NCBI RefSeq assembly: GCF_003334305.1
Contig: NZ_QOWS01000026.1
Strand: one strand, 5' to 3'
DNA from: Escherichia coli
GTDB lineage: Bacteria; Pseudomonadota; Gammaproteobacteria; Enterobacterales; Enterobacteriaceae
DNA length: 64,000 bases
In this document: one piece after another, positions 1 to 64,000 of the stretch
How positions within the stretch are numbered: position 1 is the stretch's first letter
Layout: each line of letters starts with the position of its first letter
Program-made: the position numbers and the translations under genes
Notes under the pieces: generated by a model
What the model saw: the letters and a program-made list of their open reading frames with translations, nothing else
Told to the model about the DNA's origin: nothing
The model's database searches: none

Positions 1-639
1 CTTGCCGCTCAGTCGGCGCTTTTGCATCGTCCGCGTCCAGCTTTTCGATAACCCGGCGGCGGAGAGTAAACGGTGATATTGATCGTCATCAAACGGCATA
101 TGCCATGCGATGGCGGCAGCCTCCTGCACGGTCACATCGCTGACACGGGAAACCAACTCCAGCGGCGCGTCCGCAGACACTTTCCCTGGCGCTATCACGC
201 TATACAACCACCCCACCTTACCTGTGTTTTGCATCAACTGCGCTATATCGCTGATATCAAAATGGTAATTGAGTTTATAGCAAGGCGAGCGCGGCTGGCT
301 GACCTGAATTAATGCCTCTCCCCAGCGGAAAATATCGCCCATATAAACATTACTTTCCGTGAGACCGTCGGTTGAGAGATTTTCGCCAAACGCAGGCGCA
401 ACAAACAACTCCGCCTGTTCCGGAAATTCCCGCGCCCAGTAGAGATAATGCTCACGAGGATAATGACACAGCGCTCTGTCTGGTCCGCCGTGAACCTTTT
501 TCTCCGCCTGCTCGTCACCTTCCAGCCCCAGCTCCGTCAGCATCAACTCACCATCAACCTGGATTTTGGCAATTGCGCTGGGTTTGCCTTCGGGATAAGC
601 CTGAATCTTGCCTGTGTATACATCAACCGGATATCGCAT
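1..639 (-). CDS. yiiM: MOSC-domain protein YiiM, 5' part only (runs off window start)
   Basis: Minus-strand frame from ATG at 639 is open to position 1; translation begins MRYPVDVYTGKIQAYPEGKP, recognised as YiiM. Not in ORF track because it has no stop in window. Confidence 0.85.
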   Translation of the reverse strand, partial: MRYPVDVYTGKIQAYPEGKPSAIAKIQVDGELMLTELGLEGDEQAEKKVHGGPDRALCHYPREHYLYWAREFPEQAELFVAPAFGENLSTDGLTESNVYMGDIFRWGEALIQVSQPRSPCYKLNYHFDISDIAQLMQNTGKVGWLYSVIAPGKVSADAPLELVSRVSDVTVQEAAAIAWHMPFDDDQYHRLLSAAGLSKSWTRTMQKRRLSGK

Positions 640-730
640 CTGTTCCCTCTCCACGAGAAATTTCCCCATTAGACCATATTTATTTTATGTCAGGCGTGCT
701 GTTTTCGCGGTAAGTATCCAGGCAGGAACT

Positions 731-764
731 CAATAGCAAACCGGACGAACGTTAGTTCATCCGG
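731..764 (-). terminator. Possible kdgT terminator hairpin
   Basis: Imperfect inverted repeat ccggacgaac/gttcatccgg just downstream of kdgT stop, followed on minus strand by a T-rich tract. Confidence 0.35.
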
Positions 765-787
765 CTGTGGGGATTAAGGAAGCAGGT

Positions 788-1771
788 TTATTTCACCGTA
801 CCTAAAATTTCGATTTTCGCTGCTCTGGCTTTGACTTTACGTGACCAGATAGAGGTAAGAATTGGCACCAGAATCGAAGTCACAATGACCGCCGTCGCTA
901 CCAGCGAAGTTGCTGCCGGAGCCATCGGTTTAAACGCAGGCACCATTTCTGCAATCAGCACAGGTGTCGCTACCGCGGCCCCTGCGGAACTGGAAGCGGC
1001 AATTCCGGCAGTGCCATCGCCACCGCCAATCAATTTATCGGCGATAATCAACGGAATACCGGTCACGATAATTACTGCCACACCCAACAGGATCCCCAGC
1101 AAACCAGTCTGGGCAATCACAGTCAAATCAATGGTATTGCCCAGCGCGAAGGCAAAGAATGGAATCAGCGTTTGCACCGCTTTGCTGAAAAATTCTCGTA
1201 ATTCAGGGTCAAGGTTCCCCAGGGCAAAGCCCACCAGGAACGGTAATACTGCGCCGACGAAAACATGCGGTTCAAACGAGGCAATCCCTGCAGTGCCCAG
1301 AATAATCATCGTCATGAGCGGCCCGGACTCCAACGACATCAACACAAATGCCCCAGCTTCTTCTTTTGTGCCGTACTGCTGCATGATGGAAGCGTAAAGT
1401 CCGCCATTGGTCATATCCATCGCCGCCACCAGCGCCAGCGTTGAAAGTCCGGCAAAGAATCCAACTTCAACACCATGTTCCGGAATAATGCGCGAGGCAA
1501 TTGCCGCAACCACCCACGCGACGGCAATTTTTGTTACCACCAGCGTACCGGATTTACGCAATACCGTTCCCGTCGCGCTTAATTTTATTGACGCCCCCAT
1601 GCAAAAAAACCACACCGCCAGAATGGGCACCGTACCGGTAATCATCCCGTTGGTGAATGATCCAAAATATTTCCCCGCCCCCGGCGAGAAGGTGTGGCAC
1701 AGTGCGCCAAGGAATAGCGGGACGAGCATCATCCCCCCCGGGATTTTCTCAATCGAGCGTTTTATCTGCAT
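788..1771 (-). CDS. kdgT: 2-keto-3-deoxygluconate permease
   Basis: ORF 788..1813; protein from internal Met [13 protein letters not shown] (327 aa) matches KdgT; polytopic membrane protein. Confidence 0.93.
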
Positions 1772-1890
1772 TTCCATCACCTGTCGGCATATTTTTAAGG
1801 GCTGATGCGTCATTCCTCAATGGAGCATCAGTGTTGATGGAAACGAAGATAGACATTCATTTAATCAATAAAAGTGATCAAAACCACATC

Positions 1891-1910
1891 AATTGAAACA
1901 CTGTTTTATT
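1891..1910. promoter_or_regulatory. KdgR operator-like site upstream of kdgT
   Basis: aattgaaacactgttttatt resembles the KdgR box (TGAAACA-N-TGTTTCA), about 120 bp upstream of kdgT start. Confidence 0.5.
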
Positions 1911-1947
1911 TTTATCGGATCATTGTTTTTATTTTGAAATTGATCAC

Positions 1948-1983
1948 AAAAAAACCACCGCCGTTGGCGATGGTTCATTTTTT
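1948..1983 (-). terminator. sodA rho-independent terminator (bidirectional hairpin)
   Basis: Stem ccaccgcc/ggcgatgg with gtt loop, flanked by A-run and T-run; downstream of sodA stop. Confidence 0.6.
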
Positions 1984-2030
1984 AAGCTGATATGCGGCCT
2001 ATACGCCTCATTGCAGCAGGCGGCAAATGA

Positions 2031-2651
2031 TTATTTTTTCGCCGCAAAACGTGCCGCTGCTTCGTCCCAGTTCACCACGTTCCAGAACTCTTTAATGTAG
2101 TCCGGACGGCGGTTCTGGAATTTCAGGTAGTAAGCATGTTCCCACACATCCAGGCCCAGAATCGGGAAGCCGGAAGCGCCAGAAATAGCTTCACCCATCA
2201 GCGGAGAATCCTGGTTAGCAGTAGAAACCACCGCCAGTTTATCGCCTTTCAGCACCAGCCATGCCCAGCCGGAACCAAAGCGGGAAGCTGCCGCTTTTTC
2301 AAATTCTGCTTTGAAGTTATCAACGGAGCCGAAGTCACGTTCGATAGCCGCTTTCAGGTCACCCTGCAGGGTGGTGCCTTTTTTCAGACCTTTCCAGAAC
2401 AGGCTGTGGTTAGCGTGACCGCCAGCGTTGTTGCGCAGTACGGTTTTCTTGTCTGCTGGCAGCTGGTCCAGTTTGGTGATCAGCTCTTCAACCGGCAGGT
2501 TGGCAAATTCTGGCAGGCTTTCCAGCGCCGCGTTGGCGTTGTTTACGTAGGTCTGATGGTGTTTGGTGTGGTGGATTTCCATGGTCTGCTTATCGAAGTG
2601 CGGTTCCAGGGCATCGTAAGCATACGGCAGGGATGGCAGGGTATAGCTCAT
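2031..2651 (-). CDS. sodA: Mn superoxide dismutase
   Basis: Translation [36 protein letters not shown]..., 206 aa from second in-frame ATG. Confidence 0.96.
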
Positions 2652-2721
2652 ATTCATCTCCAGTATTGTCGGGCGGCCGATTGTTAATGCCGCGTAAGCA
2701 GTTGGTTCATTATAGTTAATT

Positions 2722-2746
2722 AAATGATATTGAAAATGATTATCAA
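2722..2746. promoter_or_regulatory. Fur-box-like site in sodA promoter
   Basis: aatgatattgaaaatgattatcaatg resembles the GATAATGATAATCATTATC consensus, about 70-95 bp upstream of sodA. Confidence 0.45.
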
Positions 2747-2935
2747 TGCCGTACTTTTCGTAAGGGTATGGTTTTGCAGGAAAATGCCCGAGATGTGAAG
2801 CAAATCACCCACTTAATGCCGTGATTGCCAGTAAATCGACAACGGCGGCAACAGGCGAAAGGTTAATCGACAGCACGATTTTTACACTCATCTCGTCGGA
2901 GATGTGAAGCGACGAAAAATGATGAGGATAAGAAG

Positions 2936-3970
2936 ATGAGTAACGCGATTACGATGGGGATATTTTGGCATTTGATCGGCGCGGCCAGTGCAGCCTGTTT
3001 TTACGCTCCGTTCAAAAAAGTAAAAAAATGGTCATGGGAAACCATGTGGTCAGTCGGTGGGATTGTTTCGTGGATTATTCTGCCGTGGGCCATCAGCGCC
3101 CTGTTACTACCGAATTTCTGGGCGTATTACAGCTCGTTTAGTCTCTCTACGCTGCTGCCTGTTTTTCTGTTCGGCGCTATGTGGGGGATCGGTAATATCA
3201 ACTATGGCCTGACCATGCGTTATCTCGGCATGTCGATGGGAATTGGCATCGCCATTGGCATTACGTTGATTGTCGGTACGCTGATGACGCCAATTATCAA
3301 CGGCAATTTCGATGTGCTGATTAACACCGAAGGCGGACGCATGACGTTGCTCGGCGTTCTGGTGGCGCTGATTGGCGTAGGGATTGTAACTCGAGCCGGG
3401 CAGTTGAAAGAGCGCAAGATGGGCATTAAAGCCGAAGAGTTCAATCTGAAAAAAGGGCTGGTGCTGGCGGTGATGTGCGGCATTTTCTCTGCCGGGATGT
3501 CCTTTGCGATGAACGCCGCAAAACCGATGCATGAAGCCGCTGCCGCACTAGGCGTCGATCCACTGTATGTCGCTCTGCCAAGCTATGTCATCATCATGGG
3601 CGGCGGCGCGATCATCAACCTCGGTTTCTGTTTTATTCGTCTGGCAAAAGTGAAGGATTTGTCGCTAAAAGCCGACTTCTCGCTGGCAAAACCGCTGATC
3701 ACTCACAATGTGTTACTCTCAGCACTGGGCGGGTTGATGTGGTATCTGCAATTCTTTTTCTATGCCTGGGGCCACGCCCGCATTCCGGCGCAATATGACT
3801 ACATCAGTTGGATGCTGCATATGAGCTTCTATGTATTGTGCGGCGGTATCGTCGGGCTGGTGCTGAAAGAGTGGAACAATGCAGGACGCCGTCCGGTAAC
3901 GGTGTTGAGCCTCGGTTGTGTGGTGATTATTGTCGCCGCTAACATCGTCGGCATCGGCATGGCGAATTAA
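2936..3970 (+). CDS. rhaT: L-rhamnose:proton symporter
   Basis: 344 aa [29 protein letters not shown]..., recognised as RhaT; GAGG Shine-Dalgarno 8 nt upstream. Confidence 0.96.
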
Positions 3971-4815
3971 TCTTTCTGCGAATTGAGATGACGCCACTGG
4001 CTGGGCGTCATCCCGGTTTCCCGGGTAAACACCACCGAAAAATAGTTACTATCTTCAAAGCCACATTCGGTAGAAATATCACTGATTAACAGGCGGCTAT
4101 GCTGGAGAAGATATTGCGCATGACACACTCTGACCTGTCGCAGATATTGATTGATGGTCATTCCAGTCTGCTGGCGAAATTGCTGACGCAAAACGCGCTC
4201 ACTGCACGATGCCTCATCACAAAATTTATCCAGCGCAAAGGGACTTTTCAGGCTAGCCGCCAGCCGGGTAATCAGCTTATCCAGCAACGTTTCGCTGGAT
4301 GTTGGCGGCAACGAATCACTGGTGTAACGATGGCGATTCAGCAACATCACCAACTGCCCGAACAGCAACTCAGCCATTTCGTTAGCAAACGGCACATGCT
4401 GACTACTTTCATGCTCAAGCTGACCGATAACCTGCCGCGCCTGCGCCATCCCCACGCTACCTAAGCGCCAGTGTGGTTGCCCTGCGCTGGCGCTAAATCC
4501 CGGAATCGCCCCCTGCCAGTCAAGATTCAGCTTCAGACGCTCCGGGCAATAAATAATATTCTGCAAAACCAGATCGTTAACGGAAGCGTAGGAGTGTTTA
4601 TCGTCAGCATGAATGTAAAAGAGATCGCCACGGGTAATGCGATAAGGGCGATCGTTGAGTACATGCAGGCCATTACCGCGCCAGACAATCACCAGCTCAC
4701 AAAAATCATGTGTATGTTCAGCAAAGACATCTTGCGGATAACGGTCAGCCACAGCGACTGCCTGCTGGTCGCTGGCAAAAAAATCATCTTTGAGAAGTTT
4801 TAACTGATGCGCCAC
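3967..4815 (-). CDS. rhaR: AraC-family rhamnose regulator RhaR
   Basis: ORF track gives 3967..4989; the 282-aa form starts at GTG 4815 (..[12 protein letters not shown]..) with GAGG SD; AraC-type HTH at C-terminus. Confidence 0.9.
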
Positions 4816-4888
4816 CGTGGCTACCTCGGCCAGAGAACGAAGTTGATTATTCGCAATATGGCGTACAAATACGTTGAGAAGATTCGCG

Positions 4889-5725
4889 TTATTGCAGAAA
4901 ACCATCCCGTCCCTGACGAATATCACGCGGTGACCAGTTAAACTCTCGGCGAAAAAGCGTCGAAAAGTGGTTACTGTCGCTGAATCCACAGCGATAGGCG
5001 ATGTCAGTAACGCTGGCCTCGCTGTGGCGTAGCAGATGTCGGGCTTTCATCAGTCGCAGGCGGTTCAGGTATCGCTGAGGCGTCAGTCCCGTTTGCTGCT
5101 TAAGCTGCCGATGTAGCGTACGCAGTGAAAGAGAAAATTGATCCGCCACGGCATCCCAATTCACCTCATCGGCAAAATGGTCCTCCAGCCAGGCCAGAAG
5201 CAAGTTGAGACGTGATGCGCTGTTTTCCAGGTTCTCCTGCAAACTGCTTTTACGCAGCAAGAGCAGTAATTGCATAAACAAGATCTCGCGACTGGCGGTC
5301 GAGGGTAAATCATTTTCCCCTTCCTGCTGTTCCATCTGTGCAACCAGCTGTCGCACCTGCTGCAATACGCTGTGGTTAACGCGCCAGTGAGACGGATACT
5401 GCCCATCCAGCTCTTGTGGCAGCAACTGATTCAGCCCGGCGAGAAACTGAAATCGATCCGGCGAGCGATACAGCACATTGGTCAGACACAGATTATCGGT
5501 ATGTTCATACAGATGCCGATCATGATCGCGTACGAAACAGACCGTGCCACCGGTGATGGTATAGGGCTGCCCATTAAACACATGAATACCCGTGCCATGT
5601 TCGACAATCACAATTTCATGAAAATCATGATGATGTTCAGGAAAATCCGCCTGCGGGAGCCGGGGTTCTATCGCCACGGACGCGTTACCAGACGGAAAGA
5701 AATCCACACTATGTAATACGGTCAT
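4889..5725 (-). CDS. rhaS: AraC-family rhamnose regulator RhaS
   Basis: 278 aa [44 protein letters not shown]..., recognised as RhaS. Confidence 0.95.
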
Positions 5726-8738
<3,013 letters not shown>

Positions 8739-8743
8739 ACACT

Positions 8744-8869
8744 GCCGGATGCGGCGCGAGCGCCTTATCCGGCCTACAGGTCGGCAACAGTTGTAGGCCT
8801 GATAAGACGCGACAGCGTCGCATCAGGCATTGATTGCCGGATGCGGCACGAGCGCCTTATCCGGCCTAC
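8744..8869. repeat. REP/BIME cluster (three REP units)
   Basis: gccggatgcggcgcgagcgccttatccggcctac at 8744..8777, an inverted copy at 8793..8828, and a third at 8836..8869. Confidence 0.85.
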
Positions 8870-8912
8870 GGGTCGTGCATCTGACAACACCGAATTTACA
8901 GGAACACAGAAC

Positions 8913-9737
8913 ATGCAAAACATTACCCAGTCCTGGTTTGTCCAGGGAATGATCAAAGCCACCACCGATGCCTGGCTGAAAGGCTGGGACGAGCGCAACG
9001 GCGGCAACCTGACGCTGCGCCTGGATGACGCCGATATCGCGCCTTATAAAGACAACTTCCATGCACAACCGCGCTATATCCCGCTCAGCCAGCCCATGCC
9101 TTTACTGGCAAATACACCGTTTATTGTCACCGGCTCCGGCAAATTCTTCCGTAACGTCCAGCTTGATCCTGCAGCTAACTTAGGCGTCGTAAAAGTCGAC
9201 AGCGACGGCGCGGGCTACCATATTCTCTGGGGGTTAACCAACGAAGCCGTTCCAACTTCTGAACTTCCGGCTCACTTTCTCTCCCACTGCGAGCGCATTA
9301 AAGCCACCAACGGTAAAGATCGGGTGATCATGCACTGCCACGCCACCAACCTGATCGCCCTCACCTATGTACTGGAAAACGACACCGCGGTCTTTACTCG
9401 CCAACTGTGGGAAGGCAGCACCGAGTGTCTGGTGGTATTCCCGGATGGCGTTGGCATTCTGCCGTGGATGGTGCCCGGCACGGACGAAATCGGCCAGGCG
9501 ACCGCACAAGAGATGCAAAAACATTCGCTGGTGTTGTGGCCCTTCCACGGCGTCTTCGGCAGCGGGTCGACGTTGGATGAAACATTCGGTTTAATCGACA
9601 CCGCAGAAAAATCAGCACAAGTATTAGTGAAGGTTTATTCGATGGGCGGCATGAAACAGACCATCAGCCGTGAAGAGTTGATAGCGCTCGGCAAGCGCTT
9701 CGGCGTTACACCACTAGCCAGTGCGCTGGCGCTGTAA
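8913..9737 (+). CDS. rhaD: Rhamnulose-1-phosphate aldolase
   Basis: 274 aa from ATG 8913 ([33 protein letters not shown]...); track ORF starts upstream inside the REP cluster. Confidence 0.95.
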
Positions 9738-9746
9738 GGAGCAAAC

Positions 9747-10061
9747 ATGATCCGCAAAGCCTTTGTCATGCAGGTTAACCCCGACGCTCACGAAGAGTAT
9801 CAGCGTCGGCATAACCCCATCTGGCCGGAACTGGAAGCAGTGTTGAAATCTCACGGTGCGCATAACTACGCCATTTACCTCGACAAAGCGCGTAATCTGC
9901 TGTTTGCCACGGTAGAGATTGAATCTGAAGAGCGCTGGAATGCGGTTGCCAGTACTGATGTTTGCCAACGTTGGTGGAAATATATGACCGACGTCATGCC
10001 CGCGAACCCGGATAACAGCCCGGTGAGTAGCGAACTGCAAGAAGTGTTTTACCTGCCGTAA
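9747..10061 (+). CDS. rhaM: L-rhamnose mutarotase
   Basis: 104 aa [33 protein letters not shown]..., recognised as RhaM (YiiL). Confidence 0.93.
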
Positions 10062-10068
10062 TTGCCTA

Positions 10069-10104
10069 ATGTGCCGGAGACGCCTCCGGCACAATATTTT
10101 TAAT
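10069..10104 (+). terminator. rhaBADM operon terminator
   Basis: Perfect stem gtgccggag/ctccggcac followed by aatattttta. Confidence 0.7.
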
Positions 10105-10373
10105 TTCGATTTGAAAAATAAACATATTACACCTTCAGTTAATATATCCCGGTAACTTATATTTCCCCGATGCATTGTGAGTAAATCACAAAAATAATGA
10201 ATAACTCATTAATGATTCATGTGGTTTATTTAAATAACCATTATGTGCATTACTCCGCAAATCTGACCTTTCACTCTGTCTCAAATTGTCATTGTTTACC
10301 GACATATCGCCTCTCATCACTTAATCGCTCCACCATTACAATTGATTAAAATATATTTCATGGAGTCCGATTA

Positions 10374-10820
10374 ATGGCAGCTCTTACTGCAAGCTGTATT
10401 GACCTGAATATTCAGGGCAATGGCGCTTATTCCATTCTGAAGCAGTTGGCGACAATGGCGTTACAAAACGGTTTTATCACCGACTCACACCAGTTCCTGC
10501 AAACCCTGCTGCTGCGCGAAAAAATGCACTCTACTGGATTTGGTTCCGGCATCGCCGTGCCGCACGGTAAAAGCGCCTGCGTTAAACAACCGTTCGTGTT
10601 ATTCGCCCGCAAAGCGCAGGCTATTGACTGGAAAGCCAGCGATGGCGAAGACGTCAATTGCTGGATCTGCCTCGGCGTGCCGCAAAGCGGCGAAGAGGAT
10701 CAGGTCAAAATCATCGGTACACTGTGTCGCAAAATTATCCACCAGGATTTTATTCACCAACTGCGACGAGGCGACGCCGACCAGGTGTTTGCCTTGTTAA
10801 ATCAAACCCTCAGCTCATAA
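10374..10820 (+). CDS. frvA: PTS fructose-like IIA component
   Basis: 148 aa ORF MAALTASCIDLNIQGNGAYSILKQLA...; PTS EIIA fold with His in GSGIAVPHGK. Confidence 0.92.
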   Translation: MAALTASCIDLNIQGNGAYSILKQLATMALQNGFITDSHQFLQTLLLREKMHSTGFGSGIAVPHGKSACVKQPFVLFARKAQAIDWKASDGEDVNCWICLGVPQSGEEDQVKIIGTLCRKIIHQDFIHQLRRGDADQVFALLNQTLSS

Positions 10821-10830
10821 GGAAGTGGCG

Positions 10831-12282
10831 ATGGAGTCATCCTTACGTATTGTCGCGATCACCAACTGCCCCGCCGGGATCGCTCACACCTACATGGTGG
10901 CGGAAGCCCTGGAACAGAAAGCCCGTTCTCTCGGCCATACCATAAAAGTGGAAACTCAAGGGTCCAGTGGCGTTGAAAACCGCTTATCCAGCGAAGAGAT
11001 TGCCGCTGCCGATTACGTCATTCTCGCTACCGGGCGTGGCCTGAGCGGCGATGACCGGGCGCGGTTTGCCGGGAAGAAGGTTTATGAGATTGCCATCTCC
11101 CAGGCGTTGAAAAATATCGACCAGATTTTCAGTGAATTACCAACAAACTCGCAGCTTTTTGCCGCAGATAGCGGCGTGAAGCTCGGCAAACAGGAAGTAC
11201 AAAGCGGCAGCGTAATGAGCCACCTGATGGCGGGCGTCTCTGCGGCGCTGCCGTTTGTTATCGGTGGCGGTATCCTGGTGGCGCTTGCCAACATGCTGGT
11301 GCAGTTCGGCCTGCCGTATACCGATATGTCGAAAGGCGCGCCGTCGTTTACCTGGGTGGTTGAATCCATCGGTTATCTCGGCTTCACCTTTATGATCCCC
11401 ATCATGGGCGCTTATATTGCCTCGTCGATTGCCGATAAACCCGCTTTCGCTCCGGCGTTTCTGGTTTGCTATCTGGCGAATGACAAAGCCCTGCTCGGCA
11501 CCCAGTCAGGTGCGGGATTCCTCGGCGCGGTGGTGCTGGGGCTGGCGATTGGCTATTTCGTCTTCTGGTTCCGTAAAGTGCGCCTTGGCAAAGCATTACA
11601 ACCGCTGCTCGGTTCAATGCTGATCCCGTTCGTTACTCTGCTGGTTTTCGGCGTGCTCACTTACTACGTTATCGGACCGGTAATGTCCGACCTCATGGGC
11701 GGGTTGCTGCACTTCCTGAACACCATTCCTCCATCAATGAAATTTGCGGCAGCGTTTCTGGTCGGTGCGATGCTGGCGTTCGATATGGGCGGCCCCATCA
11801 ATAAAACCGCCTGGTTCTTCTGCTTCTCACTGCTGGAAAAACACATTTATGACTGGTACGCCATCGTCGGCGTTGTCGCGCTGATGCCGCCCGTCGCGGC
11901 GGGTCTTGCGACGTTCATTGCGCCCAAACTGTTTACCCGACAGGAAAAAGAGGCTGCCAGTAGTGCCATTGTGGTCGGTGCCACAGTCGCAACCGAACCG
12001 GCTATACCTTACGCTCTGGCAGCTCCGTTGCCGATGATTACCGCCAATACGCTGGCGGGTGGCATTACCGGCGTGCTGGTGATCGCTTTCGGAATCAAAC
12101 GTCTGGCACCTGGTTTGGGTATCTTTGACCCGCTGATCGGCCTGATGTCGCCGGTGGGTTCGTTTTATCTGGTGCTGGCGATTGGCCTCGCGCTGAACAT
12201 TTCATTCATTATCGTCCTGAAAGGATTGTGGTTACGCCGCAAAGCGAAAGCCGCGCAACAGGAGCTTGTCCATGAACATTGA
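10831..12282 (+). CDS. frvB: PTS fructose-like IIBC component
   Basis: 483 aa from ATG 10831 (MESSLRIVAITNCPAGIAHTYMVAEALE...); IIB Cys motif then polytopic IIC domain. Confidence 0.92.
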   Translation: MESSLRIVAITNCPAGIAHTYMVAEALEQKARSLGHTIKVETQGSSGVENRLSSEEIAAADYVILATGRGLSGDDRARFAGKKVYEIAISQALKNIDQIFSELPTNSQLFAADSGVKLGKQEVQSGSVMSHLMAGVSAALPFVIGGGILVALANMLVQFGLPYTDMSKGAPSFTWVVESIGYLGFTFMIPIMGAYIASSIADKPAFAPAFLVCYLANDKALLGTQSGAGFLGAVVLGLAIGYFVFWFRKVRLGKALQPLLGSMLIPFVTLLVFGVLTYYVIGPVMSDLMGGLLHFLNTIPPSMKFAAAFLVGAMLAFDMGGPINKTAWFFCFSLLEKHIYDWYAIVGVVALMPPVAAGLATFIAPKLFTRQEKEAASSAIVVGATVATEPAIPYALAAPLPMITANTLAGGITGVLVIAFGIKRLAPGLGIFDPLIGLMSPVGSFYLVLAIGLALNISFIIVLKGLWLRRKAKAAQQELVHEH

Positions 12283-13342
12283 GTTACTGCAACAGTTGTG
12301 CGAAGCCAGCGCCGTCAGCGGCGATGAACAGGAAGTTCGCGACATTCTGATAAACACGCTGGAACCTTGCGTTAATGAAATCACCTTTGATGGTCTGGGC
12401 AGCTTTGTTGCCCGTAAGGGGAATAAAGGTCCAAAAGTTGCCGTTGTCGGGCATATGGATGAAGTCGGCTTTATGGTCACCCACATCGACGAGAGCGGTT
12501 TTCTGCGCTTCACCACCATTGGCGGCTGGTGGAATCAGTCGATGCTCAACCACCGGGTAACCATACGCACACACAAGGGATTTAAAATCCCTGGTGTGAT
12601 TGGTTCCGTCGCGCCTCATGCGTTAACGGAAAAGCAAAAGCAACAACCGCTGTCATTTGATGAGATGTTCATTGATATTGGCGCGAACAGTCGCGAAGAA
12701 GCGGAAAAGCGCGGCGTTGAAATTGGCGATTTTATTAGCCCGGAAGCCAATTTTGCCTGCTGGGGCGAAGATAAAGTAGTCGGAAAGGCGCTGGATAACC
12801 GCATCGGCTGCGCGATGATGGCGGAGCTACTACAGACAGTAAATAACCCAGAAATTACGCTGTACGGCGTTGGCAGTGTGGAAGAAGAAGTTGGGCTACG
12901 CGGGGCACAAACCTCGGCGGAACACATTAAACCGGATGTGGTGATTGTGCTGGATACCGCTGTCGCAGGTGATGTTCCGGGCATTGATAACATTAAATAC
13001 CCGCTGAAACTGGGCCAGGGGCCGGGGCTGATGCTGTTTGACAAGCGCTACTTCCCCAACCAGAAACTGGTAGCAGCGTTTAAAAACTGTGCCACGCAGA
13101 ATGATTTACCGCTGCAATTTTCCACCATGAAAACCGGAGCGACGGATGGCGGGCGCTACAACGTGATGGGCGGCGGGCGTCCGGTTGTCGCGCTGTGTCT
13201 GCCAACTCGTTATCTGCACGCCAACAGCGGTATGATTTCAAAAGCCGATTACGATGCTCTGCTCACGCTGATACGGGGTTTTCTGACCACCTTAACTGCG
13301 GAGAAAGTCAACGCGTTTAGCCAGTTCCGTCAGGTGGATTAA
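12272..13342 (+). CDS. frvX: M42-family peptidase/endoglucanase-like FrvX
   Basis: 356 aa from ATG 12272 (MNIELLQQLCEASAVSGDEQEVRDIL...), overlapping frvB stop by 11 nt. Confidence 0.92.
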   Translation: MNIELLQQLCEASAVSGDEQEVRDILINTLEPCVNEITFDGLGSFVARKGNKGPKVAVVGHMDEVGFMVTHIDESGFLRFTTIGGWWNQSMLNHRVTIRTHKGFKIPGVIGSVAPHALTEKQKQQPLSFDEMFIDIGANSREEAEKRGVEIGDFISPEANFACWGEDKVVGKALDNRIGCAMMAELLQTVNNPEITLYGVGSVEEEVGLRGAQTSAEHIKPDVVIVLDTAVAGDVPGIDNIKYPLKLGQGPGLMLFDKRYFPNQKLVAAFKNCATQNDLPLQFSTMKTGATDGGRYNVMGGGRPVVALCLPTRYLHANSGMISKADYDALLTLIRGFLTTLTAEKVNAFSQFRQVD

Positions 13343-15090
13343 TGCTAAACGAACGCCAGTTAAAGATTGTCGATCTGCTGGAGCAACAGCCGCGCACGCC
13401 TGGTGAGCTGGCGCAACAGACTGGCGTTTCAGGCAGGACCATCCTGCGTGATATTGACTATCTCAACTTTACCCTTAACGGCAAAGCCCGCATTTCCGCC
13501 AGTGGTAGTGCGGGCTATCAGCTGGAAATCTTCGAGCGCCGCAGCTTTTTTCAGTTGCTGCAAAAGCACGATAACGACGATCGGCTGCTGGCACTGTTAT
13601 TACTGAATACCTTTACTCCCCGTGCGCAACTCGCCTCGGCGCTTAATTTGCCAGAAACGTGGGTCGCAGAGCGTCTGCCCCGGTTAAAACAGCGTTATGA
13701 ACGCGCTTGTTGCCTGGCCAGCCGCCCCGGTTTGGGCCATTTCATTGATGAGACAGAAGAGAAGCGCGTTATCTTGCTGGCGAACTTGCTGCGCAAAGAT
13801 CCGTTTTTAATTCCGCTGGCGGGCGTAACACGAGACAACCTTCAGCATTTATCCACGGCCTGCGACAACCAACACCGCTGGCCGCTCATGCAGGGTGATT
13901 ATCTCTCCAGCCTGATTCTGGCGATTTACGCCCTGCGTAATCAACTGACCGATGAGTGGCCGCAATATCCCGGTGACGAGATAAAACAAATCGTTGAACA
14001 TAGCGGTCTGTTTCTTGGTGATAACGCTGTAAGAACCCTGACAGGTTTGATAGAGAAACAGCATCAGCAAGCGCAGATAATTTCTGCCGATAATGTGCAG
14101 CGGTTGCTGCAAAGGGTGCCGGGCATCGCGTCATTGAATATTATTGATACGCAGCTGGTTGAGAACATTACCGGGCATTTATTACGTTGCCTTGCCGCAC
14201 CGGTGTGGATTGCTGAGCACCGCCAAAGCAGCATGAATAACCTGAAAGCCGCCTGGCCTGCGGCCTTTGATATGAGTCTGCACTTTATTACGCTACTGCG
14301 TGAACAGCTCGATATTCCCCTTTTCGACAGCGATCTGATCGGTTTGTATTTTGCCTGTGCGCTGGAACGGCATCAAAACGAACGCCAGCCGATCATTTTG
14401 CTCTCGGACCAGAACGCGATTGCCACTATTAATCAGCTCGCCATTGAGCGCGATGTTTTACATTGTCGGGTGATTATTGCCCGTAGCTTAAGCGAACTTG
14501 TTGCCATTCGCGAAGAGATTGAGCCGTTATTGATCATTAACAACAGCCATTATTTACTGGATGACGCGGTAAATAATTACATCACCGTAAAAAATATCAT
14601 TACGGCTGCCGGTATCGAACAAATAAAACATTTTCTGGCGACGGCATTTATTCGCCAACAGCCGGAGCGTTTTTTCTCTGCCCCCGGAAGTTTTCATTAT
14701 TCGAATGTACGCGGTGAAAGCTGGCAACATATTACCCGGCAAATTTGTGCGCAATTAGTCGCACAACACCATATTACCGCCGATGAAGCACAACGCATCA
14801 TCGCCCGCGAAGGCGAAGGTGAAAACCTGATTGTTAATCGCCTCGCCATCCCACATTGCTGGAGCGAACAGGAGCGACGTTTTCGTGGATTTTTTATTAC
14901 CCTCGCCCAACCAGTTGAGGTGAATAACGAAGTCATTAACCATGTCTTGATCGCCTGCGCCGCCGCCGATGCGCGTCATGAGCTAAAAATATTTAGCTAT
15001 CTGGCAAGCGTATTGTGTCAGCATCCGGCAGAGGTTATTGCCGGGTTAACAGGATATGAGGCATTTATGGAGTTACTTCACAAGGGGTGA
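13342..15090 (+). CDS. frvR: frv operon transcriptional regulator
   Basis: 582 aa ORF MLNERQLKIVDLLEQQPRTPGELAQQTGVSGRTILRDIDYL..., N-terminal HTH; start overlaps frvX stop (TAATG). Confidence 0.92.
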   Translation: MLNERQLKIVDLLEQQPRTPGELAQQTGVSGRTILRDIDYLNFTLNGKARISASGSAGYQLEIFERRSFFQLLQKHDNDDRLLALLLLNTFTPRAQLASALNLPETWVAERLPRLKQRYERACCLASRPGLGHFIDETEEKRVILLANLLRKDPFLIPLAGVTRDNLQHLSTACDNQHRWPLMQGDYLSSLILAIYALRNQLTDEWPQYPGDEIKQIVEHSGLFLGDNAVRTLTGLIEKQHQQAQIISADNVQRLLQRVPGIASLNIIDTQLVENITGHLLRCLAAPVWIAEHRQSSMNNLKAAWPAAFDMSLHFITLLREQLDIPLFDSDLIGLYFACALERHQNERQPIILLSDQNAIATINQLAIERDVLHCRVIIARSLSELVAIREEIEPLLIINNSHYLLDDAVNNYITVKNIITAAGIEQIKHFLATAFIRQQPERFFSAPGSFHYSNVRGESWQHITRQICAQLVAQHHITADEAQRIIAREGEGENLIVNRLAIPHCWSEQERRFRGFFITLAQPVEVNNEVINHVLIACAAADARHELKIFSYLASVLCQHPAEVIAGLTGYEAFMELLHKG

Positions 15091-15091
15091 A

Positions 15092-15120
15092 CTGTGTCGG
15101 ATGCGCCGCATCCGACACTG
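15092..15120. terminator. Bidirectional terminator hairpin between convergent frvR and yiiG
   Basis: Perfect inverted repeat gtgtcggatgcg/cgcatccgacac immediately after frvR stop and before yiiG stop. Confidence 0.6.
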
Positions 15121-15139
15121 CATTTATCATCAAAAACGT

Positions 15140-16180
15140 TTAACGCAGGCTATTATAGTCATCAACCATTTCGTTGTACTCGCGTAATGCTCTCGGGAAA
15201 GAGTCGTCGACCATCCAGCTTGAGTTTGCGTCCTGCAGTTGCTCTTTATCCCAGTCAGAGTACGGGACTTTATCTCTGACGCGGCGAACGTATTTTTTAG
15301 CCTCGAGTTGATACTGGCCTGCCGAATTAATAAACGAGAAATTCATGCCGCCTTTATCCGCTTCTTTGGCCTGCGCCACCAGCGTTTCCAGTTCAGACAC
15401 TTTCTTCATTGCCGCTTCTGCATCAAACTTATCTTGCGATATCAGGTTATTAATTTGTTTCGCTGAAATCATGACTGCCAGAGAGTAATAGTGGAATGTT
15501 TTCCCTTCTCTTTCTTCAATATTTTTCAGTTCCGCAAGCTGGCGCTTATCGTTAATTTCCTGAATCGCCGCATGATAAGATTCTGCTACAGGTTCAAAGG
15601 CTTCCAGATTTTTTAAGAATGTCTGGTGCAGCGTTTTCCCTTTCGCAAACGCATCGTCTTTATAATTTTCCTGGGTGTAATATTTATCCATTTCGTTAAT
15701 GGTATTACCCAACGCCACGGCAGCATCGATATAACTCACCGCCACGCCATCAATTGGTTGCAGCGCAGGCGTTAACGCCACAGCACTTTTTACGCCTTTT
15801 TCACACTCAGCGAGGTTGGATTCACTAATGCCGTAGATGCCATAAACAGTACGCTCTTCACCGGTAGGCCCCTGTTTAAAATCTTTCAGCCAGTCAGCAT
15901 AACGCGCCAGACTGCTCTGTACAGGGATCTGTAACTTGTTATAGCACTTGATATAGACATCCATTTTTTCGTCGAAAACCGCTTGTTCATCGACCACCGG
16001 TTGCGCAGGTGTTTCAGGTTTAGCTTCTGCTTTTGCAACGGGAGCTTCAGGAGCTGGTGCGGCAGGTTGACTATTGGCAGGCGGGGGCGTTTCTGTTTCG
16101 GCTTTTTTATCATCACAACCCGTCAGACCGAGGGCCATGATGGCGACTATAATAGCGGAAGATAATAAATTCCTTTTCAT
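15140..16180 (-). CDS. yiiG: DUF3829-type lipoprotein YiiG
   Basis: 346 aa ORF MKRNLLSSAIIVAIMALGLTGCDDKK...; lipobox LTGC, then a Pro/Ala-rich linker. Confidence 0.9.
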   Translation of the reverse strand: MKRNLLSSAIIVAIMALGLTGCDDKKAETETPPPANSQPAAPAPEAPVAKAEAKPETPAQPVVDEQAVFDEKMDVYIKCYNKLQIPVQSSLARYADWLKDFKQGPTGEERTVYGIYGISESNLAECEKGVKSAVALTPALQPIDGVAVSYIDAAVALGNTINEMDKYYTQENYKDDAFAKGKTLHQTFLKNLEAFEPVAESYHAAIQEINDKRQLAELKNIEEREGKTFHYYSLAVMISAKQINNLISQDKFDAEAAMKKVSELETLVAQAKEADKGGMNFSFINSAGQYQLEAKKYVRRVRDKVPYSDWDKEQLQDANSSWMVDDSFPRALREYNEMVDDYNSLR

Positions 16181-16288
16181 TTAATTGCCTTATAAATATA
16201 TAGATAAGAGAATGAACATAATAAATGAAAAAAGAAAACACCACTACACGCGTTTTATTTATAAATAAAATAATAAAATTCACGAAAT

Positions 16289-16332
16289 GAATAAGTCCTG
16301 CAATTTAATATATATCGCAGGACTTATTTTAA
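16289..16332 (-). terminator. fdhD terminator hairpin
   Basis: Inverted repeat aataagtcctgc/gcaggacttatt with AT-rich flanks directly downstream of fdhD stop. Confidence 0.5.
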
Positions 16333-17166
16333 TTAATTGCTCAAACGCTGCGGATGGGTATAAACCGTTGCCCGACCCGGTTTACAAAAACCTACCAGTG
16401 TCAGATTACAGCGCTCAGCCACTTCTACAGCAAGCGTGGTCGCGGCAGACACCGCAAACAAAATCTCTACGCCGCACATCGCCGACTTTTGCACCATTTC
16501 ATAACTGGCACGACTGGAAACCAGTACCGCACCTTGCTGCCAGCTTTCCCCTTCTTGTGACCGGCGGCCTAACAGTTTGTCCAGCGCCACATGGCGACCC
16601 ACATCTTCATGCCCGCCGACCAGTTCGCCAGATGGCAACATCCAGGCAGCGGCGTGAGTACAACCAGTCAGTTGCCCCACTGGCTGAAAATCGTTGAGAT
16701 GACGTAATGCATCATCCAGTTTGTTGAGATCAAACGTCTGGGTGAACGGTAGCGGCTGCACCGGTTTTCCGATGTCATTAAGTTGCTCCACGCCGCATAC
16801 GCCACAGCCCGTACGTCCCGCCAGCGCCCGGCGGCGCTCCTTCAACCCCATAAAGCGGCGGCTGGAAAGCTCAATTTGTACTTCAAGACCATTACAGGAA
16901 GGAACGACATCCATGCCGAAGATATCGCGCGGACTTTCTATTATCCCCTCGGAAAGCGAAAAACCGAGCGCAAAGTACTCAAGGTCTTTGGGCGACGCCA
17001 TCATCACCACATGCGAAATGCCGTTGTAGACCAGCGCAACGGGAACTTCTTCCGCGACCTCATCTAACCGTGGGTGTTGTAAATCATCACGCCGCCATAA
17101 CTCAATTTGACGAACACCTGTGATATTTGTCACATTTTCGATTTCTTTTCGCTGTGTTTTTTTCAC
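16333..17166 (-). CDS. fdhD: Formate dehydrogenase accessory sulfurtransferase
   Basis: 277 aa [31 protein letters not shown]..., recognised as FdhD. Confidence 0.95.
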
Positions 17167-17359
17167 TTTCTCTTAACCGGATAAGAACACACACACCAAC
17201 ATTATAGTATTCTGTTACAAACCCTTCCTGGATGGAGGGAAATTGAGCCAATTCTGGACCTTTGCGGCCCCTTCCGCAAAGAAAAATAACTCCCACTCCC
17301 TGCACACGCAGCAAGCGAATGTAAATGGGACGTGACAATGTCGAAACAAGGAGCAATCC

Positions 17360-20300
17360 ATGCAGGTCAGCAGAAGGCAGTTCTTTAAGATCTGCGCTGG
17401 CGGTATGGCAGGCACCACGGCAGCGGCACTGGGTTTTGCACCCAGCGTAGCGCTCGCGGAAACCCGGCAGTATAAACTGCTGCGCACCCGCGAAACCCGT
17501 AATACCTGCACCTATTGTTCCGTAGGCTGTGGGCTGTTGATGTACAGCCTCGGTGACGGAGCAAAAAACGCCAAAGCATCTATCTTCCATATCGAAGGCG
17601 ATCCGGATCACCCGGTCAACCGCGGTGCACTTTGTCCGAAAGGCGCTGGCCTGGTGGATTTCATCCACTCCGAAAGCCGTCTGAAGTTTCCGGAATACCG
17701 TGCGCCAGGTTCTGATAAATGGCAGCAAATCAGTTGGGAAGAGGCGTTTGATCGCATCGCCAAACTGATGAAAGAAGACCGCGATGCTAACTACATTGCG
17801 CAAAACGCCGAAGGCGTGACTGTTAACCGCTGGCTCTCCACCGGGATGCTGTGTGCTTCCGCGTCGAGTAACGAAACCGGCTATTTAACGCAAAAATTCT
17901 CCCGCGCGCTGGGTATGCTCGCGGTCGACAACCAGGCGCGTGTCTGACACGGACCAACGGTAGCAAGTCTTGCTCCAACATTTGGTCGCGGTGCGATGAC
18001 CAACCACTGGGTCGACATCAAGAACGCCAACCTCGTCGTGGTGATGGGCGGTAACGCCGCTGAAGCTCACCCGGTCGGGTTCCGCTGGGCGATGGAAGCC
18101 AAAATTCACAACGGCGCGAAGCTGATTGTGATCGATCCTCGCTTTACGCGTACGGCGGCGGTAGCTGACTACTATGCCCCTATTCGTTCCGGTACTGACA
18201 TTGCTTTCCTGTCAGGCGTATTGCTGTACCTGCTGAACAATGAAAAATTCAACCGCGAATACACCGAAGCCTATACCAACGCAAGCCTGATAGTGCGTGA
18301 GGATTACGGCTTTGAAGATGGCCTGTTCACCGGCTACGACGCGGAAAAACGCAAGTACGATAAATCCTCCTGGACTTATGAACTGGACGAAAACGGCTTC
18401 GCCAAACGCGATACCACGCTGCAACATCCGCGCTGCGTGTGGAACTTGCTGAAACAGCACGTTTCCCGCTACACGCCAGATGTGGTTGAAAACATCTGTG
18501 GTACGCCAAAAGACGCGTTCCTGAAAGTCTGCGAATACATCGCAGAAACCAGTGCTCACGATAAAACTGCCTCGTTCCTCTATGCCCTCGGCTGGACGCA
18601 ACACTCCGTTGGTGCGCAAAACATTCGTACGATGGCGATGATCCAGCTGCTGCTCGGCAATATGGGGATGGCCGGCGGCGGCGTTAACGCCCTGCGCGGT
18701 CACTCCAATATTCAGGGGCTGACGGACCTGGGGCTGCTGTCGCAGAGTCTGCCAGGTTACATGACGCTGCCAAGCGAGAAGCAGACCGATCTGCAAACCT
18801 ACCTTACCGCCAACACGCCAAAACCGCTGCTGGAAGGCCAGGTAAACTACTGGGGCAACTACCCGAAATTCTTCGTCTCTATGATGAAGGCCTTCTTTGG
18901 TGATAAAGCGACGGCGGAAAATAGCTGGGGCTTTGACTGGTTGCCGAAGTGGGATAAAGGCTACGACGTCCTGCAATACTTCGAGATGATGAAAGAAGGC
19001 AAGGTCAATGGCTATATCTGCCAGGGCTTTAACCCTGTTGCCTCATTCCCGAACAAAAACAAAGTGATCGGTTGTCTGTCGAAACTGAAGTTCCTCGTCA
19101 CCATCGACCCGCTGAACACTGAAACCTCTAACTTCTGGCAGAACCACGGTGAGCTGAACGAAGTTGACTCGTCGAAGATCCAGACCGAAGTGTTCCGTCT
19201 GCCATCGACCTGCTTCGCAGAAGAGAACGGTTCAATCGTTAACTCAGGTCGCTGGTTGCAGTGGCACTGGAAAGGTGCGGACGCCCCGGGGATTGCGCTG
19301 ACTGATGGCGAGATCCTCTCCGGTATCTTCCTGCGCTTGCGCAAGATGTATGCCGAACAGGGTGGCGCGAACCCGGACCAGGTGCTGAACATGACCTGGA
19401 ACTACGCCATTCCGCATGAGCCGAAGTCGGAAGAAGTAGCGATGGAGAGCAACGGTAAGGCGCTGGCCGATATTACCGATCCGGCAACCGGTGCGGTTAT
19501 CGTCAAGAAAGGCCAACAACTTAGCTCGTTCGCCCAATTGCGCGATGACGGTACAACCTCCTGTGGCTGCTGGATTTTCGCCGGTAGCTGGACGCCGGAA
19601 GGCAACCAGATGGCGCGTCGTGATAACGCCGATCCGTCTGGCCTCGGTAACACGCTGGGCTGGGCATGGGCATGGCCGCTTAACCGCCGCATTCTGTATA
19701 ACCGCGCCTCCGCAGATCCGCAGGGTAACCCGTGGGATCCGAAGCGTCAGTTGCTGAAATGGGACGGCACTAAGTGGACCGGCTGGGATATTCCGGACTA
19801 CAGCGCAGCGCCTCCGGGTAGCGGCGTCGGGCCGTTTATCATGCAGCAGGAAGGCATGGGGCGTCTGTTTGCCCTCGATAAGATGGCGGAAGGTCCGTTC
19901 CCGGAACACTACGAGCCGTTTGAAACGCCGCTGGGAACTAACCCGCTGCATCCAAACGTTATCTCGAACCCGGCTGCACGTATCTTTAAAGACGACGCCG
20001 AAGCATTGGGTAAAGCCGATAAGTTCCCGTATGTCGGAACCACCTATCGTCTGACCGAGCATTTCCACTACTGGACCAAACACGCGCTGTTGAACGCGAT
20101 TTTGCAACCAGAGCAGTTTGTGGAAATCGGGGAGTCGCTGGCGAATAAACTTGGCATTGCCCAGGGCGATACCGTGAAAGTCTCCTCCAACCGTGGCTAT
20201 ATCAAGGCCAAAGCGGTGGTGACCAAACGTATTCGTACACTGAAAGTGAACGGCAAAGATATCGATACCATCGGTATTCCGATTCACTGGGGCTATGAAG

Positions 20301-20410
20301 GCGTAGCTAAAAAAGGCTTTATTGCCAATACGTTAACGCCATTCGTTGGTGATGCGAACACGCAGACGCCGGAGTTTAAGTCCTTCCTTGTGAATGTGGA
20401 AAAGGTGTAA
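17360..20410 (+). CDS. fdoG: Formate dehydrogenase-O catalytic subunit (selenoprotein; in-frame UGA at 17945..17947 read as Sec)
   Basis: ORF track shows 17360..17947 and 17996..20410 in the same frame, split only by TGA; flanking residues ..VDNQARV-U-HGPTVASLAPTFGRG.. match the Sec site of FdoG; twin-arginine signal SRRQFFK at N-terminus. Confidence 0.95.
17945..17990 (+). other. UGA-Sec codon and putative SECIS hairpin
   Basis: In-frame TGA followed by a short hairpin (gcaag/cttgc) within the ~40 nt window where bacterial SECIS elements lie. Confidence 0.65.
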
Positions 20411-20422
20411 CGGAGACGACAT

Positions 20423-21325
20423 ATGGCTTATCAATCTCAAGATATCATTCGTCGTTCCGCGACTAACGGTCTGACCCCCGCGCCTCAGGCGCGGGACTTC
20501 CAGGAAGAAGTGGCGAAACTCATCGACGTCACCACCTGTATCGGCTGTAAAGCCTGTCAGGTGGCGTGTTCAGAGTGGAACGACATTCGCGATACCGTCG
20601 GCAATAACATTGGGGTGTACGACAACCCCAATGATTTAAGCGCCAAATCGTGGACGGTAATGCGCTTCTCGGAAGTGGAGCAGAACGACAAACTGGAATG
20701 GCTGATCCGCAAAGACGGCTGTATGCACTGTTCCGATCCAGGCTGCCTGAAAGCGTGCCCGGCGGAAGGTGCAATTATTCAGTATGCCAACGGTATCGTC
20801 GACTTCCAGTCCGAGCAGTGCATTGGCTGCGGTTATTGCATTGCGGGCTGTCCGTTCGACATTCCGCGCCTCAACCCGGAAGACAACCGCGTCTACAAAT
20901 GTACGCTGTGCGTTGACCGCGTGGTGGTTGGGCAAGAACCAGCCTGCGTGAAGACCTGCCCAACGGGCGCGATTCACTTCGGTACGAAAGAGTCGATGAA
21001 AACGCTGGCGAGCGAGCGCGTTGCTGAGCTGAAAACCCGCGGTTACGACAATGCGGGTCTGTACGATCCGGCAGGCGTCGGTGGTACACACGTCATGTAC
21101 GTGCTGCACCATGCTGACAAGCCAAATCTGTATCATGGCTTGCCGGAGAACCCGGAAATCAGCGAAACCGTGAAATTCTGGAAAGGCATCTGGAAACCGC
21201 TCGCGGCTGTTGGCTTTGCGGCTACCTTTGCGGCCAGTATCTTCCACTACGTGGGTGTCGGTCCGAACCGTGCGGATGAGGAAGAGAATAATCTGCACGA
21301 AGAGAAAGACGAGGAGCGCAAATGA
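20423..21325 (+). CDS. fdoH: Formate dehydrogenase-O iron-sulfur subunit
   Basis: 300 aa ORF with multiple CxxCxxCxxxCP ferredoxin motifs and a C-terminal TM anchor. Confidence 0.95.
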
Positions 21326-21957
21326 AACGACGTGACACCATCGTGCGCTACACCGCGCCGGAACGTATCAACCACTGGATCACCGCCTTCTGCTTCATCC
21401 TGGCGGCGGTGAGCGGGCTGGGCTTTTTGTTCCCGTCCTTCAACTGGTTGATGCAAATCATGGGCACACCGCAGCTGGCGCGAATTCTGCACCCGTTTGT
21501 CGGCGTGGTTATGTTTGCCTCGTTCATCATCATGTTTTTCCGTTACTGGCATCACAACCTAATCAATCGGGATGATATCTTTTGGGCGAAGAATATTCGT
21601 AAGATCGTCGTCAACGAGGAAGTAGGTGACACCGGGCGTTATAACTTCGGTCAGAAATGCGTTTTCTGGGCGGCGATTATTTTCCTGGTTCTGCTGCTGG
21701 TGAGCGGCGTGATTATCTGGCGTCCTTATTTTGCGCCTGCTTTCTCAATCCCGGTGATCCGATTCGCGTTAATGCTGCATTCATTTGCCGCAGTGGCGTT
21801 AATTGTGGTTATCATGGTGCATATCTACGCCGCCCTTTGGGTGAAAGGCACGATTACCGCCATGGTGGAAGGATGGGTTACCAGCGCCTGGGCGAAGAAA
21901 CATCACCCGCGCTGGTACCGTGAGGTCCGCAAGACAACGGAAAAGAAAGCTGAATGA
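21322..21957 (+). CDS. fdoI: Formate dehydrogenase-O cytochrome b556 subunit
   Basis: 211 aa polytopic membrane [26 protein letters not shown]...; ATGA overlap with fdoH. Confidence 0.95.
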
Positions 21958-22883
21958 GTATTCGCATAATCCCGCAAGATGAGCTGGGTTCAAGCGAGAA
22001 ACGTACGGCGGATATGATTCCGCCGTTATTGTTCCCTCGGCTCAAGAATTTATACAACCGCCGCGCCGAGCGTCTGCGCGAGCTGGCAGAAAATAATCCG
22101 CTGGGTGATTACCTGCGCTTTGCTGCGCTTATCGCCCACGCCCAGGAAGTGGTGCTGTACGACCATCCGCTGGAGATGGATCTGACCGCGCGCATTAAAG
22201 AAGCCAGCGCACAGGGCAAGCCCCCGCTGGATATTCACGTTCTGCCGCGTGATAAGCACTGGCAAAAGCTGCTGATGGCGCTGATTGCTGAGCTGAAACC
22301 TGAAATGAGCGGCCCGGCGCTGGCAGTGATTGAGAATCTGGAGAAGGCATCGACTCAGGAGCTGGAAGATATGGCCAGCGCACTGTTTGCCTCTGATTTC
22401 TCATCCGTCAGCAGCGATAAAGCGCCGTTTATCTGGGCTGCACTGTCGCTCTACTGGGCGCAGATGGCCAATCTGATCCCCGGCAAAGCCCGCGCTGAAT
22501 ACGGCGAGCAACGTCAATATTGCCCGGTTTGTGGTTCTATGCCGGTGTCCAGCATGGTGCAAATTGGCACCACTCAGGGTCTGCGTTACCTGCACTGCAA
22601 CCTGTGTGAAACCGAATGGCACGTAGTGCGCGTAAAATGCAGCAACTGCGAGCAGAGCGGCAAACTGCATTACTGGTCGCTGGATGACGAACAGGCCGCG
22701 ATTAAAGCCGAAAGCTGCGATGACTGTGGCACTTACCTGAAGATTCTTTATCAGGAAAAAGAACCGAAAGTTGAAGCCGTGGCAGATGACCTCGCTTCTC
22801 TGGTACTGGACGCGCGAATGGAGCAAGAAGGCTATGCCCGCAGTTCCATCAACCCGTTCCTGTTTCCGGGTGAAGGGGAGTAA
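21954..22883 (+). CDS. fdhE: Formate dehydrogenase formation protein FdhE
   Basis: 309 aa ORF with paired CxxC motifs; ATGA overlap with fdoI. Confidence 0.95.
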
Positions 22884-23127
22884 TCTCTGACGTTTTCCGG
22901 GTGGCGCTGGTCGCCCGGATTACAGCTCATAGGGTGTGACGACACCATCTCTCGTATTCCGCGTTACCCATTCAAGATCATGCCGCAATTGTCTGTTTGC
23001 CTCGTTCTTCCCTCCAACACATCGATAAGGTTATGGGTATGTCACTGATGACAAGCGTATGATTGCCTGATGCGCTGCGCTTATCAGCCCTACCAATAAA
23101 CTTCAATATATTGAATTTGCATGACTT

Positions 23128-23161
23128 TGTAGGCCGGATAAGGCGTTCACGCCGCATCCGG
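23128..23161. repeat. REP element
   Basis: gtaggccggataaggcgttcacgccgcatccggc, between convergent fdhE and yiiF. Confidence 0.75.
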
Positions 23162-23212
23162 CATGAACAACGCGCACGTTGTCAGCAATCTGATTGACAT
23201 CATTTTTTCCCA

Positions 23213-23431
23213 TTACCATTCCTCGCGCAGCTTACGCTGATATTCGACACCATCTTCCTCACACCCTTGCCAGATGCCAGGAACACTGGTTCTTGCTGTT
23301 TGCGATTGATTTATCAGGTATTGATCTACCGCTTCCCTTAATAGGTCCGCACGAGGAAGATTACGCTGCACCTCGAGATCATCAAGTTGCTTAATCACCT
23401 CATTCGATAAATCGAGTAAAATTCTGCCCAT
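23213..23431 (-). CDS. yiiF: Ribbon-helix-helix (CopG-like) small protein YiiF
   Basis: 72 aa from ATG 23431 ([39 protein letters not shown]...); the in-frame ATG at 23455 is an alternative start. Confidence 0.8.
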
Positions 23432-23540
23432 ATCTATACCTGCCAGAGAGTTCATAAATATCTCGCCAATATCATTTTTGAATCTATGGAGAGAAAAGTA
23501 CCCTTGCCGAATCTTTAAAGAAAGCTCATTTACGCATCAT

Positions 23541-23590
23541 TTTTTATTTTTGCGAGGCGTTTTCCAGATACGATGTAACAGTTGCAGTTA
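23541..23590 (-). repeat. Conserved upstream element, copy 1 (before yiiF)
   Basis: Core tttgcgaggcgttttccaga at 23549..23568 (plus strand); shares an extended ~45 bp match with copy 2, including gttgcagtt. Confidence 0.6.
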
Positions 23591-23673
23591 TTATAAGTTC
23601 AAGTAAAACAGCCTTGTATTAATACCAGAATAAGGGCATCTGTTTTTTTATATTCAAGAATGAAAAATTTTTT

Positions 23674-23892
23674 TCATTCCTTATGCTCCTTACACTGATC
23701 ATCAACACCAACTGTCTCACCCCTTTGCCTGCCTCTCTTTGCTTTACGCACCGGAAATTGCTGCCGCTCCAGATATTGCTCAACCGCTTCGCGTAAAATT
23801 GCAGATCGTGAAACCTTACGCCAGCCCCGAAGCTTGTTCAGCCGTTTAATTGCCTCTTCTGATAAATGAAGAAAAACCGTATTCATCGCCAT
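23674..23892 (-). CDS. yiiE: Ribbon-helix-helix (CopG-like) small protein YiiE
   Basis: 72 aa from ATG 23892 (MAMNTVFLHLSEEAIKRLNKLRGWRKVSRSAILREAVEQYL...) with AAGGTGG SD 5 nt upstream. Confidence 0.85.
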   Translation of the reverse strand: MAMNTVFLHLSEEAIKRLNKLRGWRKVSRSAILREAVEQYLERQQFPVRKAKRGRQRGETVGVDDQCKEHKE

Positions 23893-23979
23893 TACCACCA
23901 CCTTACATATATTACTCATTAATGTATGTGCGAAAATTACGCCGGAAAATCATTTAAAAAAAGCGGATTTTTGCATGTT

Positions 23980-24029
23980 GTTTTGTTTTTGCGAGGTGTT
24001 TTCCAGAAATAATAAGAGTGTTGCAGTTG
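23980..24029 (-). repeat. Conserved upstream element, copy 2 (before yiiE)
   Basis: Core tttgcgaggtgttttccaga at 23988..24007, then gttgcagtt at 24020..24028. Confidence 0.6.
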
Positions 24030-24318
24030 TTTCATTTATTACTCAAAAATGGTTTAGTTATCGCCCAGGATGAGTTATGGATGCTATGAATATATTATAT
24101 TCAGGGATGTTTATTTTTTGATTGGATCTTTATTTGCATAATCTGAATGGTGTACCCGAAAAATGTCAGCATCCTAACAGCACCCGGATTTAAGGTGAAA
24201 TTAATCATCCATCACAGACCGGTCAGTACTGCCACCAACCGGTCTTTACTTGTTCATCGTTATAATTTTGTTGGTAACAGTTCGGGAAACAAGGAATTCC
24301 TTCCGGAACCCCCCGGTA

Positions 24319-24411
24319 TCATCCGATAGCATTGACGTCAATCATCAGCGCGACGATGAGTTTTTTTAATCGCATCATAGGGTGGCGACGTTCAGCACGA
24401 TTACGGGTCAT
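24319..24411 (-). CDS. Hypothetical 30-aa ORF downstream of antitoxin gene
   Basis: ATG at 24411 preceded by CAGGAG with a 7-nt spacer; translation MTRNRAERRHPMMRLKKLIVALMIDVNAIG. Below the ORF-track size cutoff; no homology assessed. Confidence 0.25.
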   Translation of the reverse strand: MTRNRAERRHPMMRLKKLIVALMIDVNAIG

Positions 24412-24496
24412 AGCAAAACTCCTGGGCAGGCGACCACTATGCCGCTTTCACAGGAGTTCTGAATGCTAGTGCTTTCTGTATGGCATAACCATGCCT

Positions 24497-24787
24497 CTAA
24501 CGGTTAAGTGCTTGCAGCACATGTTGCGGATCATTGGCAATCGCTCGCAGCAAAGCCTTTGCAGGCCCGGTCGGTGAACGTCGCCCCTGCTCCCAGTTAC
24601 GCAACGTGTCTACGCTTACAGAAATAAGATCGGCAAATTTAGATTGTGACAACCCTGAAGCGCGGCGTATTTCTTTGATTTTCATAGCATCAACTTCAAA
24701 AGTCCGCGAAGGCTGTCGCGTTCCTTCAATAATTTCATTCATCTGGGCCATGCTGTGAGTCAACCGCTCAAAAAGTGCCTTATCCAT
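24497..24787 (-). CDS. XRE-family HTH antitoxin-like protein (HigA-like)
   Basis: 96 aa ORF; ..IKEIRRASGLSQSKFADLISVSVDTLRNWEQGRRSPTGPAKALLRAI.. is a typical XRE helix-turn-helix; start directly abuts the toxin ORF stop. Confidence 0.75.
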   Translation of the reverse strand: MDKALFERLTHSMAQMNEIIEGTRQPSRTFEVDAMKIKEIRRASGLSQSKFADLISVSVDTLRNWEQGRRSPTGPAKALLRAIANDPQHVLQALNR

Positions 24788-25099
24788 TTACCACCTCGTA
24801 TTTAACAACCGGAGCATTGCTTTTTCCTGGGGAGACAGATCATCTTTAATACCCTTACGATAAATAAGCAGTAATCTGATCTCATAATGTTTAACCTGAT
24901 GAAAGTAAATAACCCTGACACCAGCACGTTTCCCCTTTCCTCCTGAAACCCATCGAACCTTTCTTAACCCACCAGTTTCAGGTATTACCTCACCATAGTC
25001 AGGATTCAAGGCCAGGAAAAACTGAAAACGACTGAATTCATCGTCGGTCAGCAGTTTTTGAACATCTTCAGTAAAAATTTCCGTTTCGATGAAGAGCAT
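24788..25099 (-). CDS. RelE/ParE-superfamily (HigB-like) toxin-like protein
   Basis: 103 aa ORF MLFIETEIFTEDVQKLL...GGLRKVRWVSGGKGKRAGVRVIYFHQ...LLLIYRKGIKDDLSPQEK...; motif pattern matches RelE-like toxins that pair with a downstream HTH antitoxin. Confidence 0.7.
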   Translation of the reverse strand: MLFIETEIFTEDVQKLLTDDEFSRFQFFLALNPDYGEVIPETGGLRKVRWVSGGKGKRAGVRVIYFHQVKHYEIRLLLIYRKGIKDDLSPQEKAMLRLLNTRW

Positions 25100-25136
25100 A
25101 ATTATACGCCATTGGCTTAGAGTAACAATCCTTTTT

Positions 25137-25153
25137 GTACGTCATTGACGTAC
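25137..25153. promoter_or_regulatory. Perfect palindrome, candidate operator of the toxin-antitoxin operon
   Basis: gtacgtcaTtgacgtac (8-bp arms) 38 bp upstream of the toxin start codon. Confidence 0.4.
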
Positions 25154-25215
25154 CCTTGAAACCACTAGCTTACTGATAGTGCTCCAGCAAAACCACGTCT
25201 CTGCCGGGTTTGTCT

Positions 25216-25240
25216 TTAGATTTGCGAGGCGCTTTCCAGA
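25216..25240 (-). repeat. Conserved upstream element, copy 3 (before toxin gene)
   Basis: Core tttgcgaggcgctttccaga at 25221..25240, about 120 bp upstream of the toxin ATG, in the divergent intergenic region shared with the esterase gene. Confidence 0.55.
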
Positions 25241-25327
25241 TTTTTCACGCCCGTGAATTTCCCTGTATCCATCCAGCAAAAACGGGTGTATAAGACTGTA
25301 CATTCATACAGCAAAATAAGTTCTACT

Positions 25328-26236
25328 ATGGCACTGGAAAAAGGAATTGCAGAGTTAGTCGAAAAGTTTATCGCTGCGGGTCGCCCCTCATCGCGTCAAC
25401 AAAGTATTGCGCAGCGCAGGGAGGGCTATATCGCCAGCGCTGTCCTTGCGGGTGAGACAGAAACGCGGGTAGATATTCAGACTATCGAACTTGAAGGGAT
25501 GACCTTACGAATAGTGTCGCCGCTGAATGCCCCGACATTACTCCCGACGATAATTTATTACTACGGTGGCTGTTTTGTTAGCGGCGGGTTCGCAACTCAC
25601 GACAACCAGCTGCGCCAGTTAGCCTATTACGGGCAATGTCGGGTTATTGCCGTCCAGTATCGGCTGGCACCGGAACATACTTTCCCCGCCGCCCATGATG
25701 ATGCGCAACGAGGTGCAGAAATAGTCTGGCAACACGCCGAACGACTCGGCGTTGATAAACAACGTATAACTCTTGCCGGTGACAGTGCGGGCGGACATCT
25801 GGCGCTGGTAACTGCTTTGCGATTAAAGCGTGCTGGCGAGTGGCAACCGGCACAACTCATCTTAATTTATCCTATGCTTGATGCGACTGCGCATTTCGAA
25901 AGCTACATACGCAATGGTCACGATTACATCATCACACGCGACACTTTACTGAGCGGCTTTGAGATGTATCTGCCAGGCATTGAACGCAGGCATCCTGAAG
26001 CCAGCCCTCTTTGGCGCGATGATTTCAATGGCTTGCCACCTGTACATATCATTACCGCTGAATACGACCCACTTTGCGATGAAGGTGAAGCGTTGTATCA
26101 CCGCATGACAGGGCAAGGAGTGCAATGCACCTGCCAACGCTACCTTGGCGTTATCCACGGATTTTTTCAGTTAGGTGGTATCAGCGAGGCCGCGCGATCG
26201 GCACTACGGGATGTTGCCTGGAGAGCGGGAAGGTAA
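25328..26236 (+). CDS. Alpha/beta-hydrolase fold esterase/lipase (HSL-like family)
   Basis: ORF track 25253..26236 (GTG); first ATG at 25328 (MALEKGIAELV...). Contains GDSAGG nucleophile elbow, acidic residue in EYDPL and His in GVIHGF; oxyanion-hole region reads YYGGCF rather than HGGG. Confidence 0.7.
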   Translation: MALEKGIAELVEKFIAAGRPSSRQQSIAQRREGYIASAVLAGETETRVDIQTIELEGMTLRIVSPLNAPTLLPTIIYYYGGCFVSGGFATHDNQLRQLAYYGQCRVIAVQYRLAPEHTFPAAHDDAQRGAEIVWQHAERLGVDKQRITLAGDSAGGHLALVTALRLKRAGEWQPAQLILIYPMLDATAHFESYIRNGHDYIITRDTLLSGFEMYLPGIERRHPEASPLWRDDFNGLPPVHIITAEYDPLCDEGEALYHRMTGQGVQCTCQRYLGVIHGFFQLGGISEAARSALRDVAWRAGR

Positions 26237-26251
26237 CTTCGGACCTGGGCC

Positions 26252-26284
26252 CTGAAAAGGTTTTCAGATTGAAAACCTTTTCAG
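26252..26284. terminator. Strong inverted repeat between convergent esterase gene and yiiD
   Basis: 12-bp perfect arms gaaaaggttttc / gaaaaccttttc with loop agatt; no clear U-tract on either strand. Confidence 0.35.
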
Positions 26285-26299
26285 TCAAGTAAAACGCCC

Positions 26300-27289
26300 C
26301 TACTCTTCTTCGTTCCCGCCCTCTTCATACGGGCCAAATGGCTTCGCGGGCAGAACGATATACGTGCCTTCAAACACTGCACCCGGCGTCTCGTCGCCAA
26401 AGATTTCAACTTGCATCTGCACCCGTGCTTTTCGTCCGCGCGCCAGACGGTCGAGATCGCCGCTTAAGGCACCAAGGTCGGCTATCGCATGAGGTTTACC
26501 GCTAATCGGCTTGCTGTAGCGGATATGCGCATCCGCCAGAATAATCGTTCCGCCGAGATGGCGTTCGCGCAGCATCAGCCAGATAAGCCCCCAACCGGTG
26601 AGCGTCGCCAGCGAGAATAAACTCCCGGCAAACAGCGTATGGTGCGGATTCTGATTGCCGGTTTCCGGCATGGTGGTGATAAATTTTTGCCCGGTATATT
26701 GTTGAATGCGCACGCCCATTTTTTCGCTTAATGGAATGTGTTCATACCACGCCTGTTGCAGCTGGGCGCACCAGTCACCGCGATGCAGAATATCATCCAG
26801 AGTGGCAACGGGTTTAATCATCAAAAAATGGCGAATCGGCGTGGTAGTTGGGGTGGTGATCTCCCCCTGATTAATGAATCCCAGCTTGGCGAAAAACTCC
26901 ACCGCGTCTTCACGGGCGCTACAGGTCACGCGCTTAACGCCTTCCTGACGCGCCACCGACTCCAGGGTCATCGCCATCAGCGTTCCTAACCCTTTGTCCT
27001 GCACGTCGGGATGAACGGCCATAAAGCGAATGGACGCTTCATTGTCGGCATTAATATACAATCGGCCTACCGCCACCAGATTACCCTGCTCGTCGACGAC
27101 CATCTGGTGATGCGCCATCGCATCCCACGCGTCGCGTTCCGAACCTTTTGGTTGATGCAGGGGCTTACGCAACATTTCCCAGCGAAACTGATAGTAACGC
27201 TCTAATTCTTCTTCTGTTTGTGGAACCCGAAGGTGATACATAGCGATACTCTCTCTTGTTTCCCGTGACAACCCTGGAAGCTGGCTCAT
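26300..27289 (-). CDS. yiiD: GNAT acetyltransferase / thioesterase fusion protein YiiD (FabY)
   Basis: 329 aa [43 protein letters not shown]..., recognised as YiiD. Confidence 0.92.
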
Positions 27290-27723
27290 ACCTGCAACCA
27301 GAATGTCACGGGGCCATCATTGACCAGCGATACCTGCATATCGGCAGCGAAGCGTCCTGTTTGCGTGTTCATCTCTTGCTGGCGGCAGCGTTCGACGAAA
27401 TAGTCATATAACGCCTCTGCGCGATCCGGTGATGCGCCTTTGGAGAAACTTGGGCGCATCCCTCGTTCGGTATCTGCGGCGAGGGTAAACTGGGAAACCA
27501 CCAGTACACTGCCGCCCGCCTGTTGCACGTTGAGATTCATCTTGCCTTCGGCATCGCTAAAGATGCGGTAGCCGAGCACACGCTCGCACAGACGGTTTGC
27601 TTTCTGTTCGTCGTCATCCTTTTCGACACCCAATAACACCAAAAGTCCCGCGCCAATTTCGCCCGTCACTTCTCCCTCCACGGTGACGCTGGCACGGGTT
27701 ACGCGTTGAATTAATGCAATCAT
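27286..27723 (-). CDS. dtd: D-aminoacyl-tRNA deacylase
   Basis: 145 aa [40 protein letters not shown]...; 4-nt overlap with yiiD. Confidence 0.95.
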
Positions 27724-28592
27724 GGTTCGTCGTCTTCTTCTTGTTCAGCTGCTTGTTTTAGTTTGCGGTATTCCCCGAGAGTGACAGTAATTTCCGCGCC
27801 AAGCAAGACGATACACCATGTCCAGTAGACCCAAACAAAGAGAATGGGGATCACCGCCAGCACGCCGTAAATGAGCTGATATGACGGGAACATGGTGATA
27901 TAAAGCGCGAAACCTTTCTTTCCTGCTTCGAACAGGAGTGCAGCGACAAACGCGCCGACAATCGCGTCGCGGTTAGGTACGCGGATGGTAGGAACAATGC
28001 TGTACAGCAACCAGAAGGAGATCCACGACAACAGCAGCGGAAAAATACGCAGCACGTTGTCGATGACAGTATTGAGATCGCTCGCCCAGCGCAGGGAGAG
28101 CAAATAGGAACTGATCGCCAGACTGGCCCCTGCCAGCAGCGGCCCCAGCGTTAAAATCATCCAGTACACGGCAAACGAGTAAATTTTTGGTCGCGCTCGT
28201 TTACTGCGCCAGATGGTATTCAACGCGCTATCGATGGAGTACATCAACAATAATGCGGTGACGATCAGCCCGCACGCGCCAACGGCGGTCATCTTGTTGG
28301 AATTGGCAACAAATTGTTCGATATACCGCTGAATAACATCGCCAGTAGCAGGCAGAAAGTTGGCAAAAATAAAGTGACGCAACTGAATGCTGACGTCGGA
28401 AAACATGGGAAAAGCGGCGAAAAGCGCAAAAACAACGGCAACCAGCGGCACTAATGAGAGCAAAGACACATAGGCAAGGTTACCTGCCAGGGTTGTCATG
28501 TTGTCCTCATCAATACGTTGCCAGAGTAGTTTTAGCCAGGCCCATAGTGGACGAGTACGGTGCCTGGCTTTGTCCTGAATGGTTTTTAGCAT
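27720..28592 (-). CDS. yihY: YihY/BrkB-family inner membrane protein
   Basis: 290 aa polytopic membrane ORF; overlaps dtd start by 4 nt. Confidence 0.9.
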
Positions 28593-29185
28593 AACACCTT
28601 CGCGAAATAGTCCGGGATGGTGGTTTTATCTTTCACCAGAATACTGGTAATGCCCAGCTGATTGGCTCCTTCTATATTATCGGCGTTATCGTCGAAAAAG
28701 ACCGTATCGCTGGGTGAAAAACCTTCCGCCTGCAAAACATGCTGGTAAATTCGTGCTTCAGGTTTGCGCATCCCCAGATCTTGCGACAGATAGATATGGT
28801 CAGCAGCATCACGAATTTCCGGGTATTCTTCCGGCCAGAAGGTGGTATGCAGGCGGTTGGTATTGGAAAGCACCACCACGCGATGCCCCTGCTCACGCAG
28901 TTTATGCATGATGGCGATCACTTCCGGGCGCAGCGCAACAAACACCGCCTGCCAGCCGTGAGAGAACTGCTCGTAGCTTAGCGGTAGAGCCATCTCATGA
29001 CACAGCGCCTCTGCGAACGCTTCGTCGCTAATTTCCCCACGCTCATGCTGATGAAACGCCTCCCCCATATGAAAACTCTTCTTAAGCGATGCCAGCGGAA
29101 TACGCGTTAAATCGCTCCAGGCTCCCAGCACACGGTTAAAGTCGATATCGACAATCACATTACCTAAATCAAAGATATAGAGCAT
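28586..29185 (-). CDS. yihX: HAD-family alpha-D-glucose-1-phosphate phosphatase
   Basis: 199 aa from ATG 29185 ([19 protein letters not shown]...) with GGAGG SD; HAD motif DxGxV at N-terminus. Confidence 0.92.
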
Positions 29186-29283
29186 TTTTGCCTCCTTTCG
29201 CGCCACAAGAAATTAACTGTAGCGGGAAAGGATGGGTTTGGCTATGTGGCAAGGTATGAAGCCAGGTTAACGGTCACAAAAAT

Positions 29284-30069
29284 CTACGCGTCTTCCTGGG
29301 GAAGAATGATTTCAATTTGGCTGTCTTGTAAGCGTGATTTTAGCGCAGCGGGCGGCAGCTCGTCGGTAAAGAGCGCAGTGACCTGTGCCACGTTACCAAT
29401 TTCAACCGCCGCCGAAGCATGATACTTAGTGTGATCGGCGACCAGCAGAATATTTCTCGCGTGCGCCATCATCGTTTTCACCACGTTAGCTTCGTTTACA
29501 TCAAACTCCATCAACGCGCCATCGCTCTCAATCGCCCCAACGCTTGTTACCAGATAATCAGCACGAAAATCAGCCACAAAGGACGCCGCTGAAGGGCCAA
29601 TGATCCCGCTATTATGAGAGCGCAACGTACCGCCGGGCACCATCACTTCAAAGCGCGGGTTGTGGTAAAGAATATGCGCCACACGCAGGCTGTTGGTGAT
29701 TATCCGCAAATGATTATGGTTAAGTAACGCCCGGGCAACATGCTCAACAGTCGTACCAATGGTGATAAATATTGTTGAACCATCAGGAATATAGTCTGCC
29801 ACCGCTTCGGCAATCGCTTTTTTTTCCTCGGTTTGCGAAACCTCACGCTGCTCGAACGCCGTATTAACGACGCTGGAAGCCCGACCCGCGCCACCGTGAT
29901 GGCGCGTAATCAGGCCTTGCTCGCTTAATTTACGAATATCCCGGCGGACCGTCTGCGTGGAGACATCCAGCAGATTTGCCAGCTCATCAATATTCATATA
30001 CCCACGCTCGGCGATCAGCATGAGGAGTTGGTCGTGCCGCGGGTTACCGGTTAGTTCGGTAAGGCTCAT
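29284..30069 (-). CDS. csqR: DeoR-family repressor of sulfoquinovose catabolism
   Basis: 261 aa from ATG 30069 (MSLTELTGNPRHDQLLMLIAERGYMNIDELA...); DeoR HTH plus sugar-binding domain; K-12 yihW. Confidence 0.92.
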   Translation of the reverse strand: MSLTELTGNPRHDQLLMLIAERGYMNIDELANLLDVSTQTVRRDIRKLSEQGLITRHHGGAGRASSVVNTAFEQREVSQTEEKKAIAEAVADYIPDGSTIFITIGTTVEHVARALLNHNHLRIITNSLRVAHILYHNPRFEVMVPGGTLRSHNSGIIGPSAASFVADFRADYLVTSVGAIESDGALMEFDVNEANVVKTMMAHARNILLVADHTKYHASAAVEIGNVAQVTALFTDELPPAALKSRLQDSQIEIILPQEDA

Positions 30070-30102
30070 GAAAATTCCTCGAAAAACCATCACCCTGGCA
30101 TT

Positions 30103-30999
30103 TTATACAAAAAGTGACAAAAAAGATCGGGTTTGATCACAGTCAGGGATCCCGGCTCGTCCACCGGGACGTGTGCATTTTAACGCCGCTACACCGCTGG
30201 CGAAGCGGACTGACTCCGCTAAATCCCCACTTGTTGCCAGCGCCACCGCCAAAGCGCCGTGAAAAACATCACCCGCACCTGTGGTATCTACCACATCAAC
30301 TTTGAAGGCCGGTTGATGCTGACGCCCACCATTTTCCAGCCAGTCGCAGCCTGCGCTACCCTGGGTCACATAGACATGACCATTTGTGAGCGTTTGTGCC
30401 TGTTTTAGCGCACTGGCCATCTCTTTCACGCCCGTTAAGCGCGCCAGACCCGGTTCTGAAAAGGCCGCGTGATCGCTTAATGCCACCAGCTCACTGATAT
30501 CCTGCGGCGTAATGTCCCCGTCCAGAACGGTCATCACACCCGCCTGACGGGCCAGGGTGAAGGCTTTTTTAGCGCCGTCGTGCCAGCGTACATCTGCCAG
30601 CACAACATCCCACTGAGAGAAATCAATTTCCTCCAACCACTCTGCGTCAGGCAGCAGATCCGGGCTGGGGTAGTTAATGATTATCCGCTCGCCTTTGGTA
30701 TCCACCATGATGGCGGATTGCGAAGATTTCGCCTGGTTATACCGTTTGGTGTAACGGGTGTTAACGCCCCAGGATTCCAGCTCTGCCAGCAGGCTGTTGC
30801 CCGTGTCGTCATCACCTACGCGACCAATAAAATCGACCTGCGCCCCCAGCCTTGCCGCCGCAACCGCTGCCGTCGCCGCTGGCCCGCCACCAACTTCCGT
30901 ATAATTTCTCGCCACGTATTTACCGCTCTCCGTCGGTAACCCTTCCACGTAATAGATGCGATCCATCACGGTTATACCTACACAAGCAACACGAATCAT
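30103..30999 (-). CDS. yihV: 6-deoxy-6-sulfofructose kinase
   Basis: 298 aa from ATG 30999 (MIRVACVGITVMDRIYYVEG...), PfkB-family kinase. Confidence 0.93.
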   Translation of the reverse strand: MIRVACVGITVMDRIYYVEGLPTESGKYVARNYTEVGGGPAATAAVAAARLGAQVDFIGRVGDDDTGNSLLAELESWGVNTRYTKRYNQAKSSQSAIMVDTKGERIIINYPSPDLLPDAEWLEEIDFSQWDVVLADVRWHDGAKKAFTLARQAGVMTVLDGDITPQDISELVALSDHAAFSEPGLARLTGVKEMASALKQAQTLTNGHVYVTQGSAGCDWLENGGRQHQPAFKVDVVDTTGAGDVFHGALAVALATSGDLAESVRFASGVAALKCTRPGGRAGIPDCDQTRSFLSLFV

Positions 31000-31052
31000 G
31001 GTCATTCCTTAAACATTTTGGGATGCGTTCATTTTAATTTCACCAATTGTTT

Positions 31053-31147
31053 AAAAAGTGACGGCTGTCAATTTTTTGACGATAAATTACAAATACGATC
31101 AAAAACAGACAAGCAAAGCATGTCATAAATGACAAAAAGTGACATCA
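31053..31147. promoter_or_regulatory. Repeated AAAAAGTGAC-type palindromic motifs in yihV/yihU divergent region
   Basis: aaaaagtgacggctgtcaatttttt at 31053..31077 and tgtcataaatgacaaaaagtgacatca at 31121..31147; a third copy at about 30108..30125 upstream of csqR. Confidence 0.5.
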
Positions 31148-31166
31148 CTGTATTCAGGAGAGGGTT

Positions 31167-32063
31167 ATGGCAGCAATCGCGTTTATCGGTTTAGGACAAA
31201 TGGGTTCGCCAATGGCGAGCAATTTATTGCAGCAAGGGCATCAACTTCGCGTCTTTGATGTGAACGCCGAAGCTGTGCGGCATCTGGTAGACAAAGGTGC
31301 GACTCCCGCCGCCAACCCAGCGCAGGCCGCTAAAGATGCCGAATTTATCATTACCATGTTGCCGAATGGCGATCTGGTGCGCAACGTGTTGTTCGGTGAA
31401 AACGGCGTTTGCGAAGGCTTATCTACCGATGCGCTGGTCATTGATATGTCCACCATCCATCCGCTGCAAACCGATAAATTGATTGCCGATATGCAAGCCA
31501 AAGGCTTCAGCATGATGGATGTTCCGGTAGGCCGTACTTCTGCAAATGCCATTACCGGTACTCTGTTACTGCTGGCTGGCGGCACCGCTGAACAAGTTGA
31601 ACGTGCCACACCGATCCTGATGGCGATGGGCAGTGAGTTGATCAACTCTGGCGGTCCGGGCATGGGGATCCGCGTTAAGCTCATCAACAACTACATGAGC
31701 ATCGCGCTCAATGCGCTTTCGGCAGAAGCCGCCGTTTTGTGCGAAGCCCTGAATCTTCCCTTCGATGTTGCCGTCAAAGTGATGAGCGGTACCGCCGCCG
31801 GTAAAGGTCACTTCACCACTTCCTGGCCAAACAAAGTCCTCAGCGGAGATCTTTCTCCCGCCTTCATGATCGATCTTGCCCATAAGGATCTTGGCATCGC
31901 CCTTGATGTCGCCAACCAGCTGCATGTGCCAATGCCGCTGGGGGCCGCCTCACGGGAGGTTTATAGCCAGGCGCGCGCAGCGGGTCGCGGTCGCCAGGAC
32001 TGGTCCGCCATTCTGGAACAGGTCCGTGTCAGTGCCGGGATGACTGCCAAAGTAAAAATGTAA
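31167..32063 (+). CDS. yihU: 3-sulfolactaldehyde reductase
   Basis: 298 aa [36 protein letters not shown]..., NAD-binding Rossmann motif GLGQMG. Confidence 0.95.
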
Positions 32064-32086
32064 CGACTGGATAAAGGAATAAATGA

Positions 32087-32965
32087 ATGAATAAGTACAC
32101 CATCAACGACATTACGCGCGCATCGGGCGGTTTTGCCATGCTGGCGGTCGATCAGCGCGAAGCCATGCGCATGATGTTTGCCGCGGCTGGGGCACCCGCT
32201 CCGGTAGCCGATAGCGTTTTAACTGATTTCAAAGTTAACGCTGCAAAGGCCCTCTCGCCTTATGCCTCGGCGATTCTGGTAGATCAACAATTCTGCTACC
32301 GCCAGGTGGTTGAGCAAAACGCGATTGCCAAAAGTTGCGCCATGATTGTCGCCGCCGATGAGTTCATTCCTGGCAACGGTATTCCGGTCGATAGCGTGGT
32401 TATTGACCGCAAAATCAATCCGCTACAGATCAAACAAGACGGTGGCAAAGCCTTAAAACTGCTGGTGCTGTGGCGTAGTGATGAAGATGCGCAGCAACGT
32501 CTGGATATGGTGAAAGAGTTCAACGAACTGTGCCACTCACACGGTCTGGTAAGCATCATTGAGCCAGTCGTCCGCCCACCGCGTCGTGGCGATAAATTCG
32601 ATCGCGAACAAGCGATCATCGATGCCGCCAAAGAGCTGGGCGACAGTGGCGCTGACCTCTACAAAGTTGAAATGCCGCTTTATGGCAAAGGTCCGCAACA
32701 AGAGCTTCTCTGTGCTTCACAACGTCTGAATGACCATATCAATATGCCATGGGTGATCCTCTCTTCCGGTGTCGACGAAAAACTGTTCCCGCGTGCCGTA
32801 CGCGTGGCAATGACGGCGGGCGCATCGGGATTCCTGGCAGGCCGTGCAGTCTGGGCATCGGTCGTCGGTTTACCAGACAACGAGCTGATGCTGCGTGACG
32901 TTTGCGCACCGAAATTACAACAACTTGGCGATATCGTCGACGAAATGATGGCTAAACGCCGCTAA
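32087..32965 (+). CDS. yihT: 6-deoxy-6-sulfofructose-1-phosphate aldolase
   Basis: 292 aa ORF, class I aldolase family, recognised as YihT. Confidence 0.93.
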
Positions 32966-32981
32966 GATGAGGATAAAAGGA

Positions 32982-34223
32982 ATGAAATGGTTTAACACCC
33001 TAAGCCACAACCGTTGGCTGGAACAGGAAACCGACCGCATCTTTGATTTTGGTAAAAATTCCGTAGTGCCGACTGGTTTTGGCTGGTTAGGCAATAAAGG
33101 GCAAATCAAAGAAGAGATGGGCACCCATCTGTGGATCACCGCTCGTATGTTGCACGTTTATTCCGTTGCTGCGGCGATGGGTCGACCTGGCGCTTACTCG
33201 TTGGTTGATCACGGTATCAAAGCCATGAACGGCGCACTGCGTGATAAAAAATATGGCGGCTGGTATGCCTGCGTGAATGACGAGGGCGTGGTGGATGCCT
33301 CCAAACAGGGCTATCAACACTTCTTTGCTCTGCTGGGTGCCGCCAGCGCCGTCACAACGGGTCACCCGGAAGCGCGCAAGCTGCTCGATTACACCATTGA
33401 AATTATCGAGAAATATTTCTGGAGCGAAGAAGAGCAGATGTGCCTGGAATCCTGGGACGAAGCCTTCAGCAAAACCGAAGAGTACCGCGGCGGCAATGCC
33501 AATATGCACGCGGTGGAAGCTTTCTTGATTGTTTATGACGTCACTCACGACAAAAAATGGCTGGATCGCGCGATTCGCGTGGCTTCCGTGATTATCCACG
33601 ACGTCGCCAGAAATAATCATTATCGCGTTAACGAACACTTCGATACCCAGTGGAATCCGCTGCCGGATTACAACAAAGATAACCCGGCGCATCGCTTCCG
33701 CGCGTTTGGAGGTACACCAGGCCACTGGATCGAATGGGGCCGTTTAATGCTGCACATCCATGCTGCCCTGGAAGCCCGTTGCGAACAACCACCAGCATGG
33801 CTGCTAGAAGATGCCAAAGGTCTGTTTAACGCCACCGTGCGCGATGCCTGGGCACCCGATGGCGCGGACGGGATTGTTTATACCGTTGACTGGGAAGGAA
33901 AACCGGTGGTCCGCGAACGTGTACGTTGGCCTATCGTCGAAGCAATGGGTACGGCCTACGCGCTCTACACCGTCACTGGCGATCGCCAGTATGAAACCTG
34001 GTATCAAACATGGTGGGAGTACTGCATTAAGTACCTGATGGACTATGAAAATGGTTCCTGGTGGCAGGAGCTGGATGCGGACAATAAGGTCACCACCAAA
34101 GTCTGGGACGGCAAACAGGATATTTATCACCTGCTGCATTGCCTGGTGATCCCGCGTATCCCGTTAGCGCCCGGCATGGCTCCAGCGGTTGCAGCGGGTC
34201 TGCTGGATATTAATGCGAAATAA
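32982..34223 (+). CDS. yihS: Sulfoquinovose isomerase
   Basis: 413 aa from ATG 32982 ([21 protein letters not shown]...), AGE-family fold. Confidence 0.93.
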
Positions 34224-34261
34224 CTGATCTGAAAATAGGGTGCGGGTTTTCCCCTCACCCT

Positions 34262-34310
34262 AACCCTCTCCCCAAAGGGGCGAGGGGACCGTCCGGTGCA
34301 GTTTTTGGGT
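34262..34310 (+). terminator. GC-rich inverted repeat after yihS
   Basis: ccctctcccc-aaa-ggggcgagggg at 34265..34288, then a T-run at about 34303..34307. Confidence 0.4.
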
Positions 34311-34336
34311 TTGACATCAGCCTCACGGGAGGCTGT

Positions 34337-35263
34337 ATGTCGTTAATTAAGGTGCCTTGTATGCAAATCACCAATATGCATTGCAGTGGACAGACCGTTT
34401 CACTTGCCGCGGGGGATTATCACGCGACCATTGTGACCGTCGGTGCTGGTCTGGCTGAATTAACCTTTCAGGGTTGTCATTTAGTCATCCCGCACAAACC
34501 CGAAGAGATGCCGCTGGCGCATCTGGGTAAAGTGCTTATTCCGTGGCCGAACCGGATCGCCAACGGCTGTTACCGCTATCAGGGGCAGGAATATCAGTTA
34601 CCCATTAATGAACATAGTTCAAAAGCCGCTATTCACGGGCTGCTTGCCTGGCGAGACTGGCAAATTAGTGAATTAACCGCCACCAGCGTTACCCTGACAG
34701 CTTTTCTGCCGCCCAGTTACGGCTATCCGTTTATGCTGGCTTCACAAGTTGTTTATTCGCTCAACGCACACACGGGTCTTTCCGTTGAGATCGCAAGCCA
34801 GAATATCGGCACTGTCGCAGCGCCTTATGGCGTGGGTATTCATACTTATTTAACCTGCAACTTAACATCTGTTGATGAATATCTGTTCCAGCTTCCGGCA
34901 AACCAGGTTTATGCCGTTGATGAACACGTAAATCCGACAACGCTTCACCACGTTGATGAGCTGGATTTAAATTTCACGCAGGCGAAAACAATAGCCGCGA
35001 CAAAAATCGACCACACCTTTAAAACCGCTAATGATCTGTGGGAAATAACCATTACCCATCCACAACAGGCGCTTTCGGTTAGCCTTTGTTGCGATCAACC
35101 CTGGGTACAAATTTATAGCGGTGAAAAATTACAGCGTCAGGGACTGGCAGTTGAACCTATGAGTTGCCCGCCTAACGCCTTTAATTCAGGTATCGACTTA
35201 TTATTACTGGAACCAGGAAAACCGCACCGCCTGTTTTTTAACATTTACGGACAGAGAAAATAA
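34337..35263 (+). CDS. yihR: Aldose-1-epimerase family mutarotase
   Basis: 308 aa ORF MSLIKVPCMQITNMHCSGQTVSLAAGDYHATIV...; GGGAGG SD upstream. Confidence 0.93.
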   Translation: MSLIKVPCMQITNMHCSGQTVSLAAGDYHATIVTVGAGLAELTFQGCHLVIPHKPEEMPLAHLGKVLIPWPNRIANGCYRYQGQEYQLPINEHSSKAAIHGLLAWRDWQISELTATSVTLTAFLPPSYGYPFMLASQVVYSLNAHTGLSVEIASQNIGTVAAPYGVGIHTYLTCNLTSVDEYLFQLPANQVYAVDEHVNPTTLHHVDELDLNFTQAKTIAATKIDHTFKTANDLWEITITHPQQALSVSLCCDQPWVQIYSGEKLQRQGLAVEPMSCPPNAFNSGIDLLLLEPGKPHRLFFNIYGQRK

Positions 35264-35461
35264 CTTGTATTGATTAGCAGTCAAAATCATTGAAGAACAT
35301 TTCACTCGCTAAAGGCAACATTATGTATCTTCAATTTATTAAGTTAAAAACAGCTCAGCTTCTGTAAAGTTTTTATATATCAGTTTTATGAGAATCATTT
35401 TACATAAGCCTGTAATAACAGGAAGGCAACAATCTCGTTCTCAACTCTATGGAGATTAGTT

Positions 35462-37498
35462 ATGGATACGCCACGTCCACAGTTATTAGATTTTCAATTT
35501 CATCAGAATAACGACAGTTTTACCCTACATTTTCAACAACGTCTTATTTTAACCCATAGCAAAGATAATCCTTGTTTATGGATTGGCTCAGGTATAGCGG
35601 ATATCGATATGTTCCGCGGTAATTTCAGCATTAAAGATAAACTACAGGAGAAAATTGCGCTTACCGACGCCATCGTCAGCCAGTCACCGGATGGTTGGTT
35701 AATTCATTTCAGCCGTGGTTCTGACATTAGCGCCACGCTGAATATCTCTGCCGACGATCAGGGCCGTTTATTGCTGGAACTACAAAACGACAACCTTAAC
35801 CACAACCGTATCTGGCTGCGCCTTGCCGCTCAACCAGAGGACCATATCTACGGCTGCGGCGAACAGTTTTCCTACTTCGATCTGCGTGGCAAACCGTTCC
35901 CGCTATGGACCAGTGAACAAGGCGTTGGTCGCAACAAACAAACCTATGTCACCTGGCAGGCCGACTGCAAAGAAAATGCGGGCGGCGACTATTACTGGAC
36001 TTTCTTCCCACAGCCTACGTTTGTCAGCACGCAGAAGTATTACTGCCATGTTGATAACAGTTGCTATATGAACTTCGACTTTAGTGCCCCGGAATACCAT
36101 GAACTGGCGCTGTGGGAAGACAAAGCAACGCTGCGTTTTGAATGTGCTGACACATACATTTCCCTGCTGGAAAAATTAACCGCCCTGCTGGGACGCCAGC
36201 CAGAACTGCCCGACTGGATTTATGACGGAGTAACGCTCGGCATTCAGGGCGGGACGGAAGTGTGCCAGAAGAAACTGGACACCATGCGTAACGCGGGCGT
36301 GAAGGTCAACGGCATCTGGGCGCAGGACTGGTCCGGTATTCGTATGACCTCTTTTGGCAAACGCGTGATGTGGAACTGGAAGTGGAACAGCGAAAACTAC
36401 CCGCAACTGGATTCACGCATTAAGCAGTGGAATCAGGAGGGCGTGCAGTTCCTGGCCTATATCAACCCGTATGTTGCCAGCGATAAAGATCTCTGCGAAG
36501 AAGCGGCACAACACGGCTATCTGGCAAAAGATGCCTCTGGCGGTGACTATCTGGTGGAGTTTGGCGAGTTTTACGGCGGCGTTGTCGATCTCACTAATCC
36601 AGAAGCCTACGCCTGGTTCAAGGAAGTGATCAAAAAGAACATGATTGAACTCGGCTGCGGCGGCTGGATGGCTGACTTCGGCGAGTATCTGCCCACCGAC
36701 ACTTACCTGCATAACGGCATCAGCGCCGAAATTATGCATAACGCCTGGCCCGCGCTGTGGGCGAAATGTAACTACGAAGCCCTTGAAGAAACGGGCAAGC
36801 TCGGCGAGATCCTTTTCTTTATGCGCGCCGGTTCTACCGGTAGCCAGAAATACTCCACCATGATGTGGGCGGGCGACCAGAACGTCGACTGGAGTCTCGA
36901 CGATGGCCTGGCGTCGGTTGTCCCGGCGGCGCTGTCGCTGGCAATGACCGGACATGGCCTGCACCACAGCGACATTGGCGGTTACACCACCCTGTTTGAG
37001 ATGAAGCGCAGCAAAGAGCTGCTGCTGCGCTGGTGCGATTTCAGCGCCTTCACGCCGATGATGCGCACCCACGAAGGTAACCGTCCTGGCGACAACTGGC
37101 AGTTTGACGGCGACGCAGAAACTATCGCCCATTTTGCCCGTATGACCTCCGTCTTCACCACCCTGAAACCTTACCTGAAAGAGGCTGTCGCGCTGAATGC
37201 GAAGTCCGGCCTGCCGGTTATGCGCCCGCTGTTCCTGCATTACGAAGACGATGCGCACACTTACACCCTGAAATATCAGTACCTGTTAGGTCGCGACATT
37301 CTGGTCGCTCCGGTGCATGAAGAAGGCCGTAGCGACTGGACGCTCTATCTGCCGGAGGATAACTGGGTCCACGCCTGGACGGGTGAAGCGTTCCGGGGCG
37401 GGGAAGTTACCGTTAATGCGCCCATCGGCAAGCCGCCGGTCTTTTATCGCGCCGATAGCGAATGGGCGGCACTGTTCGCGTCGTTAAAAAGCATCTAA
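35462..37498 (+). CDS. yihQ: Sulfoquinovosidase (GH31 alpha-glycosidase)
   Basis: 678 aa ORF MDTPRPQLLDFQFHQNNDSFTLHF..., GH31 catalytic region WxDxGE. Confidence 0.95.
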   Translation: MDTPRPQLLDFQFHQNNDSFTLHFQQRLILTHSKDNPCLWIGSGIADIDMFRGNFSIKDKLQEKIALTDAIVSQSPDGWLIHFSRGSDISATLNISADDQGRLLLELQNDNLNHNRIWLRLAAQPEDHIYGCGEQFSYFDLRGKPFPLWTSEQGVGRNKQTYVTWQADCKENAGGDYYWTFFPQPTFVSTQKYYCHVDNSCYMNFDFSAPEYHELALWEDKATLRFECADTYISLLEKLTALLGRQPELPDWIYDGVTLGIQGGTEVCQKKLDTMRNAGVKVNGIWAQDWSGIRMTSFGKRVMWNWKWNSENYPQLDSRIKQWNQEGVQFLAYINPYVASDKDLCEEAAQHGYLAKDASGGDYLVEFGEFYGGVVDLTNPEAYAWFKEVIKKNMIELGCGGWMADFGEYLPTDTYLHNGISAEIMHNAWPALWAKCNYEALEETGKLGEILFFMRAGSTGSQKYSTMMWAGDQNVDWSLDDGLASVVPAALSLAMTGHGLHHSDIGGYTTLFEMKRSKELLLRWCDFSAFTPMMRTHEGNRPGDNWQFDGDAETIAHFARMTSVFTTLKPYLKEAVALNAKSGLPVMRPLFLHYEDDAHTYTLKYQYLLGRDILVAPVHEEGRSDWTLYLPEDNWVHAWTGEAFRGGEVTVNAPIGKPPVFYRADSEWAALFASLKSI

Positions 37499-37543
37499 TC
37501 ACATCCGCCCGTGGGGAAACTCATGGGCAAAGGGAGAACATCG

Positions 37544-38929
37544 ATGAGTCACATCACAACGGAAGATCCAGCAACTTTACGCCTGCCCTTTAAAGAGAAA
37601 CTCTCTTACGGTATTGGCGACCTGGCCTCTAACATCCTGCTGGATATCGGTACGCTTTATCTTTTGAAGTTTTATACCGACGTTCTGGGGCTGCCAGGCA
37701 CCTATGGCGGCATTATCTTTTTGATTTCAAAATTCTTTACTGCGTTTACCGATATGGGTACCGGCATTATGTTGGATTCCCGACGCAAGATCGGTCCAAA
37801 AGGTAAGTTCCGTCCTTTTATTCTGTATGCGTCATTCCCGGTCACCTTACTGGCGATCGCCAACTTTGTCGGCACACCGTTTGATGTCACCGGTAAAACG
37901 GTGATGGCCACTATTCTGTTTATGCTTTACGGACTGTTTTTCAGCATGATGAACTGCTCCTACGGCGCAATGGTTCCCGCTATCACCAAAAACCCCAACG
38001 AACGCGCCTCACTGGCGGCATGGCGTCAGGGCGGCGCTACGCTGGGCCTGCTGCTGTGCACGGTGGGATTCGTGCCAGTGATGAATCTTATCGAGGGTAA
38101 TCAGCAACTTGGCTATATCTTCGCCGCCACGCTGTTTTCACTGTTCGGCCTGCTGTTTATGTGGATCTGCTACTCAGGCGTGAAAGAGCGTTATGTCGAA
38201 ACCCAACCAACCAATCCGGCGCAAAAGCCTGGCCTGTTGCAATCTTTCCGCGCAATTGCCGGTAACCGCCCACTGTTCATTCTGTGTATTGCCAACCTCT
38301 GCACCTTAGGGGCGTTTAACGTCAAGCTCGCCATTCAGGTCTATTACACCCAGTACGTACTTAACGATCCCATCCTGTTGTCGTATATGGGATTTTTCAG
38401 CATGGGCTGTATTTTCATCGGCGTGTTCCTGATGCCTGGCGCAGTCAGACGTTTTGGTAAGAAGAAGGTCTATATCGGCGGCCTGCTGATTTGGGTGCTG
38501 GGCGATCTGCTCAACTATTTCTTCGGCGGCGGCTCGGTCAGCTTTGTGGCGTTCTCCTGCCTGGCGTTCTTCGGCTCAGCGTTTGTTAACAGCCTGAACT
38601 GGGCGCTGGTTTCCGACACCGTCGAGTACGGCGAGTGGCGCACCGGCGTGCGTTCGGAAGGAACGGTCTACACCGGTTTTACCTTCTTTCGCAAAGTGTC
38701 TCAGGCGCTGGCTGGTTTCTTCCCCGGCTGGATGCTGACGCAAATTGGCTATGTGCCGAACGTCGCACAGGCTGACCACACCATTGAAGGGTTACGCCAG
38801 TTGATCTTCATCTACCCAAGCGCACTGGCGGTAGTCACCATTGTGGCGATGGGTTGCTTCTACAGCCTGAACGAGAAGATGTATGTCCGCATTGTGGAAG
38901 AGATAGAAGCCCGTAAACGCACGGCGTAA
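37544..38929 (+). CDS. yihP: GPH-family sugar:cation symporter
   Basis: 461 aa from ATG 37544 (MSHITTEDPATLRLPFKEKLSYGIGDLASN...) with AGGGAG SD; track ORF starts at upstream GTG 37511. Confidence 0.88.
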   Translation: MSHITTEDPATLRLPFKEKLSYGIGDLASNILLDIGTLYLLKFYTDVLGLPGTYGGIIFLISKFFTAFTDMGTGIMLDSRRKIGPKGKFRPFILYASFPVTLLAIANFVGTPFDVTGKTVMATILFMLYGLFFSMMNCSYGAMVPAITKNPNERASLAAWRQGGATLGLLLCTVGFVPVMNLIEGNQQLGYIFAATLFSLFGLLFMWICYSGVKERYVETQPTNPAQKPGLLQSFRAIAGNRPLFILCIANLCTLGAFNVKLAIQVYYTQYVLNDPILLSYMGFFSMGCIFIGVFLMPGAVRRFGKKKVYIGGLLIWVLGDLLNYFFGGGSVSFVAFSCLAFFGSAFVNSLNWALVSDTVEYGEWRTGVRSEGTVYTGFTFFRKVSQALAGFFPGWMLTQIGYVPNVAQADHTIEGLRQLIFIYPSALAVVTIVAMGCFYSLNEKMYVRIVEEIEARKRTA

Positions 38930-38971
38930 TAATAATAAACGACGCCCTGCGGGGCGTTATAAGGAGTGATT

Positions 38972-40375
38972 ATGTCTGACCATAATCCACTGACATTAAA
39001 ACTGAATCTGCGGGAAAAAATCGCCTATGGTATGGGCGACGTCGGTTCGAATTTAATGCTCTGCATCGGTACTCTGTATCTCCTCAAATTTTATACCGAT
39101 GAATTAGGGATGCCTGCTTACTATGGCGGGATTATCTTTCTGGTGGCGAAGTTTTTTACCGCGTTTACCGATATGCTCACCGGATTTTTACTCGACTCGC
39201 GGAAAAATATTGGGCCTAAAGGCAAATTTCGTCCCTTTATTTTATATGCAGCGGTTCCGGCGGCGTTAATTGCAACGCTCCAGTTTATCGCCACCACCTT
39301 TTGTTTGCCGGTTAAAACGACGATTGCCACCGCGCTGTTTATGATGTTTGGACTTTCATACAGTCTGATGAACTGCTCGTATGGTGCGATGATCCCGGCA
39401 ATTACCAAAAACCCGAATGAGCGCGCGCAGCTCGCGGCTTACCGCCAGGGTGGTGCAACCATAGGGCTATTGATTTGTACCGTGGCGTTTATTCCGTTGC
39501 AGTCGCTTTTTTCTGACTCAACCGTCGGTTATGCCTGTGCGGCACTTATGTTCTCCATTGGCGGCTTTATTTTTATGATGCTGTGCTACAGAGGCGTCAA
39601 AGAGCATTATGTGGACACAGCGCCAACCGGACATAAAGCCAGTATTCTCAAATCTTTTTGCGCGATATTTCGTAATCCACCATTGCTGGTTTTATGCATT
39701 GCTAACCTGTGTACTCTGGCGGCATTTAATATCAAACTGGCGATTCAGGTCTATTACACCCAGTATGTGCTGAATGATATTAATTTATTGTCGTGGATGG
39801 GATTCTTCAGTATGGGATGCATCCTCGTCGGCGTATTACTGGTGCCAGTAACTGTAAAATGTTTTGGTAAAAAACAGGTTTATTTAGCTGGCATGGTGCT
39901 ATGGGCGGTGGGTGATATCCTGAATTATTTCTGGGGAAGTAACTCTTTCACTTTCGTCATGTTCTCTTGTGTCGCCTTTTTTGGCACGGCCTTTGTAAAC
40001 AGCCTGAACTGGGCACTGGTACCAGATACCGTAGATTACGGTGAATGGAAAACCGGTATTCGTGCCGAAGGTTCTGTTTATACCGGTTATACCTTCTTTC
40101 GTAAAATTTCTGCCGCACTTGCTGGCTTCTTGCCAGGCATTATGCTGACGCAAATTGGTTATGTTCCCAACATCGCGCAAAGCGATGCGACATTACAGGG
40201 TTTGCGTCAGCTCATTTTTATCTGGCCTTGTGCACTGGCAATTATTGCTGCATTGACGATGGGATTCTTTTACACACTCAATGAAAAACGGTTTGCATTG
40301 ATTATTGAGGAAATCAACCAACGCAAAAATAAAGAGATGGCGACAGAAGAAAAAACGGCTTCCGTAACGTTATAA
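38972..40375 (+). CDS. yihO: GPH-family sulfoquinovose transporter
   Basis: 467 aa from ATG 38972 (MSDHNPLTLKLNLREKIAYGMGDVGSN...) with AAGGAG SD; paralog of the adjacent yihP. Confidence 0.9.
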   Translation: MSDHNPLTLKLNLREKIAYGMGDVGSNLMLCIGTLYLLKFYTDELGMPAYYGGIIFLVAKFFTAFTDMLTGFLLDSRKNIGPKGKFRPFILYAAVPAALIATLQFIATTFCLPVKTTIATALFMMFGLSYSLMNCSYGAMIPAITKNPNERAQLAAYRQGGATIGLLICTVAFIPLQSLFSDSTVGYACAALMFSIGGFIFMMLCYRGVKEHYVDTAPTGHKASILKSFCAIFRNPPLLVLCIANLCTLAAFNIKLAIQVYYTQYVLNDINLLSWMGFFSMGCILVGVLLVPVTVKCFGKKQVYLAGMVLWAVGDILNYFWGSNSFTFVMFSCVAFFGTAFVNSLNWALVPDTVDYGEWKTGIRAEGSVYTGYTFFRKISAALAGFLPGIMLTQIGYVPNIAQSDATLQGLRQLIFIWPCALAIIAALTMGFFYTLNEKRFALIIEEINQRKNKEMATEEKTASVTL

Positions 40376-40442
40376 ATGTCAATAGCCGCTATTTCCATCC
40401 TGGTGGGTGGCGGCCTCCCTACGTTTAAAAAATGGACTTATT

Positions 40443-41135
40443 ATGAAAAAGATTAATGCAATAATTTTATTATCTTCTCTGACCTCTGCCTCGGTATTTG
40501 CTGGCGCATACGTCGAAAACAGGGAGGCATATAATCTTGCCTCCGATCAGGGCGAGGTTATGCTACGTGTGGGTTATAACTTCGATATGGGCGCGGGTAT
40601 TATGTTAACCAATACCTACACCTTTCAGCGAGAAGATGAACTAAAACATGGCTATAATGAAATTGAAGGTTGGTATCCTTTATTCAAACCAACCGATAAA
40701 TTAACCATCCAGCCCGGTGGCTTAATTAATGATAAGAGTATCGGTTCGGGTGGTGCAGTGTATCTGGACGTCAACTATAAATTTGTACCATGGTTTAATC
40801 TGACAGTACGAAATCGCTATAACCATAATAACTATAGTTCAACAGATTTGAGCGGGGAACTGGATAATAATGACACCTATGAAATTGGCACCTACTGGAA
40901 TTTTAAAATCACCGATAAATTTTCCTATACATTTGAGCCACATTACTTCATGCGAGTGAATGACTTTAATAGTAGCAACGGGAAAGATCATCATTGGGAA
41001 ATCACTAACACCTTCCGTTACCGTATTAATGAACACTGGCTCCCTTATTTCGAATTGCGCTGGTTAGACCGCAACGTCGAACCGTACCACCGCGAGCAAA
41101 ACCAGATCCGTATCGGGACGAAGTATTTCTTCTGA
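40443..41135 (+). CDS. ompL: Outer membrane porin L
   Basis: 230 aa from ATG 40443 (MKKINAIILLSSLTSASVFAGAYVEN...), signal peptide, C-terminal ..YFF typical of beta-barrel OMPs. Confidence 0.9.
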   Translation: MKKINAIILLSSLTSASVFAGAYVENREAYNLASDQGEVMLRVGYNFDMGAGIMLTNTYTFQREDELKHGYNEIEGWYPLFKPTDKLTIQPGGLINDKSIGSGGAVYLDVNYKFVPWFNLTVRNRYNHNNYSSTDLSGELDNNDTYEIGTYWNFKITDKFSYTFEPHYFMRVNDFNSSNGKDHHWEITNTFRYRINEHWLPYFELRWLDRNVEPYHREQNQIRIGTKYFF

Positions 41136-41144
41136 TGTGAAACT

Positions 41145-41222
<78 letters not shown>

Positions 41223-41225
41223 TAA

Positions 41226-42491
41226 TTAAGCTTCAGCCGCCAGCATCTCTTTCTTACGTTGGCTAATACGCTTAACCAGCATTACGGAAACCACCGCACC
41301 ACAGAATGCGAAGCAGGCCATAATGCCAAACACGATTTTGTAGCCAATAATCCCCGGATTTAAATCCAGAATGTAGCCATACAGACTGAAGCAGAACATC
41401 GCCGGGGCGTAACCAATAAAGCTACCCAACGCCATCGCCGCGCCTGTTTTATTTTCAGCAATTTTTGCTTCGCCGATAGGTGCAAAAAATACGGCTCGCT
41501 GTGTAAAGACTATCGCGCCAAAGCCCAGCGTACATGCCATCCCTAAATAGACCGGCATACTTTCGTGCGGCAGCATAATCAACAGTACGAGCGCAGCGGT
41601 ACTGATGATAAAGGTGTAGCATAGATATTTACTCGGCGATTTCAGGATCTTATCTGAAATCATGCCACCAATCGGTCCACCAATCATTTTCAGACAGTAT
41701 TGGTTAATGATGCCGTAAGCCCCCACCAGCGCAACGGGCAATAGATAGATGTTTTTCAGGAATGGAATGAAGAATGTCAGGCCACAGTAAACCGCGTAAA
41801 CGAAGAAGACGTTAAAAGCGATAAGCCAGATGGTTTTGTCTCTCAGCACCGAGGTCATACTGGTGTTTTGCGATGCTCCGTCTTCTTTTTTCACCTCAAC
41901 GGACGGTGCCTCTTCTTTGTCATTCAGGACAAAGAAAATAATAATGCCTACGGCAATCACAATAAGGGAATAGAACCAGATGCCTGCTTTAAAACCCAAT
42001 AAGCCACTGCCAAACCAGGTAAATACTGCCAACGCAGAAAATGCCACCACGGTATCGACAATGCCACGCCCTGTTTCGAAGAAGCCAAACAACCGACCTT
42101 GTTGTTCGCTATTGCCCAATCGACTTACCGACTTGAGCAAGACCGGCCAGTTCATCATGTCGCAAGTAACGCCAAATAGCGCCCAGACAAAGAGGATGCC
42201 CCAATACCCCGGCATTGTCGTCAAATAAACACCCAGTAATCCTGTCGCAATGAGTGAGAATGACATGGTGTATCTGCGCGGTAGTTTATCGGCAAAATAA
42301 ATAGACAGAAAAAAACCCACTGTCGTGACAAATGAGTTTACCGACATAGCATTACCAATTTGACCATTGGTCAAATGGAAATATTCCTGCATCGGGATAT
42401 AAAACGCATCTTTCAGCGACGGTAATTTATAAATTGTACCGCCACACAATGTTAATAGACTAAATAACGCCCATTTCTTTTTCGTGAGCAT
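41226..42491 (-). CDS. yihN: MFS-family transporter
   Basis: 421 aa ORF, 12-TM profile, recognised as YihN. Confidence 0.9.
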   Translation of the reverse strand: MLTKKKWALFSLLTLCGGTIYKLPSLKDAFYIPMQEYFHLTNGQIGNAMSVNSFVTTVGFFLSIYFADKLPRRYTMSFSLIATGLLGVYLTTMPGYWGILFVWALFGVTCDMMNWPVLLKSVSRLGNSEQQGRLFGFFETGRGIVDTVVAFSALAVFTWFGSGLLGFKAGIWFYSLIVIAVGIIIFFVLNDKEEAPSVEVKKEDGASQNTSMTSVLRDKTIWLIAFNVFFVYAVYCGLTFFIPFLKNIYLLPVALVGAYGIINQYCLKMIGGPIGGMISDKILKSPSKYLCYTFIISTAALVLLIMLPHESMPVYLGMACTLGFGAIVFTQRAVFFAPIGEAKIAENKTGAAMALGSFIGYAPAMFCFSLYGYILDLNPGIIGYKIVFGIMACFAFCGAVVSVMLVKRISQRKKEMLAAEA

Positions 42492-42592
42492 AACATCCCC
42501 TAAGCGATTTTTAAAATCACTGTTTTAAAGGCAATAAGATACCGACCATTCATATGGAATGGTTTTATTAACTGCGTATGAGTTAAAACTTA

Positions 42593-43573
42593 TTAGTGGT
42601 TCAGAAGATGGTTTGCCTCTTGTTTGATTTGTTGTAGTACGTTACGCACATGATTTATCTGATTAATTGCATCTTCTTTTTCTTTACGTAACCGCGCATC
42701 CAGTAAATGATTTTCTGGCAATGGTGTTTCACTCATCTGGCGATAAGGGATCCACGGATTATCATCTTCGTCTTCAAAGCGGAACGCCGGCGCATAGTAA
42801 TCAACCTCTTCTTCCAGGCCATATGCCGTCACCTGCGGCTCATCATCACCCAGGCATATAAGGTGCGTTAATAACGCTTTGAACGGCATATCACCCTGAC
42901 CTGAAATACAGGCTTTATGACCCAGGCCACCCGGTTCTTTAACGATCAAGGCATCTTTGATATGGACCTGGGTAATATGCGGCGCCATCGTTTTTAAAGC
43001 GTCGATGGGATGCTCATTTGCATTGATCATGTTCGCAAAATCAAACAGTAAGGAAAGAGATTCCATCTCACTTTCTTTGACCAGCGACACCAGCTCATGG
43101 CTTTTTAAATCTTCATGCTGTTCGATCGTAAAAGTCAGGCCGCTGTCCTGATACGTTTCCCGTACATAGGCAATGTCGTTAGCGATGATCGATAATACGT
43201 CGCGCAAATTACCTTCATAACGTGGATAAAAACGTACGGACGATGCCCCAGTTTTCAACGCAATGGCGACGGCTTCGTCAATAGATGCCTTATCTGAGGC
43301 GCTGGTTTCAATATGAATATCAAGGTTCAGACGGCGGGCTTTATCTCCAAAGGCAGAGAGTTCTTTATCGTCCATATTACCAAGAGAAAAACGCTCGCCA
43401 TCCAGAACATGGATTTTGACGCCACGTAGATTATTTTCACTTGCGATATCAAGTAAATCAGCAGGCAACACTCTTTCCAGCCGCATATTTAAATGAAAGG
43501 CATAAGCATGTAAATAAAGAGGAAGAGTGTCGACACGTTGTAGAATCTTTCTTGCGTTATTTATTGTCACCAT
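42593..43573 (-). CDS. yihM: Sugar-phosphate isomerase/epimerase (TIM-barrel) family protein
   Basis: 326 aa ORF MVTINNARKILQRVDTLPLYLHAYAFHLNMR..., recognised as YihM. Confidence 0.9.
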   Translation of the reverse strand: MVTINNARKILQRVDTLPLYLHAYAFHLNMRLERVLPADLLDIASENNLRGVKIHVLDGERFSLGNMDDKELSAFGDKARRLNLDIHIETSASDKASIDEAVAIALKTGASSVRFYPRYEGNLRDVLSIIANDIAYVRETYQDSGLTFTIEQHEDLKSHELVSLVKESEMESLSLLFDFANMINANEHPIDALKTMAPHITQVHIKDALIVKEPGGLGHKACISGQGDMPFKALLTHLICLGDDEPQVTAYGLEEEVDYYAPAFRFEDEDDNPWIPYRQMSETPLPENHLLDARLRKEKEDAINQINHVRNVLQQIKQEANHLLNH

Positions 43574-43580
43574 AAAACAC

Positions 43581-44291
43581 CTACAGATTAATGATGAGGT
43601 CTACGGCCTCAAATCGCCAATATTCAATATCTATCTGGACAATATTGCCTTGCTGGTCGGCGCGATGCTTTTCAATTAAGATCGCTGGCATACCCGCAGA
43701 ACCGCCAAGATACTTGCTGATATCGCCCGGCATTCTGACGGGTTTGAAAATCAATTTTTTTACTACCGTCTCTTTTTGGTAGCACTTTTCCCAGACTGCA
43801 GAAAATGAGTGGTTTTCAAGTTGTTCAATAAAACCCGGAGCAACTTCAGGATTAATATATGTTTCGTGATAGAAAACTTTATGTCCTTCCAGCGCCCCCC
43901 AGCCGGTGATGCGATAGAGTTCAGTTGATGGTGTCACTGCAATCAGTGGCGCGAGCGTCTTGGGAATATCGCTGGTACGGTTTTTCTCGGTAAACCCCCA
44001 GGAAGGCTCTCGTCCTTGCTCAATTGCGGCCCGCTGAAAGCTCGCCGACAACTCCGGACTGTAATTAAATCGCGGCTGGGTCACGAACCACCCCTTACGA
44101 TCCTTACGGAAGATTTTGGATTCTGCCTCGAGGTTCAACAACGCCTGGCGCAGCGTCATACGTTTAATGCCCAGCAGTTCTCCCAGCTCTCTTTCTGAAG
44201 GGAGTTTTCCACCCGGCGTGGTGATGCCATCTTTCAACCACCGATCCAGTTTCTCTTTTGCATTTTCTACGGTGGATTGATTCTCCGCCAT
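43581..44291 (-). CDS. yihL: GntR-family transcriptional regulator
   Basis: 236 aa ORF with N-terminal wHTH (..ERELGELLGIKRMTLRQAL..) and UTRA-like C-terminal domain. Confidence 0.9.
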   Translation of the reverse strand: MAENQSTVENAKEKLDRWLKDGITTPGGKLPSERELGELLGIKRMTLRQALLNLEAESKIFRKDRKGWFVTQPRFNYSPELSASFQRAAIEQGREPSWGFTEKNRTSDIPKTLAPLIAVTPSTELYRITGWGALEGHKVFYHETYINPEVAPGFIEQLENHSFSAVWEKCYQKETVVKKLIFKPVRMPGDISKYLGGSAGMPAILIEKHRADQQGNIVQIDIEYWRFEAVDLIINL

Positions 44292-44455
44292 TGTTTAATC
44301 CTTTTGGTTTAAACCAGATGAAGCATCTTACGCTTACGCCAAAAAAGAAAGCAATTAACGGCGTATGACTTTGCAGATAATTGTGACAAAGCTCTCTATT
44401 GACGTAATCCCAGACTTATAAGGGAGATACTCGCATTGGTGTGCGCTCACGACAG

Positions 44456-44492
44456 GTAAAAAAAAACCTGCCAGCGATGGCAGGTTTTTTAT
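44456..44492 (-). terminator. typA (bipA) rho-independent terminator
   Basis: Stem cctgccagcgatggcagg flanked by A- and T-runs, 16 bp downstream of typA stop. Confidence 0.7.
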
Positions 44493-44507
44493 AACTAAAA
44501 AACGAAA

Positions 44508-46331
44508 TTAATCGTCTTTCGGTGCGCGGTTGGCGCGGCGACGATCGTTTTCCGTCAGGTGACGTTTACGAATACGGATAGAGGTCGGAGTCACTTCTAC
44601 TAGTTCGTCATCATCGATGAACTCCAGAGCTTGTTCCAGAGTCATGCGGATAGGCGGAACCAGAACAACGGCTTCGTCAGTACCGGAAGCACGCATGTTG
44701 GTCAGTTTCTTACCGGTCAGGCAGTTTACCGTCAGGTCGTTAGAGCGGCTATGAATACCGATAATCTGACCTTCGTAAACTTCTGCACCGTGACCGAGGA
44801 ACAGCTTACCGCGATCCTGCAGACCGAACAGCGCGAACGCGACCGCTTTACCCTGACCGTTAGAGATCAGTACGCCGTTCTGACGCTGACCCACTTCACC
44901 CGGACGTACGTCGTCGTAGTGGCTGAAGGTGGAGTACAGCAGACCAGTACCGGAAGTCATGGTCATGAACTCAGAACGGAAGCCAATCAGACCACGGCTT
45001 GGGATCACGTAGTCGAGACGTACGCGGCCTTTACCGTCTGGATTCATGTTTTTCAGGTCGCCTTTACGTTCGCCCAGCGCCTGCATTACAGAACCCTGAT
45101 GCTGTTCTTCAACGTCCAGAGTCACGTTTTCATATGGCTCTTGTTTACGACCGTCGATTTCACGGAAGATAACTTTCGGACGGGATACCGCCAGTTCGAA
45201 ACCTTCACGACGCATGTTTTCGATCAGAACAGACAGGTGTAGTTCGCCACGACCAGAAACGCGGAACGCATCAGCGTCTTCGGTTTCTTCTACGCGCAGC
45301 GCAACGTTGTGTACCAGTTCTTTGTTCAGACGATCCAGGATCTGACGAGACGTTACGAACTTACCTTCTTTACCGCAGAACGGCGAGGTGTTAACGCAGA
45401 AGAACATAGAAACGGTCGGCTCATCAACGGAGAGTGCCGGCAGCGCTTCAACGTTTTGCGTGTCGCAAACGGTGTCAGAAATGTTCAGTTCGCCAAGGCC
45501 CGTGATCGCAACGATATCGCCAGCTTCCGCCAGGTCGGTTTCGATACGTTCCAGACCGAGGTGGCCCAGCACTTTACCGACTTTCGCGTTGCGGGTTTTG
45601 CCTTCGCTATCGATGATAGTGACCTGCTGGTTCGGCTTCACTTTACCGCGCTTGATGCGGCCAATGCCGATAACGCCAACATAGCTGTTGTAATCGAGCT
45701 GAGAAATCTGCATCTGGAACGGACCGTCAAGGTCAACGTCCGGCGCAGGAACGTGGTCAACAATCGCCTGGTACAGCGGGGTCATGTCTTCCGCCATATC
45801 TTCGTGGTCCAGACCCGCGATACCGTTCAGCGCAGAAGCGTAAACGATCGGGAAGTCCAACTGCTCGTCGGTCGCGTCGAGGTTAACGAACAGATCGAAT
45901 ACCTGATCCACAACCCAATCAGGACGCGCGCCAGGGCGGTCAACTTTGTTGATAACAACAATCGGCTTCAGGCCGTAAGCAAACGCTTTTTTGGTTACGA
46001 AGCGCGTTTGCGGCATCGGGCCGTCAAATGCGTCAACCACCAGCAGCACTGAGTCTACCATGGACATTACACGTTCAACTTCACCACCGAAGTCGGCGTG
46101 CCCCGGGGTATCAACGATGTTGATACGGTAATCATTCCATTTGATAGCGGTGTTTTTCGCGAGGATGGTAATCCCACGCTCTTTCTCCAAATCGTTGGAG
46201 TCCATCACGCGCTCTTGGGTTTCGGCACGAGAGTCGAACGTACCGGATTGTTGGAGCAGCTTGTCTACCAGGGTGGTTTTACCATGGTCTACGTGCGCGA
46301 TGATGGCGATATTACGCAATTTTTCGATCAC
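44508..46331 (-). CDS. typA: Ribosome-associated translational GTPase BipA/TypA
   Basis: 607 aa ORF (M)[25 protein letters not shown]...; first codon is GTG at 46331. Confidence 0.96.
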
Positions 46332-46482
46332 AACTTTGCCTCAGGCATTAGAAATAGCGCGTTATTGTACACGGATTAATCGCACTACAAAACAGGATCA
46401 CAAACATCCTCCGCAAACAAGTATTGCAGAGTCCCTTTGTGATCGCTTTCACGGAGCATAAAAAGGGTTATCCAAAGGTCAT

Positions 46483-46573
46483 TGCACCAACATGGTGCTT
46501 AATGTTTCCATTGAAGCACTATATTGGTGCAACATTCACATCGTGGTGCAGCCCTTTTGCACGATGGTGCGCA
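46483..46573. promoter_or_regulatory. NtrC enhancer-like sites upstream of glnA
   Basis: Repeated TGCACCA/TGGTGCA dyads: tgcaccaacatggtgc (46483..46498), gcactatattggtgca (46516..46531), tggtgcagcccttttgcacgatggtgcgca (46544..46573). Confidence 0.6.
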
Positions 46574-46602
46574 TGATAACGCCTTTTAGGGGCAATTTAA
46601 AA

Positions 46603-46620
46603 GTTGGCACAGATTTCGCT
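46603..46620 (+). promoter_or_regulatory. sigma-54 promoter glnAp2
   Basis: TTGGCACAGATTTCGCT: GG and GC dinucleotides at the -24/-12 spacing, about 85 bp upstream of glnA ATG. Confidence 0.8.
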
Positions 46621-46703
46621 TTATCTTTTTTACGGCGACACGGCCAAAATAATTGCAGATTTCGTTACCACGACGACCATGACCAATCCAGGAGAGTTAA
46701 AGT

Positions 46704-48113
46704 ATGTCCGCTGAACACGTACTGACGATGCTGAACGAGCACGAAGTGAAGTTTGTTGATTTGCGCTTCACCGATACTAAAGGTAAAGAACAGCACGTCA
46801 CTATCCCTGCTCATCAGGTGAATGCTGAATTCTTCGAAGAAGGCAAAATGTTTGACGGCTCCTCGATTGGCGGCTGGAAAGGCATTAACGAGTCCGACAT
46901 GGTGCTGATGCCAGACGCATCCACCGCAGTGATTGACCCGTTCTTCGCCGACTCCACCCTGATTATCCGTTGCGACATCCTTGAACCTGGCACCCTGCAA
47001 GGCTATGACCGTGACCCGCGCTCCATTGCGAAGCGCGCCGAAGATTACCTGCGTTCCACTGGCATTGCCGACACCGTACTGTTCGGGCCAGAACCTGAAT
47101 TCTTCCTGTTCGATGACATCCGTTTCGGATCATCTATCTCCGGTTCCCACGTTGCTATCGACGATATCGAAGGCGCATGGAACTCCTCCACCCAATACGA
47201 AGGTGGTAACAAAGGTCACCGTCCGGCAGTGAAAGGCGGTTACTTCCCGGTTCCACCGGTAGACTCGGCTCAGGATATTCGTTCTGAAATGTGTCTGGTG
47301 ATGGAACAGATGGGTCTGGTGGTTGAAGCCCATCACCACGAAGTAGCGACTGCTGGTCAGAACGAAGTGGCTACCCGCTTCAATACCATGACCAAAAAAG
47401 CTGACGAAATTCAGATCTACAAATATGTTGTGCACAACGTAGCGCACCGCTTCGGTAAAACCGCGACCTTTATGCCAAAACCGATGTTCGGTGATAACGG
47501 CTCCGGTATGCACTGCCACATGTCTCTGTCTAAAAACGGCGTTAACCTGTTCGCAGGCGACAAATACGCAGGTCTGTCTGAGCAGGCGCTGTACTACATT
47601 GGCGGCGTAATCAAACACGCTAAAGCGATTAACGCCCTGGCAAACCCGACCACCAACTCTTATAAGCGTCTGGTCCCGGGCTATGAAGCACCGGTAATGC
47701 TGGCTTACTCTGCGCGTAACCGTTCTGCGTCTATCCGTATTCCGGTGGTTTCTTCTCCGAAAGCACGTCGTATCGAAGTACGTTTCCCGGATCCGGCAGC
47801 TAACCCGTACCTGTGCTTTGCTGCCCTGCTGATGGCCGGTCTTGATGGTATCAAGAACAAGATCCATCCGGGCGAAGCCATGGACAAAAACCTGTATGAC
47901 CTGCCGCCAGAAGAAGCGAAAGAGATCCCACAGGTTGCAGGCTCTCTGGAAGAAGCACTGAACGAACTGGATCTGGACCGCGAGTTCCTGAAAGCCGGTG
48001 GCGTGTTCACTGACGAAGCAATTGATGCGTACATCGCTCTGCGTCGCGAAGAAGATGACCGCGTGCGTATGACTCCGCATCCGGTAGAGTTTGAGCTGTA
48101 CTACAGCGTCTAA
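46704..48113 (+). CDS. glnA: Glutamine synthetase
   Basis: 469 aa [42 protein letters not shown]...; GGAGAG SD. Confidence 0.97.
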
Positions 48114-48346
48114 TAGTTGAAGTTGTACTACCCGGCGCAACAACGCCGGAGGTTCAAACCAGGCCCATCTGGCGTAATTGTTGCAGCCAGTTTGAACACG
48201 GACAGCGCGCAGAACCCGGAGCGTACACTGGTACGTGAGGAGTTCGAGCACTGCCCAGGTTCAAAATGGCAAATAAAATAGCCTGATGGGACTGGTTTTT
48301 AGTTGCCGTGGAAATTTCAGCCCATCTCTGCATGGGCTTTTTTCTC
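48114..48346 (+). ncRNA. glnZ: glnA 3'UTR; probable GlnZ 3'UTR-derived sRNA
   Basis: About 230 nt between glnA stop and its intrinsic terminator; assignment rests on the published location of GlnZ, not on a recognised sequence. Confidence 0.45.
48317..48346 (+). terminator. glnA terminator
   Basis: Stem agcccat / atgggct followed by tttttt. Confidence 0.7.
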
Positions 48347-48431
48347 CGTCAATTCTCTGATGCTTCGCGCTTTTTATCCGTAAAAAGCTATAATGCACTA
48401 AAATGGTGCAACCTGTTCAGGAGACTGCTTT

Positions 48432-49481
48432 ATGGCAACAGGCACGCAGCCCGATGCTGGGCAGATCCTCAACTCGCTGATTAACAGTATTTTGTTAATC
48501 GATGACAACCTGGCGATCCATTACGCCAACCCTGCCGCGCAACAACTGCTCGCCCAAAGCTCCCGCAAATTGTTTGGTACACCGTTACCGGAACTGTTGA
48601 GCTACTTCTCATTAAATATCGAGCTGATGCAAGAAAGTCTGGAGGCGGGGCAAGGTTTTACCGATAACGAAGTGACGCTGGTCATCGACGGGCGCTCGCA
48701 TATCCTTTCTGTGACGGCCCAGCGTATGCCGGACGGCATGATCCTGCTGGAGATGGCTCCGATGGATAACCAGCGCCGCTTAAGTCAGGAACAGCTACAG
48801 CACGCCCAGCAGGTTGCTGCCCGTGATTTAGTGCGCGGCCTGGCACATGAGATTAAAAATCCGCTTGGCGGTTTACGTGGCGCGGCGCAGCTGCTCAGCA
48901 AAGCGTTACCTGACCCATCACTACTCGAATATACCAAAGTGATTATCGAACAGGCGGACCGGCTGCGAAATCTGGTCGACCGTCTGTTGGGGCCGCAGCT
49001 GCCCGGTACGCGCGTTACCGAAAGTATTCACAAAGTGGCTGAACGCGTGGTAACGCTGGTGTCGATGGAACTGCCGGACAACGTGCGGTTGATTCGTGAT
49101 TACGATCCCAGCCTGCCGGAACTGGCGCACGACCCGGATCAAATTGAACAGGTCTTGCTGAATATTGTGCGCAATGCGCTACAGGCGCTGGGGCCGGAAG
49201 GCGGTGAAATCATTCTGCGTACCCGCACCGCGTTTCAACTGACCTTACACGGCGAGCGCTACCGGCTGGCGGCGCGGATTGATGTGGAAGATAACGGGCC
49301 GGGCATTCCGCCTCATTTGCAGGATACGCTGTTTTACCCGATGGTCAGCGGCCGCGAAGGTGGCACCGGGCTTGGCTTATCCATCGCTCGTAATTTGATT
49401 GATCAGCATTCAGGCAAAATTGAATTTACCAGTTGGCCAGGGCATACCGAGTTCTCGGTTTACCTGCCTATCAGGAAATAA
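48432..49481 (+). CDS. glnL: Nitrogen regulation sensor kinase NtrB
   Basis: 349 aa ORF with H-box (..[11 protein letters not shown]..) and G-box ATPase motifs. Confidence 0.96.
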
Positions 49482-49492
49482 AGGTGACGTTT

Positions 49493-50902
49493 ATGCAACG
49501 AGGGATAGTCTGGGTAGTCGATGACGATAGTTCCATCCGTTGGGTGCTTGAACGTGCGCTCGCTGGAGCGGGTTTAACCTGTACGACATTTGAGAACGGC
49601 GCGGAAGTACTGGAGGCGCTGGCGAGCAAAACGCCGGATGTGCTGCTTTCAGATATCCGTATGCCGGGAATGGACGGGCTGGCGCTGCTCAAGCAGATTA
49701 AACAGCGCCATCCAATGCTTCCGGTCATCATTATGACCGCACATTCCGATCTGGATGCTGCCGTCAGCGCCTATCAACAAGGTGCGTTTGATTATCTGCC
49801 CAAACCGTTTGATATCGACGAAGCAGTGGCGCTGGTTGAGCGCGCTATCAGTCATTACCAGGAACAGCAGCAGCCGCGTAATATTCAGCTTAACGGCCCA
49901 ACGACCGATATCATCGGCGAAGCGCCAGCCATGCAGGACGTGTTCCGTATTATCGGTCGGCTTTCGCGTTCTTCTATTAGCGTGCTGATTAACGGCGAAT
50001 CCGGCACCGGTAAAGAACTGGTCGCTCATGCCCTGCATCGCCACAGTCCGCGCGCCAAAGCGCCGTTTATCGCGCTGAATATGGCAGCTATCCCAAAAGA
50101 TTTGATCGAATCAGAACTGTTTGGCCACGAGAAAGGCGCGTTTACTGGCGCGAATACCATTCGTCAGGGGCGTTTTGAACAGGCCGATGGCGGTACATTA
50201 TTCCTCGACGAAATTGGTGATATGCCGCTGGATGTGCAGACGCGTTTGCTGCGCGTGCTGGCAGACGGTCAGTTTTACCGCGTTGGCGGCTATGCGCCGG
50301 TGAAAGTGGATGTGCGGATTATCGCTGCCACTCACCAGAATCTCGAACAGCGAGTGCAGGAAGGTAAGTTCCGTGAGGATCTGTTCCACCGCCTGAACGT
50401 TATCCGCGTTCATCTGCCGCCGCTGCGCGAACGTCGGGAAGATATTCCCCGTCTGGCGCGCCATTTTTTACAGGTTGCCGCGCGCGAACTGGGCGTAGAA
50501 GCGAAGTTACTGCATCCGGAAACCGAAGCTGCTCTGACGCGTCTGGCGTGGCCAGGCAACGTGCGCCAGCTGGAAAACACCTGCCGCTGGCTAACGGTGA
50601 TGGCCGCCGGGCAGGAAGTGTTGATTCAGGATTTGCCCGGCGAACTGTTTGAATCAACGGTTGCGGAGAGTACTTCGCAAATGCAACCGGACAGCTGGGC
50701 GACGCTTCTTGCGCAGTGGGCAGACAGAGCGCTGCGTTCCGGTCATCAAAATCTGCTTTCCGAAGCGCAGCCAGAGCTGGAGCGGACGTTACTGACGACC
50801 GCGTTGCGACATACGCAGGGGCATAAACAGGAAGCGGCGCGGCTACTCGGCTGGGGCCGCAACACCCTGACGCGTAAGTTAAAAGAGCTGGGGATGGAGT
50901 GA
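49493..50902 (+). CDS. glnG: Nitrogen regulation response regulator NtrC
   Basis: 469 aa from ATG 49493 ([25 protein letters not shown]...); receiver domain, AAA+ GESGTGKE and GAFTGA motifs, C-terminal HTH. Confidence 0.96.
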
Positions 50903-51013
50903 TTCACAGCTTGTGTGTAAAGATTGATTATTGAGCGCAAATTGCTGGTATTTTACGCTTTACTGTTCCGATAAGTTCAGTATGATCTTGCCCGGAAAAC
51001 GGGGAGAGTCATT

Positions 51014-51124
51014 ATGCTGGAATCAATAATTAATCTGGTATCGAGTGGCGCAGTTGACAGCCACACACCGCAAACTGCCGTTGCTGCCGTGCTGTGTGCC
51101 GCAATGATTGGGCTGTTTAGTTGA
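51014..51124 (+). CDS. yshB: Small membrane protein YshB (36 aa)
   Basis: MLESIINLVSSGAVDSHTPQTAVAAVLCAAMIGLFS preceded by GGGGAGAG SD; matches the small ORF annotated between glnG and hemN in K-12. Confidence 0.7.
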   Translation: MLESIINLVSSGAVDSHTPQTAVAAVLCAAMIGLFS

Positions 51125-51158
51125 GTTTCAGATTGCTGATGAAGTGCTCTTTGTTCAT

Positions 51159-51246
51159 GCCGGATGCGGCGTGAACGCCTTATCCGGCCTACAAAAGCAA
51201 TATTTTCAACAGGTTTTGTAGGCCTGATAAGCGTAGCGCATCAGGC
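51159..51246. repeat. REP/BIME (two inverted REP units)
   Basis: gccggatgcggcgtgaacgccttatccggcctac and gtaggcctgataagcgtagcgcatcaggc. Confidence 0.85.
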
Positions 51247-51313
51247 AATCTTGTTCTCAGCACATTGATGGCGCTTTCGTTTTCTACTTTGTAAACGAAG
51301 CGCCATTCACTAT

Positions 51314-52687
51314 TTAAATCACCCGTGAGAACTGCTGCATCCGCGCTTTCTGGCGCAGATAGGTATCAAAGCACATGCAAATGTTGCGGATCAGCAAGCG
51401 ACCTTTCGCCGTCACCTGTATTCCCTTCTCATCCACATCCACCAGCCCATCTTTTGCTAACGGGGCGAGCAGCTTGAGATCTTCCGCAAAGTAATCAGCG
51501 AAGTGCAAATCCCACTGTTTCTCAATAGGGGCGTAATCCAGACGGAAGTTGCAGATGAGCGACTTAATCACATCGCGGCGAATACAGTCATCACGCGTTA
51601 GCGCAATACCACGCCACAGCGCATTGCCTTGTTCATCCACTTGCTGATAGTACTGCTTCAACTCTTTCTGGTTCTGCGCGTAGCAGTCGCCAATCATGCT
51701 GATGGCGGAAACGCCCATCCCCAGCAGATCGGTATCGCCCTGAGTGGTGTAGCCCTGGAAGTTACGATGCAGCACGCCTTCACGCTGGGCCACCGCCAGC
51801 TCGTCATCCGGACGGGCAAAGTGATCCATACCGATAAACTGATAGCCCGATTGCGTCAGGAAGGCGATGGTTTCCTGCAGGATATCGAGTTTTTGCTGCG
51901 GACTCGGCAGGTCAGCATCTTTGATTTTGCGCTGAGCAGCAAAAATGGTCGGCAGATGCGCGTAGTTAAAGACACTCAGACGATCGGGGTTCAGCTCCGC
52001 CACACGTTTCAGGGTAAAGGCGAAACTCTCCGGCGTCTGTTTCGGCAGGCCGTAAATCAGGTCGATGTTGGTGGAGGTAAAACCAATCTCACGCGCATGG
52101 TTAAGCAGTGCAAAGATGAACTCTTCATCCTGCTCGCGGTTAACCAGACGTTGCACTTCTTTGTTGAAGTCCTGCACGCCCATGCTCAGGCGATTAAAGC
52201 CTTCGGCGCGTAAATGATCGAGTACATCCAGTTCGATTTCCCGCGGATCGACTTCGATCGAAATCTCCGCATCGGCATTGAACTGGAAGTTTTCGCGCAG
52301 CAGCTTCATCAGGCGGCTGATTTGCGCTTTATTCAGATACGTCGGCGTTCCGCCGCCCCAGTGCAATTGGCTGACGTGACGCCCGGCGAACAGCGGTGCA
52401 CGATGGACGATTTCTTGCTCCAGCGCGTCCAGATACTGATCGGCCTTGTGCTGCTGGCGAGTAACAATCTTATTGCAACCGCAGAAGTAACAAAGCTTAT
52501 GGCAGAACGGGATATGTACGTAGAGAGATAATGGACGCTCAGGATAGCGCGCCACGGCTTGTAAAAACGCCTGTTCGCCGAAGTCTTCTGAAAACTCCAG
52601 CGCGGTCGGGTACGAGGTGTATCGTGGCCCGGAATAGTTATATTTCTGGATCAGGGCCAGATCCCAGTCGATTTGCTGTACAGACAT
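51314..52687 (-). CDS. hemN: Oxygen-independent coproporphyrinogen III oxidase (radical SAM)
   Basis: 457 aa from ATG 52687 (MSVQQIDWDLALIQKYNYSGPRYTSYPTALEF...), radical-SAM CxxxCxxC (..FCHKLCYFCGC..). Confidence 0.95.
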   Translation of the reverse strand: MSVQQIDWDLALIQKYNYSGPRYTSYPTALEFSEDFGEQAFLQAVARYPERPLSLYVHIPFCHKLCYFCGCNKIVTRQQHKADQYLDALEQEIVHRAPLFAGRHVSQLHWGGGTPTYLNKAQISRLMKLLRENFQFNADAEISIEVDPREIELDVLDHLRAEGFNRLSMGVQDFNKEVQRLVNREQDEEFIFALLNHAREIGFTSTNIDLIYGLPKQTPESFAFTLKRVAELNPDRLSVFNYAHLPTIFAAQRKIKDADLPSPQQKLDILQETIAFLTQSGYQFIGMDHFARPDDELAVAQREGVLHRNFQGYTTQGDTDLLGMGVSAISMIGDCYAQNQKELKQYYQQVDEQGNALWRGIALTRDDCIRRDVIKSLICNFRLDYAPIEKQWDLHFADYFAEDLKLLAPLAKDGLVDVDEKGIQVTAKGRLLIRNICMCFDTYLRQKARMQQFSRVI

Positions 52688-52875
52688 GCTCACTCCTTCC
52701 GATGGCGTCTCTGGCGGCTACGGCGTACCGGCGGATGCCCGTTTCGGGTCATCAGCCGGTTGCGCAGCCACTTTTGTCGCCGCGACAACCGCTGTAGTTT
52801 AACGAATAACCACACCAGATAACATATAACCGGAAGGGTTATCAGCAGAACGGGAAGGCCCACGGCGGCAATCCG

Positions 52876-53385
52876 TTAGTTGCCCCGCAGCAGACGCATC
52901 ATGTCTTCTTGCTTCTCGTCTTCTTCCTCTTCTTCGTCATCGTCATAAGAGAGGCCGAGTTTCTGCATCAACTCATCAATACGATCCAGTTTAGCATCCA
53001 CCCAGGATTGCTCTTCGGCACTCAGGGTTTCGCCTGCTTCCAGACGTTCCAGCAGCGCATCCAGACGCTCATCCGTTTCCAGTAATTCCAACTCCGCCTG
53101 CGGTGAAAGCATAGGTTTCTCACTCTTCGGTTTGTGCTGTTTGGTGACTTTTTCAGTCACGCCCAATGGAATAGGGGTTTTACTGCCAATACGTGGATCT
53201 TTTGGTGCGTTCTGGCCTTTGCTGCCTGACGTGGTGTTTCCGCCCGCTGCGCGGCTGCCCGGCGCATGACCACGACGTTTTTTCTGACGCTTGCGATCAC
53301 GAGCTTCCTGATCCAGCTCCTCGCGTGTTTTTCGACGCGCTTTTGCATGACCTTTGCTGCGTGAGTTTGAAGATGATGGTTTCAT
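52876..53385 (-). CDS. yihI: Der GTPase-activating protein YihI
   Basis: 169 aa from ATG 53385 ([27 protein letters not shown]...), basic N-terminus and acidic C-terminus. Confidence 0.9.
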
Positions 53386-53451
53386 AATGGTTCGTCTTTT
53401 AGCCGTTTTATTCAGTATAGATTTGCGGCGGAATCTAACAGAAAGCAAGCA

Positions 53452-53696
53452 AAGAAAAAAGGCGACAGATTACTCTGTCGCCTTTTTTCCTGACTCATAA
53501 CCCTTAACGGGTCTTACAATCCTTGCAGGCCGCCAACACACCCTGTTTTTCCTTTAGCCGGAACAATCCGTGTTGATTCCATTTCCGTTTAATTACGTCT
53601 CCGGACGTTTGTCTTCCTGACAATCCTCTGTCTTCGCCTCCTGGCGCTCCTGACCCTCATCCTGAGTCATTGTTCCTGTTAGCGTCCTCGCTCTAT
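53452..53696 (-). ncRNA. csrC: CsrC small RNA (CsrA-sequestering)
   Basis: Minus-strand region dense in GGA/AGGA motifs ending in the hairpin ggcgacagagtaatctgtcgcc plus U-tract, 67 bp upstream of yihI; ends are approximate. Confidence 0.75.
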
Positions 53697-53966
53697 GGGT
53701 GCTACTTTACGCCTTTGCTTTAAACAAACAATCAACCGCCATCAGTATTTGCACATTTTCAGAGTTTTATATAAAAGCAATTCACTGATTTATATAGCTT
53801 ATTTGACATGCATCGCAGAATTTTCTCTGCTATTTCGCATAAAGACTATCGGCAATGTCTCACAAAGCGTATGGCTTTTACTTACAACGCTCACGCCGAA
53901 AAATCCGCCTTTTATTATGGTTCAGGTATAATCGCCACAAAGCTTTGACTGACGGAGACGACCGCT

Positions 53967-54599
53967 TTGACTAATTTGAATTATCAACAGACGCATTTTG
54001 TGATGAGTGCGCCTGATATTCGCCACCTACCTTCCGATACCGGAATTGAAGTGGCTTTTGCAGGCCGTTCCAACGCAGGTAAATCCAGCGCGCTGAACAC
54101 GCTGACTAACCAGAAAAGCCTGGCTCGTACCTCAAAAACCCCAGGGCGCACCCAGCTTATCAACCTGTTTGAAGTGGCTGACGGCAAGCGTCTGGTTGAC
54201 TTGCCTGGGTACGGTTATGCGGAAGTCCCGGAAGAGATGAAGCGCAAATGGCAGCGTGCGCTCGGCGAATACCTCGAAAAACGTCAGAGCCTGCAAGGTC
54301 TGGTGGTGCTAATGGATATTCGCCATCCGCTGAAAGATTTGGATCAGCAGATGATTGAGTGGGCGGTAGACAGCAATATCGCCGTTCTGGTGCTGCTGAC
54401 CAAAGCGGACAAACTGGCAAGCGGCGCACGTAAAGCGCAATTGAATATGGTGCGTGAAGCTGTACTGGCGTTTAACGGTGATGTGCAGGTTGAAACGTTT
54501 TCTTCGTTGAAGAAACAAGGCGTGGACAAGCTGCGGCAGAAACTGGATACCTGGTTTAGCGAGATGCAGCCTGTAGAAGAAACGCAGGACGGCGAATAA
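53967..54599 (+). CDS. engB: Ribosome biogenesis GTPase EngB (YihA)
   Basis: 210 aa ORF (M)[21 protein letters not shown]...GRSNAGKSS...; first codon is TTG at 53967 with GGAG 8 nt upstream; the ATG at 54003 is an alternative. Confidence 0.9.
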
Positions 54600-54620
54600 T
54601 TTTCTTGCCTTAATGCTTGT

Positions 54621-54699
54621 GCCGGATGTGGCGTATCCGGCCCGTAAATTCAATAGATTACAATTCTACCGTTGGCCTGATAAACATAGCGCATCAGGC
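54621..54699. repeat. REP-like palindromic units
   Basis: gccggatgtggcgtatccggc and ggcctgataaacatagcgcatcaggc. Confidence 0.5.
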
Positions 54700-54724
54700 A
54701 TTACGGATCTTTTCTTTCGCCCAA

Positions 54725-54833
54725 TAAAAAACGCCCCAGTCATTACTGACTGGGGCGGCTAAAATATTCAGCCAAATCCGATTACGTGAAGTAAAAGGTC
54801 TGAAAGATAGAACATCTTACCTCTGTACCCTAC
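54725..54833 (-). ncRNA. spf: Spot 42 small RNA
   Basis: Minus-strand sequence GTAGGGTACAGAGGTAAGATGTTCTATCTTTCAGACC...GCCGCCCCAGTCAGTAATGACTGGGGCGTTTTTTATT matches Spot 42 including its terminator; lies between engB and polA as in K-12. Confidence 0.88.
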
Positions 54834-54980
54834 GCGACTAACTTTACTCTTTTTTGTTCAGTTCAGAAAGCACTTTTTGTAATTTTTTTTCAGTTGTTGC
54901 ATAGGAATTTCTAATAGCCATCACAAAACGTGACAGCTTATGTTGCTTACTTACGAAAAAAGGGCATGTTCAGGCGAATC

Positions 54981-57767
54981 TTAGTGCGCCTGATCCCAGT
55001 TTTCGCCACTCCCCACTTCCACCAGCAACGGCACATCCAGACGGGTACAGTTTTCCATCAGTTGATGAATCTGCTTCGCGACGGCATCAACATCATCTTT
55101 ATGAACTTCAAATACCAGTTCATCGTGTACCTGCATGATCATACGTACACGCGGTTGCTCAGCCTGTAACCACGCATCAACGGCAATCATCGCCCGTTTG
55201 ATAATGTCGGCGGCGGTTCCCTGCATTGGCGCGTTAATGGCTGCACGTTCAGCCGCTGCACGACGAGCACCATTGCTGGATTTGATATCCGGCAGATACA
55301 GACGGCGTCCGTCCAGCGTTTCAACGTAGCCCTGCTCTTTCGCCTGAGCACGGGTGCGTTCCATATACTCCAGCACGCCAGGGTAGCGTTCGAAGTAAAG
55401 GTCCATGTACTTCTGCGCTTCTTTACGTGGAATGTTCAATTGCCGCGCCAGACCGAAAGCACTCATGCCATAAATCAGACCAAAGTTGATCGCTTTCGCG
55501 CTACGGCGTTGCTCGCTGGTGACGGTTTCCAGTGGCAAACCAAACACTTCTGCCGCCGTTGCCCGGTGGATATCTTTTCCTTCCGCGAATGCGGTCAGCA
55601 AGCCTTTGTCACGCGAGAGATGCGCCATAATGCGCAGTTCAATCTGCGAGTAGTCCGCTGAGACAATCACATAATCCTCTGGCGCAATAAACGCCTGGCG
55701 GATACGACGACCTTCTTCATTACGCACCGGAATGTTTTGCAGGTTAGGATCGGTTGACGATAAACGTCCCGTTGCAGTTACTGCCTGGTGATAAGAGGTA
55801 TGCACACGCCCGGTTTTCGGGTTGATCATCAGCGGCAGCTTGTCGGTGTAAGTCGACTTTAGCTTCGCCAGACCACGATACTCCAGAATCACTTTTGGCA
55901 ACGGATAGTCCAGCGCCAGTTCTTCCAGTACCTCTTCCGACGTTGACGGCGCGCCACCCGGCGTTTTCTTCAGCGGTTTAATGCCCTGTTTTTCAAACAG
56001 AATGGTTTGTAACTGCTTGGTGGAAGAAAGGTTAAATTCCTCACCTGCAATTTCATGCGCTTTCTTTTCCAGCTCAGCCAGACGAAGGGTGAGCTCTTCA
56101 GAATGATTGTGCAGCACTTTCGGATCGATCTTCACACCGTTACGTTCAATGCGTGAAAGCACCGGCACCAGCGGCATTTCGATATTCTCGAAGACGTTCA
56201 ACGGCCCTTTGTGTTTTTGCAGATCTGGCCACATTTTCAGATGCAACTGCAAGGTGACATCTGCATCTTCGGCGGCGTAACGTCCGGCTTCTTCGAGGGC
56301 AATCTGGTTAAAGGTCAGTTGATTTTTGCCTTTACCCGCAATCTCTTCAAAAGTGATGGTTTTGTGCTTCAACCAACGTTCCGCGAGGCTGTCCATATCG
56401 TGACGCCCGGCAACGCTATTGAGAATGTAGGACTCCAGCATGGTATCAAACGCAATCCCACGCAGCTCAATGCCGTAATTCGCCAGAATACCGCGATCGT
56501 ATTTCAGGTTTTGCCCGACCTTCAGCGCCTTTTCATCTTCCAGCAGCGGTTTTAGCAACTCGAGTGCACGCTCGCGAGAGATTTGATCGGGCGCGTCAAG
56601 ATAATCATGAGCAACCGGAATATATGCCGCTACGCCTGGCTCGATAGCAAAAGAAAGCCCGACCAGGTTAGCAGAGATGTTATCAAGGCTGTCGGTTTCG
56701 GTATCAAATGCAAATACCGGCGCTTTTTCCAGCTTCGCAATCCACGCTTTCAGTGTTTCTTCATCAAGGATGGTGACGTAGTTGTCATAAGAAATCACCG
56801 TTGCCGTCACTTCTGGTGCTTCGTCTGCAACACTGGTTTCCTGTGGCTTCGCGGCTGGTTTTGCCCCTTTGGCCTGTAACCATTTGCCCGCTTCGACATC
56901 AGCAGTCCAGCGTTTGAACTCATACTTTTTGAACAGCCCCAACAACTCTTCCGCTGCCGGTTGCTGCACTTCCAGTTGTTCACAGGTCAGCTCCAGTTCA
57001 ACGTCGGTTTTAATCGTCGCCAGCTGGTATGAGAGATAAGCAACTTCTTTGTTTTGCTCGAGCTTCGCTGCCATTGTTTTCGCGCCACGGAAGCTCAACC
57101 CAGCAATTTTTTCTGGCTCGGCATACAGCGTATCCAGCCCGCCCAGACCTTGCAGCAATGCCTGCGCGGTTTTTTCACCGACGCCCGGTACGCCAGGAAT
57201 GTTATCGGAGGAGTCACCCATCAGCGCCAGGAAATCGATGATCAGTTCTGGCGGCACGCCGTACTTATTCACCACCTCTTCCGGTCCGAGGATGGTATTC
57301 GTCATGGTATTGATAAGCGTAATATTTGGCGTCACCAGCTGCGCCATATCTTTATCGCCAGTGCTGATCAGCACCGGACGCCCGGCTTTTTCGGCTTCGC
57401 GCGCCAGAGTACCGATAACGTCGTCCGCTTCTACGCCAGAAACCGCCAGCAGCGGCAGTCCCATCGCTTTAACCATCGCGTGCAGGGGTTCGATTTGTGC
57501 TCGCAGATCGTTCGGCATTGGCGGGCGATGTGATTTGTAATGTTCAAACAGTTCATCACGAAAGGTTTTTCCCTTGGCGTCAAAGACCACCGCTGCATGC
57601 GTCGGTTTATATTGCATGATCAGACTGCGCAGCATGTTGAGGACACCATACATCGCACCGGTCGGCTCGCCTGCGCTGTTAGTCAGCGGGGGAAACGCGT
57701 GATATGCGCGATAAAGATAAGATGAACCATCTACAAGGATAAGTGGATTTTGGGGGATCTGAACCAT
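54981..57767 (-). CDS. polA: DNA polymerase I
   Basis: 928 aa [45 protein letters not shown]... Confidence 0.98.
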
Positions 57768-57890
57768 AATGTCCGTGCCTGTTTATCAGATTATGGGTAA
57801 AGGATGCCACAGACAGGATGAAAACATGAGTTTTTCACCGCTTTTCGTGAAAATCTTTTGTAGATCTTCTGGATCGCTCGCAAATCGTCA

Positions 57891-57899
57891 TGTGGATAA
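57891..57899. promoter_or_regulatory. DnaA box in polA promoter region
   Basis: tgtggataa is an exact match to the DnaA box consensus TTATCCACA on the other strand; a second near-match tgtggatag at 58032..58040. Confidence 0.55.
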
Positions 57900-58130
57900 C
57901 TTTGTGCATAAATTATTTACATCGCTTTTAATTTATTATCATGCTTTTTACAGCATGATGTTTGTCTTTGTTTTTCATGCAGTTAAAAATAAAGCCATCC
58001 CTAATAATTGAGATAATGGGATTTTTTCTAATGTGGATAGATATGAATTATTTTTCTCCTTAAGGATCATCCGTTATTTGGGTCGTTTTCTGCTAAAATC
58101 TGCGCCTTGCGCTTCTTTAGCGCACTGTCT

Positions 58131-59063
58131 ATGGCTAACCTTTTGAATAAATTCATTATGACGAGAATACTCGCTGCGATAACCCTTTTGCTGAGTATCG
58201 TATTGACCATTTTGGTCACTATTTTTTGTTCCGTCCCGATCATCATTGCCGGGATTGTAAAACTATTGCTACCTGTGCCAGTCATTTGGCGAAAGGTTTC
58301 GCGTTTTTGTGATTTTATGATGTATTGCTGGTGTGAAGGTCTGGCGGTATTACTGCATCTGAACCCACACCTGCAATGGGAAGTTCACGGGCTGGAAGGG
58401 TTAAGTAAGAAGAACTGGTATCTGCTTATTTGTAACCACCGTAGTTGGGCAGATATTGTCGTACTATGCGTGCTGTTTCGTAAGCACATTCCGATGAATA
58501 AATATTTCCTCAAGCAACAGCTGGCCTGGGTGCCATTTCTTGGCCTGGCGTGCTGGGCGCTGGATATGCCGTTTATGAAGCGTTATTCCCGCGCTTATTT
58601 ATTACGTCATCCGGAGCGACGTGGTAAAGATGTTGAAACCACTCGGCGTTCTTGTGAAAAGTTTCGCCTGCATCCCACCACCATTGTCAATTTCGTTGAA
58701 GGCTCCCGTTTCACGCAAGAAAAACATCAGCAAACCCACTCCACTTTTCAAAACTTGTTGCCACCAAAGGCGGCAGGCATTGCGATGGCGCTAAATGTAC
58801 TGGGTAAACAATTCGATAAACTGCTTAATGTTACGCTGTGTTATCCGGACAATAACCGTCAGCCGTTCTTCGATATGTTAAGCGGTAAACTGACGCGAAT
58901 TGTCGTTCATGTGGATTTACAGCCTATTGCCGATGAGTTACATGGCGACTACATCAATGACAAAAGCTTTAAGCGCCATTTTCAGCAATGGCTGAACTCA
59001 CTGTGGCAGGAAAAAGACCGACTTCTGACGTCGTTGATGTCATCACAGCGGCAGGACAAGTAA
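58131..59063 (+). CDS. yihG: PlsC-like acyltransferase YihG
   Basis: 310 aa from ATG 58131 ([21 protein letters not shown]...), acyltransferase motif ..[12 protein letters not shown].. Confidence 0.9.
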
Positions 59064-59067
59064 ATTT

Positions 59068-59097
59068 TGCTCGCCTCTGAATGAGCAGAGGCGAGTG
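59068..59097. terminator. Bidirectional terminator hairpin between convergent yihG and yihF
   Basis: Inverted repeat ctcgcctctg / cagaggcgag with AT-rich flanks. Confidence 0.55.
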
Positions 59098-59103
59098 AGT
59101 ATT

Positions 59104-60534
59104 TTAATGAACAAAACGTCCGGCACGAGACATAAATTCTTCTTCGCTCATCTCCTGTCCGTTAAAAACAACTTTACCCGGTGTATAACGCAGTTGCAGC
59201 GAGGCGGTATTGTTGTCAATCGTGATTAACTGAAACATCTGACCTAAGGTCATCATCCCGCTGATTTGTTTATCAGCCCGCTTTTGCGCTTTTTCCGCAT
59301 CCATTCCTTCAGATAAATTAAGCTGTTTTGCGGTTTCTGTGGCGACATTAAGCGGTAACTTCACATCAAAATTGAGCGATTTAATATCTTTGTTTGTGGA
59401 TGATGAAGATTTGGCTGGGTCGGCAATACTGATATCCAGATTGGCATTTAGTTCGCCGAGTGCGTTCTTCCATTTTACCGGTTGTTTAATGGTCGGCTCA
59501 CTTTTTTGTAATAACGGTAAATACTCTTTGAACAATGCAGCATTCACTTCTTGCAGAGCAACTTCATCGTTTGCTAACTCAGGGTGTGCAGCAAGCTGCT
59601 TCTGCATTGCAATGTTATACTGGATGATAAATTGGCGCACCGCTGAGGGATCAATAGATTCAGCAATCAATGACCACTCACCACTACCGAGTTGCTGATT
59701 CCCTTTTGTTAACTTATCAAGTTCGTAGGTCAGATTGACATTGATATAATCTTTGTCTTTAACGCGATCCAGCCTGGTTTTTGCAACGAAAGCATCGATT
59801 TGGGCAACGTCTTCCCCGTGATTGATAATGTTAATCTGATTAAATTTCGACTCGCTTTCACCAACCGGAAATTTCTTTTCTTCTAATCGCGCCAGAGAAT
59901 CAATGGTAAAACTTTTTGCCGTTACTTTGTTCATTGGTGATAATTGCAGAACAATATCTTCGACTTTGCCTTCAATATCCAGGTTAGACAATGAACTACC
60001 ATCACCATTAAAAGTAAACTGGCCCTCACCAAAAGAAAACTTTCCATACTCTGCAGGGGCAACATCTAATGTCGTAGAGAATGAGCCACCAAACGCGAAT
60101 CGCAATGTCGCTTCCACGGGCGATTTATTTTTCGCGGCGATAAATAGCGGTTGTGTCAGTTCATTATTCACTAAGTTCACTTTTGCCGCTGCCAGTGCTG
60201 GGATGACATTACCATGCATTAACATTGTGATGGGCAACGGACCGTGCTCAACATCCACATCAAATACAACTTTCTGGCCTGGCTTGATATTGAGATCGGG
60301 TGCACCGTTATCGAATGTCATTTGCATTTGAAAACGGGAATTAAAAAAGCCTTTGTCAAAATTTTGATAACTTAACGTCATATCGTAGGCATGTTCACCT
60401 TTCTTTTTAGCATCGTTAAAATCTTTAATAAATTTTTCGACACCAGGCTGAATTTGTGTACCTGTGTACCATGTGCCACCACCCCAGATTACGGCTAACG
60501 CAACAATAACACCTGTAGCTGACTTACGTATCAT
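59104..60534 (-). CDS. yihF: DUF945-family protein YihF
   Basis: 476 aa from ATG 60534 (MIRKSATGVIVALAVIWGGGTWYTG...), N-terminal signal/anchor. Confidence 0.88.
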   Translation of the reverse strand: MIRKSATGVIVALAVIWGGGTWYTGTQIQPGVEKFIKDFNDAKKKGEHAYDMTLSYQNFDKGFFNSRFQMQMTFDNGAPDLNIKPGQKVVFDVDVEHGPLPITMLMHGNVIPALAAAKVNLVNNELTQPLFIAAKNKSPVEATLRFAFGGSFSTTLDVAPAEYGKFSFGEGQFTFNGDGSSLSNLDIEGKVEDIVLQLSPMNKVTAKSFTIDSLARLEEKKFPVGESESKFNQINIINHGEDVAQIDAFVAKTRLDRVKDKDYINVNLTYELDKLTKGNQQLGSGEWSLIAESIDPSAVRQFIIQYNIAMQKQLAAHPELANDEVALQEVNAALFKEYLPLLQKSEPTIKQPVKWKNALGELNANLDISIADPAKSSSSTNKDIKSLNFDVKLPLNVATETAKQLNLSEGMDAEKAQKRADKQISGMMTLGQMFQLITIDNNTASLQLRYTPGKVVFNGQEMSEEEFMSRAGRFVH

Positions 60535-60639
60535 ATAAATATTCCCTGATAAAACAGCAAAACTTTGAATATCCACTTATGCTGAAATAATGTCCAGCGG
60601 CAGGATGCATTATCAGAATGTATTTATATTTATTAAATA

Positions 60640-60670
60640 ATAAAAAAAGCCCGTGAATATTCACGGGCTT
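60640..60670 (-). terminator. dsbA terminator
   Basis: Stem agcccgtgaatattcacgggct followed on minus strand by a T-run, just downstream of dsbA stop. Confidence 0.7.
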
Positions 60671-60688
60671 TATGTAATTTACATTTAA

Positions 60689-61315
60689 TTATTTTTTCTC
60701 GGACAGATATTTCACTGTATCAGCATACTGCTGAACAAAAACATCCATATTGCTGGTATCCATGCCCTGCGGATTCAGCTGATATTTACCGTTAACAAAC
60801 ATCGCCGGAACACCACGCAATTGCACGTCAGCTGCAGCTTTTTCCTGCTGAGCGACCAGAGATTTCACCACGAAGCTGTTCCACGCCGCGTCGTACTCTT
60901 CACCTTTAATACCTGCGTTGATAAATACATCGCGGATATCAGATGCTGAACGAATGGTCTGGGTTTTCTGTACGCCTTCAAACAGCGGAACAGTCACTTT
61001 GTCTTCCACGCCCAGCGCCATCGCCACAGCCCATGCCTGAGTCAGATCTTTGCCCAGGTCACCACCCATGAAGTTGACGTGGTATTTAGTCATCTTCACG
61101 CCTTCCGGCAGTTTTTTCTTCACATTATCAGAAATATGCAGAACTTCTTCAAACTGATAGCAGTGCGGACAGAAGAAAGAGAAAAACTCCAGCACTTGCG
61201 GCGCGCCAGCTACCGGTTTTTCCAGGGTAGTGTACTGTTTACCATCTTCATACTGCGCCGCCGATGCGCTAAACGCTAAAACTAAACCAGCCAGCGCCAG
61301 CCAAATCTTTTTCAT
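60689..61315 (-). CDS. dsbA: Periplasmic thiol:disulfide oxidoreductase
   Basis: 208 aa ORF with signal peptide and active site CPHC. Confidence 0.97.
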
Positions 61316-61331
61316 GATCTACTCTCTCCGA

Positions 61332-62318
61332 TTAATACATAGGTGTTAATTGTAAAGGGGGTTCTTGTAGAACTTTTGCCTGTTCTATAAAAGTCGCCGT
61401 TTGTCGCAGCCAGTAATCTTCCCCGGTTAACCACGGGAAATTTTTCGGGAACGCGGGATCAGCCCAACGCCGCATTAGCCAGGCAAGATAATAAACCAAA
61501 CGCATGGCGCGTAAAGGTTCAATCAGTCCGATTTCAGCGGTGTCGAACTCGCTAAATTCTTCATAAGCTTCAATAATAGTTTCCAGTTGCATCCGCTGCT
61601 CGGCTTTATCGCCATTGAGCAACATCCACAAATCCTGAATAGCTGGACCATTACGTGCATCATCCAGATCAACAAACATTGGACCATCGCGCCAGAGAAT
61701 ATTCCCGGCGTGGCAGTCTCCATGTAGCCGCAGAACGGTGAAGTCTTCCCGCCAGTGTGCTGTAACGGCGGCGATCAGCTCATCTGTCGCTTTCAGGAAT
61801 GCCGCTTTCAACCCGGAAGGCATCAGTGTAGCGTCCTCAAACAGCTTGCGTGGCTCAATGAGATATTCATTCAGACCGATGGTCGGGCGATGGATAAAAA
61901 GCTGTTTGCGCCCCGTCTGGTGCATACGCCCTAAATAACGCCCAACCGCTTCCATCTGATCGATATTATCAGCTTCGAACTGGCGACCACCGACGCTTGG
62001 AAAAACAGCGAAATAAAATCCCTGATGATTCAATAAAGTCTGACCGTTAAAGGCCACAGGTGCTGCGACCGGAACTTCATCATTTACCAACTGCAACGCA
62101 AATTGATGTTCTTCGAGGATTTGATCGGCTGTCCAACGTTCAGGGCGATAAAATTTGACGACAAAACGTCGACGATCTTCGTCCTGAAATTGATAGACAC
62201 GGTTTTCATAGCTGTTAAGCGGGGTAAGACCGGAATCCACCCGGATCCCTTGCTCAAATAGAGCATCCATGATGGTATCCGGGTGTAGTGTCTGGAAAGT
62301 AAAAGCGCTGTTGTTCAT
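61332..62318 (-). CDS. srkA: Stress response Ser/Thr kinase SrkA (YihE)
   Basis: 328 aa ORF MNNSAFTFQTLHPDTIMDALFEQGIRVDSG..., kinase catalytic motif HGDCHAGN. Confidence 0.93.
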   Translation of the reverse strand: MNNSAFTFQTLHPDTIMDALFEQGIRVDSGLTPLNSYENRVYQFQDEDRRRFVVKFYRPERWTADQILEEHQFALQLVNDEVPVAAPVAFNGQTLLNHQGFYFAVFPSVGGRQFEADNIDQMEAVGRYLGRMHQTGRKQLFIHRPTIGLNEYLIEPRKLFEDATLMPSGLKAAFLKATDELIAAVTAHWREDFTVLRLHGDCHAGNILWRDGPMFVDLDDARNGPAIQDLWMLLNGDKAEQRMQLETIIEAYEEFSEFDTAEIGLIEPLRAMRLVYYLAWLMRRWADPAFPKNFPWLTGEDYWLRQTATFIEQAKVLQEPPLQLTPMY

Positions 62319-62394
62319 CCCATCATCCGGAAAACATTACGAATGATGAAGGATATCATTTCACGATGATTTTGGTGGCACCGCTTACAAGCTT

Positions 62395-62664
62395 TTACTC
62401 TTTAATTACGCCACGAGCGCGTAACAGCGCCGTTTTGAAGTCTTCTTCATAATCTTTCTGCAAACCCGGGATCACCGCATCTTTCGCGGAATCACGCATT
62501 TTCAGGTGATAGATCAGAATGTCATCCGTCAAATCCGCCAGTTCGCCGTCAAAACCTGACTCTTTCGCCAGTTTCTGCAAAAATTGCAACAGGTTAAGGT
62601 CTGGCTCTTTTTGCCAGGCTGGCTGGAGGAGTTCAATAACTTCATTCAGACGTTTACATTTCAT
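62395..62664 (-). CDS. yihD: Small protein YihD (DUF1040)
   Basis: 89 aa from ATG 62664 ([29 protein letters not shown]...) with AAGGAG SD. Confidence 0.88.
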
Positions 62665-62733
62665 AGTAATGCTCCTTACTCTTGAGACAGACACGTTAGC
62701 AGGGTCAATCCCACAATAAAAGAGGCGATATCG

Positions 62734-63318
62734 GTGAATCTGATGACGACGATAACAGGCGTTGTGCTGGCAGGCGGTAAAGCCAGACGAATGGGCGGCG
62801 TAGATAAAGGATTGCTTGAATTAAACGGCAAACCATTATGGCAACATGTCGCTGACGCGCTTATGACGCAGCTCTCTCACGTCGTGGTTAATGCCAATCG
62901 CCATCAGGAAATCTATCAGGCAAGCGGTCTGAAAGTGATTGAAGATTCACTGGCGGATTACCCAGGCCCTCTGGCAGGAATGCTTTCAGTAATGCAGCAG
63001 GAAGCAGGCGAGTGGTTTTTGTTTTGTCCGTGCGATACTCCTTATATTCCCGAGGATTTAGCAGCCCGGCTTAATCATCAGCGCAAAGATGCGCCTGTCG
63101 TGTGGGTCCACGACGGTGAACGCGATCACCCGACTATTGCTCTGGTAAACCGCGCAATTGAGCCTTTATTACTGGAATATCTGCAAGCAGGAGAACGCCG
63201 GGTAATGGCATTTATGCGTCTGGCTGGCGGTCATGCGGTTGATTTCAGCGATAATAAAGATGCATTTATTAACGTGAATACGCCAGAGGAGCTTGCCCGA
63301 TGGCAGGAAAAACGATGA
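62734..63318 (+). CDS. mobA: Molybdenum cofactor guanylyltransferase
   Basis: 194 aa ORF (M)[27 protein letters not shown]...; first codon is GTG with AGAGG SD. Confidence 0.93.
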
Positions 63319-63827
63319 TACCGTTACTCGCCTTTGCCGCGTGGAGTGGTACCGGAAAAACTACGCTTTTGAAACAACTGATCCCGGCATTATGCGCCAG
63401 AGGGATCCGTCCAGGGCTGATTAAGCATACGCACCATGATATGGATGTTGATAAGCCAGGCAAAGATAGCTATGAGCTGCGCAAGGCTGGCGCGGCACAA
63501 ACCATCGTTGCCAGCCAGCAACGATGGGCCTTGATGACGGAAACACCAGACGAAGAAGAGCTGGATCTACAGTTTCTCGCAAGTCGAATGGATACCTCAA
63601 AGCTGGATTTGATTCTGGTCGAAGGGTTTAAGCATGAAGAGATCGCAAAGATTGTGCTGTTTCGCGATGGAGCCGGACATCGACCTGAAGAATTAGTGAT
63701 AGACAGGCATGTTATTGCTGTAGCCAGTGATGTGCCGCTTAATCTTGATGTCGCATTACTGGATATTAATGATGTTGAGGGGCTGGCTGATTTTGTGGTG
63801 GAGTGGATGCAAAAGCAGAACGGATAA
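63300..63827 (+). CDS. mobB: Molybdopterin-guanine dinucleotide biosynthesis adapter protein
   Basis: 175 aa ORF with P-loop GTGKTT; overlaps mobA end. Confidence 0.92.
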
Positions 63828-63830
63828 GCA

Positions 63831-63870
63831 AGAGTAGGCTGGATAAGACGCGCCAGCGTCGCATCCGGCA
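63831..63870. repeat. REP-like palindrome
   Basis: aggctggataagacgcgccagcgtcgcatccggc. Confidence 0.55.
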
Positions 63871-63889
63871 TTTTTTTCTGCGCCAATGC

Positions 63890-63916
63890 AAAAAGGCCAT
63901 CCTGACGGATGGCCTT
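63890..63916 (-). terminator. rRNA operon terminator
   Basis: Stem ggccatcctgacggatggcc followed on minus strand by a T-run, directly 3' of the 5S rRNA gene. Confidence 0.7.
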
Positions 63917-63928
63917 CTGCTTAATTTG

Positions 63929-64000
63929 ATGCCTGGCAGTTCCCTACTCTCGCATGGGGAGACCCCACACTACCATCGGCGCTACGGCGTTTCACTTCTG
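63929..64000 (-). rRNA. rrf: 5S ribosomal RNA, 3' portion (runs off window end)
   Basis: Plus strand atgcctggcagttccctactctcgcatggggagaccccacactaccatcggcgctacggcgtttcacttctg is the reverse complement of the 5S rRNA 3' region. Confidence 0.9.

What the first reader, a model, noticed from the sequence alone, without database searches (positions are those of the whole stretch)
26252..26284. Perfect 12-bp inverted repeat without a U-tract between the esterase gene and yiiD
gaaaaggttttc-agatt-gaaaaccttttc overlaps a second palindrome (ctgaaaa/ttttcag). It would form a very stable hairpin in transcripts from either strand, but it lacks the T-run of an intrinsic terminator. It may be an RNA-stability element or protein-binding site, and it lies close to the K-12-side edge of the candidate islet.
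Basis: seen in the sequence. Interest (0 to 1): 0.3.

Follow-up and report, generated by a model that had tools for sequence, protein, structure and literature searches.

The report
Leftover toxin-antitoxin operator turned palindrome
The perfect palindrome between the esterase gene and fabY/yiiD is most likely what remains of the repressor-binding site of a toxin-antitoxin gene pair (sehAB/higBA type) that this E. coli lineage has lost; it is a tidy piece of genome archaeology and otherwise ordinary.

Summary
The palindrome is real and larger than reported. It has 15-nt perfect arms and a 3-nt loop (26252-26284), and sits exactly in the middle of the 63-nt spacer between the convergent esterase and fabY stop codons. 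It is far beyond chance. It is single-copy and occurs at this locus only, in 2309 of 5426 complete E. coli genomes.

Its core, GTTTTCA-GAT-TGAAAAC, is the dyad found twice (over the -35 and just after the -10) upstream of a higBA-type toxin-antitoxin operon. That operon occupies this same esterase-fabY gap in Salmonella (sehAB), Citrobacter, Superficieibacter and 34 E. coli genomes. The dyad also accompanies the module in Enterobacter and in Brenneria, where the context is unrelated.

The window spacer also keeps the post-esterase flank and the last two codons plus stop of the antitoxin gene. It is therefore a deletion relic: an orphan antitoxin operator whose arms have since grown from 7 to 15 nt. 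No cognate antitoxin gene was detected in these genomes.

It scores below canonical intrinsic terminators. Any present role is inferred, not shown: a U-tract-less 3' hairpin that blocks exonucleases or pauses polymerase for both convergent mRNAs. The "islet" reading is wrong, because the esterase-fabY adjacency is ancestral and K-12 is the deleted form. Interest is low.

The parts
26252..26284 (.). 33-nt perfect palindrome: 15-nt arms (26252-26266 and 26270-26284) and loop GAT (26267-26269)
26260..26276 (.). Core dyad GTTTTCA-GAT-TGAAAAC. It matches the operator dyad (O1/O2) of sehAB/higBA-type promoters and is read here as an orphan operator relic
   Evidence: The exact pattern GTTTTCANNNTGAAAAC occurs once in the window. 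Among the 55 loci held at the time of that scan it occurs only in this spacer type and upstream of higB. Two loci fetched later were checked by script.
26252..26259 (.). Outer left arm CTGAAAAG, which extends the operator arms from 7 to 15 nt. It pairs with 26277-26284 (CTTTTCAG). Position 26253 is T here and A in ATCC 25922 and two other sampled genomes, where it breaks pair 14 with no compensating change
26237..26251 (+). Left flank of the spacer. CTTCGGACCTGG is homologous to the post-esterase sequence CTCCGGATCCAG of the higBA-bearing E. coli allele
26287..26299 (+). Remnant of the 3' end of the lost antitoxin gene. AAG TAA (last codon and stop, 26287-26292) plus the short spacer to fabY matches ...GATAAGTAAAATCTCCACC|CTA of the E. 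coli higA allele
   Evidence: BLAST homology with L047 runs 13 nt past the fabY stop into the spacer, whereas K-12 homology stops exactly at 26300
25328..26236 (+). Hormone-sensitive-lipase-family alpha/beta hydrolase ('esterase'), the ortholog of Salmonella STM4032. Its mRNA would carry the hairpin 16 nt after the stop codon
26300..27241 (-). fabY (yiiD), convergent with the esterase. Its mRNA would carry the same hairpin 16 nt after the stop codon
26285..26384 (+). C-rich, G-poor untranslated RNA downstream of the hairpin for esterase transcripts (36 C and 18 G per 100 nt; 99th percentile of the window). This is rut-like
26152..26251 (-). C-rich RNA downstream of the hairpin for fabY transcripts (35 C and 23 G per 100 nt; 94th percentile)
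24497..25099 (-). Neighbouring sehCD-like toxin-antitoxin pair that survives in this strain: RelE-like toxin 24788-25099 and NadS-family HTH antitoxin 24497-24787. It is the other half of the conserved sehCD-esterase-sehAB-fabY locus

Best explanation
The palindrome is a fossil of a toxin-antitoxin operator.

Original arrangement. In related enterobacteria the gap between the esterase gene and fabY holds a higBA-type operon, called sehAB in Salmonella. Its promoter carries two copies of the dyad TGTTTTCA-N3-TGAAAAC. One copy lies over the -35 and one lies just after the -10. The HTH antitoxin (SehB/HigA) represses this promoter as a dimer.

What happened here (inferred). In the lineage of this window the toxin and antitoxin genes, the promoter core and one dyad were deleted. 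What remains is a 63-nt spacer made of three pieces: the post-esterase flank, one dyad, and the last two codons plus stop of the antitoxin gene. The flanks of the surviving dyad have since become complementary, so the arms grew from 7 to 15 nt. The most plausible cause is template-switch 'perfecting' of a quasi-palindrome.

Present state. No cognate antitoxin gene is detectable in these genomes, so the DNA site is an orphan. What it still does follows from physics and is not shown. Any esterase or fabY transcript that crosses it folds into a -18 kcal/mol hairpin 16 nt after the stop codon, with no usable U-tract. That hairpin would act as a 3'-exonuclease barrier and an RNA polymerase pause or collision point. 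Termination itself would be left to Rho acting on the C-rich untranslated antisense RNA downstream, or to collisions between converging polymerases.
For: Shown here:
1. The exact dyad GTTTTCA-N3-TGAAAAC occurs once in the 64-kb window. Among the 55 loci held at that point it occurs only in this spacer type and upstream of higB.
2. The same gap holds higB and an HTH antitoxin in Superficieibacter electus, Citrobacter portucalensis and Salmonella enterica, and in 34 of 5426 E. coli genomes.
3. Each of these promoters has two such dyads 38-41 nt apart. The first copy in Citrobacter is degenerate. In the E. coli allele the right half of O1 is a -35 TTGAAA, followed 17 nt later by a -10 TACAGT, and then by O2.
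4. The dyad travels with the module. It is present in Enterobacter sp., where the esterase is lost, and in Brenneria tiliae, where the genomic context is unrelated.
5. The K-12 higBA promoter has the same 7-N3-7 architecture with a different half-site, GTTGCCA-N3-TGGCAAC.
6. Both flanks of the window spacer are homologous to the E. coli higBA allele. CTTCGGACCTGG matches CTCCGGATCCAG on the left. AAGTAAAA followed by the fabY stop matches the end of higA on the right.
7. No higBA of this type was detected by DNA search at about 65-70% identity or more in any genome other than those 34, and there is none in the window.

From the literature:
- SehB binds and represses the sehAB promoter (EMSA in PMC7160566; PMC12817084).
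- The Salmonella antitoxin fetched here is 46% identical to K-12 HigA, the figure published for STM4030.S.

For the present-day RNA effect:
- Hairpin energy.
- Symmetric placement 15 nt from each stop codon.
- C>G skew downstream on both strands.
- Published properties of U-less protective stem-loops (PMC6061677) and of hairpin elements between convergent genes (bioRxiv 10.1101/2022.10.23.513370).

For arm extension:
- All homologous O2 dyads have 7-nt arms.
- Template-switch perfecting of quasi-palindromes is documented in E. coli (PMC7202029, PMC5941160).
Against: - No allele with an intact esterase, the extended palindrome and higBA together was found. The deletion path is therefore reconstructed, not observed: either O2 was retained, or O1 and O2 were fused, followed by a deletion of about 0.8 kb.
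- The closest comparator, the E. coli higBA allele, is itself divergent. Its esterase remnants are 87-91% identical to the window.
- I could not sample other Escherichia species, so the timing is unknown.
- Binding of any protein to this particular sequence is untested, and the primary paper that mapped the Salmonella palindromes is retracted.
- Other genera that lack higBA manage with 8-15-nt spacers and no hairpin. In ATCC 25922 and two other sampled genomes, position 26253 is A, which breaks pair 14 with no compensating change. About half of the carriers differ from the window spacer by 1-3 bases. Nothing therefore shows selection for the RNA hairpin.
- The outer arms differ from the homologous flanks on both sides, so a single template switch from the known allele does not explain them.
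- The polarity of the T/A polymorphism does not support 'perfecting', because T matches the higBA allele.
Confidence: 0.7

Rival explanations
1. The hairpin arose on its own as a bidirectional 3' element (terminator or stabiliser) for the convergent esterase and fabY genes, and its resemblance to the higBA operator dyad is coincidence.
For: It is exactly centred between two convergent stop codons. It forms a stable hairpin on both strands. Its layout, A4 - stem - loop - stem - T4, mimics the perfect-palindrome bidirectional terminators at 53454, 44461 and 60646 in the same window. The RNA downstream is C-rich on both strands.
Against: A 14-base exact match to a dyad that occurs in the same intergenic position in four other genera is very unlikely by chance, especially with homologous flanks on both sides. 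Genera without higBA have 8-15-nt spacers and no hairpin.
Confidence: 0.08
2. The site is still a working protein-binding site. A HigA-family repressor encoded elsewhere binds it in trans, as a decoy or as a roadblock. Candidates are K-12-type HigA, which is full-length in about half of E. coli genomes, or a plasmid-borne HigA.
For: The dyad is intact and perfectly symmetric. K-12 HigA is 43% identical to the E. coli antitoxin of this family, and its operator shares 5 of 7 half-site positions and the same spacing. K-12-type higBA is full-length in 2824 of 5426 genomes.
Against: Two of the seven half-site positions differ (TT against GC). According to PMC3868539 (retracted), SehB and SehD do not cross-regulate. 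The site lies between two stop codons, with no promoter nearby. No binding data exist.
Confidence: 0.08
3. It works mainly as a weak bidirectional intrinsic (Rho-independent) terminator. The outer A-U pairs stay open, giving an 8-bp stem GGUUUUCA/UGAAAACC followed by UUUU.
For: The inner reading has 3 G-C pairs, a 3-nt loop and 5 U in the 8 nt after the stem on the + strand. The A-tract/U-tract symmetry resembles true bidirectional terminators in the window.
Against: The core stem is only -6.8 kcal/mol. The discriminant is -23.5 and -26.1, against +9 to +51 for canonical terminators in the same window (the constants of the formula were recalled from memory). The terminator scan does not call it. 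The full 15-bp stem would sequester the U-run.
Confidence: 0.07
4. It is a mobile-element scar, a REP/MITE-like repeat or an attachment site that marks the edge of an acquired islet.
For: The esterase-fabY gap is a hot spot with at least four E. coli alleles. One of them carries an annotated transposase and IS200C.
Against: The element is single-copy in every genome that has it. There are no relatives in plasmid or phage collections and no Rfam family. There are no terminal repeats or target duplications. IS200C is inserted in K-12-type sequence, not here. The gene order is ancestral, not acquired.
Confidence: 0.02

Closest known systems
Operator palindromes of the Salmonella sehAB (STM4031-STM4030.S) promoter and of HigA-family antitoxins in general
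   Same: The dyad sequence is the same (GTTTTCA-N3-TGAAAAC). The 7-N3-7 geometry is the same. The chromosomal position, between the STM4032-type esterase and yiiD/fabY, is the same.
   Different: Only one dyad is left. The promoter hexamers, the toxin gene and the antitoxin gene are gone. The arms are extended to 15 nt. No cognate repressor was detected in the genome.
E. coli K-12 higBA (ygjNM) operators
   Same: Two dyads with 7-nt half-sites and a 3-nt spacer lie upstream of higB. The antitoxin is 43-46% identical.
   Different: The half-site is GTTGCCA rather than GTTTTCA, and the locus is different (3.23 Mb in MG1655).
U-tract-less 3' stem-loops that define and protect the ends of Rho-dependent transcripts (Dar & Sorek 2018, PMC6061677)
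   Same: A stable stem-loop just after the stop codon, no U-rich tail, and C>G RNA downstream.
   Different: No 3'-end mapping or exonuclease data exist for this site. The stem is A/U-rich (5 G-C pairs out of 15). The element is a recent relic, not a conserved one.
Bidirectional terminator elements between convergent genes (Ju et al. 2019, as described in bioRxiv 10.1101/2022.10.23.513370)
   Same: It lies between a convergent gene pair and encodes the same hairpin on both strands, which could act as a pause or collision point.
   Different: This is untested here. The expression level of the two genes is unknown, and K-12, where those maps were made, lacks the element.
Quasi-palindrome 'perfecting' by template switching (PMC7202029; PMC5941160)
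   Same: A short operator dyad is embedded in arms that are perfectly complementary well beyond the homologous sequences. A second example at the same locus is the 17-nt-arm perfect palindrome after the esterase in the strain 98205 allele. It is a perfected copy of the imperfect hairpin 3' of nadS.
   Different: The event itself is not observed. Both flanks differ from the nearest known allele, and the one polymorphism in the stem does not polarise towards perfecting.

Membership tests
SehB/HigA-family antitoxin operator | Dyad-symmetric site matching the family's operator sequence (TGTTTTCA-N3-TGAAAAC in the sehAB subfamily) | tested here: met
   The window has GTTTTCA-GAT-TGAAAAC at 26260-26276. 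The same dyad lies upstream of higB in E. coli L047, Salmonella L053, Citrobacter L052, Superficieibacter L051, Enterobacter L056 and Brenneria L057.
SehB/HigA-family antitoxin operator | Located in the promoter of the TA operon, as two sites over or next to the -35 and -10 | tested here: not met
   There is a single dyad. No promoter-like site is called in 25000-27500 other than the sehCD-like one. Intact alleles have O1 over the -35 and O2 after the -10.
SehB/HigA-family antitoxin operator | Cognate antitoxin gene adjacent to the site, or present in the genome | tested here: not met
   DNA of this higBA type is found in only 34 of 5426 genomes, all with the other allele. A tblastn of the window is negative. 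Distant protein paralogs elsewhere in the genome could not be searched.
SehB/HigA-family antitoxin operator | Syntenic position and flank homology with intact modules (descent) | tested here: met
   It lies in the same esterase-fabY gap. The left flank and the last codons of higA are retained.
SehB/HigA-family antitoxin operator | Demonstrated binding by the antitoxin | not testable with these tools
   There is literature only for the Salmonella promoter fragment (PMC7160566; PMC3868539 is retracted). Nothing exists for this sequence.
Canonical intrinsic (Rho-independent) terminator | G+C-rich stem-loop immediately followed by a 7-8-nt U-rich tract | tested here: not met
   No T-run follows the 15-bp stem. 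The inner reading gives a -6.8 kcal/mol stem plus U4. The discriminant is -23.5 and -26.1, against +9 to +51 for canonical sites in the window.
U-tract-less protective 3' stem-loop of Rho-dependent transcripts | Energetically stable stem-loop after the stop codon, low U content after it, and C>G downstream | tested here: met
   -18.2 kcal/mol. Tails are UCAAGUAA and GGCCCAGG. C minus G is +18 and +12 per 100 nt, at the 99th and 94th percentiles.
U-tract-less protective 3' stem-loop of Rho-dependent transcripts | Steady-state 3' ends mapped at the stem base; dependence on Rho, PNPase and RNase II | not testable with these tools
   K-12 data sets cannot cover it, because the spacer is absent from K-12 and from O157:H7.
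Bidirectional terminator between convergent genes | Hairpin-encoding element between the 3' ends of a convergent pair | tested here: met
Bidirectional terminator between convergent genes | Overlapping, defined 3' ends of both transcripts by SEnd-seq | not testable with these tools
   No data are available for strains with this spacer.
REP/BIME or MITE-type repeat | Many dispersed copies per genome sharing a consensus | tested here: not met
   There is one locus per genome. The second 'place' is the palindrome matching itself on the other strand. The window holds no other copy.
Known RNA family (Rfam 15) | Match to a covariance model | tested here: not met
   There are only two chance-level hits (E 2.2 and 7.8), far below the gathering scores.

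The most novel reading that the evidence does not exclude
The orphan operator has been put to new use rather than merely surviving. After the toxin-antitoxin genes were lost, its arms were extended under selection into a 33-nt hairpin that now sets the 3' ends of both the esterase and fabY mRNAs. That would be a repressor-binding DNA site converted into an RNA element. Alternatively, it still titrates or is occupied by a paralogous HigA-family repressor. Either way, the four alleles of this gap would give different fabY expression in different E. coli lineages.
Probability: 0.2. Interest if true: 0.45.

Novelty: new member of a known kind. Interest (0 to 1): 0.2.

Why it matters
It explains an odd-looking perfect palindrome, present in about 43% of complete E. 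coli genomes, as a deletion relic of the sehAB/higBA module that Salmonella still carries at the same site.

It corrects the 'islet' reading. The sehCD-esterase-sehAB-fabY order is old, and K-12 is the reduced form.

It also gives a compact natural example of how toxin-antitoxin loci decay while leaving their operators behind, and of how short dyads can grow into long perfect palindromes.

In practice it is a caution for annotation. A stable hairpin between convergent genes need not have arisen as a terminator. The different alleles give fabY (yiiD) different 3' UTRs in different E. coli lineages. Nothing here changes how any system is understood.

Tried and rejected
- Dispersed repeat (REP, MITE or IS end). 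Rejected: there is one locus per genome in 2309 genomes, and nothing in plasmid or phage collections beyond two mislabelled chromosomal records and chance hits.
- Known RNA family. Rejected: there is no Rfam match.
- Operator of the neighbouring sehCD-like pair. Rejected: that promoter has its own, unrelated palindrome, GTACGTCA-T-TGACGTAC at 25137-25153.
- Degenerate double-palindrome pattern scanned over 100,044 species representatives and IMG/VR. This gave 30 + 2 hits, none enterobacterial. They are unrelated A/T-rich palindromes in Bacteroidales, Lachnospiraceae and others.
- Canonical intrinsic terminator. Rejected on score. The constants of the d'Aubenton-Carafa-type formula were recalled from memory, so only the ranking against the window's own terminators should be trusted.
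- Covariation test of the hairpin. Not possible. Within E. coli there is only one substitution (26253 T/A, uncompensated) and one rare 1-nt deletion, and no diverged orthologs of the extended palindrome were found.
- Outgroup Escherichia species. Not reached. The esterase cluster at 90% identity holds only E. coli names, and the '93% identical' hits were E. coli esterases with internal deletions and the identical spacer.
- My first idea that the T at 26253 is a derived 'perfecting' mutation. Withdrawn, because T matches the higBA-bearing allele in the alignment.
- The IS621/dpp junction seen in strain 2011C-4251. It is not in the window, which has the K-12-like fdo-fdhE-yiiF-yiiE order.
- Published 3'-end maps. 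O157:H7 and K-12 lack the spacer, so EHEC and K-12 Term-seq cannot help.

Full report
**1. The observation**

The sequence at 26252-26284 is CTGAAAAGGTTTTCA-GAT-TGAAAACCTTTTCAG. The repeat finder reports 15-nt arms (26252-26266 and 26270-26284) that are 100% complementary, with 3 nt between them. The palindrome is therefore 33 nt.

Each arm is itself a near-palindrome, TGAAAA-NN-TTTTCA. That 14-mer occurs nowhere else in the window, even when mismatches are allowed.

As RNA the 33-mer folds at -18.2 kcal/mol on either strand, with z = -6.4 and -7.1. As DNA it folds at -14.0 kcal/mol.

A census of perfect inverted repeats makes it the second longest in the 64-kb window. Thirty shuffles of the window never gave arms longer than 12 nt.

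It lies in the 63-nt spacer between the stop codon of an alpha/beta-hydrolase gene (25328-26236, +; hormone-sensitive-lipase family) and the stop codon of fabY/yiiD (26300-27241, -). There are exactly 15 nt on each side.

**2. Copy number and distribution**

The 61-nt spacer is found in 2309 of 5426 complete E. coli genomes. It is always at this one locus. The second 'place' per genome is the palindrome matching itself on the other strand. In 1144 genomes it is identical to the window.

K-12-type genomes match the window only from 26300 onward, which is exactly the fabY stop. They have an unrelated fabY 3' flank.

There is no Rfam family and no homolog in the plasmid or phage collections. A degenerate pattern scan of 100,044 species representatives and of IMG/VR found only unrelated A/T-rich palindromes in distant phyla.

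Within E. coli the only variants seen in the stem are two. One is A instead of T at 26253, in ATCC 25922 and two other sampled genomes. It breaks pair 14 with no compensating change. The other is a 1-nt deletion in one strain.

**3. Not an islet**

Esterase orthologs at 75-83% identity exist across Enterobacteriaceae. In Salmonella enterica subsp. salamae, Citrobacter farmeri and Enterobacter hormaechei the order is fdhE - (toxin-antitoxin pair) - esterase - fabY - dtd - yihY - yihX. The esterase-fabY spacers there are only 8-15 nt.

Relative to the window, K-12 replaces 24290-26299 by 474 nt. That 474 nt is itself a remnant of a longer allele seen in strain 98205. The esterase-fabY adjacency is therefore ancestral, and K-12 is the reduced form.

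**4. The decisive lead**

A spread listing of E. coli genomes turned up a fourth allele, in strain MS1737 and 33 other genomes. In it the esterase has an 824-nt internal deletion, and a HigB-family toxin gene plus a 151-aa HTH antitoxin gene lie between the esterase remnant and fabY.

The region upstream of higB reads ...TAACTCCGGATCCAGATAAAAATTGTTTTCAACTTGAAAATATCACAGGCCTGCCTTACAGTGTTTTCAGGTTGAAAACTCGTAATGG...ATG. It contains two dyads, GTTTTCA-N3-TGAAAA(C), 38 nt apart. The right half of the first dyad is a -35 TTGAAA. It is followed 17 nt later by a -10 TACAGT and then by the second dyad.

The core of the window palindrome, GTTTTCA-GAT-TGAAAAC, is the same dyad.

Both flanks agree as well. 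The window's CTTCGGACCTGG after the esterase stop matches CTCCGGATCCAG. The window's AAGTAAAACGCCC|CTA before the fabY stop matches the end of the antitoxin gene, GATAAGTAAAATCTCCACC|CTA. In keeping with this, BLAST homology with this allele runs 13 nt past the fabY stop into the spacer, whereas K-12 homology stops at the stop codon.

**5. The dyad belongs to the toxin-antitoxin module**

Homologs of the antitoxin at 60-70% identity occur in several genera. In Superficieibacter electus, Citrobacter portucalensis and Salmonella enterica the order is esterase - higB - higA - fabY. Each esterase-higB spacer has the two dyads TGTTTTCA-N3-TGAAAAC 38-41 nt apart, the first copy in Citrobacter being degenerate.

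The dyads are also present upstream of higBA in an Enterobacter sp. that has lost the esterase, and in Brenneria tiliae, where the module sits in an unrelated context.

Among the 55 loci held at the time of the scan, the exact pattern GTTTTCANNNTGAAAAC occurs only in this spacer type and upstream of higB. In the window it occurs once.

The K-12 higBA promoter has the same 7-N3-7 architecture with a different half-site: CCGTTGCCA-ATC-TGGCAACGG and TTGCCA-ATT-TGTCAAC. K-12 HigA is 43% identical to the E. coli antitoxin of this family.

**6. What is published**

The Salmonella locus is the seh locus. It consists of sehCD (STM4032.2N-STM4033), one unrelated gene (STM4032), and sehAB (STM4031-STM4030.S) on the other strand (PMC3868539; this paper is marked retracted). 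The antitoxin I fetched from Salmonella is 46% identical to K-12 HigA, which is the figure published for STM4030.S.

SehB binds its own promoter fragment in EMSA and represses it. [quoted passage not shown] A 2026 paper again describes SehB as the repressor of sehAB (PMC12817084).

The window keeps the sehCD-like pair (24497-25099, -), with its own unrelated palindrome at 25137-25153. I found no paper that mentions the E. coli relic.

**7. Reconstruction (inferred)**

The window spacer is what is left after deletion of sehAB/higBA. MAFFT aligns the surviving dyad with O2 and places a 39-nt gap over O1 and the promoter core. The 3-nt spacer GAT is closer to the O2 spacer GGT than to the O1 spacer ACT. 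A second deletion of about 0.8 kb would then have removed everything from just after the dyad to the last two codons of the antitoxin gene. A fusion of O1 and O2 is an equally possible first step.

All homologous O2 dyads have 7-nt arms, whereas here the arms are 13-15 nt. Six or more extra complementary pairs would arise by chance about once in 4^6 cases, so some process extended them. Template-switch perfecting of quasi-palindromes is documented in E. coli (PMC7202029, PMC5941160).

The same locus offers a second example. In strain 98205 the esterase is followed by a perfect 17-nt-arm palindrome, which is a perfected copy of the imperfect hairpin 3' of nadS.

The extension was not observed directly, and the 26253 polymorphism does not polarise towards perfecting.

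**8. What it does now (inferred)**

DNA of this higBA type is present only in the 34 genomes with the other allele, and the window encodes no homolog. The DNA site is therefore an orphan. Cross-binding by K-12-type HigA, whose operon is full-length in 2824 genomes, cannot be excluded, but two of the seven half-site positions differ.

As a terminator it is poor. The best reading is an 8-bp stem of -6.8 kcal/mol plus U4. It scores -23.5 and -26.1, against +9 to +51 for the canonical bidirectional terminators at 53454, 44461 and 60646 (the formula constants were recalled from memory, so only the ranking counts). The scan tool does not call it.

It does fit the description of U-tract-less stem-loops that mark and protect the 3' ends of Rho-dependent transcripts (PMC6061677). 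It is stable, has no U tail, and the untranslated RNA downstream is C-rich and G-poor on both strands, at the 99th and 94th percentiles of the window. It also fits the hairpin elements between convergent genes that position polymerase collisions (bioRxiv 10.1101/2022.10.23.513370).

Genera without higBA have 8-15-nt spacers and no hairpin, and there is no compensatory variation. Selection for this role is therefore unproven.

**9. Verdict**

'Protein-binding site' is right as history. 'RNA-stability element' is plausible but untested. The 'islet' framing is wrong.

The element is an unannotated orphan copy of a known kind of site, a HigA/SehB-family operator. It is of low general interest.

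Noticed in passing
window 25137-25153 (with a promoter-like site on the - strand, 25128-25101): A perfect 8-nt-arm palindrome, GTACGTCA-T-TGACGTAC, lies just upstream of the -35 of the promoter-like site for the sehCD-like toxin/NadS-antitoxin pair (24497-25099, -). It is probably that pair's own operator and is unrelated in sequence to the 26252 palindrome.
   Followed up: partly
L003 10040-10076 and window 24417-24522: In E. coli strain 98205 the esterase stop is followed by a different perfect palindrome, CTCCTGTGAAAGCGGCA-CTA-TGCCGCTTTCACAGGAG. It is an 85%-identical copy of the imperfect hairpin 3' of nadS, with its left arm made perfectly complementary. About 100-bp direct repeats therefore flank nadS-toxin-esterase in that allele. 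The 75-nt segment occurs in 3370 of 5426 genomes.
   Followed up: partly
L002 5526-6000 compared with window 24290-26299: K-12 replaces the sehCD-like pair, the esterase and the spacer by 474 nt. That stretch includes the 5' remnant of a hypothetical gene that is complete in strain 98205. K-12 is thus a deletion derivative of that longer allele. IS200C sits in the K-12-type fabY 3' flank in strain 98205.
   Followed up: partly
L047 3348-3563 (E. coli MS1737 and 33 other genomes): In the higBA-bearing E. coli allele the esterase is reduced to its first ~29 nt and last ~56 nt (an 824-nt internal deletion). These remnants are only 87-91% identical to the window, which suggests a divergent, possibly imported, allele.
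   Followed up: partly
L001 5332-7275 (strain 2011C-4251) compared with window 18744-24289: The genome that matches the finding region 100% has dppA - hypothetical - IS621 next to yiiF, whereas the window has the K-12-like fdoGHI-fdhE-yiiF-yiiE order. The window is therefore from a different strain, and 2011C-4251 carries an IS621-associated rearrangement.
   Followed up: no
window 53454-53489, 44461-44490, 60646-60671: These are three perfect palindromes in which A6/T6 (or A3/T3) tracts form part of the repeat. They are textbook bidirectional intrinsic terminators and score +9 to +51 on both strands. They served as internal controls.
   Followed up: partly
window 15094-15118 and 10070-10093: Two G+C-rich perfect hairpins with no U-tract, GTGTCGGATGCGCCGCATCCGACAC (REP-like) and TGTGCCGGAGACGCCTCCGGCACA. 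Both score as non-terminators, as the finding does.
   Followed up: no
L010, L011, L020, L021, L024, L025, L032, L036 (Bacteroidales/Prevotella MAGs); L012, L016, L022, L023, L026, L027, L034 (Lachnospiraceae and relatives): The degenerate pattern scan picked up what look like two conserved palindromic element families in gut anaerobes. Examples are GGTACCGAAAAATTTTTCA-N5-TGAAAAATTTTTCGGTAC in Bacteroidales and ACTGAAAAxxTTTTCAxTGAAAATATTTTCAGT in Lachnospiraceae. They are unrelated to the finding.
   Followed up: no
L039 3910-4177: An unidentified enterobacterial genus (about 83% identical to E. coli in fabY-dtd) has a 268-nt esterase-fabY spacer with a called 89-aa ORF, and a PIN/RHH pair in place of sehCD. 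This is yet another state of the same variable gap.
   Followed up: no
L051 2086-2112: In Superficieibacter electus the first sehAB-type operator is itself a 27-nt perfect palindrome, CTGTTGTTTTCA-TAT-TGAAAACAACAG. Extended arms around this dyad are therefore not unique to E. coli.
   Followed up: no

Follow-up and report, generated by a model that had tools for sequence, protein, structure and literature searches.

Stop/start overlaps of the yihX-yihY-dtd-fabY operon of Escherichia coli and the two candidate starts of fabY

Four consecutive genes in a 64,000-nt stretch of Escherichia coli DNA (contig NZ_QOWS01000026.1 of assembly GCF_003334305.1, here called the window) follow one another so closely that the question arises whether they form a single transcription unit in which translation of one gene depends on that of the gene before it. 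As judged by the list of open reading frames and by direct reading of the sequence, yihX, yihY, dtd and fabY (synonyms yiiD and madA) lie in this order on the minus strand at positions 26300-29185 of the window. A preliminary description of this DNA had given the same limits and overlaps of 7, 4 and 4 nt, all of which proved exact when the sequence was read directly (Table 1). The stretch was found in 5426 of the 5426 complete genomes searched and matches E. coli genomes at 100% identity, and yihXY-dtd-yiiD appears as a four-cistron operon in a RegulonDB-derived listing (PMC4421995). The K-12 unit of this name in RegulonDB/EcoCyc has the same genes, order and 7/4/4-nt junctions as the window and encodes proteins 99-100% identical to those of the window, with no essential difference between the two units. 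The window strain differs from K-12 in the segment downstream of fabY, and the fabY gene annotated by RefSeq in this kind of strain is 16 codons shorter than that of the K-12 record. The region is very probably an ordinary, already catalogued core operon of E. coli. The overlaps are real and conserved, yet unsurprising, as slight overlaps are frequent among operon genes, and little is at stake beyond confirming that the stretch is standard core-genome E. coli.

Table 1. Features of the yihX-yihY-dtd-fabY region, in positions of the window.
Feature	Positions	Strand	Description
Promoter-like element upstream of yihX	29216..29244	(-)	-35-like TAGCCA 29244..29239, 17-nt spacer, -10-like TACAGT 29221..29216
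yihX Shine-Dalgarno (SD) sequence AAGGAGG	29191..29197	(-)	5 nt before ATG
yihX	ATG 29185 to TAA 28586	(-)	HAD-family alpha-D-glucose-1-phosphate phosphatase, 199 aa; RefSeq agrees
yihX stop/yihY start	28586-28592	(-)	ATGCTAA, 7 nt, read directly
yihY	ATG 28592 to TGA 27720	(-)	BrkB/YihY (PF03631) inner-membrane protein of unknown function, 290 aa
yihY stop/dtd start	27720-27723	(-)	ATGA, 4 nt, read directly
dtd	ATG 27723 to TGA 27286	(-)	D-aminoacyl-tRNA deacylase, 145 aa
dtd stop/fabY long-form start	27286-27289	(-)	ATGA, 4 nt, read directly
fabY/yiiD/madA	ATG 27289 (329 aa) or ATG 27241 (313 aa) to TAG 26300	(-)	GNAT + hot-dog protein
Codons 2-16 of long FabY (44-nt 'intergenic' under RefSeq)	27242..27285	(-)	Holds purine run AAGAGAGAG 27257..27249
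Hairpin	26252..26284	.	Perfect 15 bp, 3-nt loop; between convergent fabY and alpha/beta-hydrolase genes

The products were assigned by comparison with NCBIfam. YihX matched the glucose-1-phosphatase equivalog NF006991 over residues 1-199 of 199 (405.8 bits, cut-off 295). A more upstream yihX start at GTG 29206 was rejected, having no SD (+0.8 kcal/mol, as compared with -11.6 for the ATG) and lying outside the full-length family match, which begins at the ATG. YihY matched BrkB/YihY NF002457 over its full length (477.1 bits, cut-off 307) and also TIGR00765, 'yihY_not_rbn'; PF03631 was found on YihY homologues. Residues 1-145 of 146 of the equivalog TIGR00256 were covered by Dtd (256.5 bits, cut-off 101.5). 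FabY gave GNAT-family matches at residues 52-147 and carries a C-terminal YiiD hot-dog domain (TIGR02447, residues 181-314, 163.5 bits, cut-off 97.1). The fusion of a GNAT to a hot-dog domain is the architecture described for FabY/MadA, and malonyl-ACP decarboxylase activity has been reported for the E. coli protein (PMC8666670). The window FabY, 99.4% identical to the K-12 protein, is a predicted malonyl-ACP decarboxylase.

The claim that the four genes constitute one operon is supported by their common strand, the lack of intergenic space, the RegulonDB listing (PMC4421995) and the retention of order and junctions in about 80 species. In a survey of 80 Enterobacteriaceae species loci, the order yihX-yihY-dtd-fabY was present in every locus whose sequence extends far enough. 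With ~76-81 loci scorable per junction, the yihX-yihY overlap is 7 nt in 72 loci (and 4 nt, with the same ATG, in 2), the yihY-dtd overlap is ATGA in 75 of 78, and the dtd-fabY overlap is ATGA in 73 of 81. The ATGA tetranucleotides are held at synonymous and stop-codon choices over ~25 genera.

Short overlaps as such are commonplace. Among the 35 neighbouring same-strand pairs in 50 kb of a near-identical annotated genome, 7 overlap, and in 5 of these the overlap is 4 nt. Consecutive same-strand genes of the bcs and dpp operons in a near-identical reference genome (bcsA-bcsQ, bcsE-bcsF-bcsG, dppF-dppD) likewise have 4-nt overlaps, and the pattern is therefore routine, although those operons, unlike yihX-fabY, encode parts of one machine. 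Annotation of the record NC_013353.1 was drawn on only from 24497 up, and for the overlap statistics of that record itself; collinearity with the window throughout was rejected, as it fails below ~24000, with fdhE/fdoI in K-12-like order in the window and IS621 and dppA in NC_013353.1. As a pattern, the overlaps are thus no more than expected by chance, whereas as a conserved feature they are more than chance. Compact junctions of this kind are a normal, conserved feature of the operon.

A conserved block with the core TTCCCGCTACAGT at 29228..29216 lies upstream of yihX and is a putative promoter. T32, A37 and TTxCCGCTAxAGTxA are invariant in 43 of 43 aligned species, as are the positions -12T, -11A and -7T. 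The motif occurs once per Enterobacteriaceae locus and always 5' of yihX, whatever gene precedes (csqR in 29 loci, typA in 18 and another gene in 27). In many species, a clear terminator hairpin, that of the preceding gene, stands before it. The element agrees with the consensus at 8 of 12 positions, which is under the scan threshold of 9. The conserved spacer, TTTCCCGC, is odd for a plain sigma-70 promoter, and the element could be something else, for example a regulator site. A sigma-S-like extended -10 (GCTACAGTTAA, with C at -13) is a candidate reading of the motif; sigma-32 and sigma-E readings were dropped on unfit spacing or -35 region. Transcription would most likely start at this conserved promoter of the sigma-70 family, ~30-60 nt upstream of yihX, and, as the genes leave no gap that could hold a terminator, the transcript would cover the whole four-gene block. 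In the literature and the supplementary tables of genome-wide RNA-seq studies, only the RegulonDB-derived operon name was found, with no transcript or translation data for the operon, and an Rfam scan of 23000-31000 at E <= 1 gave no match inside it.

As to translation, the starts differ widely in the predicted strength of their SD duplex with the 3' end of 16S rRNA. That of yihX (-11.6 kcal/mol) is the strongest of 26 starts tested, and its AAGGAG is conserved in the alignment; this very strong site would load ribosomes onto the message. The yihY start, which precedes the yihX stop by 7 nt, would use an average SD of its own (-6.4 kcal/mol, about the local median of -6.1). By contrast with that median, dtd reaches only -1.9 kcal/mol and has practically no SD. 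Hence, translation of dtd probably depends on yihY: most of it would come from ribosomes that, having ended at the UGA of yihY, start again at the AUG overlapping it (AUGA). The overlapping ATG of fabY has a badly spaced SD of -3.7 kcal/mol, with SD-like bases only 1-2 nt from the start, and the internal ATG, codon M17 of the long form, has one of -5.2 kcal/mol. Translational coupling from yihY to dtd is a plausible reading of these values, and coupling from dtd to fabY is likewise reasonable, given that the ATGA is selectively maintained.

Known parallels are termination-reinitiation at 4-nt overlaps and the classical translationally coupled overlapping pairs of E. coli, such as trpE-trpD and trpB-trpA with their UGAUG/AUGA junctions. 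The operon studied here shares with them the stop/start overlap, a weak or absent downstream SD (that of dtd) and, presumably, a single mRNA. The trp pairs, however, encode subunits or steps of one pathway, and coupling sets their stoichiometry, whereas the products of the present operon have no known common function and their coupling is putative. Phenotypes of yihY knock-outs should be read with care: given the missing ribosome-binding site of dtd, an insertion or a nonsense mutation in yihY will probably have a polar effect on dtd, and perhaps also on fabY.

Whether these overlaps matter for expression can be weighed against an account in which they are a by-product of genome compaction and each gene is initiated independently, from a site inside the preceding gene. 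The frequency of overlapping pairs in the annotated genome, the average SD of yihY and the additional SD at M17 of fabY all agree with such independence. So does the dtd-fabY junction, where a conserved RNA structure that translation would need to open was sought as a mediator of coupling and rejected (consensus energy -0.98 kcal/mol, no compensatory pairs). The near-absence of an SD at dtd and the poor spacing at the overlapping ATG of fabY speak against independent starts, and maintenance of ATGA across ~25 genera, as well as its occurrence at yihY-dtd in distant relatives, points the same way; compaction without coupling is thus unlikely. It is even less probable that the block is not one transcription unit, being served instead by internal promoters in yihX, yihY or dtd (for example, for dtd-fabY) or mainly by read-through from yihV-csqR. 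A terminator scan detected no terminator between csqR and yihX in the window strain, so that read-through from upstream is possible, and fabY of distant relatives, 130 nt away from dtd, may have its own promoter. On the other hand, no minus-strand promoter-like site with at least 9 of 12 consensus matches was found in the operon by a consensus scan, to which weak or alternative-sigma promoters are invisible, and the 3 terminator-like sites found (4.3 expected by chance) are all inside coding sequence. The promoters and terminators between genes that the preliminary description had named as signs against its operon therefore did not emerge beyond chance in either scan. The promoter-like block directly 5' of yihX, irrespective of neighbour and often behind the terminator hairpin of the upstream gene, and the RegulonDB-derived lists, which give the block as one four-gene unit, likewise argue for a single transcript.

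The third overlap requires separate consideration, as public records disagree on where fabY begins. The K-12 reference record has a FabY of 329 aa that starts at the overlapping ATG, whereas in a genome that matches this stretch at 100% identity RefSeq places the start at 27241 (313 aa), so that 44 nt separate the gene from dtd. If the internal ATG is taken as the start, the third overlap disappears. The overlap would then be an annotation artefact and the 44 nt an untranslated spacer with a ribosome-binding site, a reading to which we give some weight but consider doubtful. In its favour, a distant homologue (46% identity) begins exactly at the position equivalent to M17, behind a 130-nt spacer that contains an AAGAGG site, and the reported beginning of the GNAT domain is near residue 19 (PMC8666670). 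Moreover, the purine run A(A/G)AGAGAG that precedes M17 is invariant as a nucleotide sequence and includes the rare Arg codon AGA. The RefSeq pipeline, too, favours the short form. Several features of the Enterobacteriaceae sequences oppose an untranslated spacer. The spacing between the dtd stop and M17 falls into five length classes (44, 47, 32, 50 and 41 nt), every one of them 2 mod 3. Of 65 distinct sequences of this stretch, not one carries an in-frame stop, as compared with 7 and 39 for the two alternative frames. In 77 of 79 sequences, the third base of the final dtd codon is the A needed for the ATG, and the dtd stop is TGA in 78 of 79; of the two exceptions lacking that A, one has TTG and the other a relocated in-frame ATG.

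These comparative data support the overlapping ATG at 27289 as a functional start of fabY. Codon-position diversity in the extension is 0.19, 0.21 and 0.28, and this only mild third-position bias indicates that the 16 extra residues are weakly constrained as protein. The internal start, M17, is the ancestral one and keeps its own SD-like site. FabY of 329 aa would be made by ribosomes restarting at the AUGA in which dtd ends, and FabY of 313 aa by independent initiation at the ancestral start 48 nt downstream, from its own purine-rich site. With this second start and its site, fabY need not depend on dtd. The disagreement between 329 and 313 aa affects residue numbering and the design of constructs for the MadA/FabY enzyme.

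Within the cluster, yihY-dtd is the old core. A first homologue search gave close relatives only, and distant YihY homologues were reached by a representative search. Adjacency of yihY and dtd extends beyond Enterobacteriaceae, usually with the same ATGA overlap, and three contexts of distant homologues show the 4-nt overlap; roughly half of the YihY homologues sampled lack a neighbouring dtd. By contrast, neither yihX nor the tight fabY junction was seen outside Enterobacteriaceae. In CP090981.1, for example, the cluster is glnA-typA-yihY-dtd-fabY, with yihY and dtd adjacent, fabY downstream and typA upstream. As compared with E. coli, the distant clusters have no yihX, and their fabY lies 130 nt from dtd and begins where M17 lies in E. 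coli. The characterisation of the four genes as functionally unrelated accordingly agrees with their known annotations but sits less well with a yihY-dtd pair conserved beyond Enterobacteriaceae. Taken jointly, two further readings can be put forward, decidedly speculative in combination: YihY and Dtd, as an old coupled pair, could act together, for instance in clearing the D-amino acids that are freed from tRNA, and Enterobacteriaceae could make two FabY isoforms, the 329-aa form dependent on dtd translation and the 313-aa form initiated at the ancestral start. If there are two isoforms, part of the FabY output would be tied to translation of dtd.

Immediately downstream of fabY, the preliminary description had placed a putative islet. 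The segment does vary between strains; its hydrolase gene, however, occupies the equivalent position in 50 of 80 related species, and the hydrolase segment has the look of an ancestral feature that K-12 has lost, not of a recent insertion. The hairpin that separates fabY from the convergent alpha/beta-hydrolase gene was missed by the terminator scan because it has no U tract (T run in the DNA). The fold of 26305..26225 has a centroid energy of -19.8 kcal/mol (z = -2.15), and the hairpin is a possible 3'-end or terminator structure.

The four genes, with the coordinates and the 7-, 4- and 4-nt overlaps given for them in the preliminary description, were matched exactly by the ORF list and the sequence. 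All four products score above the curated family cut-off in NCBIfam, as a glucose-1-phosphatase (YihX), a BrkB/YihY membrane protein (YihY), a D-aminoacyl-tRNA deacylase (Dtd) and a GNAT domain fused to a YiiD-type hot-dog domain (FabY). [quoted passage not shown] Several E. coli chromosomes match the 3.6-kb operon stretch at 100% identity, and all 5426 of the complete E. coli genomes searched contain it; the stretch is therefore core genome. The same genes and junctions are annotated in the K-12 reference record, and yihXY-dtd-yiiD is listed among four-cistron operons in a genome-wide study based on RegulonDB transcription units (PMC4421995). The operon is thus already catalogued and is no surprise to a specialist. 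Its earlier interpretation as a translationally coupled unit is sensible and supported in part. The third overlap hinges on a disputed fabY start codon.

Features of the yihX-yihY-dtd-fabY operon and adjacent DNA. Gene coordinates are from the ORF list and sequence; Shine-Dalgarno (SD) strength is the duplex energy with the 3' end of 16S rRNA, in kcal/mol.
Feature	Position	Strand	Size or sequence	SD strength	Remark
-35-like	29244..29239	minus	TAGCCA		upstream of yihX; 17-nt spacer to -10-like
-10-like	29221..29216	minus	TACAGT		upstream of yihX
yihX SD	29197..29191	minus	AAGGAGG
yihX	ATG 29185 - TAA 28586	minus	199 aa	-11.6
yihX/yihY overlap	28586-28592	minus	ATGCTAA, 7 nt
yihY	ATG 28592 - TGA 27720	minus	290 aa	-6.4
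yihY/dtd overlap	27720-27723	minus	ATGA, 4 nt
dtd	ATG 27723 - TGA 27286	minus	145 aa	-1.9
dtd/fabY overlap	27286-27289	minus	ATGA, 4 nt
fabY (yiiD, madA)	ATG 27289 - TAG 26300	minus	329 aa	-3.7	overlapping ATG; paired bases just 1-2 nt from start
fabY, internal ATG	27241	minus	313 aa	-5.2
Neighbouring genes (20), median				-6.1
Hairpin	26252..26284		perfect 15-bp palindrome, 3-nt loop		between convergent fabY and alpha/beta-hydrolase genes
Alpha/beta hydrolase	25328..26236	plus
HigB-like/NadS pair	24497..25099	minus

Overlap as a pattern is routine. An annotated genome with the identical operon sequence has, within 50 kb, overlaps in 7 of 35 same-strand neighbouring pairs, and in five of these the overlap measures 4 nt; bcsA-bcsQ, bcsE-bcsF-bcsG and dppF-dppD are among the overlapping genes. 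For Enterobacteriaceae, 80 loci at species level were scored for junction conservation. Between yihX and yihY, 72 loci overlap by 7 nt and two, with the same ATG, by 4 nt; ATGA joins yihY to dtd in 75 of 78 loci and dtd to fabY in 73 of 81. This comparison indicates that selection maintains the junctions of the operon.

The start codon of fabY, on which the third overlap depends, is disputed between public annotations. The K-12 annotation begins fabY at the overlapping ATG, whereas the RefSeq pipeline, in a genome identical over the operon, begins it at the internal ATG, 44 nt after dtd, and the overlap disappears. Comparison between species supports a function for each of the two starts. For the overlapping start, dtd has GTA as its last codon in 69 loci and ATA in eight, so that the A completing the fabY ATG is retained in 77 of 79; the two loci lacking it have a TTG and a relocated in-frame ATG, respectively, and TGA serves as the dtd stop in 78 of 79. 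Between this stop and the internal ATG lie 44, 47, 32, 50 or 41 nt, lengths that are all 2 mod 3. Of 65 distinct sequences of this segment, none contains an in-frame stop, whereas the counts for the other two frames are 7 and 39. For the internal start, an A(A/G)AGAGAG run before M17, the methionine at this ATG, is invariant at the nucleotide level in Enterobacteriaceae, with use of the rare AGA codon. Moreover, on a chromosome where the gene order is glnA-typA-yihY-dtd-fabY, a FabY homologue of 46% identity begins exactly where M17 of E. coli aligns, after a 130-nt spacer carrying an AAGAGG site. Diversity in the extension is 0.19, 0.21 and 0.28 at codon positions 1, 2 and 3, and the 16 extra residues appear weakly constrained as protein. 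In our reading, the internal start would be the ancestral one, and in Enterobacteriaceae fabY would have shifted up against dtd, acquiring a second, coupled start.

Translational coupling within the operon is plausible, and dtd is the strongest case. The AUG of dtd shares bases with the yihY UGA and, as judged by its duplex energy of -1.9 kcal/mol, dtd is almost devoid of a ribosome-binding site. Given this anatomy and what is established for such junctions, dtd is most likely translated by termination-reinitiation. No conserved RNA structure was found at the dtd-fabY junction, and coupling through unfolding of a hairpin there is therefore unsupported.

A consensus scan of the coding strand over 25900-29700 gave no promoter-like site and three terminator-like sites, all within coding sequence, versus 4.3 expected by chance; no Rfam family matched inside the operon. 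The gene upstream of yihX varies by species: 29 loci have csqR and 18 have typA, and in 27 it is another gene or was not reached. In many species its end is an obvious terminator hairpin. Common to all in the alignment, directly before yihX, is the block TAG(T/C)CAAA - 7 nt - CTTTCCCGCTACAGTTA - ~4 nt - TCCACGGCG - AAGGAG - ATG. Its core, TTNCCGCTANAGT, is found a single time in each locus, in every case upstream of yihX, and is absent from the distant loci. The promoter-like element (29216..29244) matches the consensus at 8 of 12 positions, and -12T, -11A and -7T, the most important positions of a -10 hexamer, are invariant. We infer that this block is the operon's own promoter. The TAGCCAAA-N7-CTTTCCCGCTACAGTTA portion (29216..29244, minus strand) is invariant across genera, the 'spacer' TTTCCCGC included. 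A plain sigma-70 promoter would need no such fixed spacer, and the block may be a sigma-S-like extended -10 or a regulator site.

The history of the cluster was examined in a sample of ten informative genomic contexts, each around a distant YihY homologue (38-52% identity). In five (L084, L085 at 4001..6436, L086, L087 and L094; YihY 41-52% identical) dtd lies immediately downstream of yihY, three of them with the same 4-nt overlap; the other five, one with a long YihY of 436 aa, have no adjacent dtd. In three of the ten typA lies upstream; yihX is absent from all ten. The recurrence of dtd and the lack of yihX in these contexts point to yihY-dtd as the old core of the cluster. Among the loci covered, only those of Enterobacteriaceae showed the yihX gene and the tight fabY junction. 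In Escherichia, Salmonella and some other genera, yihX is now immediately preceded by sulfoquinovose genes, of which csqR is the last. A literature search found no paper on a functional YihY-Dtd link. One metagenome-derived protein (P0004, 434 aa) carries PF03631 (YihY) and PF02580 (Dtd) together; this fusion call probably results from a frameshift at the ATGA junction or from a sequencing error there.

Beyond fabY, the hairpin has a U tract on neither strand and may be a 3'-end or stabilising structure. Homology to K-12 ends right at the fabY stop codon and restarts near 24280, with ~2 kb in the window (~24280..26299), holding the hydrolase gene and the HigB-like/NadS pair, versus ~470 bp of unrelated sequence in the K-12 locus (L002, 6440..~6910). 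In 50 of 80 Enterobacteriaceae species a homologue of the hydrolase, 69-83% identical, is found at the same position, and hence the putative 'islet' noted here earlier is more probably an ancestral segment that K-12 has lost than a recent insertion. Within it, no base separates the HigB-like toxin gene from the NadS-family gene (0-nt gap; stop 24788, start 24787, minus strand). Collinearity with NC_013353.1 (O103:H2 strain 12009) is absent below ~24000 (window ~19500..23500). The window has the K-12-like order yiiF-fdhE-fdoI, while NC_013353.1 has an IS621 element and dppA beside yiiF, a difference due to rearrangement in NC_013353.1. Sub-threshold Rfam matches at 23086..23168 to naRNA4 (38.2 bits; gathering score 59.5) and ES036 (35.9 bits; gathering score 37.6), both REP-derived sRNA families, are probably REP elements near yiiF.

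Follow-up and report, generated by a model that had tools for sequence, protein, structure and literature searches.

Which bases does CsqR (YihW) read at the promoters of the Escherichia coli sulfoquinovose (yih) cluster? In published work, which cites Shimada 2019, CsqR is described as a DeoR-family repressor that binds both the spacer between yihU and yihV and its own upstream region, and that is released by sulfoquinovose, sulfoquinovosyl glycerol and sulforhamnose (PMC8006165, PMC8249747, PMC10991401, PMC12608037); large cooperative complexes on DNA and oligomerisation are described in PMC8006165 and PMC10991401. The regulator, its targets, namely yihUTS, yihV and csqR, its effectors and the mode of repression are already published, and only a model of the operator at the level of single bases is possibly new. 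No nucleotide-level CsqR operator or footprint was found in the literature that was read, the primary paper, Shimada 2019, lying outside that reading, and no full text was found that mentions both the motif string and sulfoquinovose.

We analysed a 64-kb stretch of E. coli DNA (hereafter the window), which carries the cluster in an orientation reversed with respect to MG1655. The csqR/yihW gene (29284-30069, minus strand, RefSeq annotation) encodes the DeoR/GlpR-family repressor that is the presumed reader of the motif described here, and the Pfam domains HTH_DeoR and DeoRC are recorded for CsqR homologues. It is followed by yihV (30103-30999, minus strand, stop codon 30103-30105) and yihU (31167-32063, plus strand), then by yihT, yihS, yihR and yihQ. 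Complete E. coli genomes in which csqR, yihV and yihU are annotated match the stretch that carries them at 100% identity. A window position w corresponds to position 4104738 - w of NC_000913.3 and to 4102761 - w of U00096.2, and the latter mapping was checked against the NC_000913.3 annotation and the quoted yihV start, 4071737.

The initial annotation of this DNA had pointed to repeated palindromic motifs in the yihU/yihV spacer (31053-31077 and 31121-31147) and upstream of csqR, where they overlapped the 3' end of yihV, as candidate operators for the DeoR-family repressor. A window-wide count bore out the three exact copies and their coordinates: the 10-mer AAAAAGTGAC occurs exactly three times in the 64 kb (30109-30118, 31053-31062 and 31134-31143), always on the plus strand, against 0.10 copies expected, and none of 100 shuffles of the window gave three. 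When the 167-bp yihU/yihV spacer was shuffled with its own composition, two copies were obtained in 0/20,000 shuffles. The same spacer holds seven TGAC/GTCA words against 1.0 expected (0/20,000 spacer shuffles) and four TGACA/TGTCA words against 0.33 expected (11/20,000 shuffles). Specificity is limited to the exact or extended form of the motif: with one mismatch allowed, neither TGACA-N5-TGACA (6 found, 4 expected) nor AAAGTGACA (16 found, 13.4 expected) is enriched window-wide. Copies of the motif are absent from the yihR/yihQ and yihS/yihR spacers of the window, as well as from the regulator-transporter spacers of loci L071 and L072. The yihS-yihR spacer (34224-34336) carries a G+C-rich palindromic element of its own, cccctcaccctaaccctctccccaaaggggcgagggg, which looks like a dispersed intergenic repeat.

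The motif family is larger than the initial annotation had seen, and its consensus is close to CAAAAAnTGACA. A repeat search independently recovered it as families D2 and D4, with the members CAAAAAGTGACAA (30108), CAAAAACAGACAA (31100, 85% identical) and CAAAAAGTGACAT (31133). A position weight matrix (PWM) built from five conserved site classes, with the consensus gt.cAaaAA.TGACA, gave five matches scoring at least 14 in the 64 kb, four of them inside the two regulatory regions; GATCAAAAACAGACAA, which lies inside the ChIP-exo peak discussed below, scored 10.0, which places it 14th in the window and fifth among the hits of the two regulatory regions.

Upstream of csqR lies the copy V1, CAAAAAGTGACA (30108-30119, plus strand, recovered in both D2 and D4), whose exact 10-mer starting at 30109 overlaps the last five codons of yihV, so the overlap with the 3' end of that gene stands. 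In the spacer, the copy U1, AAAAAGTGAC (31053-31062, plus strand, about -28 to -37 from the yihV start), forms the left arm of a palindrome, and the inverted arm, AAAAATTGAC (31067-31076, minus strand), carries one mismatch; the full element (31053-31076) reads AAAAAGTGAC-GGCT-GTCAATTTTT, is centred at 31064.5 and matches at nine of the ten arm positions. The palindromic form proposed for all the motifs holds only here: the 31121-31147 region instead consists of TGTCA-TAAA-TGACA and then TGACA-N5-TGACA as a direct repeat, and next to csqR the copy stands without an inverted arm. A degenerate direct copy, U5, CAAAAACAGACA (31100-31111, plus strand), was recovered by repeat family D2 and by the PWM; it sits immediately 3' of a GATC, is 85% identical to 30108-30120 and has the conserved consensus GATCAAAAACAGACA. 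In the yihU leader, U6 and U7 form a direct pair, CATAAATGAC followed by AAAAAGTGAC (31124-31143, plus strand). The half-sites are thus arranged as one inverted pair with a 4-bp spacer and one direct pair at 10 bp, with irregular spacing overall and a csqR copy without a clear partner; the same-strand copies lie 48, 23 and 10 bp apart, which does not amount to one simple phased array. A resemblance to a PhoB box at 31121-31129 (TGTCATAAA) was rejected because its columns are not conserved. An RNA element is not indicated either, since no Rfam family matches 29800-31500.

Transcription starts have been mapped by Kaznadzey et al. (PMC5816610) at -25/-27 for yihV (31024-26), at -27/-28 for yihW (30096/7) and at -62/-63 for yihU (31104/5), the last gene having additional starts at -15, -25, -35 and -82/-92. 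The yihV start is fitted by a putative -10 hexamer TAAAAT (31031-31036, minus strand), whose columns are invariant, and the start at 30096/7 by a putative csqR -10 element, TATAAAAT (30100-30107, minus strand), which includes the yihV stop codon and is conserved as CATTTTATA; for yihU we place the -10 element at TACGAT (31094-31099). These assignments rest on the published starts, because a sigma-70 consensus scan of the spacer returned neither a promoter nor a -35 consensus. On this map, the palindrome occupies positions -28 to -52 whether counted from the yihV start or from the yihU start at -62/-63. The degenerate copy at 31100-31111 sits on the latter start, and the direct pair follows at +26 to +40 of it or, if the proximal starts are used, on top of these. 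At the csqR promoter, V1 takes up about -12 to -22, with the -10 element on one side and the reported CRP site on the other. The copies overlap core promoter elements (-35 or -10-proximal), an arrangement in keeping with a repressor that blocks RNA polymerase. An 18-nt direct similarity, GGGAyGyGTnCATTTTAA (83%), is also present between the yihV coding interior (30166-30183) and the yihV promoter/leader (31020-31037), and it may be due to chance.

Conservation of these elements was examined in 67 loci fetched via CsqR, one genome per species, from which 57 distinct yihU/yihV spacers and 63 csqR-upstream regions of Enterobacterales were aligned, with 277 fourfold-degenerate sites of yihU and yihV as the neutral baseline. 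In these counts, which are not independent because orthologous loci share descent and to which promoters add a constraint of their own, the baseline has a mean majority fraction of 0.58 and reaches at least 0.9 at 5% of the fourfold-degenerate sites, the left arm of the palindrome (31053-62) averages 0.97 with each column at or above 0.9, and the right arm (31067-76) averages 0.98. The 4-bp spacer of the palindrome (31063-66) stands at 0.69, and the central block that follows it (31077-31112) at 0.93. For U6/U7 the conserved core is TGACA-N5-TGACA, with the two TGACA words (31130-34 and 31140-44) at 0.95-0.97 and the bases between them at 0.68; the exact 10-mer at 31134 is found in few genera only, the site being otherwise conserved in this shorter form. 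In the yihV tail upstream of csqR, first, second and third codon positions are all conserved across the block gCATTTTATACAaAAAGTGACA.aAAAGA.CggGTTTGATCACAgTCaGG, and deeper into yihV the usual third-position variation is back. V1 itself is kept as ACAaAAAGTGACA in the 63 loci, third codon positions included, and its conservation falls in the promoter spacer, a part of a promoter that usually tolerates change.

The spacer and the csqR promoter are two non-homologous targets, and for each of 61 genomes we determined the k-mers common to both. The top k-mer, AAAGTGA(C), is common to both targets in 45-48 of the 61 genomes; GATCAAA/TTTGATC comes second (40/61), followed by CATTTTA, which is the -10 element of the two leftward promoters. 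One of the loci collected (L055, NZ_ABFU01000106.1, 885 bp, from the 'Bacillus coahuilensis m4-4' assembly) encodes a fragment 100% identical to E. coli CsqR, and probably represents E. coli contamination of that assembly.

Five divergent cassettes, from E. coli 536, Dongshaea marina, Limnobaculum, an Edaphovirga-like source and a degenerate locus (L073), encode CsqR proteins that are 68-74% identical. The CsqR recognition helix, VSTQTVRRDIRKLS, is invariant across them, so that one specificity is expected throughout. All of them retain cAnAAAGTGACAAAAAnG upstream of csqR, where V1 is thus kept as well, and all retain in the spacer the palindrome AGTGAy-N4-GTCAy together with a ATTACAAATAnnATCAAA core. 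Limnobaculum, Edaphovirga and Leminorella have AAAGTGACA as the right arm, which indicates that both arms converge on the same half-site, and in two 8.8-kb loci the exact 8-mer AAAGTGAC is confined to the two regulatory positions. The short cassette of E. coli 536 (L069, NZ_CP158445.1 4734529-4742260), which is carried by 1,327 of 5,426 complete E. coli genomes and contains a kinase, a reductase, an aldolase, a zinc-binding dehydrogenase and an MFS transporter, has a yihU/yihV region of about 65% nucleotide identity; its spacer retains the central block, as its most conserved part, and its TGTCA repeats are inverted in orientation. Two of these cassettes show irregularities. In Dongshaea marina (L070, CP028897.1, 3068-3963) gene calling splits the yihV orthologue into ORFs of 173 and 99 aa, which suggests a frameshift or a pseudogene. 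L073 (ERZ28665571 scaffold_9, 3295-4000) has a csqR homologue 70% identical, without yihV, and a 706-bp upstream region with two csqR-promoter-type motifs, ACAACGTGACAAACATGA and GGAAAGTGACAAAAATG, adjoined by a second DeoR-family gene; it looks like a rearranged or decaying cassette.

The published binding data can be laid over this map. The EMSA probes of Kaznadzey et al. 2018 (PMC5816610) correspond to 30932-31266 and 30011-30316 of the window, and a 2025 YihW EMSA study apparently used the same F and R primer pairs (PMC12608037); every motif copy falls within these two CsqR-bound probes. At higher resolution, Gao et al. 2021 reported a single dominant YihW ChIP-exo site whose nearest gene is yihV (PMC8464067). 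The peak, given in supplementary file 5 of that paper as U00096.2 4071641-4071681 with a signal/noise of 168, maps to 31080-31120, that is, at about 40-bp resolution, between the two spacer motifs of the initial annotation, and holds only the degenerate copy at 31100-31111. Of the minor YihW ChIP-exo peaks, those at ssuE, glpA and yafO were examined and have no motif copy beneath them; they are therefore probably non-specific.

The methylation data concern the same part of the spacer. Its only GATC (31097-31100) overlaps the putative yihU -10 element TACGAT. In Salmonella, both strands of the orthologous GATC lack methylation under conditions in which yihU is silent (PMC7708049, where Table 1 lists yihU position -66 as 'N'); counted from the yihU ATG of two S. 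enterica subspecies, we place this GATC at -67/-68. The E. coli yihU/yihV non-coding GATC is among the sites with time-varying methylation (PMC5155068, supplementary file 3). As the ChIP-exo peak and the GATC non-methylation both point there, they argue for tight protein occupancy of the central block. Given this overlap with the putative -10 element, and given that methylation is stably absent from the Salmonella orthologue of the GATC, the Dam methylation state could be coupled to promoter/repressor activity at this position.

Because the ChIP-exo and Dam data fall on it, the central block, which the initial annotation had not flagged, is at least as important as the exact copies. The idea that the motifs are operators of the DeoR-family repressor is therefore borne out in part: the copies lie within CsqR-bound fragments, on promoters, and are conserved, but the best in vivo peak is located between the exact copies. 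The published ChIP-exo occupancy by CsqR and the Dam-protected GATC at 31097 to this extent map elsewhere than the motifs first proposed, and yet the occupied block holds the degenerate copy CAAAAACAGACA.

Because the repeated words are real, strongly conserved and located on three CsqR-controlled promoters, they are most likely part of the CsqR operator. We consider it probable, with some reserve, that the exact 10-mers represent the most intact copies of a family of CsqR half-sites, each composed of an A-tract and then TGAC(A) and approximating CAAAAAnTGACA, and that these half-sites make up a composite operator which is covered cooperatively; the TGACA-type words would then be the bases contacted by CsqR.

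The alternative that survives best concerns CRP. Kaznadzey et al. assigned a CRP site to the yihW promoter, at -41.5, observed an EMSA shift of the yihU/V fragment with CRP, reported CRP sites in the spacer from phylogenetic footprinting and described CRP as a repressor of yihV (PMC5816610). The best fit to the -41.5 site is a candidate at 30132-30147, TTTGA-tcacag-TCAGG (no strand assigned), whose placement is inferred; it matches 7/10 CRP core positions and is conserved as GTTTGATCACAgTCaGG. Resemblance to CRP sites was scored here by consensus matching (TGTGA-N6-TCACA). By this measure the sole zero-mismatch match of the window is a perfect CRP core palindrome located at 17119-17134, TGTGATATTTGTCACA.

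It is possible, though doubtful, that the main role of the palindrome at 31053-31076 is that of a class II CRP site serving the divergent yihV and yihU promoters alike. CsqR would then either compete with CRP or act elsewhere, namely at the central block, at the copy by the csqR promoter and at the TGACA pair. The GTGA-N6-TCA core of the palindrome has CRP spacing and A/T-rich flanks, and its centre, 31064.5, lies at -41.5/-40.5 from the starts that TACGAT (31094-99) and TAAAAT (31036-31) would imply, and about 40 bp from the mapped starts (31104/5 and 31024-26); neither the yihV nor the yihU promoter has a recognisable -35 element. It is this class II geometry, together with the CRP shift of the fragment and the footprinting sites in the spacer, that keeps CRP binding at the palindrome alive as a non-exclusive rival. 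Against a role for CRP only, the match of the palindrome to the consensus is no better than 7/10 core positions; the window holds 186 matches of this quality, and 219 would be expected by chance. Moreover, the departures from the CRP consensus (A at 4, A at 18 and T at 19) are invariant in 56-57 of the 57 orthologues, which argues for a constraint other than CRP. The identical 10-mer at the csqR promoter has no CRP-type partner arm, and a separate CRP site is assigned there; for yihV, Kaznadzey et al. found CRP to repress and not to activate (PMC5816610).

A second alternative takes the in vivo data at face value. Here the true high-affinity CsqR operator would be the central block itself (about 31076-31112, TTGACnATAAATTACAAATAcGATCAAAAACAGACA), with a different recognition sequence, and the AAAAAGTGAC words would be kept for promoter architecture, for A-tract curvature or for another factor. 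The ChIP-exo peak at 31080-31120, with its signal/noise of 168, speaks for such an operator, as do the GATC at 31097, non-methylated in Salmonella and variably methylated in E. coli, the fact that no other part of the spacer is as well conserved, even when the 65%-identical E. coli 536 cassette is considered, and the rank of GATCAAA/TTTGATC as the second most shared k-mer of the two regions. However, the conservation is partly explained by the yihU -10 element and start, which lie within the block. A single border pair over a region covered by an oligomer need not mark the sole contact, and a distinct central recognition sequence says nothing of the conserved copy at the csqR promoter, although CsqR binds that fragment. 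We regard a separate central operator as unlikely, and in any case it hardly competes with the half-site model, because the block itself holds the family copy CAAAAACAGACA.

In a further reading, CsqR and CRP might share the palindrome at about -41 of the divergent promoters, CsqR acting partly as an anti-activator, and persistent CsqR occupancy might keep the GATC of the yihU -10 element unmethylated, giving sulfoquinovose catabolism a Dam-dependent, heritable ON/OFF component. We regard this extended scheme as quite improbable; if true, the ON/OFF component would resemble that of other loci with undermethylated GATC sites. Finally, that the copies are chance repeats in A/T-rich promoter DNA is effectively refuted and may be considered extremely improbable: the spacer is 66% A+T, which makes A-rich words commoner there than the whole-window shuffles suggest, but shuffles of the spacer itself never produced two copies, conservation is far above the neutral baseline, and the words recur in the divergent cassettes.

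Returning to the composite operator that we favour, the spacer would contain at least six half-site copies and the csqR promoter one strong copy (30108-30119). The centre of the inverted pair at 31053-31076 would fall on the -35 regions of both divergent promoters, those of yihV and yihU, the degenerate direct copy at 31100-31111 would lie at the yihU -10 element and start, and the direct pair at 31124-31143 would occupy the yihU leader. CsqR, a winged-helix protein, would bind these copies cooperatively, covering about 95 bp of the spacer as well as the csqR core promoter, and the bound protein would shut RNA polymerase out of all three promoters. Binding of sulfoquinovose, sulfoquinovosyl glycerol or sulforhamnose to the C-terminal domain of CsqR would then lead to its release.

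This result refines a known E. coli regulatory system and adds no new one. What it adds is a testable nucleotide-level operator model, namely a family of A-tract plus TGACA half-sites with six copies in the spacer and one at csqR. The model offers a way to reconcile the motif with the ChIP-exo peak and the Dam protection, and a possible overlap with CRP is flagged; it would aid the annotation of sulfoquinovose regulons in Enterobacterales and the design of inducible promoters.

The picture is one of ordinary DeoR/GlpR-type regulation, and the understanding of that class of regulation is unchanged by it. In the E. coli glp regulon, GlpR operators are made up of multiple half-sites, each about 10 bp long and some of them in tandem, that extend across promoter elements over tens of bp; GlpR binds them as a cooperative oligomer, is released by a pathway metabolite and has a CRP site nearby. 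CsqR shares with GlpR the protein family, the cooperative binding as an oligomer, the release by a metabolite, the neighbouring CRP site and, on the proposed model, the multiple half-sites. The GlpR half-site is roughly WATGTTCGWT, and the CsqR motif is unlike it, being an A-tract followed by TGACA, with one inverted pair mixed with direct copies at irregular spacing.

If the palindrome is set beside class II CRP sites of divergent promoters, the TGA-N6-TCA spacing, the A/T-rich flanks, a centre at about -41 from two -10 elements and weak -35 elements are common to both, but the palindrome differs in three invariant non-consensus positions and in that its word recurs without a partner at the csqR promoter. 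DeoR, AgaR and UlaR are described in PMC10991401 as winged-helix repressors of the DeoR type, which autoregulate and occupy multiple sites in the form of tetramers or octamers. Multi-site binding in a divergent or compound promoter region and autoregulation are features that they have in common with CsqR. DeoR itself uses 16-bp perfect palindromes hundreds of bp apart and DNA looping; unlike these, the candidate CsqR sites are packed into about 95 bp, with the csqR promoter site lying about 0.95 kb away.

What the first reader, a model, noticed from the sequence alone, without database searches (positions are those of the whole stretch)
41226..44291. yihL-yihM-yihN: regulator, isomerase-like enzyme and MFS transporter with no substrate evident from sequence
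A GntR-family regulator, a TIM-barrel sugar-phosphate isomerase/epimerase-like protein and an MFS transporter sit co-oriented next to the sulfoquinovose cluster, separated from ompL by REP elements. As far as I know the substrate is not established.
Basis: partly seen in the sequence, partly recalled or inferred. Interest (0 to 1): 0.4.

Follow-up and report, generated by a model that had tools for sequence, protein, structure and literature searches.

The report
Orphan yihLMN uptake-and-conversion gene cassette
This is a real, self-contained three-gene module of E. coli (repressor, metal enzyme, membrane transporter) whose nutrient is still unknown; comparison with other bacteria shows where its repressor binds and points to a phosphate-bearing, probably amine-bearing, small molecule rather than the neighbouring sulfosugar pathway.

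Summary
yihN (41226-42491), yihM (42593-43573) and yihL (43581-44291) are intact, co-oriented minus-strand genes of the E. coli chromosome, and two REP units separate them from ompL. I found no paper that assigns a substrate.

New results:
1. YihL's operator is the palindrome TGGTTTAAACCA (44305-44316). It lies in front of yihL in 58 of 62 loci from many genera and coincides with the one strong published ChIP-exo peak for YihL.
2. The cassette does not depend on the sulfoquinovose cluster. It is missing from 1003 of 5426 complete E. coli genomes, 216 of which keep ompL. In Aeromonas, Serratia, Photobacterium and Acinetobacter it sits in unrelated neighbourhoods.
3. Where the YihN transporter is absent, yihM is joined to ABC importers with AccA-like or PhnS-like binding proteins, and often to a HisN-type phosphatase or an agmatinase-like enzyme. 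Na/Pi-PhoU transporters and MocR regulators also occur there. RidA sits in some YihN-containing operons.
4. YihM is a confidently modelled xylose-isomerase-like TIM barrel. Its nearest solved relatives are the isomerase Art22 and the dehydratase AsbF.

Best reading: an inducible catabolic cassette for an organophosphate that probably carries an amine. The substrate itself remains unproven. Interest is moderate.

The parts
43581..44291 (-). yihL: GntR/HutC-type (winged-helix + UTRA) local repressor. Its closest curated family is PhnR, but it scores below that family's cut-off.
   Evidence: ORF; RefSeq annotation. NCBIfam PhnR 184 bits (cut-off 297), next best family about 50 bits. PDB relatives NagR/YvoA and DasR. 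Orthologues carry PF00392 + PF07702.
42593..43573 (-). yihM: metal-dependent xylose-isomerase-like TIM barrel with a conserved C-terminal extension of about 85 residues. Predicted enolising lyase or isomerase.
41226..42491 (-). yihN: 12-TM MFS transporter, distantly related to the organophosphate:phosphate antiporters but lacking their TM7 arginine.
   Evidence: ORF. NCBIfam PgtP family 70 bits (cut-off 408). hhalign against GlpT/UhpT/UhpC gives probability 99.2%, with GlpT R269 aligned to the conserved Tyr235. 74% identical to the Aeromonas orthologue. The knockout lowers dye uptake (PMC8131027).
44305..44316 (.). YihL operator: the perfect palindrome TGGTTTAAACCA (extended form ATCTGGTTTAAACCAA), 13 bp upstream of the yihL ATG and overlapping the 5' untranslated region.
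   Evidence: Only one exact copy in the 64-kb window. TGGTnTAnACCA occurs in 58 of 62 loci that encode a YihL homologue, 11-34 bp before yihL in nearly all single-site loci. It coincides with the single strong YihL ChIP-exo peak, signal/noise 60 (PMC8464067 supplement).
44325..44354 (-). Candidate sigma-70 promoter of yihLMN: -35 TTGCTT (44354-44349), 18-nt spacer, -10 TAAGAT (44330-44325). This would place the operator at about +1 to +13.
   Evidence: My own scan. It is a weak consensus match and an inference only; the stricter built-in scan did not list it.
44382..44397 (-). CRP-like site AGAGAGCTTTGTCACA (2 mismatches to TGTGA-N6-TCACA), about 71 bp upstream of the inferred transcription start.
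   Evidence: Consistent with the published listing of yihLM as Crp-activated (PMC8085971). Not tested further.
41145..41221 (.). Two inverted REP units (BIME-like) between the convergent 3' ends of ompL and yihN; they mark the distal boundary of the cassette.
   Evidence: The query that contains them hits a median of 21 places per E. coli genome.

Best explanation
yihLMN is a self-contained, horizontally mobile, substrate-inducible uptake-and-conversion cassette.

Shown:
- YihL binds one palindromic operator (TGGTTTAAACCA) just upstream of its own start codon.
- That is its only strong site in the genome, so the regulon is essentially yihL-yihM-yihN.

Inferred:
- Without inducer, YihL represses the operon. 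Crp probably activates it.
- YihN imports an anionic small molecule, most likely a phosphate ester or diester that also carries an amino or guanidino group.
- YihM is a mononuclear-metal (E151/D178/H204/E250) xylose-isomerase-like TIM barrel. It abstracts a proton next to a carbonyl or carboxylate, then either eliminates a beta leaving group or isomerises the compound. The product (an enamine or imine in the lyase version) enters central metabolism.
- In bacteria that use an ABC importer instead of YihN, the same enzyme is joined to a HisN-type phosphatase or a ureohydrolase, and sometimes to a phosphate exporter.

The cassette is not part of sulfoquinovose catabolism.
For: Regulation:
- The operator is conserved in 58 of 62 YihL-encoding loci across Enterobacterales, Aeromonas, Photobacterium, Neisseriaceae, Acinetobacter and Marinobacterium.
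- It equals the ChIP-exo peak with signal/noise 60; the two other peaks are at about 5.
- yihLM is listed as Crp-activated.

Module:
- By ORF clustering, YihM co-occurs with YihN in 66 of 84 loci and with YihL in 58, in unrelated neighbourhoods. A tblastn recount gave 64 and 61 of 90.

Phosphate:
- A HisN/IMPase-type phosphatase lies immediately downstream of yihM in at least 11 loci.
- In Marinobacterium and Oceanospirillaceae a copy sits at the end of the divergent AccA-like ABC operon. Four YihL operators lie between that operon and yihL-yihM.
- That binding protein keeps all four phosphate-contacting residues of AccA (N54, Y375, Y376, S419) while the sugar contacts differ.
- Na/Pi-PhoU transporters occur beside or near yihM in 3 loci.
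- ABC components are PhnS/PhnT2-like.
- YihN is homologous to GlpT/UhpT, and YihL is closest to PhnR.
- Four invariant or nearly invariant arginines in YihM fit an anionic substrate.

Amine:
- A RidA gene of the archetypal type (PARSCVEV..RLPKD) lies inside the operon in Proteus, Providencia and Photobacterium.
- MocR-type regulators occur in 12 loci.
- An agmatinase-like ureohydrolase takes the place of the phosphatase in 3 loci.
- A SugE/Gdx-type exporter lies between yihL and yihM in Crenobacter.

Chemistry:
- The nearest solved homologues are the Art22 isomerase and the AsbF dehydratase, with shared E-x-H motifs.
Against: - No substrate, inducer or activity has been measured, so everything about the ligand rests on gene neighbourhood.
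- The E. coli cassette itself has no phosphatase, RidA or phosphate exporter.
- YihN lacks the TM7 arginine that defines organophosphate:phosphate antiporters, and its score for that family is far below the cut-off.
- YihL is below the PhnR cut-off.
- Several associations (Na/Pi-PhoU, ureohydrolase, GMC oxidoreductase, aldehyde dehydrogenase) come from only 2-3 lineages and could be coincidental.
- Homologues at 45-50% identity may act on different substrates from the E. coli enzyme.
- My gene calling in GC-rich loci was crude.
Confidence: 0.55

Rival explanations
1. YihM is an ordinary sugar-phosphate isomerase or epimerase. YihN imports an unusual sugar phosphate without an amine (for example a pyranose-2-phosphate-like or rare ketose phosphate), and YihM converts it in one step into a glycolytic or pentose-phosphate intermediate.
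For: - RefSeq names YihM a sugar phosphate isomerase/epimerase.
- The spacing of E151/D178/H204/E250 resembles that of ketose 3-epimerases (my recollection of those enzymes).
- The AccA-like binding protein points to sugar-2-phosphate-type ligands.
- A regulator-enzyme-transporter trio is enough if the product is already a central sugar phosphate.
Against: - NCBIfam scores for epimerase families are negligible (15-17 bits against cut-offs of 200-290).
- The profile hits Art22 and AsbF far better than any epimerase.
- It does not explain RidA, the MocR regulators, the ureohydrolase or the PhnR and PhnS likeness.
- The sugar-hydroxyl contacts of AccA are not conserved.
Confidence: 0.2
2. YihM is a phosphodiesterase that plays the role of AccF or GlpQ (the fold is shared with endonuclease IV). 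It would split an imported phosphodiester into an alcohol and a phosphomonoester, which the neighbouring phosphatase then hydrolyses.
For: - AccA-like ABC operons linked to yihM contain an AccG-like phosphatase but no AccF-type phosphodiesterase.
- Some metagenomic homologues appear to carry N-terminal signal peptides, judged by eye.
Against: - The conserved residues fit the single E-D-H-E site plus an E-x-H base of isomerases and dehydratases.
- They do not fit the nine-ligand trinuclear zinc site of endonuclease IV (that site is from my memory; I did not align it directly).
- The closest homologues are an isomerase and a dehydratase.
- It does not explain RidA.
Confidence: 0.1
3. The cassette is an accessory of sulfoquinovose or sulfonate metabolism, for example uptake and conversion of a related sulfosugar or sulfonate. 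That would explain its position next to yihO-yihV.
For: It is adjacent to ompL-yihOPQRSTUV in Escherichia and some Citrobacter. Sulfonates resemble phosphonates and phosphates, and YihL is PhnR-like.
Against: - 216 E. coli genomes keep ompL and the cluster without yihLMN.
- The cassette occurs without any sulfoquinovose genes in Aeromonas, Serratia, Photobacterium, Acinetobacter and others.
- It has its own regulator with a single private operator.
- It is convergent with ompL and separated from it by REP units.
- Its partners in other species are phosphatases and phosphate transporters, not sulfite or sulfonate genes.
Confidence: 0.05
4. The cassette has no dedicated natural nutrient in E. 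coli. It is cryptic or decaying, and YihN acts mainly as a promiscuous influx route for lipophilic cations.
For: - The yihN knockout lowers uptake of many unrelated dyes.
- The cassette is missing from 18% of genomes.
- No growth phenotype turned up in the literature I could search.
Against: - The genes are intact at 98-100% identity in 4238 genomes.
- Orthologues are 53-74% identical in Aeromonas, with gene order and operator preserved.
- In vivo, YihL occupies the operator.
Confidence: 0.05

Closest known systems
PhnR-controlled 2-aminoethylphosphonate utilisation (phnR-phnSTUV/phnWX of Salmonella and relatives)
   Same: YihL's best curated family match is PhnR (184 bits against about 50 for any other family). 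The ABC versions of the yihM locus use PhnS-, PhnT2- and PhnU/V-like components.
   Different: YihL is below the PhnR cut-off. There is no PhnW transaminase or PhnX phosphonatase. The enzyme is a xylose-isomerase-like TIM barrel and the importer in E. coli is an MFS protein.
Agrocinopine catabolism operon (accR-accABCDE-accF-accG) of Agrobacterium
   Same: In Marinobacterium and Oceanospirillaceae, yihL-yihM faces an AccA-like binding protein (267 bits), an Opp-type ABC transporter and an IMPase-family phosphatase that I take to be AccG-like. The four phosphate-clamp residues of AccA are conserved.
   Different: There is no AccF phosphodiesterase. The regulator is HutC-type rather than DeoR-type. 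The sugar-contacting residues differ. The E. coli cassette has none of the ABC or phosphatase genes.
AsbF/QuiC-type 3-dehydroshikimate dehydratases and the Art22 isomerase (xylose-isomerase-like TIM barrels)
   Different: Identity is only about 20%. YihM has a conserved arginine-rich C-terminal extension of about 85 residues that both lack. The genomic context has nothing to do with shikimate or polyketide sugar pathways.
UhpT/GlpT/PgtP organophosphate:phosphate antiporter systems
   Same: YihN is homologous over 338 columns (hhalign probability 99.2%). Both are single-transporter nutrient modules for anionic substrates.
   Different: The TM7 arginine (GlpT R269) is a conserved tyrosine in YihN, and the family score is far below the cut-off (70 against 408 bits).
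frl (fructoselysine) operon of E. coli: FrlR (HutC-type GntR) with FrlC (AP_endonuc_2 epimerase)
   Same: From memory: the same pairing of a HutC-type repressor with a xylose-isomerase-like TIM barrel enzyme, acting on an amine-bearing substrate.
   Different: yihLMN has no kinase or deglycase. I made no direct sequence comparison here, so this is a lead from memory only.

Membership tests
GntR family, HutC subfamily (YihL) | N-terminal winged-helix GntR domain plus C-terminal UTRA effector domain | tested here: met
   Full-length NCBIfam hits to PhnR, HutC and PhnF. PF00392 + PF07702 on the orthologues. PDB relatives NagR/YvoA and DasR.
GntR family, HutC subfamily (YihL) | Palindromic operator of the GT-n-TA-n-AC type (the family consensus is from memory) | tested here: met
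   TGGTTTAAACCA at 44305-44316, conserved in 58 of 62 loci and bound in vivo.
PhnR (2-aminoethylphosphonate utilisation regulator, TIGR03337) | Score above the curated equivalog cut-off | tested here: not met
   184.2 bits against a cut-off of 296.75.
PhnR (2-aminoethylphosphonate utilisation regulator, TIGR03337) | Linkage to phnWX and phnSTUV genes | tested here: not met
   The E. coli neighbours are yihM, yihN, typA and ompL. PhnS/T/U-like ABC genes appear only at yihM loci of other phyla.
Xylose isomerase-like TIM barrel (Pfam AP_endonuc_2) | Profile match and (beta/alpha)8 fold | tested here: met
Xylose isomerase-like TIM barrel (Pfam AP_endonuc_2) | Glu-Asp-His-Glu metal-binding tetrad | tested here: met
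   E151, D178 and H204 are invariant. The Glu of the LEEE motif (about residue 250) is present in 29 of 33 sequences, by my count from the alignment.
Ketose or sugar-phosphate 3-epimerases (DTE, UlaE/SgbU) | Curated family score | tested here: not met
   L-ribulose-5-phosphate 3-epimerase 15 bits against a cut-off of 200. PDB D-tagatose 3-epimerase E = 0.43.
3-dehydroshikimate dehydratase (AsbF type) | E-x-H catalytic motif and overall sequence membership | tested here: inconclusive
   The E-x-H, D-F and H-x-K motifs align, but the hit is only 58 bits and the context is unrelated.
Endonuclease IV | Nine-ligand trinuclear zinc site | not tested
Major facilitator superfamily (YihN) | MFS profile match, with motif A between TM2 and TM3 | tested here: met
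   PF07690 on the orthologues. Full-length NCBIfam MFS hits. D68-K69..R72-R73 read as motif A by eye; D68 is conserved in at least 97% of orthologues.
Organophosphate:phosphate antiporter family (GlpT, UhpT, PgtP) | Curated score, and the paired substrate-binding arginines of TM1 and TM7 | tested here: not met
   70.5 bits against a cut-off of 407.75. GlpT R269 aligns with the conserved Tyr235. TM1 fell outside the alignment; only Lys22 is conserved there.
acc-type agrocinopine system (only in the related loci L070, L073, L084) | AccA phosphate clamp (Asn54, Tyr375, Tyr376, Ser419) | tested here: met
   All four are conserved in the L073 binding protein.
acc-type agrocinopine system (only in the related loci L070, L073, L084) | AccF phosphodiesterase and the pyranose OH-1 anchor (Asn284, Glu510) | tested here: not met
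   No AccF-like gene was seen among the genes annotated in these loci. N284 is Ser and E510 is Pro.

The most novel reading that the evidence does not exclude
YihM could be the founding member of a cofactor-independent, metal-dependent beta-lyase family acting on O-phosphoserine-type esters, such as glycerophosphoserine, serine-ethanolamine phosphate, its guanidino form lombricine, or phosphoserine itself.

Proposed mechanism:
- It would remove the alpha-proton and expel the phosphate ester.
- That gives 2-aminoacrylate, which RidA converts to pyruvate and ammonia, plus a phosphomonoester.
- In E. coli the phosphomonoester would be glycerol-3-phosphate. Elsewhere it would be an amino-alcohol phosphate, handled by the HisN-type phosphatase.

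This one scheme would explain the RidA, the HisN-like phosphatase, the ureohydrolase, the phosphate exporter, the PhnR/PhnS likeness, the MocR regulators and the AccA-like binding proteins that recognise phosphodiesters. It would also explain why three genes are enough in E. coli.
Probability: 0.12. Interest if true: 0.7.

Novelty: new member of a known kind. Interest (0 to 1): 0.42.

Why it matters
yihL, yihM and yihN are among the E. coli genes whose function is still unknown. The YihM family is small (47 clusters at E below 1e-30 among 1.84 billion representative proteins), yet it is spread across Proteobacteria in a recognisable module.

Fixing the operator and showing that the regulon is private turns "unknown operon" into a ready biosensor: a yihL-promoter reporter can be screened against candidate compounds. 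The comparative context narrows that screen from "any sugar" to amino- or guanidino-organophosphates.

If the lyase reading is right, this would be a new route by which gut and marine bacteria use phospholipid head groups or phospho-amino compounds, and a new reaction for this fold. It also removes a tempting but wrong link to sulfoquinovose metabolism.

Tried and rejected
- Literature searches for yihL, yihM, yihN, b3872-b3874, Art22 and 5T1P found no functional assignment. Art22 and 5T1P found nothing usable.
- The many yihL mentions in PMC4759930 turned out to be use of the deletion as a linked marker only.
- Context look-ups for several distant metagenomic homologues gave contigs too short to help.
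- One high-GC metagenome contig placed a homologue near inositol-type genes and a shikimate-dehydrogenase-like gene. I did not build on it because it is a single case.
- A vitamin B6 (pyridoxal or pyridoxamine phosphate) idea came from a MocR regulator scoring above the PdxR cut-off, NCS1 transporters and GMC oxidoreductases. I set it aside because no known B6 step fits this fold and the evidence is generic.
- I also considered histidinol phosphate (HisN-like phosphatase, one HutF neighbour). It was dropped because the compound has no activating carbonyl and the hut linkage is a single case.
- My first two ORF-calling schemes failed on GC-rich loci by picking antisense ORFs. I replaced them with cluster-guided selection and a tblastn census.
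- The built-in promoter and terminator scan found nothing above chance in the region.
- The RNA fold of the yihM-yihN spacer is not significant (z = -1.8).
- From memory, a transporter classification places YihN with the Mycoplasma glycerophosphodiester transporter GlpU. I could not test this because I had no GlpU sequence.
Full report
**1. What is there**

The window is E. coli chromosome. Positions 40800-44800 are 100% identical to several complete genomes whose annotation reads ompL, yihN, yihM, yihL, typA. The sulfoquinovose genes yihO to yihV and csqR lie upstream of ompL, and glnA lies beyond typA.

- yihL 43581-44291
- yihM 42593-43573, only 7 bp after yihL
- yihN 41226-42491, 101 bp after yihM

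The 90-bp spacer between the convergent ends of ompL and yihN holds two inverted REP units (41145-41179 and 41194-41221). The REP core occurs seven times in the window against 0.02 expected by chance.

**2. Protein families**

YihL is a GntR regulator of the HutC type.
- Its best curated match by a wide margin is PhnR, the regulator of 2-aminoethylphosphonate utilisation (184 bits). The next families reach about 50 bits.
- It stays below PhnR's cut-off of 297 bits.
- Its solved relatives are NagR/YvoA and DasR.

YihM matches only the generic Pfam family AP_endonuc_2.
- An alignment of 33 homologues gave an AlphaFold model with mean pLDDT 95.9.
- A profile of the family finds Art22 (2e-19) and the 3-dehydroshikimate dehydratase AsbF (6e-15) far ahead of any epimerase.
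- The alignments show shared E-x-H (E151-Q-H153), D-F/Y (D178) and H-x-K (H204, K206) motifs.
- Invariant residues also include R114, R265 and S281. R13 and R278 are nearly invariant. R265, R278 and S281 lie in a C-terminal extension of about 85 residues that Art22 and AsbF lack. Such a cluster of arginines suggests an anionic substrate.

YihN is an MFS protein.
- A profile of 65 orthologues aligns with GlpT, UhpT and UhpC at 99.2% probability over 338 columns.
- The arginine of TM7 that is essential in those antiporters (GlpT R269; its importance is from my own knowledge) is a conserved tyrosine in YihN.
- The curated family score is far below threshold.
- YihN is therefore a relative of the organophosphate antiporters, not a member.

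**3. Regulation**

Thirteen bases upstream of the yihL ATG lies the perfect palindrome TGGTTTAAACCA (44305-44316). It is the only exact copy in the 64-kb window.

The same sequence precedes yihL in Aeromonas and Serratia, although the rest of the intergenic DNA is unrelated.

Across all loci fetched, TGGTnTAnACCA occurs in 58 of 62 loci that encode a YihL homologue. In nearly all single-site loci it lies 11-34 bp before the aligned start of yihL. By my rough estimate, chance would give about 0.02 sites per locus of 17 kb.

Published ChIP-exo data list three YihL sites in MG1655. One has signal/noise 60.5 at 4058436-4058459, nearest gene yihL. The other two are at about 5 (PMC8464067, supplementary file 5). 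Those coordinates refer to NC_000913.2.
- In NC_000913.3 yihL starts at 4060447 and the palindrome is at 4060422-4060433.
- With the 1977-bp offset between the two versions the peak becomes 4060413-4060436, which encloses the palindrome.
- The offset comes from the total length difference, and the version 2 length is from memory. The table's "nearest gene yihL" agrees with it.

So YihL is a local autoregulator with an essentially private regulon.

Two weaker features are inference only:
- A weak promoter (TTGCTT, 18 nt, TAAGAT) would put the operator at about +1 to +13.
- A CRP-like site lies about 71 bp upstream of that start. This fits the published listing of yihLM as Crp-activated (PMC8085971).

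**4. Independence from the sulfoquinovose cluster**

Of 5426 complete E. coli genomes:
- 4238 carry at least 80% of yihLMN, 185 carry fragments and 1003 carry nothing.
- 216 have ompL directly next to typA, with the sulfoquinovose genes intact.
- One strain keeps a 66-bp stump of yihN.
- 624 have a different island next to typA (DeoR regulator, sugar kinase, yihU-like reductase, aldolase, alcohol dehydrogenase, MFS).

Conversely, the regulator-enzyme-transporter trio sits in unrelated neighbourhoods in Aeromonas, Serratia, Buttiauxella, Morganella, Photobacterium, Acinetobacter and Neisseriaceae. Some Citrobacter carry two paralogous copies (L015 and L055 from one genome).

The position next to the sulfosugar genes is therefore a matter of location, not of function.

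**5. What the neighbours in other bacteria say**

The YihM family is small: 47 clusters at E below 1e-30 among 1.84 billion representatives. One scan of species genomes returned 80 loci. By ORF clustering, YihM is accompanied by YihN in 66 of 84 loci and by YihL in 58. A tblastn recount within 7 kb gave 64 and 61 of 90 loci.

The exceptions are the informative cases.

- **Proteus and Providencia.** The operon reads RidA-YihN-YihM with a different regulator. In three Photobacterium species it reads YihL-YihM-RidA-YihN. These RidA proteins score above the Rid-family cut-off and keep the PARSCVEV..RLPKD segment. From memory, that segment holds the arginine that binds the carboxylate of 2-imino acids.
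- **Rhizobiaceae** (Ensifer, Rhizobium, Shinella, Aminobacter). YihN is replaced by an ABC importer with a PhnS-like binding protein, PhnU/V-like permeases and a PhnT2-like ATPase. yihM is followed directly by a HisN-type IMPase-family phosphatase. That phosphatase scores 255-279 bits against a cut-off of 275, and its best structures are IMPase-family entries and a histidinol-phosphatase. A MocR-type regulator lies divergently. In one Ensifer locus a Na/Pi-PhoU transporter follows the phosphatase.
- **Pseudogulbenkiania.** The order is YihL-like regulator (divergent), a similar ABC importer, Na/Pi-PhoU, YihM, then an integrase.
- **Marinobacterium and an Oceanospirillaceae genome.** Four tandem YihL operators lie between yihL-yihM-(NCS1 transporter) and a divergent operon. 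That operon encodes an AccA-like binding protein, Opp-type permeases and ATPases, and the same HisN-type phosphatase. A Rhodobacterales genome shows the same layout with two operators.
- **The AccA-like binding protein.** It scores 267 bits with Agrobacterium AccA and 130 bits with the next family. The AccA structure paper names Asn54, Ser419, Tyr375 and Tyr376 as the residues that hold the phosphate (PMC4526662). All four are conserved in the Marinobacterium protein. The residues that hold the sugar hydroxyls are not: N284 is Ser, W423 is Glu, T430 is Gln, E434 is Leu and E510 is Pro.
- **Ureohydrolase loci.** In three other loci the slot just after yihM holds an agmatinase-like ureohydrolase instead of the phosphatase.
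- **Crenobacter.** A SugE/Gdx-type small exporter sits between yihL and yihM.

**6. Interpretation**

The recurring partners point in two directions.
- Phosphate: the phosphatase, the phosphate transporter, the phosphate-clamp binding protein, the PhnS/PhnT-like ABC components, the PhnR-like regulator and the GlpT-related MFS.
- Nitrogen: RidA, the MocR regulators, the ureohydrolase and the HisN-type (amino-alcohol phosphate) phosphatase.

YihM's closest characterised relatives carry out enolisation followed by isomerisation or beta-elimination.

I therefore read yihLMN as an inducible catabolic cassette for an organophosphate that probably carries an amino or guanidino group. YihN would be the importer and YihM a metal-dependent lyase or isomerase (confidence about 0.55).

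What is shown:
- the gene content;
- the operator and its occupancy in vivo;
- the independence from the sulfoquinovose cluster;
- the fold.

What is inferred:
- repression by YihL;
- the nature of the ligand;
- the reaction.

The most specific scheme that fits all partners is a beta-lyase acting on O-phosphoserine-type esters. It would produce 2-aminoacrylate plus a phosphomonoester. With glycerophosphoserine the products would be pyruvate, ammonia and glycerol-3-phosphate, which would explain why E. coli needs no further enzymes. I give this about 0.12.

Rivals:
- a plain sugar-phosphate isomerase or epimerase (0.2);
- a phosphodiesterase standing in for AccF (0.1);
- a sulfonate-related role (0.05);
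- a cryptic cassette with a promiscuous transporter (0.05).

**7. Caveats**

- All statements about the substrate rest on guilt by association in homologues that are 45-65% identical to the E. coli enzyme.
- Several associations come from only two or three lineages.
- Gene calling in GC-rich loci was improvised.
- The E. coli cassette itself lacks the informative partner genes.
- No experiment links any compound to the system. The only phenotype reported for yihN is reduced uptake of many fluorescent dyes in the knockout (PMC8131027).

**8. Verdict**

This is a real and correctly described orphan operon.

The work adds a defined operator and regulon, population-level evidence that the cassette is an independent accessory module, and a narrowed, testable class of substrates.

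It is a new member of a known kind of system: a repressor, transporter and enzyme cassette. Interest is moderate, and would rise if the lyase chemistry is confirmed.

Noticed in passing
window about 41136-44507, compared with L008, L100 and L101: The DNA flanking typA is a variable spot in E. coli. 624 complete genomes carry a different island there (DeoR regulator, sugar kinase, yihU-like reductase, aldolase, zinc alcohol dehydrogenase, MFS) instead of ompL-yihLMN. 216 have ompL directly next to typA. One strain keeps a 66-bp yihN stump.
   Followed up: partly
window 42545-42563 (yihM-yihN spacer): A 7-bp inverted repeat, ACCATTC-catat-GAATGGT, lies in the 101-bp gap between yihM and yihN. 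No T-run follows it, and the fold of the spacer is not significant (z = -1.8). Its half-sites read ACCA..TGGT, the reverse arrangement of the YihL operator. A published list gives the transcription unit as yihLM only.
   Followed up: partly
window 44458-44484: A strong intrinsic-terminator-like hairpin (CCTGCCA-tcgc-TGGCAGG followed by nine T) sits right after typA. It insulates yihL from typA read-through. The built-in terminator scan did not list it.
   Followed up: no
L015 and L055 (Citrobacter sp. R56); also L049-L051, L059, L063, L065, L068, L071: Some Citrobacter and relatives carry a second, paralogous YihL-YihM-YihN cassette (YihM about 61% identical to E. coli's). Its operator core is the same, or the variant TGGTTTATACCA. 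This suggests two related substrates and possible cross-talk between the repressors.
   Followed up: partly
proteins P0134, P0139, P0140 (metagenomic YihM homologues; L094-L096): Several distant YihM homologues have N-terminal extensions that look like signal peptides, so they may be exported enzymes. That would be odd for a sugar-phosphate isomerase. The contigs were too short to show any context.
   Followed up: partly
L002 6930-7015 (Aeromonas, upstream of yihL): A long run of CTGCTT / CTTTCTG short tandem repeats lies in the intergenic region upstream of the Aeromonas yihL promoter.
   Followed up: no
L046 9506-10693 (Pseudogulbenkiania): An integrase gene lies about 0.5 kb downstream of yihM. 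This fits the whole ABC, Na/Pi-PhoU and YihM unit lying on a mobile island.
   Followed up: no
L046 1645-2694 and PDB entry 5t1p: The PhnS-like binding protein linked to yihM scores 466 bits against an unpublished solved structure, 5t1p, deposited only as "ABC transporter, periplasmic substrate-binding protein". Any ligand seen or modelled in that entry could hint at the substrate.
   Followed up: no

Follow-up and report, generated by a model that had tools for sequence, protein, structure and literature searches.

GTG and TTG start codons of five genes and over-extended open reading frames in a 64,000-nucleotide window of the Escherichia coli chromosome

Five genes of the window (the whole stretch of 64,000 nucleotides analysed here) start at GTG or TTG, namely typA/bipA, yihA/engB, mobA, rhaR and fdhD. 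These starts are real, ordinary for bacteria and already part of the curated K-12 annotation, and they are almost certainly explained by ordinary GUG/UUG initiation in housekeeping and regulatory genes, together with a start of yihG that most likely lies at 58158. In contrast, the upstream GTG and TTG codons given to yihP, yihO, hemN, frvX and yihG in an open reading frame list (ORF list) are longest-ORF artefacts. An earlier note on this DNA had named four of the five genes, and every codon was found where it had been placed (typA GTG at 46331 and rhaR GTG at 4815 on the minus strand, yihA TTG at 53967 and mobA GTG at 62734 on the plus strand), but its list was incomplete, as fdhD with GTG at 17166 on the minus strand was omitted. 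The span 44508-63318 to which it assigned the observation does contain typA, hemN, yihA, yihG and mobA, whereas rhaR, frvX, yihP and yihO are located outside that span. The five start codons are as follows.

4813..4815, minus strand, rhaR GTG start, 282 aa
17164..17166, minus strand, fdhD GTG start, 277 aa
46329..46331, minus strand, typA/bipA GTG start, 607 aa
53967..53969, plus strand, yihA/engB TTG start, 210 aa
62734..62736, plus strand, mobA GTG start, 194 aa

The window belongs to the E. coli chromosome; strain A7 matches it at 100% identity, and in K-12 the collinear region lies at about 4.04-4.10 Mb. Its 57 complete genes are annotated with 52 ATG, 4 GTG and 1 TTG starts, and none of these 57 CDS starts is a non-canonical one of the infC or pcnB type (AUU, CUG or AUA). 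Genome-wide, ATG, GTG and TTG account for 83, 14 and 3% of E. coli start codons. The non-ATG share of the window is 5/57 or 8.8%, against about 17% genome-wide (binomial P(X>=5)=0.97, P(X<=5)=0.06), and an enrichment of non-ATG starts was rejected because the share is below the genome-wide rate. Compared with canonical initiation in E. coli at GUG (about 14% of genes) and UUG (about 3%), the codon, the spacing to the Shine-Dalgarno sequence (SD), conservation and annotation all match, and the window frequency of 9%, somewhat below the genome average, is the sole difference.

Candidate starts were compared by SD duplex energy (kcal/mol) and spacing. Conservation was analyzed in yihA-neighbourhood loci from 80 Enterobacteriaceae species, which served for typA, hemN, yihA, yihG and mobA. 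The two independent annotations, RefSeq/PGAP and curated K-12, agree on the start codon of all five genes, and in four of them the SD stands 7-9 nt upstream, within the 5-10 nt expected of a canonical site, with duplex energies of -5.6 to -7.2 kcal/mol for typA, yihA, mobA and rhaR.

4824-4827, minus strand, rhaR SD GAGG, 8 nt spacing
46339..46342, minus strand, typA SD GAGG, 7 nt spacing
53954..53957, plus strand, yihA SD GGAG, 9 nt spacing
62721..62725, plus strand, mobA SD AGAGG, 8 nt spacing

The claim that typA, yihA, mobA and rhaR initiate at GTG or TTG is thus borne out by annotation, SD position and conservation, and for yihA also by profiling and an N-terminal peptide. In the papers examined, direct initiation mapping was found for yihA alone (published tetracycline-inhibited ribosome profiling, TetRP, and COFRADIC); for typA, mobA, rhaR and fdhD the evidence consists of annotation, SD position (the SD being weak in fdhD) and, for the first three, conservation. 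The text and supplements of the TRAINSPOTTER N-terminomics paper gave no match for these genes.

The SD of typA, yihA, mobA and rhaR would place the 30S subunit at the start codon, the SD of fdhD being weak. That fMet-tRNA can pair with GUG and UUG despite a mismatch at the first position is established knowledge; the initiator tRNA would read the five codons in this manner, and the proteins would still start with Met. According to the literature, GUG and UUG are several-fold weaker than AUG (10-100% of its efficiency, or an 8- to 12-fold decrease), so that they may act as built-in throttles on expression. The AUU start of infC is likewise a weak start codon discriminated against by IF3. However, the codons found here are standard GUG and UUG, and autoregulation through IF3 is described for infC.

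The typA ORF opens just 3 codons before the GTG. Ahead of the P-loop AHVDHGKT (residues 12-19), the sole other start-type codon, the TTG of codon 5, lacks an SD, and an in-frame ATG first appears at codon 43, past the P-loop. The GTG was present in 53/53 Enterobacteriaceae species, but this tells little about the codon itself, since the whole leader is almost invariant (positions -75 to -1 are conserved at 91-99% in 54 sequences). A promoter consensus scan of the glnA-typA spacer found sites no more numerous than in shuffled sequences and does not account for the conserved typA leader, and a literature search for N-terminal sequencing of BipA/TypA returned nothing usable.

For yihA, the start codon is TTG in 73 of 79 species, GTG in 6 and ATG in none, and GGAG is kept at a constant distance from it in the species alignment. 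In published TetRP data the TTG has signals of 181/190/153, against about 0 for the ATG of the earlier annotation, and an N-terminal peptide was detected (PMC4909307, Table S2). The EngB structure 1PUI (210 aa) begins at the TTG codon, and the alignment with B. subtilis YsxC begins at YihA query residue 9, upstream of the former start at codon 13. This former start has no SD and no TetRP signal, and 18/79 species have ATG at this codon, whereas 61/79 encode Thr, Leu or Ile there; it was therefore rejected.

54003..54005, plus strand, rejected former yihA ATG start of the 2006 annotation, codon 13, no SD

In mobA, the MobA structure 1FR9 (194 aa) likewise begins at the GTG codon, and AAGAGG is conserved upstream. 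Of 70 species, about 38 have GTG at the start that follows this SD, about 13 have TTG and about 18 have ATG. An ATG at codon 4 (62743) was considered and rejected as the true start, although it may contribute some dual initiation in E. coli. Its distance to the conserved SD is 17 nt. Citrobacter, Salmonella and Enterobacter retain the GTG but not this ATG; the codon is ATG in 3/19, and Asp in Citrobacter and Salmonella.

The rhaR GTG has the best SD among the candidate starts (-7.2). In 31 metagenome orthologue contigs, the start position is GTG in 23, ATG in 5 and TTG in 2, and an in-frame TGA lies 3-4 codons upstream in most orthologues not close to E. coli. The N-termini of RhaR and its paralogue RhaS are at most 3 residues apart in the alignment. 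Among 10,643 E. coli genomes, rhaR starts almost exclusively at non-ATG codons (PMC11445065). The same paper describes non-ATG starts of carbohydrate regulators such as lacI (GTG), from which rhaR differs in that it sometimes has ATG or TTG in other genera. The longer reading of rhaR was rejected for its weaker SD, its overlap with the rhaS 3' end and an extension without counterpart in RhaS, and an open frame up to this ATG is confined to E. coli and its immediate relatives.

4903..4905, minus strand, rejected upstream rhaR ATG, 30 codons upstream (312-aa reading), SD -4.8

A literature search for N-terminal sequencing of RhaR found nothing usable. As for fdhD, the SD is weak (-2.4 kcal/mol) and the start was assessed on its own sequence: 2 codons before it the frame is closed by a stop, a GTG at +11 is the sole alternative, and no ATG occurs before codon 55. 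By these comparisons, a conserved in-frame ATG able to replace the GTG or TTG appears to be absent for typA, fdhD, yihA, mobA and rhaR.

The case of yihG is different, as the doubtful start there is an ATG. Three candidates were compared.

58107..58109, plus strand, yihG TTG of the ORF list, an artefact, no SD, start-type codon in 12/63 species
58131..58133, plus strand, yihG annotated ATG, doubtful, 310 aa, no SD, ATG in 15/63 species
58158..58160, plus strand, yihG conserved ATG, probable real start, would give 301 aa, ATG in 63/63 species

The real start is probably ATG 58158, which would shorten the database version by 9 codons at the N-terminus, because of its 63/63 conservation and the published profiling, in which the +27 ATG was described as 'multiple, our data was major' (PMC4909307). 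Moreover, the frame from ATG 58131 is broken in Salmonella, and 26/63 species have no in-frame start upstream of 58158. The TetRP re-annotation of Nakahigashi et al. 2016 covers genes of the window directly and shifts starts in mobB (-15), yihG (+27), yiiD/fabY (+48), yihV (+33) and yihA (TTG, -36 nt) (PMC4909307). Its proposals for yihG and fabY were not adopted in the K-12 record, and the cross-species data presented here independently back the one for yihG.

We also considered whether the weak codons are not neutral but held by selection, as throttles or IF3-sensitive control points, above all in EngB, BipA and RhaR. This possibility is, in our view, less likely than not. None of the 79 species has ATG as the yihA start, although variation is seen at third codon positions (78% major allele) and in the leader (56%), and the first base of the start does change, from T to G in 6 species; furthermore, nearly every E. 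coli rhaR has a non-ATG start, and sugar regulators are enriched for such starts (PMC11445065). However, the species are phylogenetically related, and the 79 loci amount to far fewer independent events; mobA and rhaR swap freely among GTG, TTG and ATG across genera, and the typA codon shares its invariance with the entire leader. The narrower version, in which the yihA TTG and typA GTG would be selected for low GTPase levels or IF3-sensitive synthesis, is in our view unlikely. If true, such starts would tie the synthesis of ribosome-assembly GTPases to initiation capacity via IF3, or keep their levels low.

Two N-terminal proteoforms made by dual initiation (yihG at 58131 and 58158, mobA at GTG and ATG codon 4, or rhaR at 4905 and 4815) are quite improbable. 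Early work on RhaR reportedly described two polypeptides. The TetRP study assigns yihG, like yihV, to the class 'multiple', one replicate showing signal at both yihG sites, and it reports two-site signal for 22 genes (PMC4909307). On the other hand, the upstream ATGs of yihG and rhaR are unconserved beyond Escherichia and Citrobacter, so that any additional isoform would be restricted to a lineage and would probably lack a function.

Finally, it is very hard to believe that the non-ATG starts are partly annotation errors with a nearby ATG as the true start: all three ATGs do exist (yihA codon 13, mobA codon 4 and the one 30 codons upstream in rhaR), the 2006 K-12 annotation used the one in yihA and the rhaR frame is open to 4905, but the yihA ATG is replaced in 61/79 species while the TTG is strong in TetRP, the mobA ATG stands 17 nt from the SD and is missing in three genera, and in rhaR the TGA interrupts the frame in most orthologues beyond the closest relatives. 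Ordinary GUG/UUG initiation is hence the reading we retain. Beyond annotation hygiene, little is at stake, as non-ATG starts are textbook knowledge and already curated; nevertheless, the start site should be minded in cloning, N-terminal tagging and the reading of signal or transmembrane segments of these genes.

The second part of the earlier note concerned the ORF list, which was said to begin five genes at upstream GTG or TTG codons although a downstream ATG has a better SD. The listed starts were confirmed as GTG 37511 (yihP), GTG 38966 (yihO), GTG 52693 (hemN), TTG 12266 (frvX) and TTG 58107 (yihG). They arise because the rule takes the 'first ATG/GTG/TTG after a stop'. The SD energies agree with a better downstream ATG in yihP, yihO, hemN and frvX, but not in yihG, where the values are +1.3 at the annotated and +1.8 at the listed start and an SD is present at neither codon. 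The starts of the four genes are the following ATG codons.

12272..12274, plus strand, frvX ATG start, SD AGGAG at 12260-12264, K-12 identical
37544..37546, plus strand, yihP ATG start, SD energy -8.4
38972..38974, plus strand, yihO ATG start, SD AAGGAG at 38961-38966, K-12 identical
52685..52687, minus strand, hemN ATG start, SD AAGGAG at 52693-52698

In three of these genes the listed codon touches or adjoins the SD itself. The hemN GTG (52691-52693) overlaps the SD, whose AAGGAG ends on the G of the GTG; the yihO GTG (38966-38968) shares its first base with the end of the SD; and the frvX TTG (12266-12268) sits 1 nt past it. The SD energies of the annotated versus listed starts are -8.8 vs -5.5 kcal/mol for yihO, -8.3 vs -3.5 for hemN and -6.6 vs -1.9 for frvX. 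In yihP, the SD energy is +2.0 at the listed GTG 37511 and -5.5 at the former K-12 ATG 37523; this gene was not expressed in the TetRP experiment and gave no signal there (PMC4909307). The hemN ATG is kept in 77/77 species, and at the listed position 14 of them have GTA and 6 have TAA, while the starts of yihP, yihO and frvX were judged by SD and annotation only.

The same over-extension was observed in nine more genes, which are frvB, rhaA, glnG, yihI, yihF, ompL, yihX, csqR and an alpha/beta hydrolase gene. Longest-ORF tracks thus over-extend about 1/4 of the genes in the window, and a frequent cause is a GTG or TTG within or beside the SD. Apart from these, the K-12 start differs from the PGAP start in fabY, yihR and yiiF.

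The region 44000-64000 is found in nearly all of 5,426 complete E. coli genomes and shows 100% identity to the chromosome of E. coli strain A7 (NZ_CP028767.1), which the entire window matches base for base; K-12 MG1655 is collinear with it at about 4.040-4.103 Mb, in reversed orientation. We transferred the RefSeq (PGAP) annotation of A7 and the curated K-12 annotation to window coordinates. The start codon is ATG in 52 of the 57 complete annotated CDS, GTG in 4 and TTG in 1, a non-ATG share of 8.8%. Genome-wide, E. coli starts are about 83% ATG, 14% GTG and 3% TTG (Hecht et al., preprint 10.1101/063800), and these 57 CDS show no excess of non-ATG starts (5 seen vs about 9.7 expected; P(X>=5) = 0.97, P(X<=5) = 0.06). 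The five genes are as follows, with lengths on which PGAP and K-12 agree:

46331, minus strand, GTG start of typA (bipA), 607 aa
53967, plus strand, TTG start of yihA (engB), 210 aa
62734, plus strand, GTG start of mobA, 194 aa
4815, minus strand, GTG start of rhaR, 282 aa
17166, minus strand, GTG start of fdhD

The first four had been proposed in the earlier note and are present exactly where it placed them, in both annotations; its list omitted fdhD, and the span 44508-63318 to which it assigned nine named genes holds five of them, the other four lying outside. These non-ATG starts are real, ordinary and already known.

The TTG of yihA has a Shine-Dalgarno (SD) sequence, GGAG, 9 nt upstream (-6.6 kcal/mol), and none of the other start candidates has one. 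Of 79 Enterobacteriaceae species, 73 have TTG at this position and 6 have GTG. Codon 13, the start in the 2006 K-12 annotation, is an ATG in no more than 18 of these species, the remaining 61 having Thr, Leu or Ile there, and codon 4, TTG in E. coli, is mostly TGG or CTG in other species. Tetracycline-inhibited ribosome profiling (TetRP) had already mapped this start in 2016, relocating it 36 nt upstream to TTG 53967, with signals of 181/190/153 vs 0/0.36/0 at the old ATG and with detection of an N-terminal peptide (Nakahigashi et al. 2016, PMC4909307, Table S2). Moreover, the solved structure of EngB (1PUI) is of the 210-aa form, and the alignment with B. subtilis YsxC begins at residue 9, upstream of M13.

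For mobA, the SD context AAAAGAGGCGATA is almost invariant between genera, and the start 7-9 nt past it is GTG in about 38 of 70 species, ATG in about 18 (Klebsiella, Raoultella, Pantoea) and TTG in about 13. Citrobacter, Salmonella and Enterobacter retain the GTG but lack the ATG that E. coli has at codon 4, and MobA crystal structures start from the residue that the GTG encodes.

In E. coli the rhaR frame contains no stop in the 77 codons before GTG 4815, and its most distant upstream start-type codon, also a GTG, lies 58 codons away. ATG 4905, 30 codons upstream, overlaps rhaS and corresponds to the old 312-aa reading; its SD (-4.8 kcal/mol) is weaker than that of GTG 4815, the best among the candidates (-7.2). 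A DNA-pattern scan of metagenome contigs yielded 33 orthologous loci, in which the aligned start is GTG in 23, ATG in 5 and TTG in 2. Outside the close relatives of E. coli, most orthologues have a TGA in frame within the SD (TGAGG), 3-4 codons upstream, which confines the N-terminal extension to E. coli and its nearest relatives. If RhaR begins at the GTG, its N-terminus differs from that of its paralogue RhaS by just 3 residues. The gene is almost exclusively non-ATG among 10,643 E. coli genomes and was already listed among non-ATG sugar regulators in a 2024 study (PMC11445065).

The typA frame opens just three codons before its GTG, which has a GAGG 7 nt upstream; the sole other start-type codon before the P-loop AHVDHGKT (residues 12-19) is TTG codon 5, lacking an SD, and the earliest in-frame ATG is codon 43. 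All 53 aligned Enterobacteriaceae species loci have GTG here. The codon's conservation is not separately informative, because the leader from -75 to -1 is conserved throughout (91-99% in 54 sequences), above nearby synonymous sites. A consensus promoter scan did not account for this conservation; the leader might form a long, regulated 5' UTR or give rise to an sRNA. In the upstream region 46332-46520 (-), the Rfam sRNA family ES222 matches the typA strand at 46413-46520 (82-189 nt before the start). At the other end of the gene, a match to Rfam STnc370 at 44455-44523 (-; 54.9 vs a threshold of 54 bits) overlaps the stop codon and 3' end and is probably a terminator or a 3'-UTR-derived sRNA. 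In fdhD, a stop lies two codons before GTG 17166, the alternatives are limited to this weak-SD GTG or one 11 codons downstream, and no ATG occurs before codon 55; as read from the sequence, a non-ATG start is unavoidable.

The starts of typA, yihA, mobA, rhaR and fdhD are very probably standard SD-led GUG/UUG initiation sites. Such codons are read by the initiator tRNA, so that the first residue is Met. All five match canonical GUG/UUG initiation and are already in the curated annotation; none is non-canonical in the sense of the AUU of infC. In reporter assays, GUG/UUG initiation ranges from 10 to 100% of that at AUG (10.1101/063800), and PMC11445065 cites an 8- to 12-fold decrease; this weakness would therefore limit expression. 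Selection may possibly hold the weak start codons: none of the 79 species has ATG at the yihA start although adjoining synonymous and leader positions vary, a sequence pattern that hints at a constraint on the start codon. However, those species are related to one another, and from genus to genus the starts of mobA and rhaR vary between GTG, TTG and ATG.

The ORF list, a set of mechanical longest-ORF calls, places five further starts upstream of the annotated ones.

Starts in the ORF list and in the annotations
yihP: ORF list GTG 37511; PGAP and K-12 ATG 37544
yihO: ORF list GTG 38966; PGAP and K-12 ATG 38972
hemN: ORF list GTG 52693; PGAP and K-12 ATG 52687
frvX: ORF list TTG 12266; PGAP and K-12 ATG 12272
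yihG: ORF list TTG 58107; PGAP and K-12 ATG 58131

For the first four, the preference of the earlier note for the downstream ATG was borne out by SD position and hemN conservation, the upstream calls being artefacts of a 'first ATG/GTG/TTG after a stop' rule. The upstream GTG of hemN, like that of yihO, shares the final base of the SD (AAGGAG), leaving zero spacing; in frvX the TTG lies 1 nt past AGGAG, and yihP GTG 37511 has no SD at all. The hemN ATG is kept in 77 of 77 species, the upstream codon being GTA in 14 and a TAA stop in 6. No start-site data supporting the ORF-list starts were found, yihP being without TetRP signal; similar over-extension affects nine other genes of the window.

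For yihG, the better SD claimed for the downstream ATG does not exist, since neither TTG 58107 (+1.8 kcal/mol) nor ATG 58131 (+1.3) has one. The annotated ATG 58131 (310 aa) is conserved in 15 of 63 species, and in Salmonella the corresponding stretch is out of frame and contains a stop. ATG 58158 (MTRILA...), nine codons downstream, is present in 63/63 species, and in 26 of them it is the earliest in-frame start. The TetRP study (PMC4909307) independently enters yihG at +27 nt with the remark 'multiple; our data was major'. From conservation and profiling together, the real start is most likely 58158, giving 301 aa, and the database start is probably 9 codons too far upstream; some initiation at 58131 may occur in E. 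coli. In two Salmonella enterica loci (subsp. diarizonae and arizonae), the ATG matching the annotated start would open a 4-codon mini-ORF (ATG GCT AAC TTT TGA) just before the conserved start, in a stretch whose nucleotides are conserved and whose codons are not.

The sole novelty is a small-scale annotation correction, in yihG and in fabY (yiiD; 27239-27289, minus strand). For fabY, K-12 places the start at ATG 27289 (329 aa), in overlap with the dtd stop, and PGAP at ATG 27241 (313 aa); TetRP gives the +48 nt ATG (MYHLRV...) as a 'new site', in agreement with PGAP (PMC4909307). The annotations also differ for yihR (34337-34363, plus strand; K-12 ATG 34337, 308 aa, SD -10.3 kcal/mol, vs PGAP ATG 34361, 300 aa, SD -4.0) and yiiF (23429-23455, minus strand; K-12 72 aa from ATG 23431, PGAP 80 aa from 23455). 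YiiG has 351 aa in K-12 and 346 aa in the window strain, because of a stop directly before ATG 16180 (-).

An in-frame TGA in fdoG (17360-20410, plus strand; named fdnG by PGAP) makes the ORF list split it into 17360-17947 and 17996-20410; the selenocysteine insertion element SECIS_3 (Rfam, 84 bits) at 17942-18000 spans the point where the first of these ORFs ends, in keeping with formate dehydrogenase O being a selenoprotein. The interval between fabY and yiiE (24497-26236) holds three genes with no K-12 annotation at the same position:

25328-26236, plus strand, alpha/beta hydrolase of hormone-sensitive-lipase type, below NCBIfam cut-offs
24788-25099, minus strand, 103-aa hypothetical protein, no NCBIfam match
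24497-24787, minus strand, NadS/MqsA-like HTH protein, directly adjoining the 103-aa protein

The two minus-strand genes resemble a toxin-antitoxin pair. K-12 annotates the 15-aa small protein SpfP within Spot 42 (54725-54843, minus strand) and the sRNA GlnZ in the glnA 3' UTR (about 48117-48310, plus strand; no Rfam match in the window), both missing from the A7 PGAP record. A PGAP pseudogene at 53504-53670 (-; 'hypothetical protein, frameshifted; internal stop') lies wholly within the CsrC sRNA (Rfam RF00084, 53443-53696, 279 bits) and is almost certainly a spurious CDS on a non-coding RNA. The rhaA-rhaD spacer (8739-8912) contains a REP-derived naRNA4 element (match 8796-8866, minus strand) and is 174 nt long vs about 450 nt in K-12, which suggests REP copy-number variation between strains.
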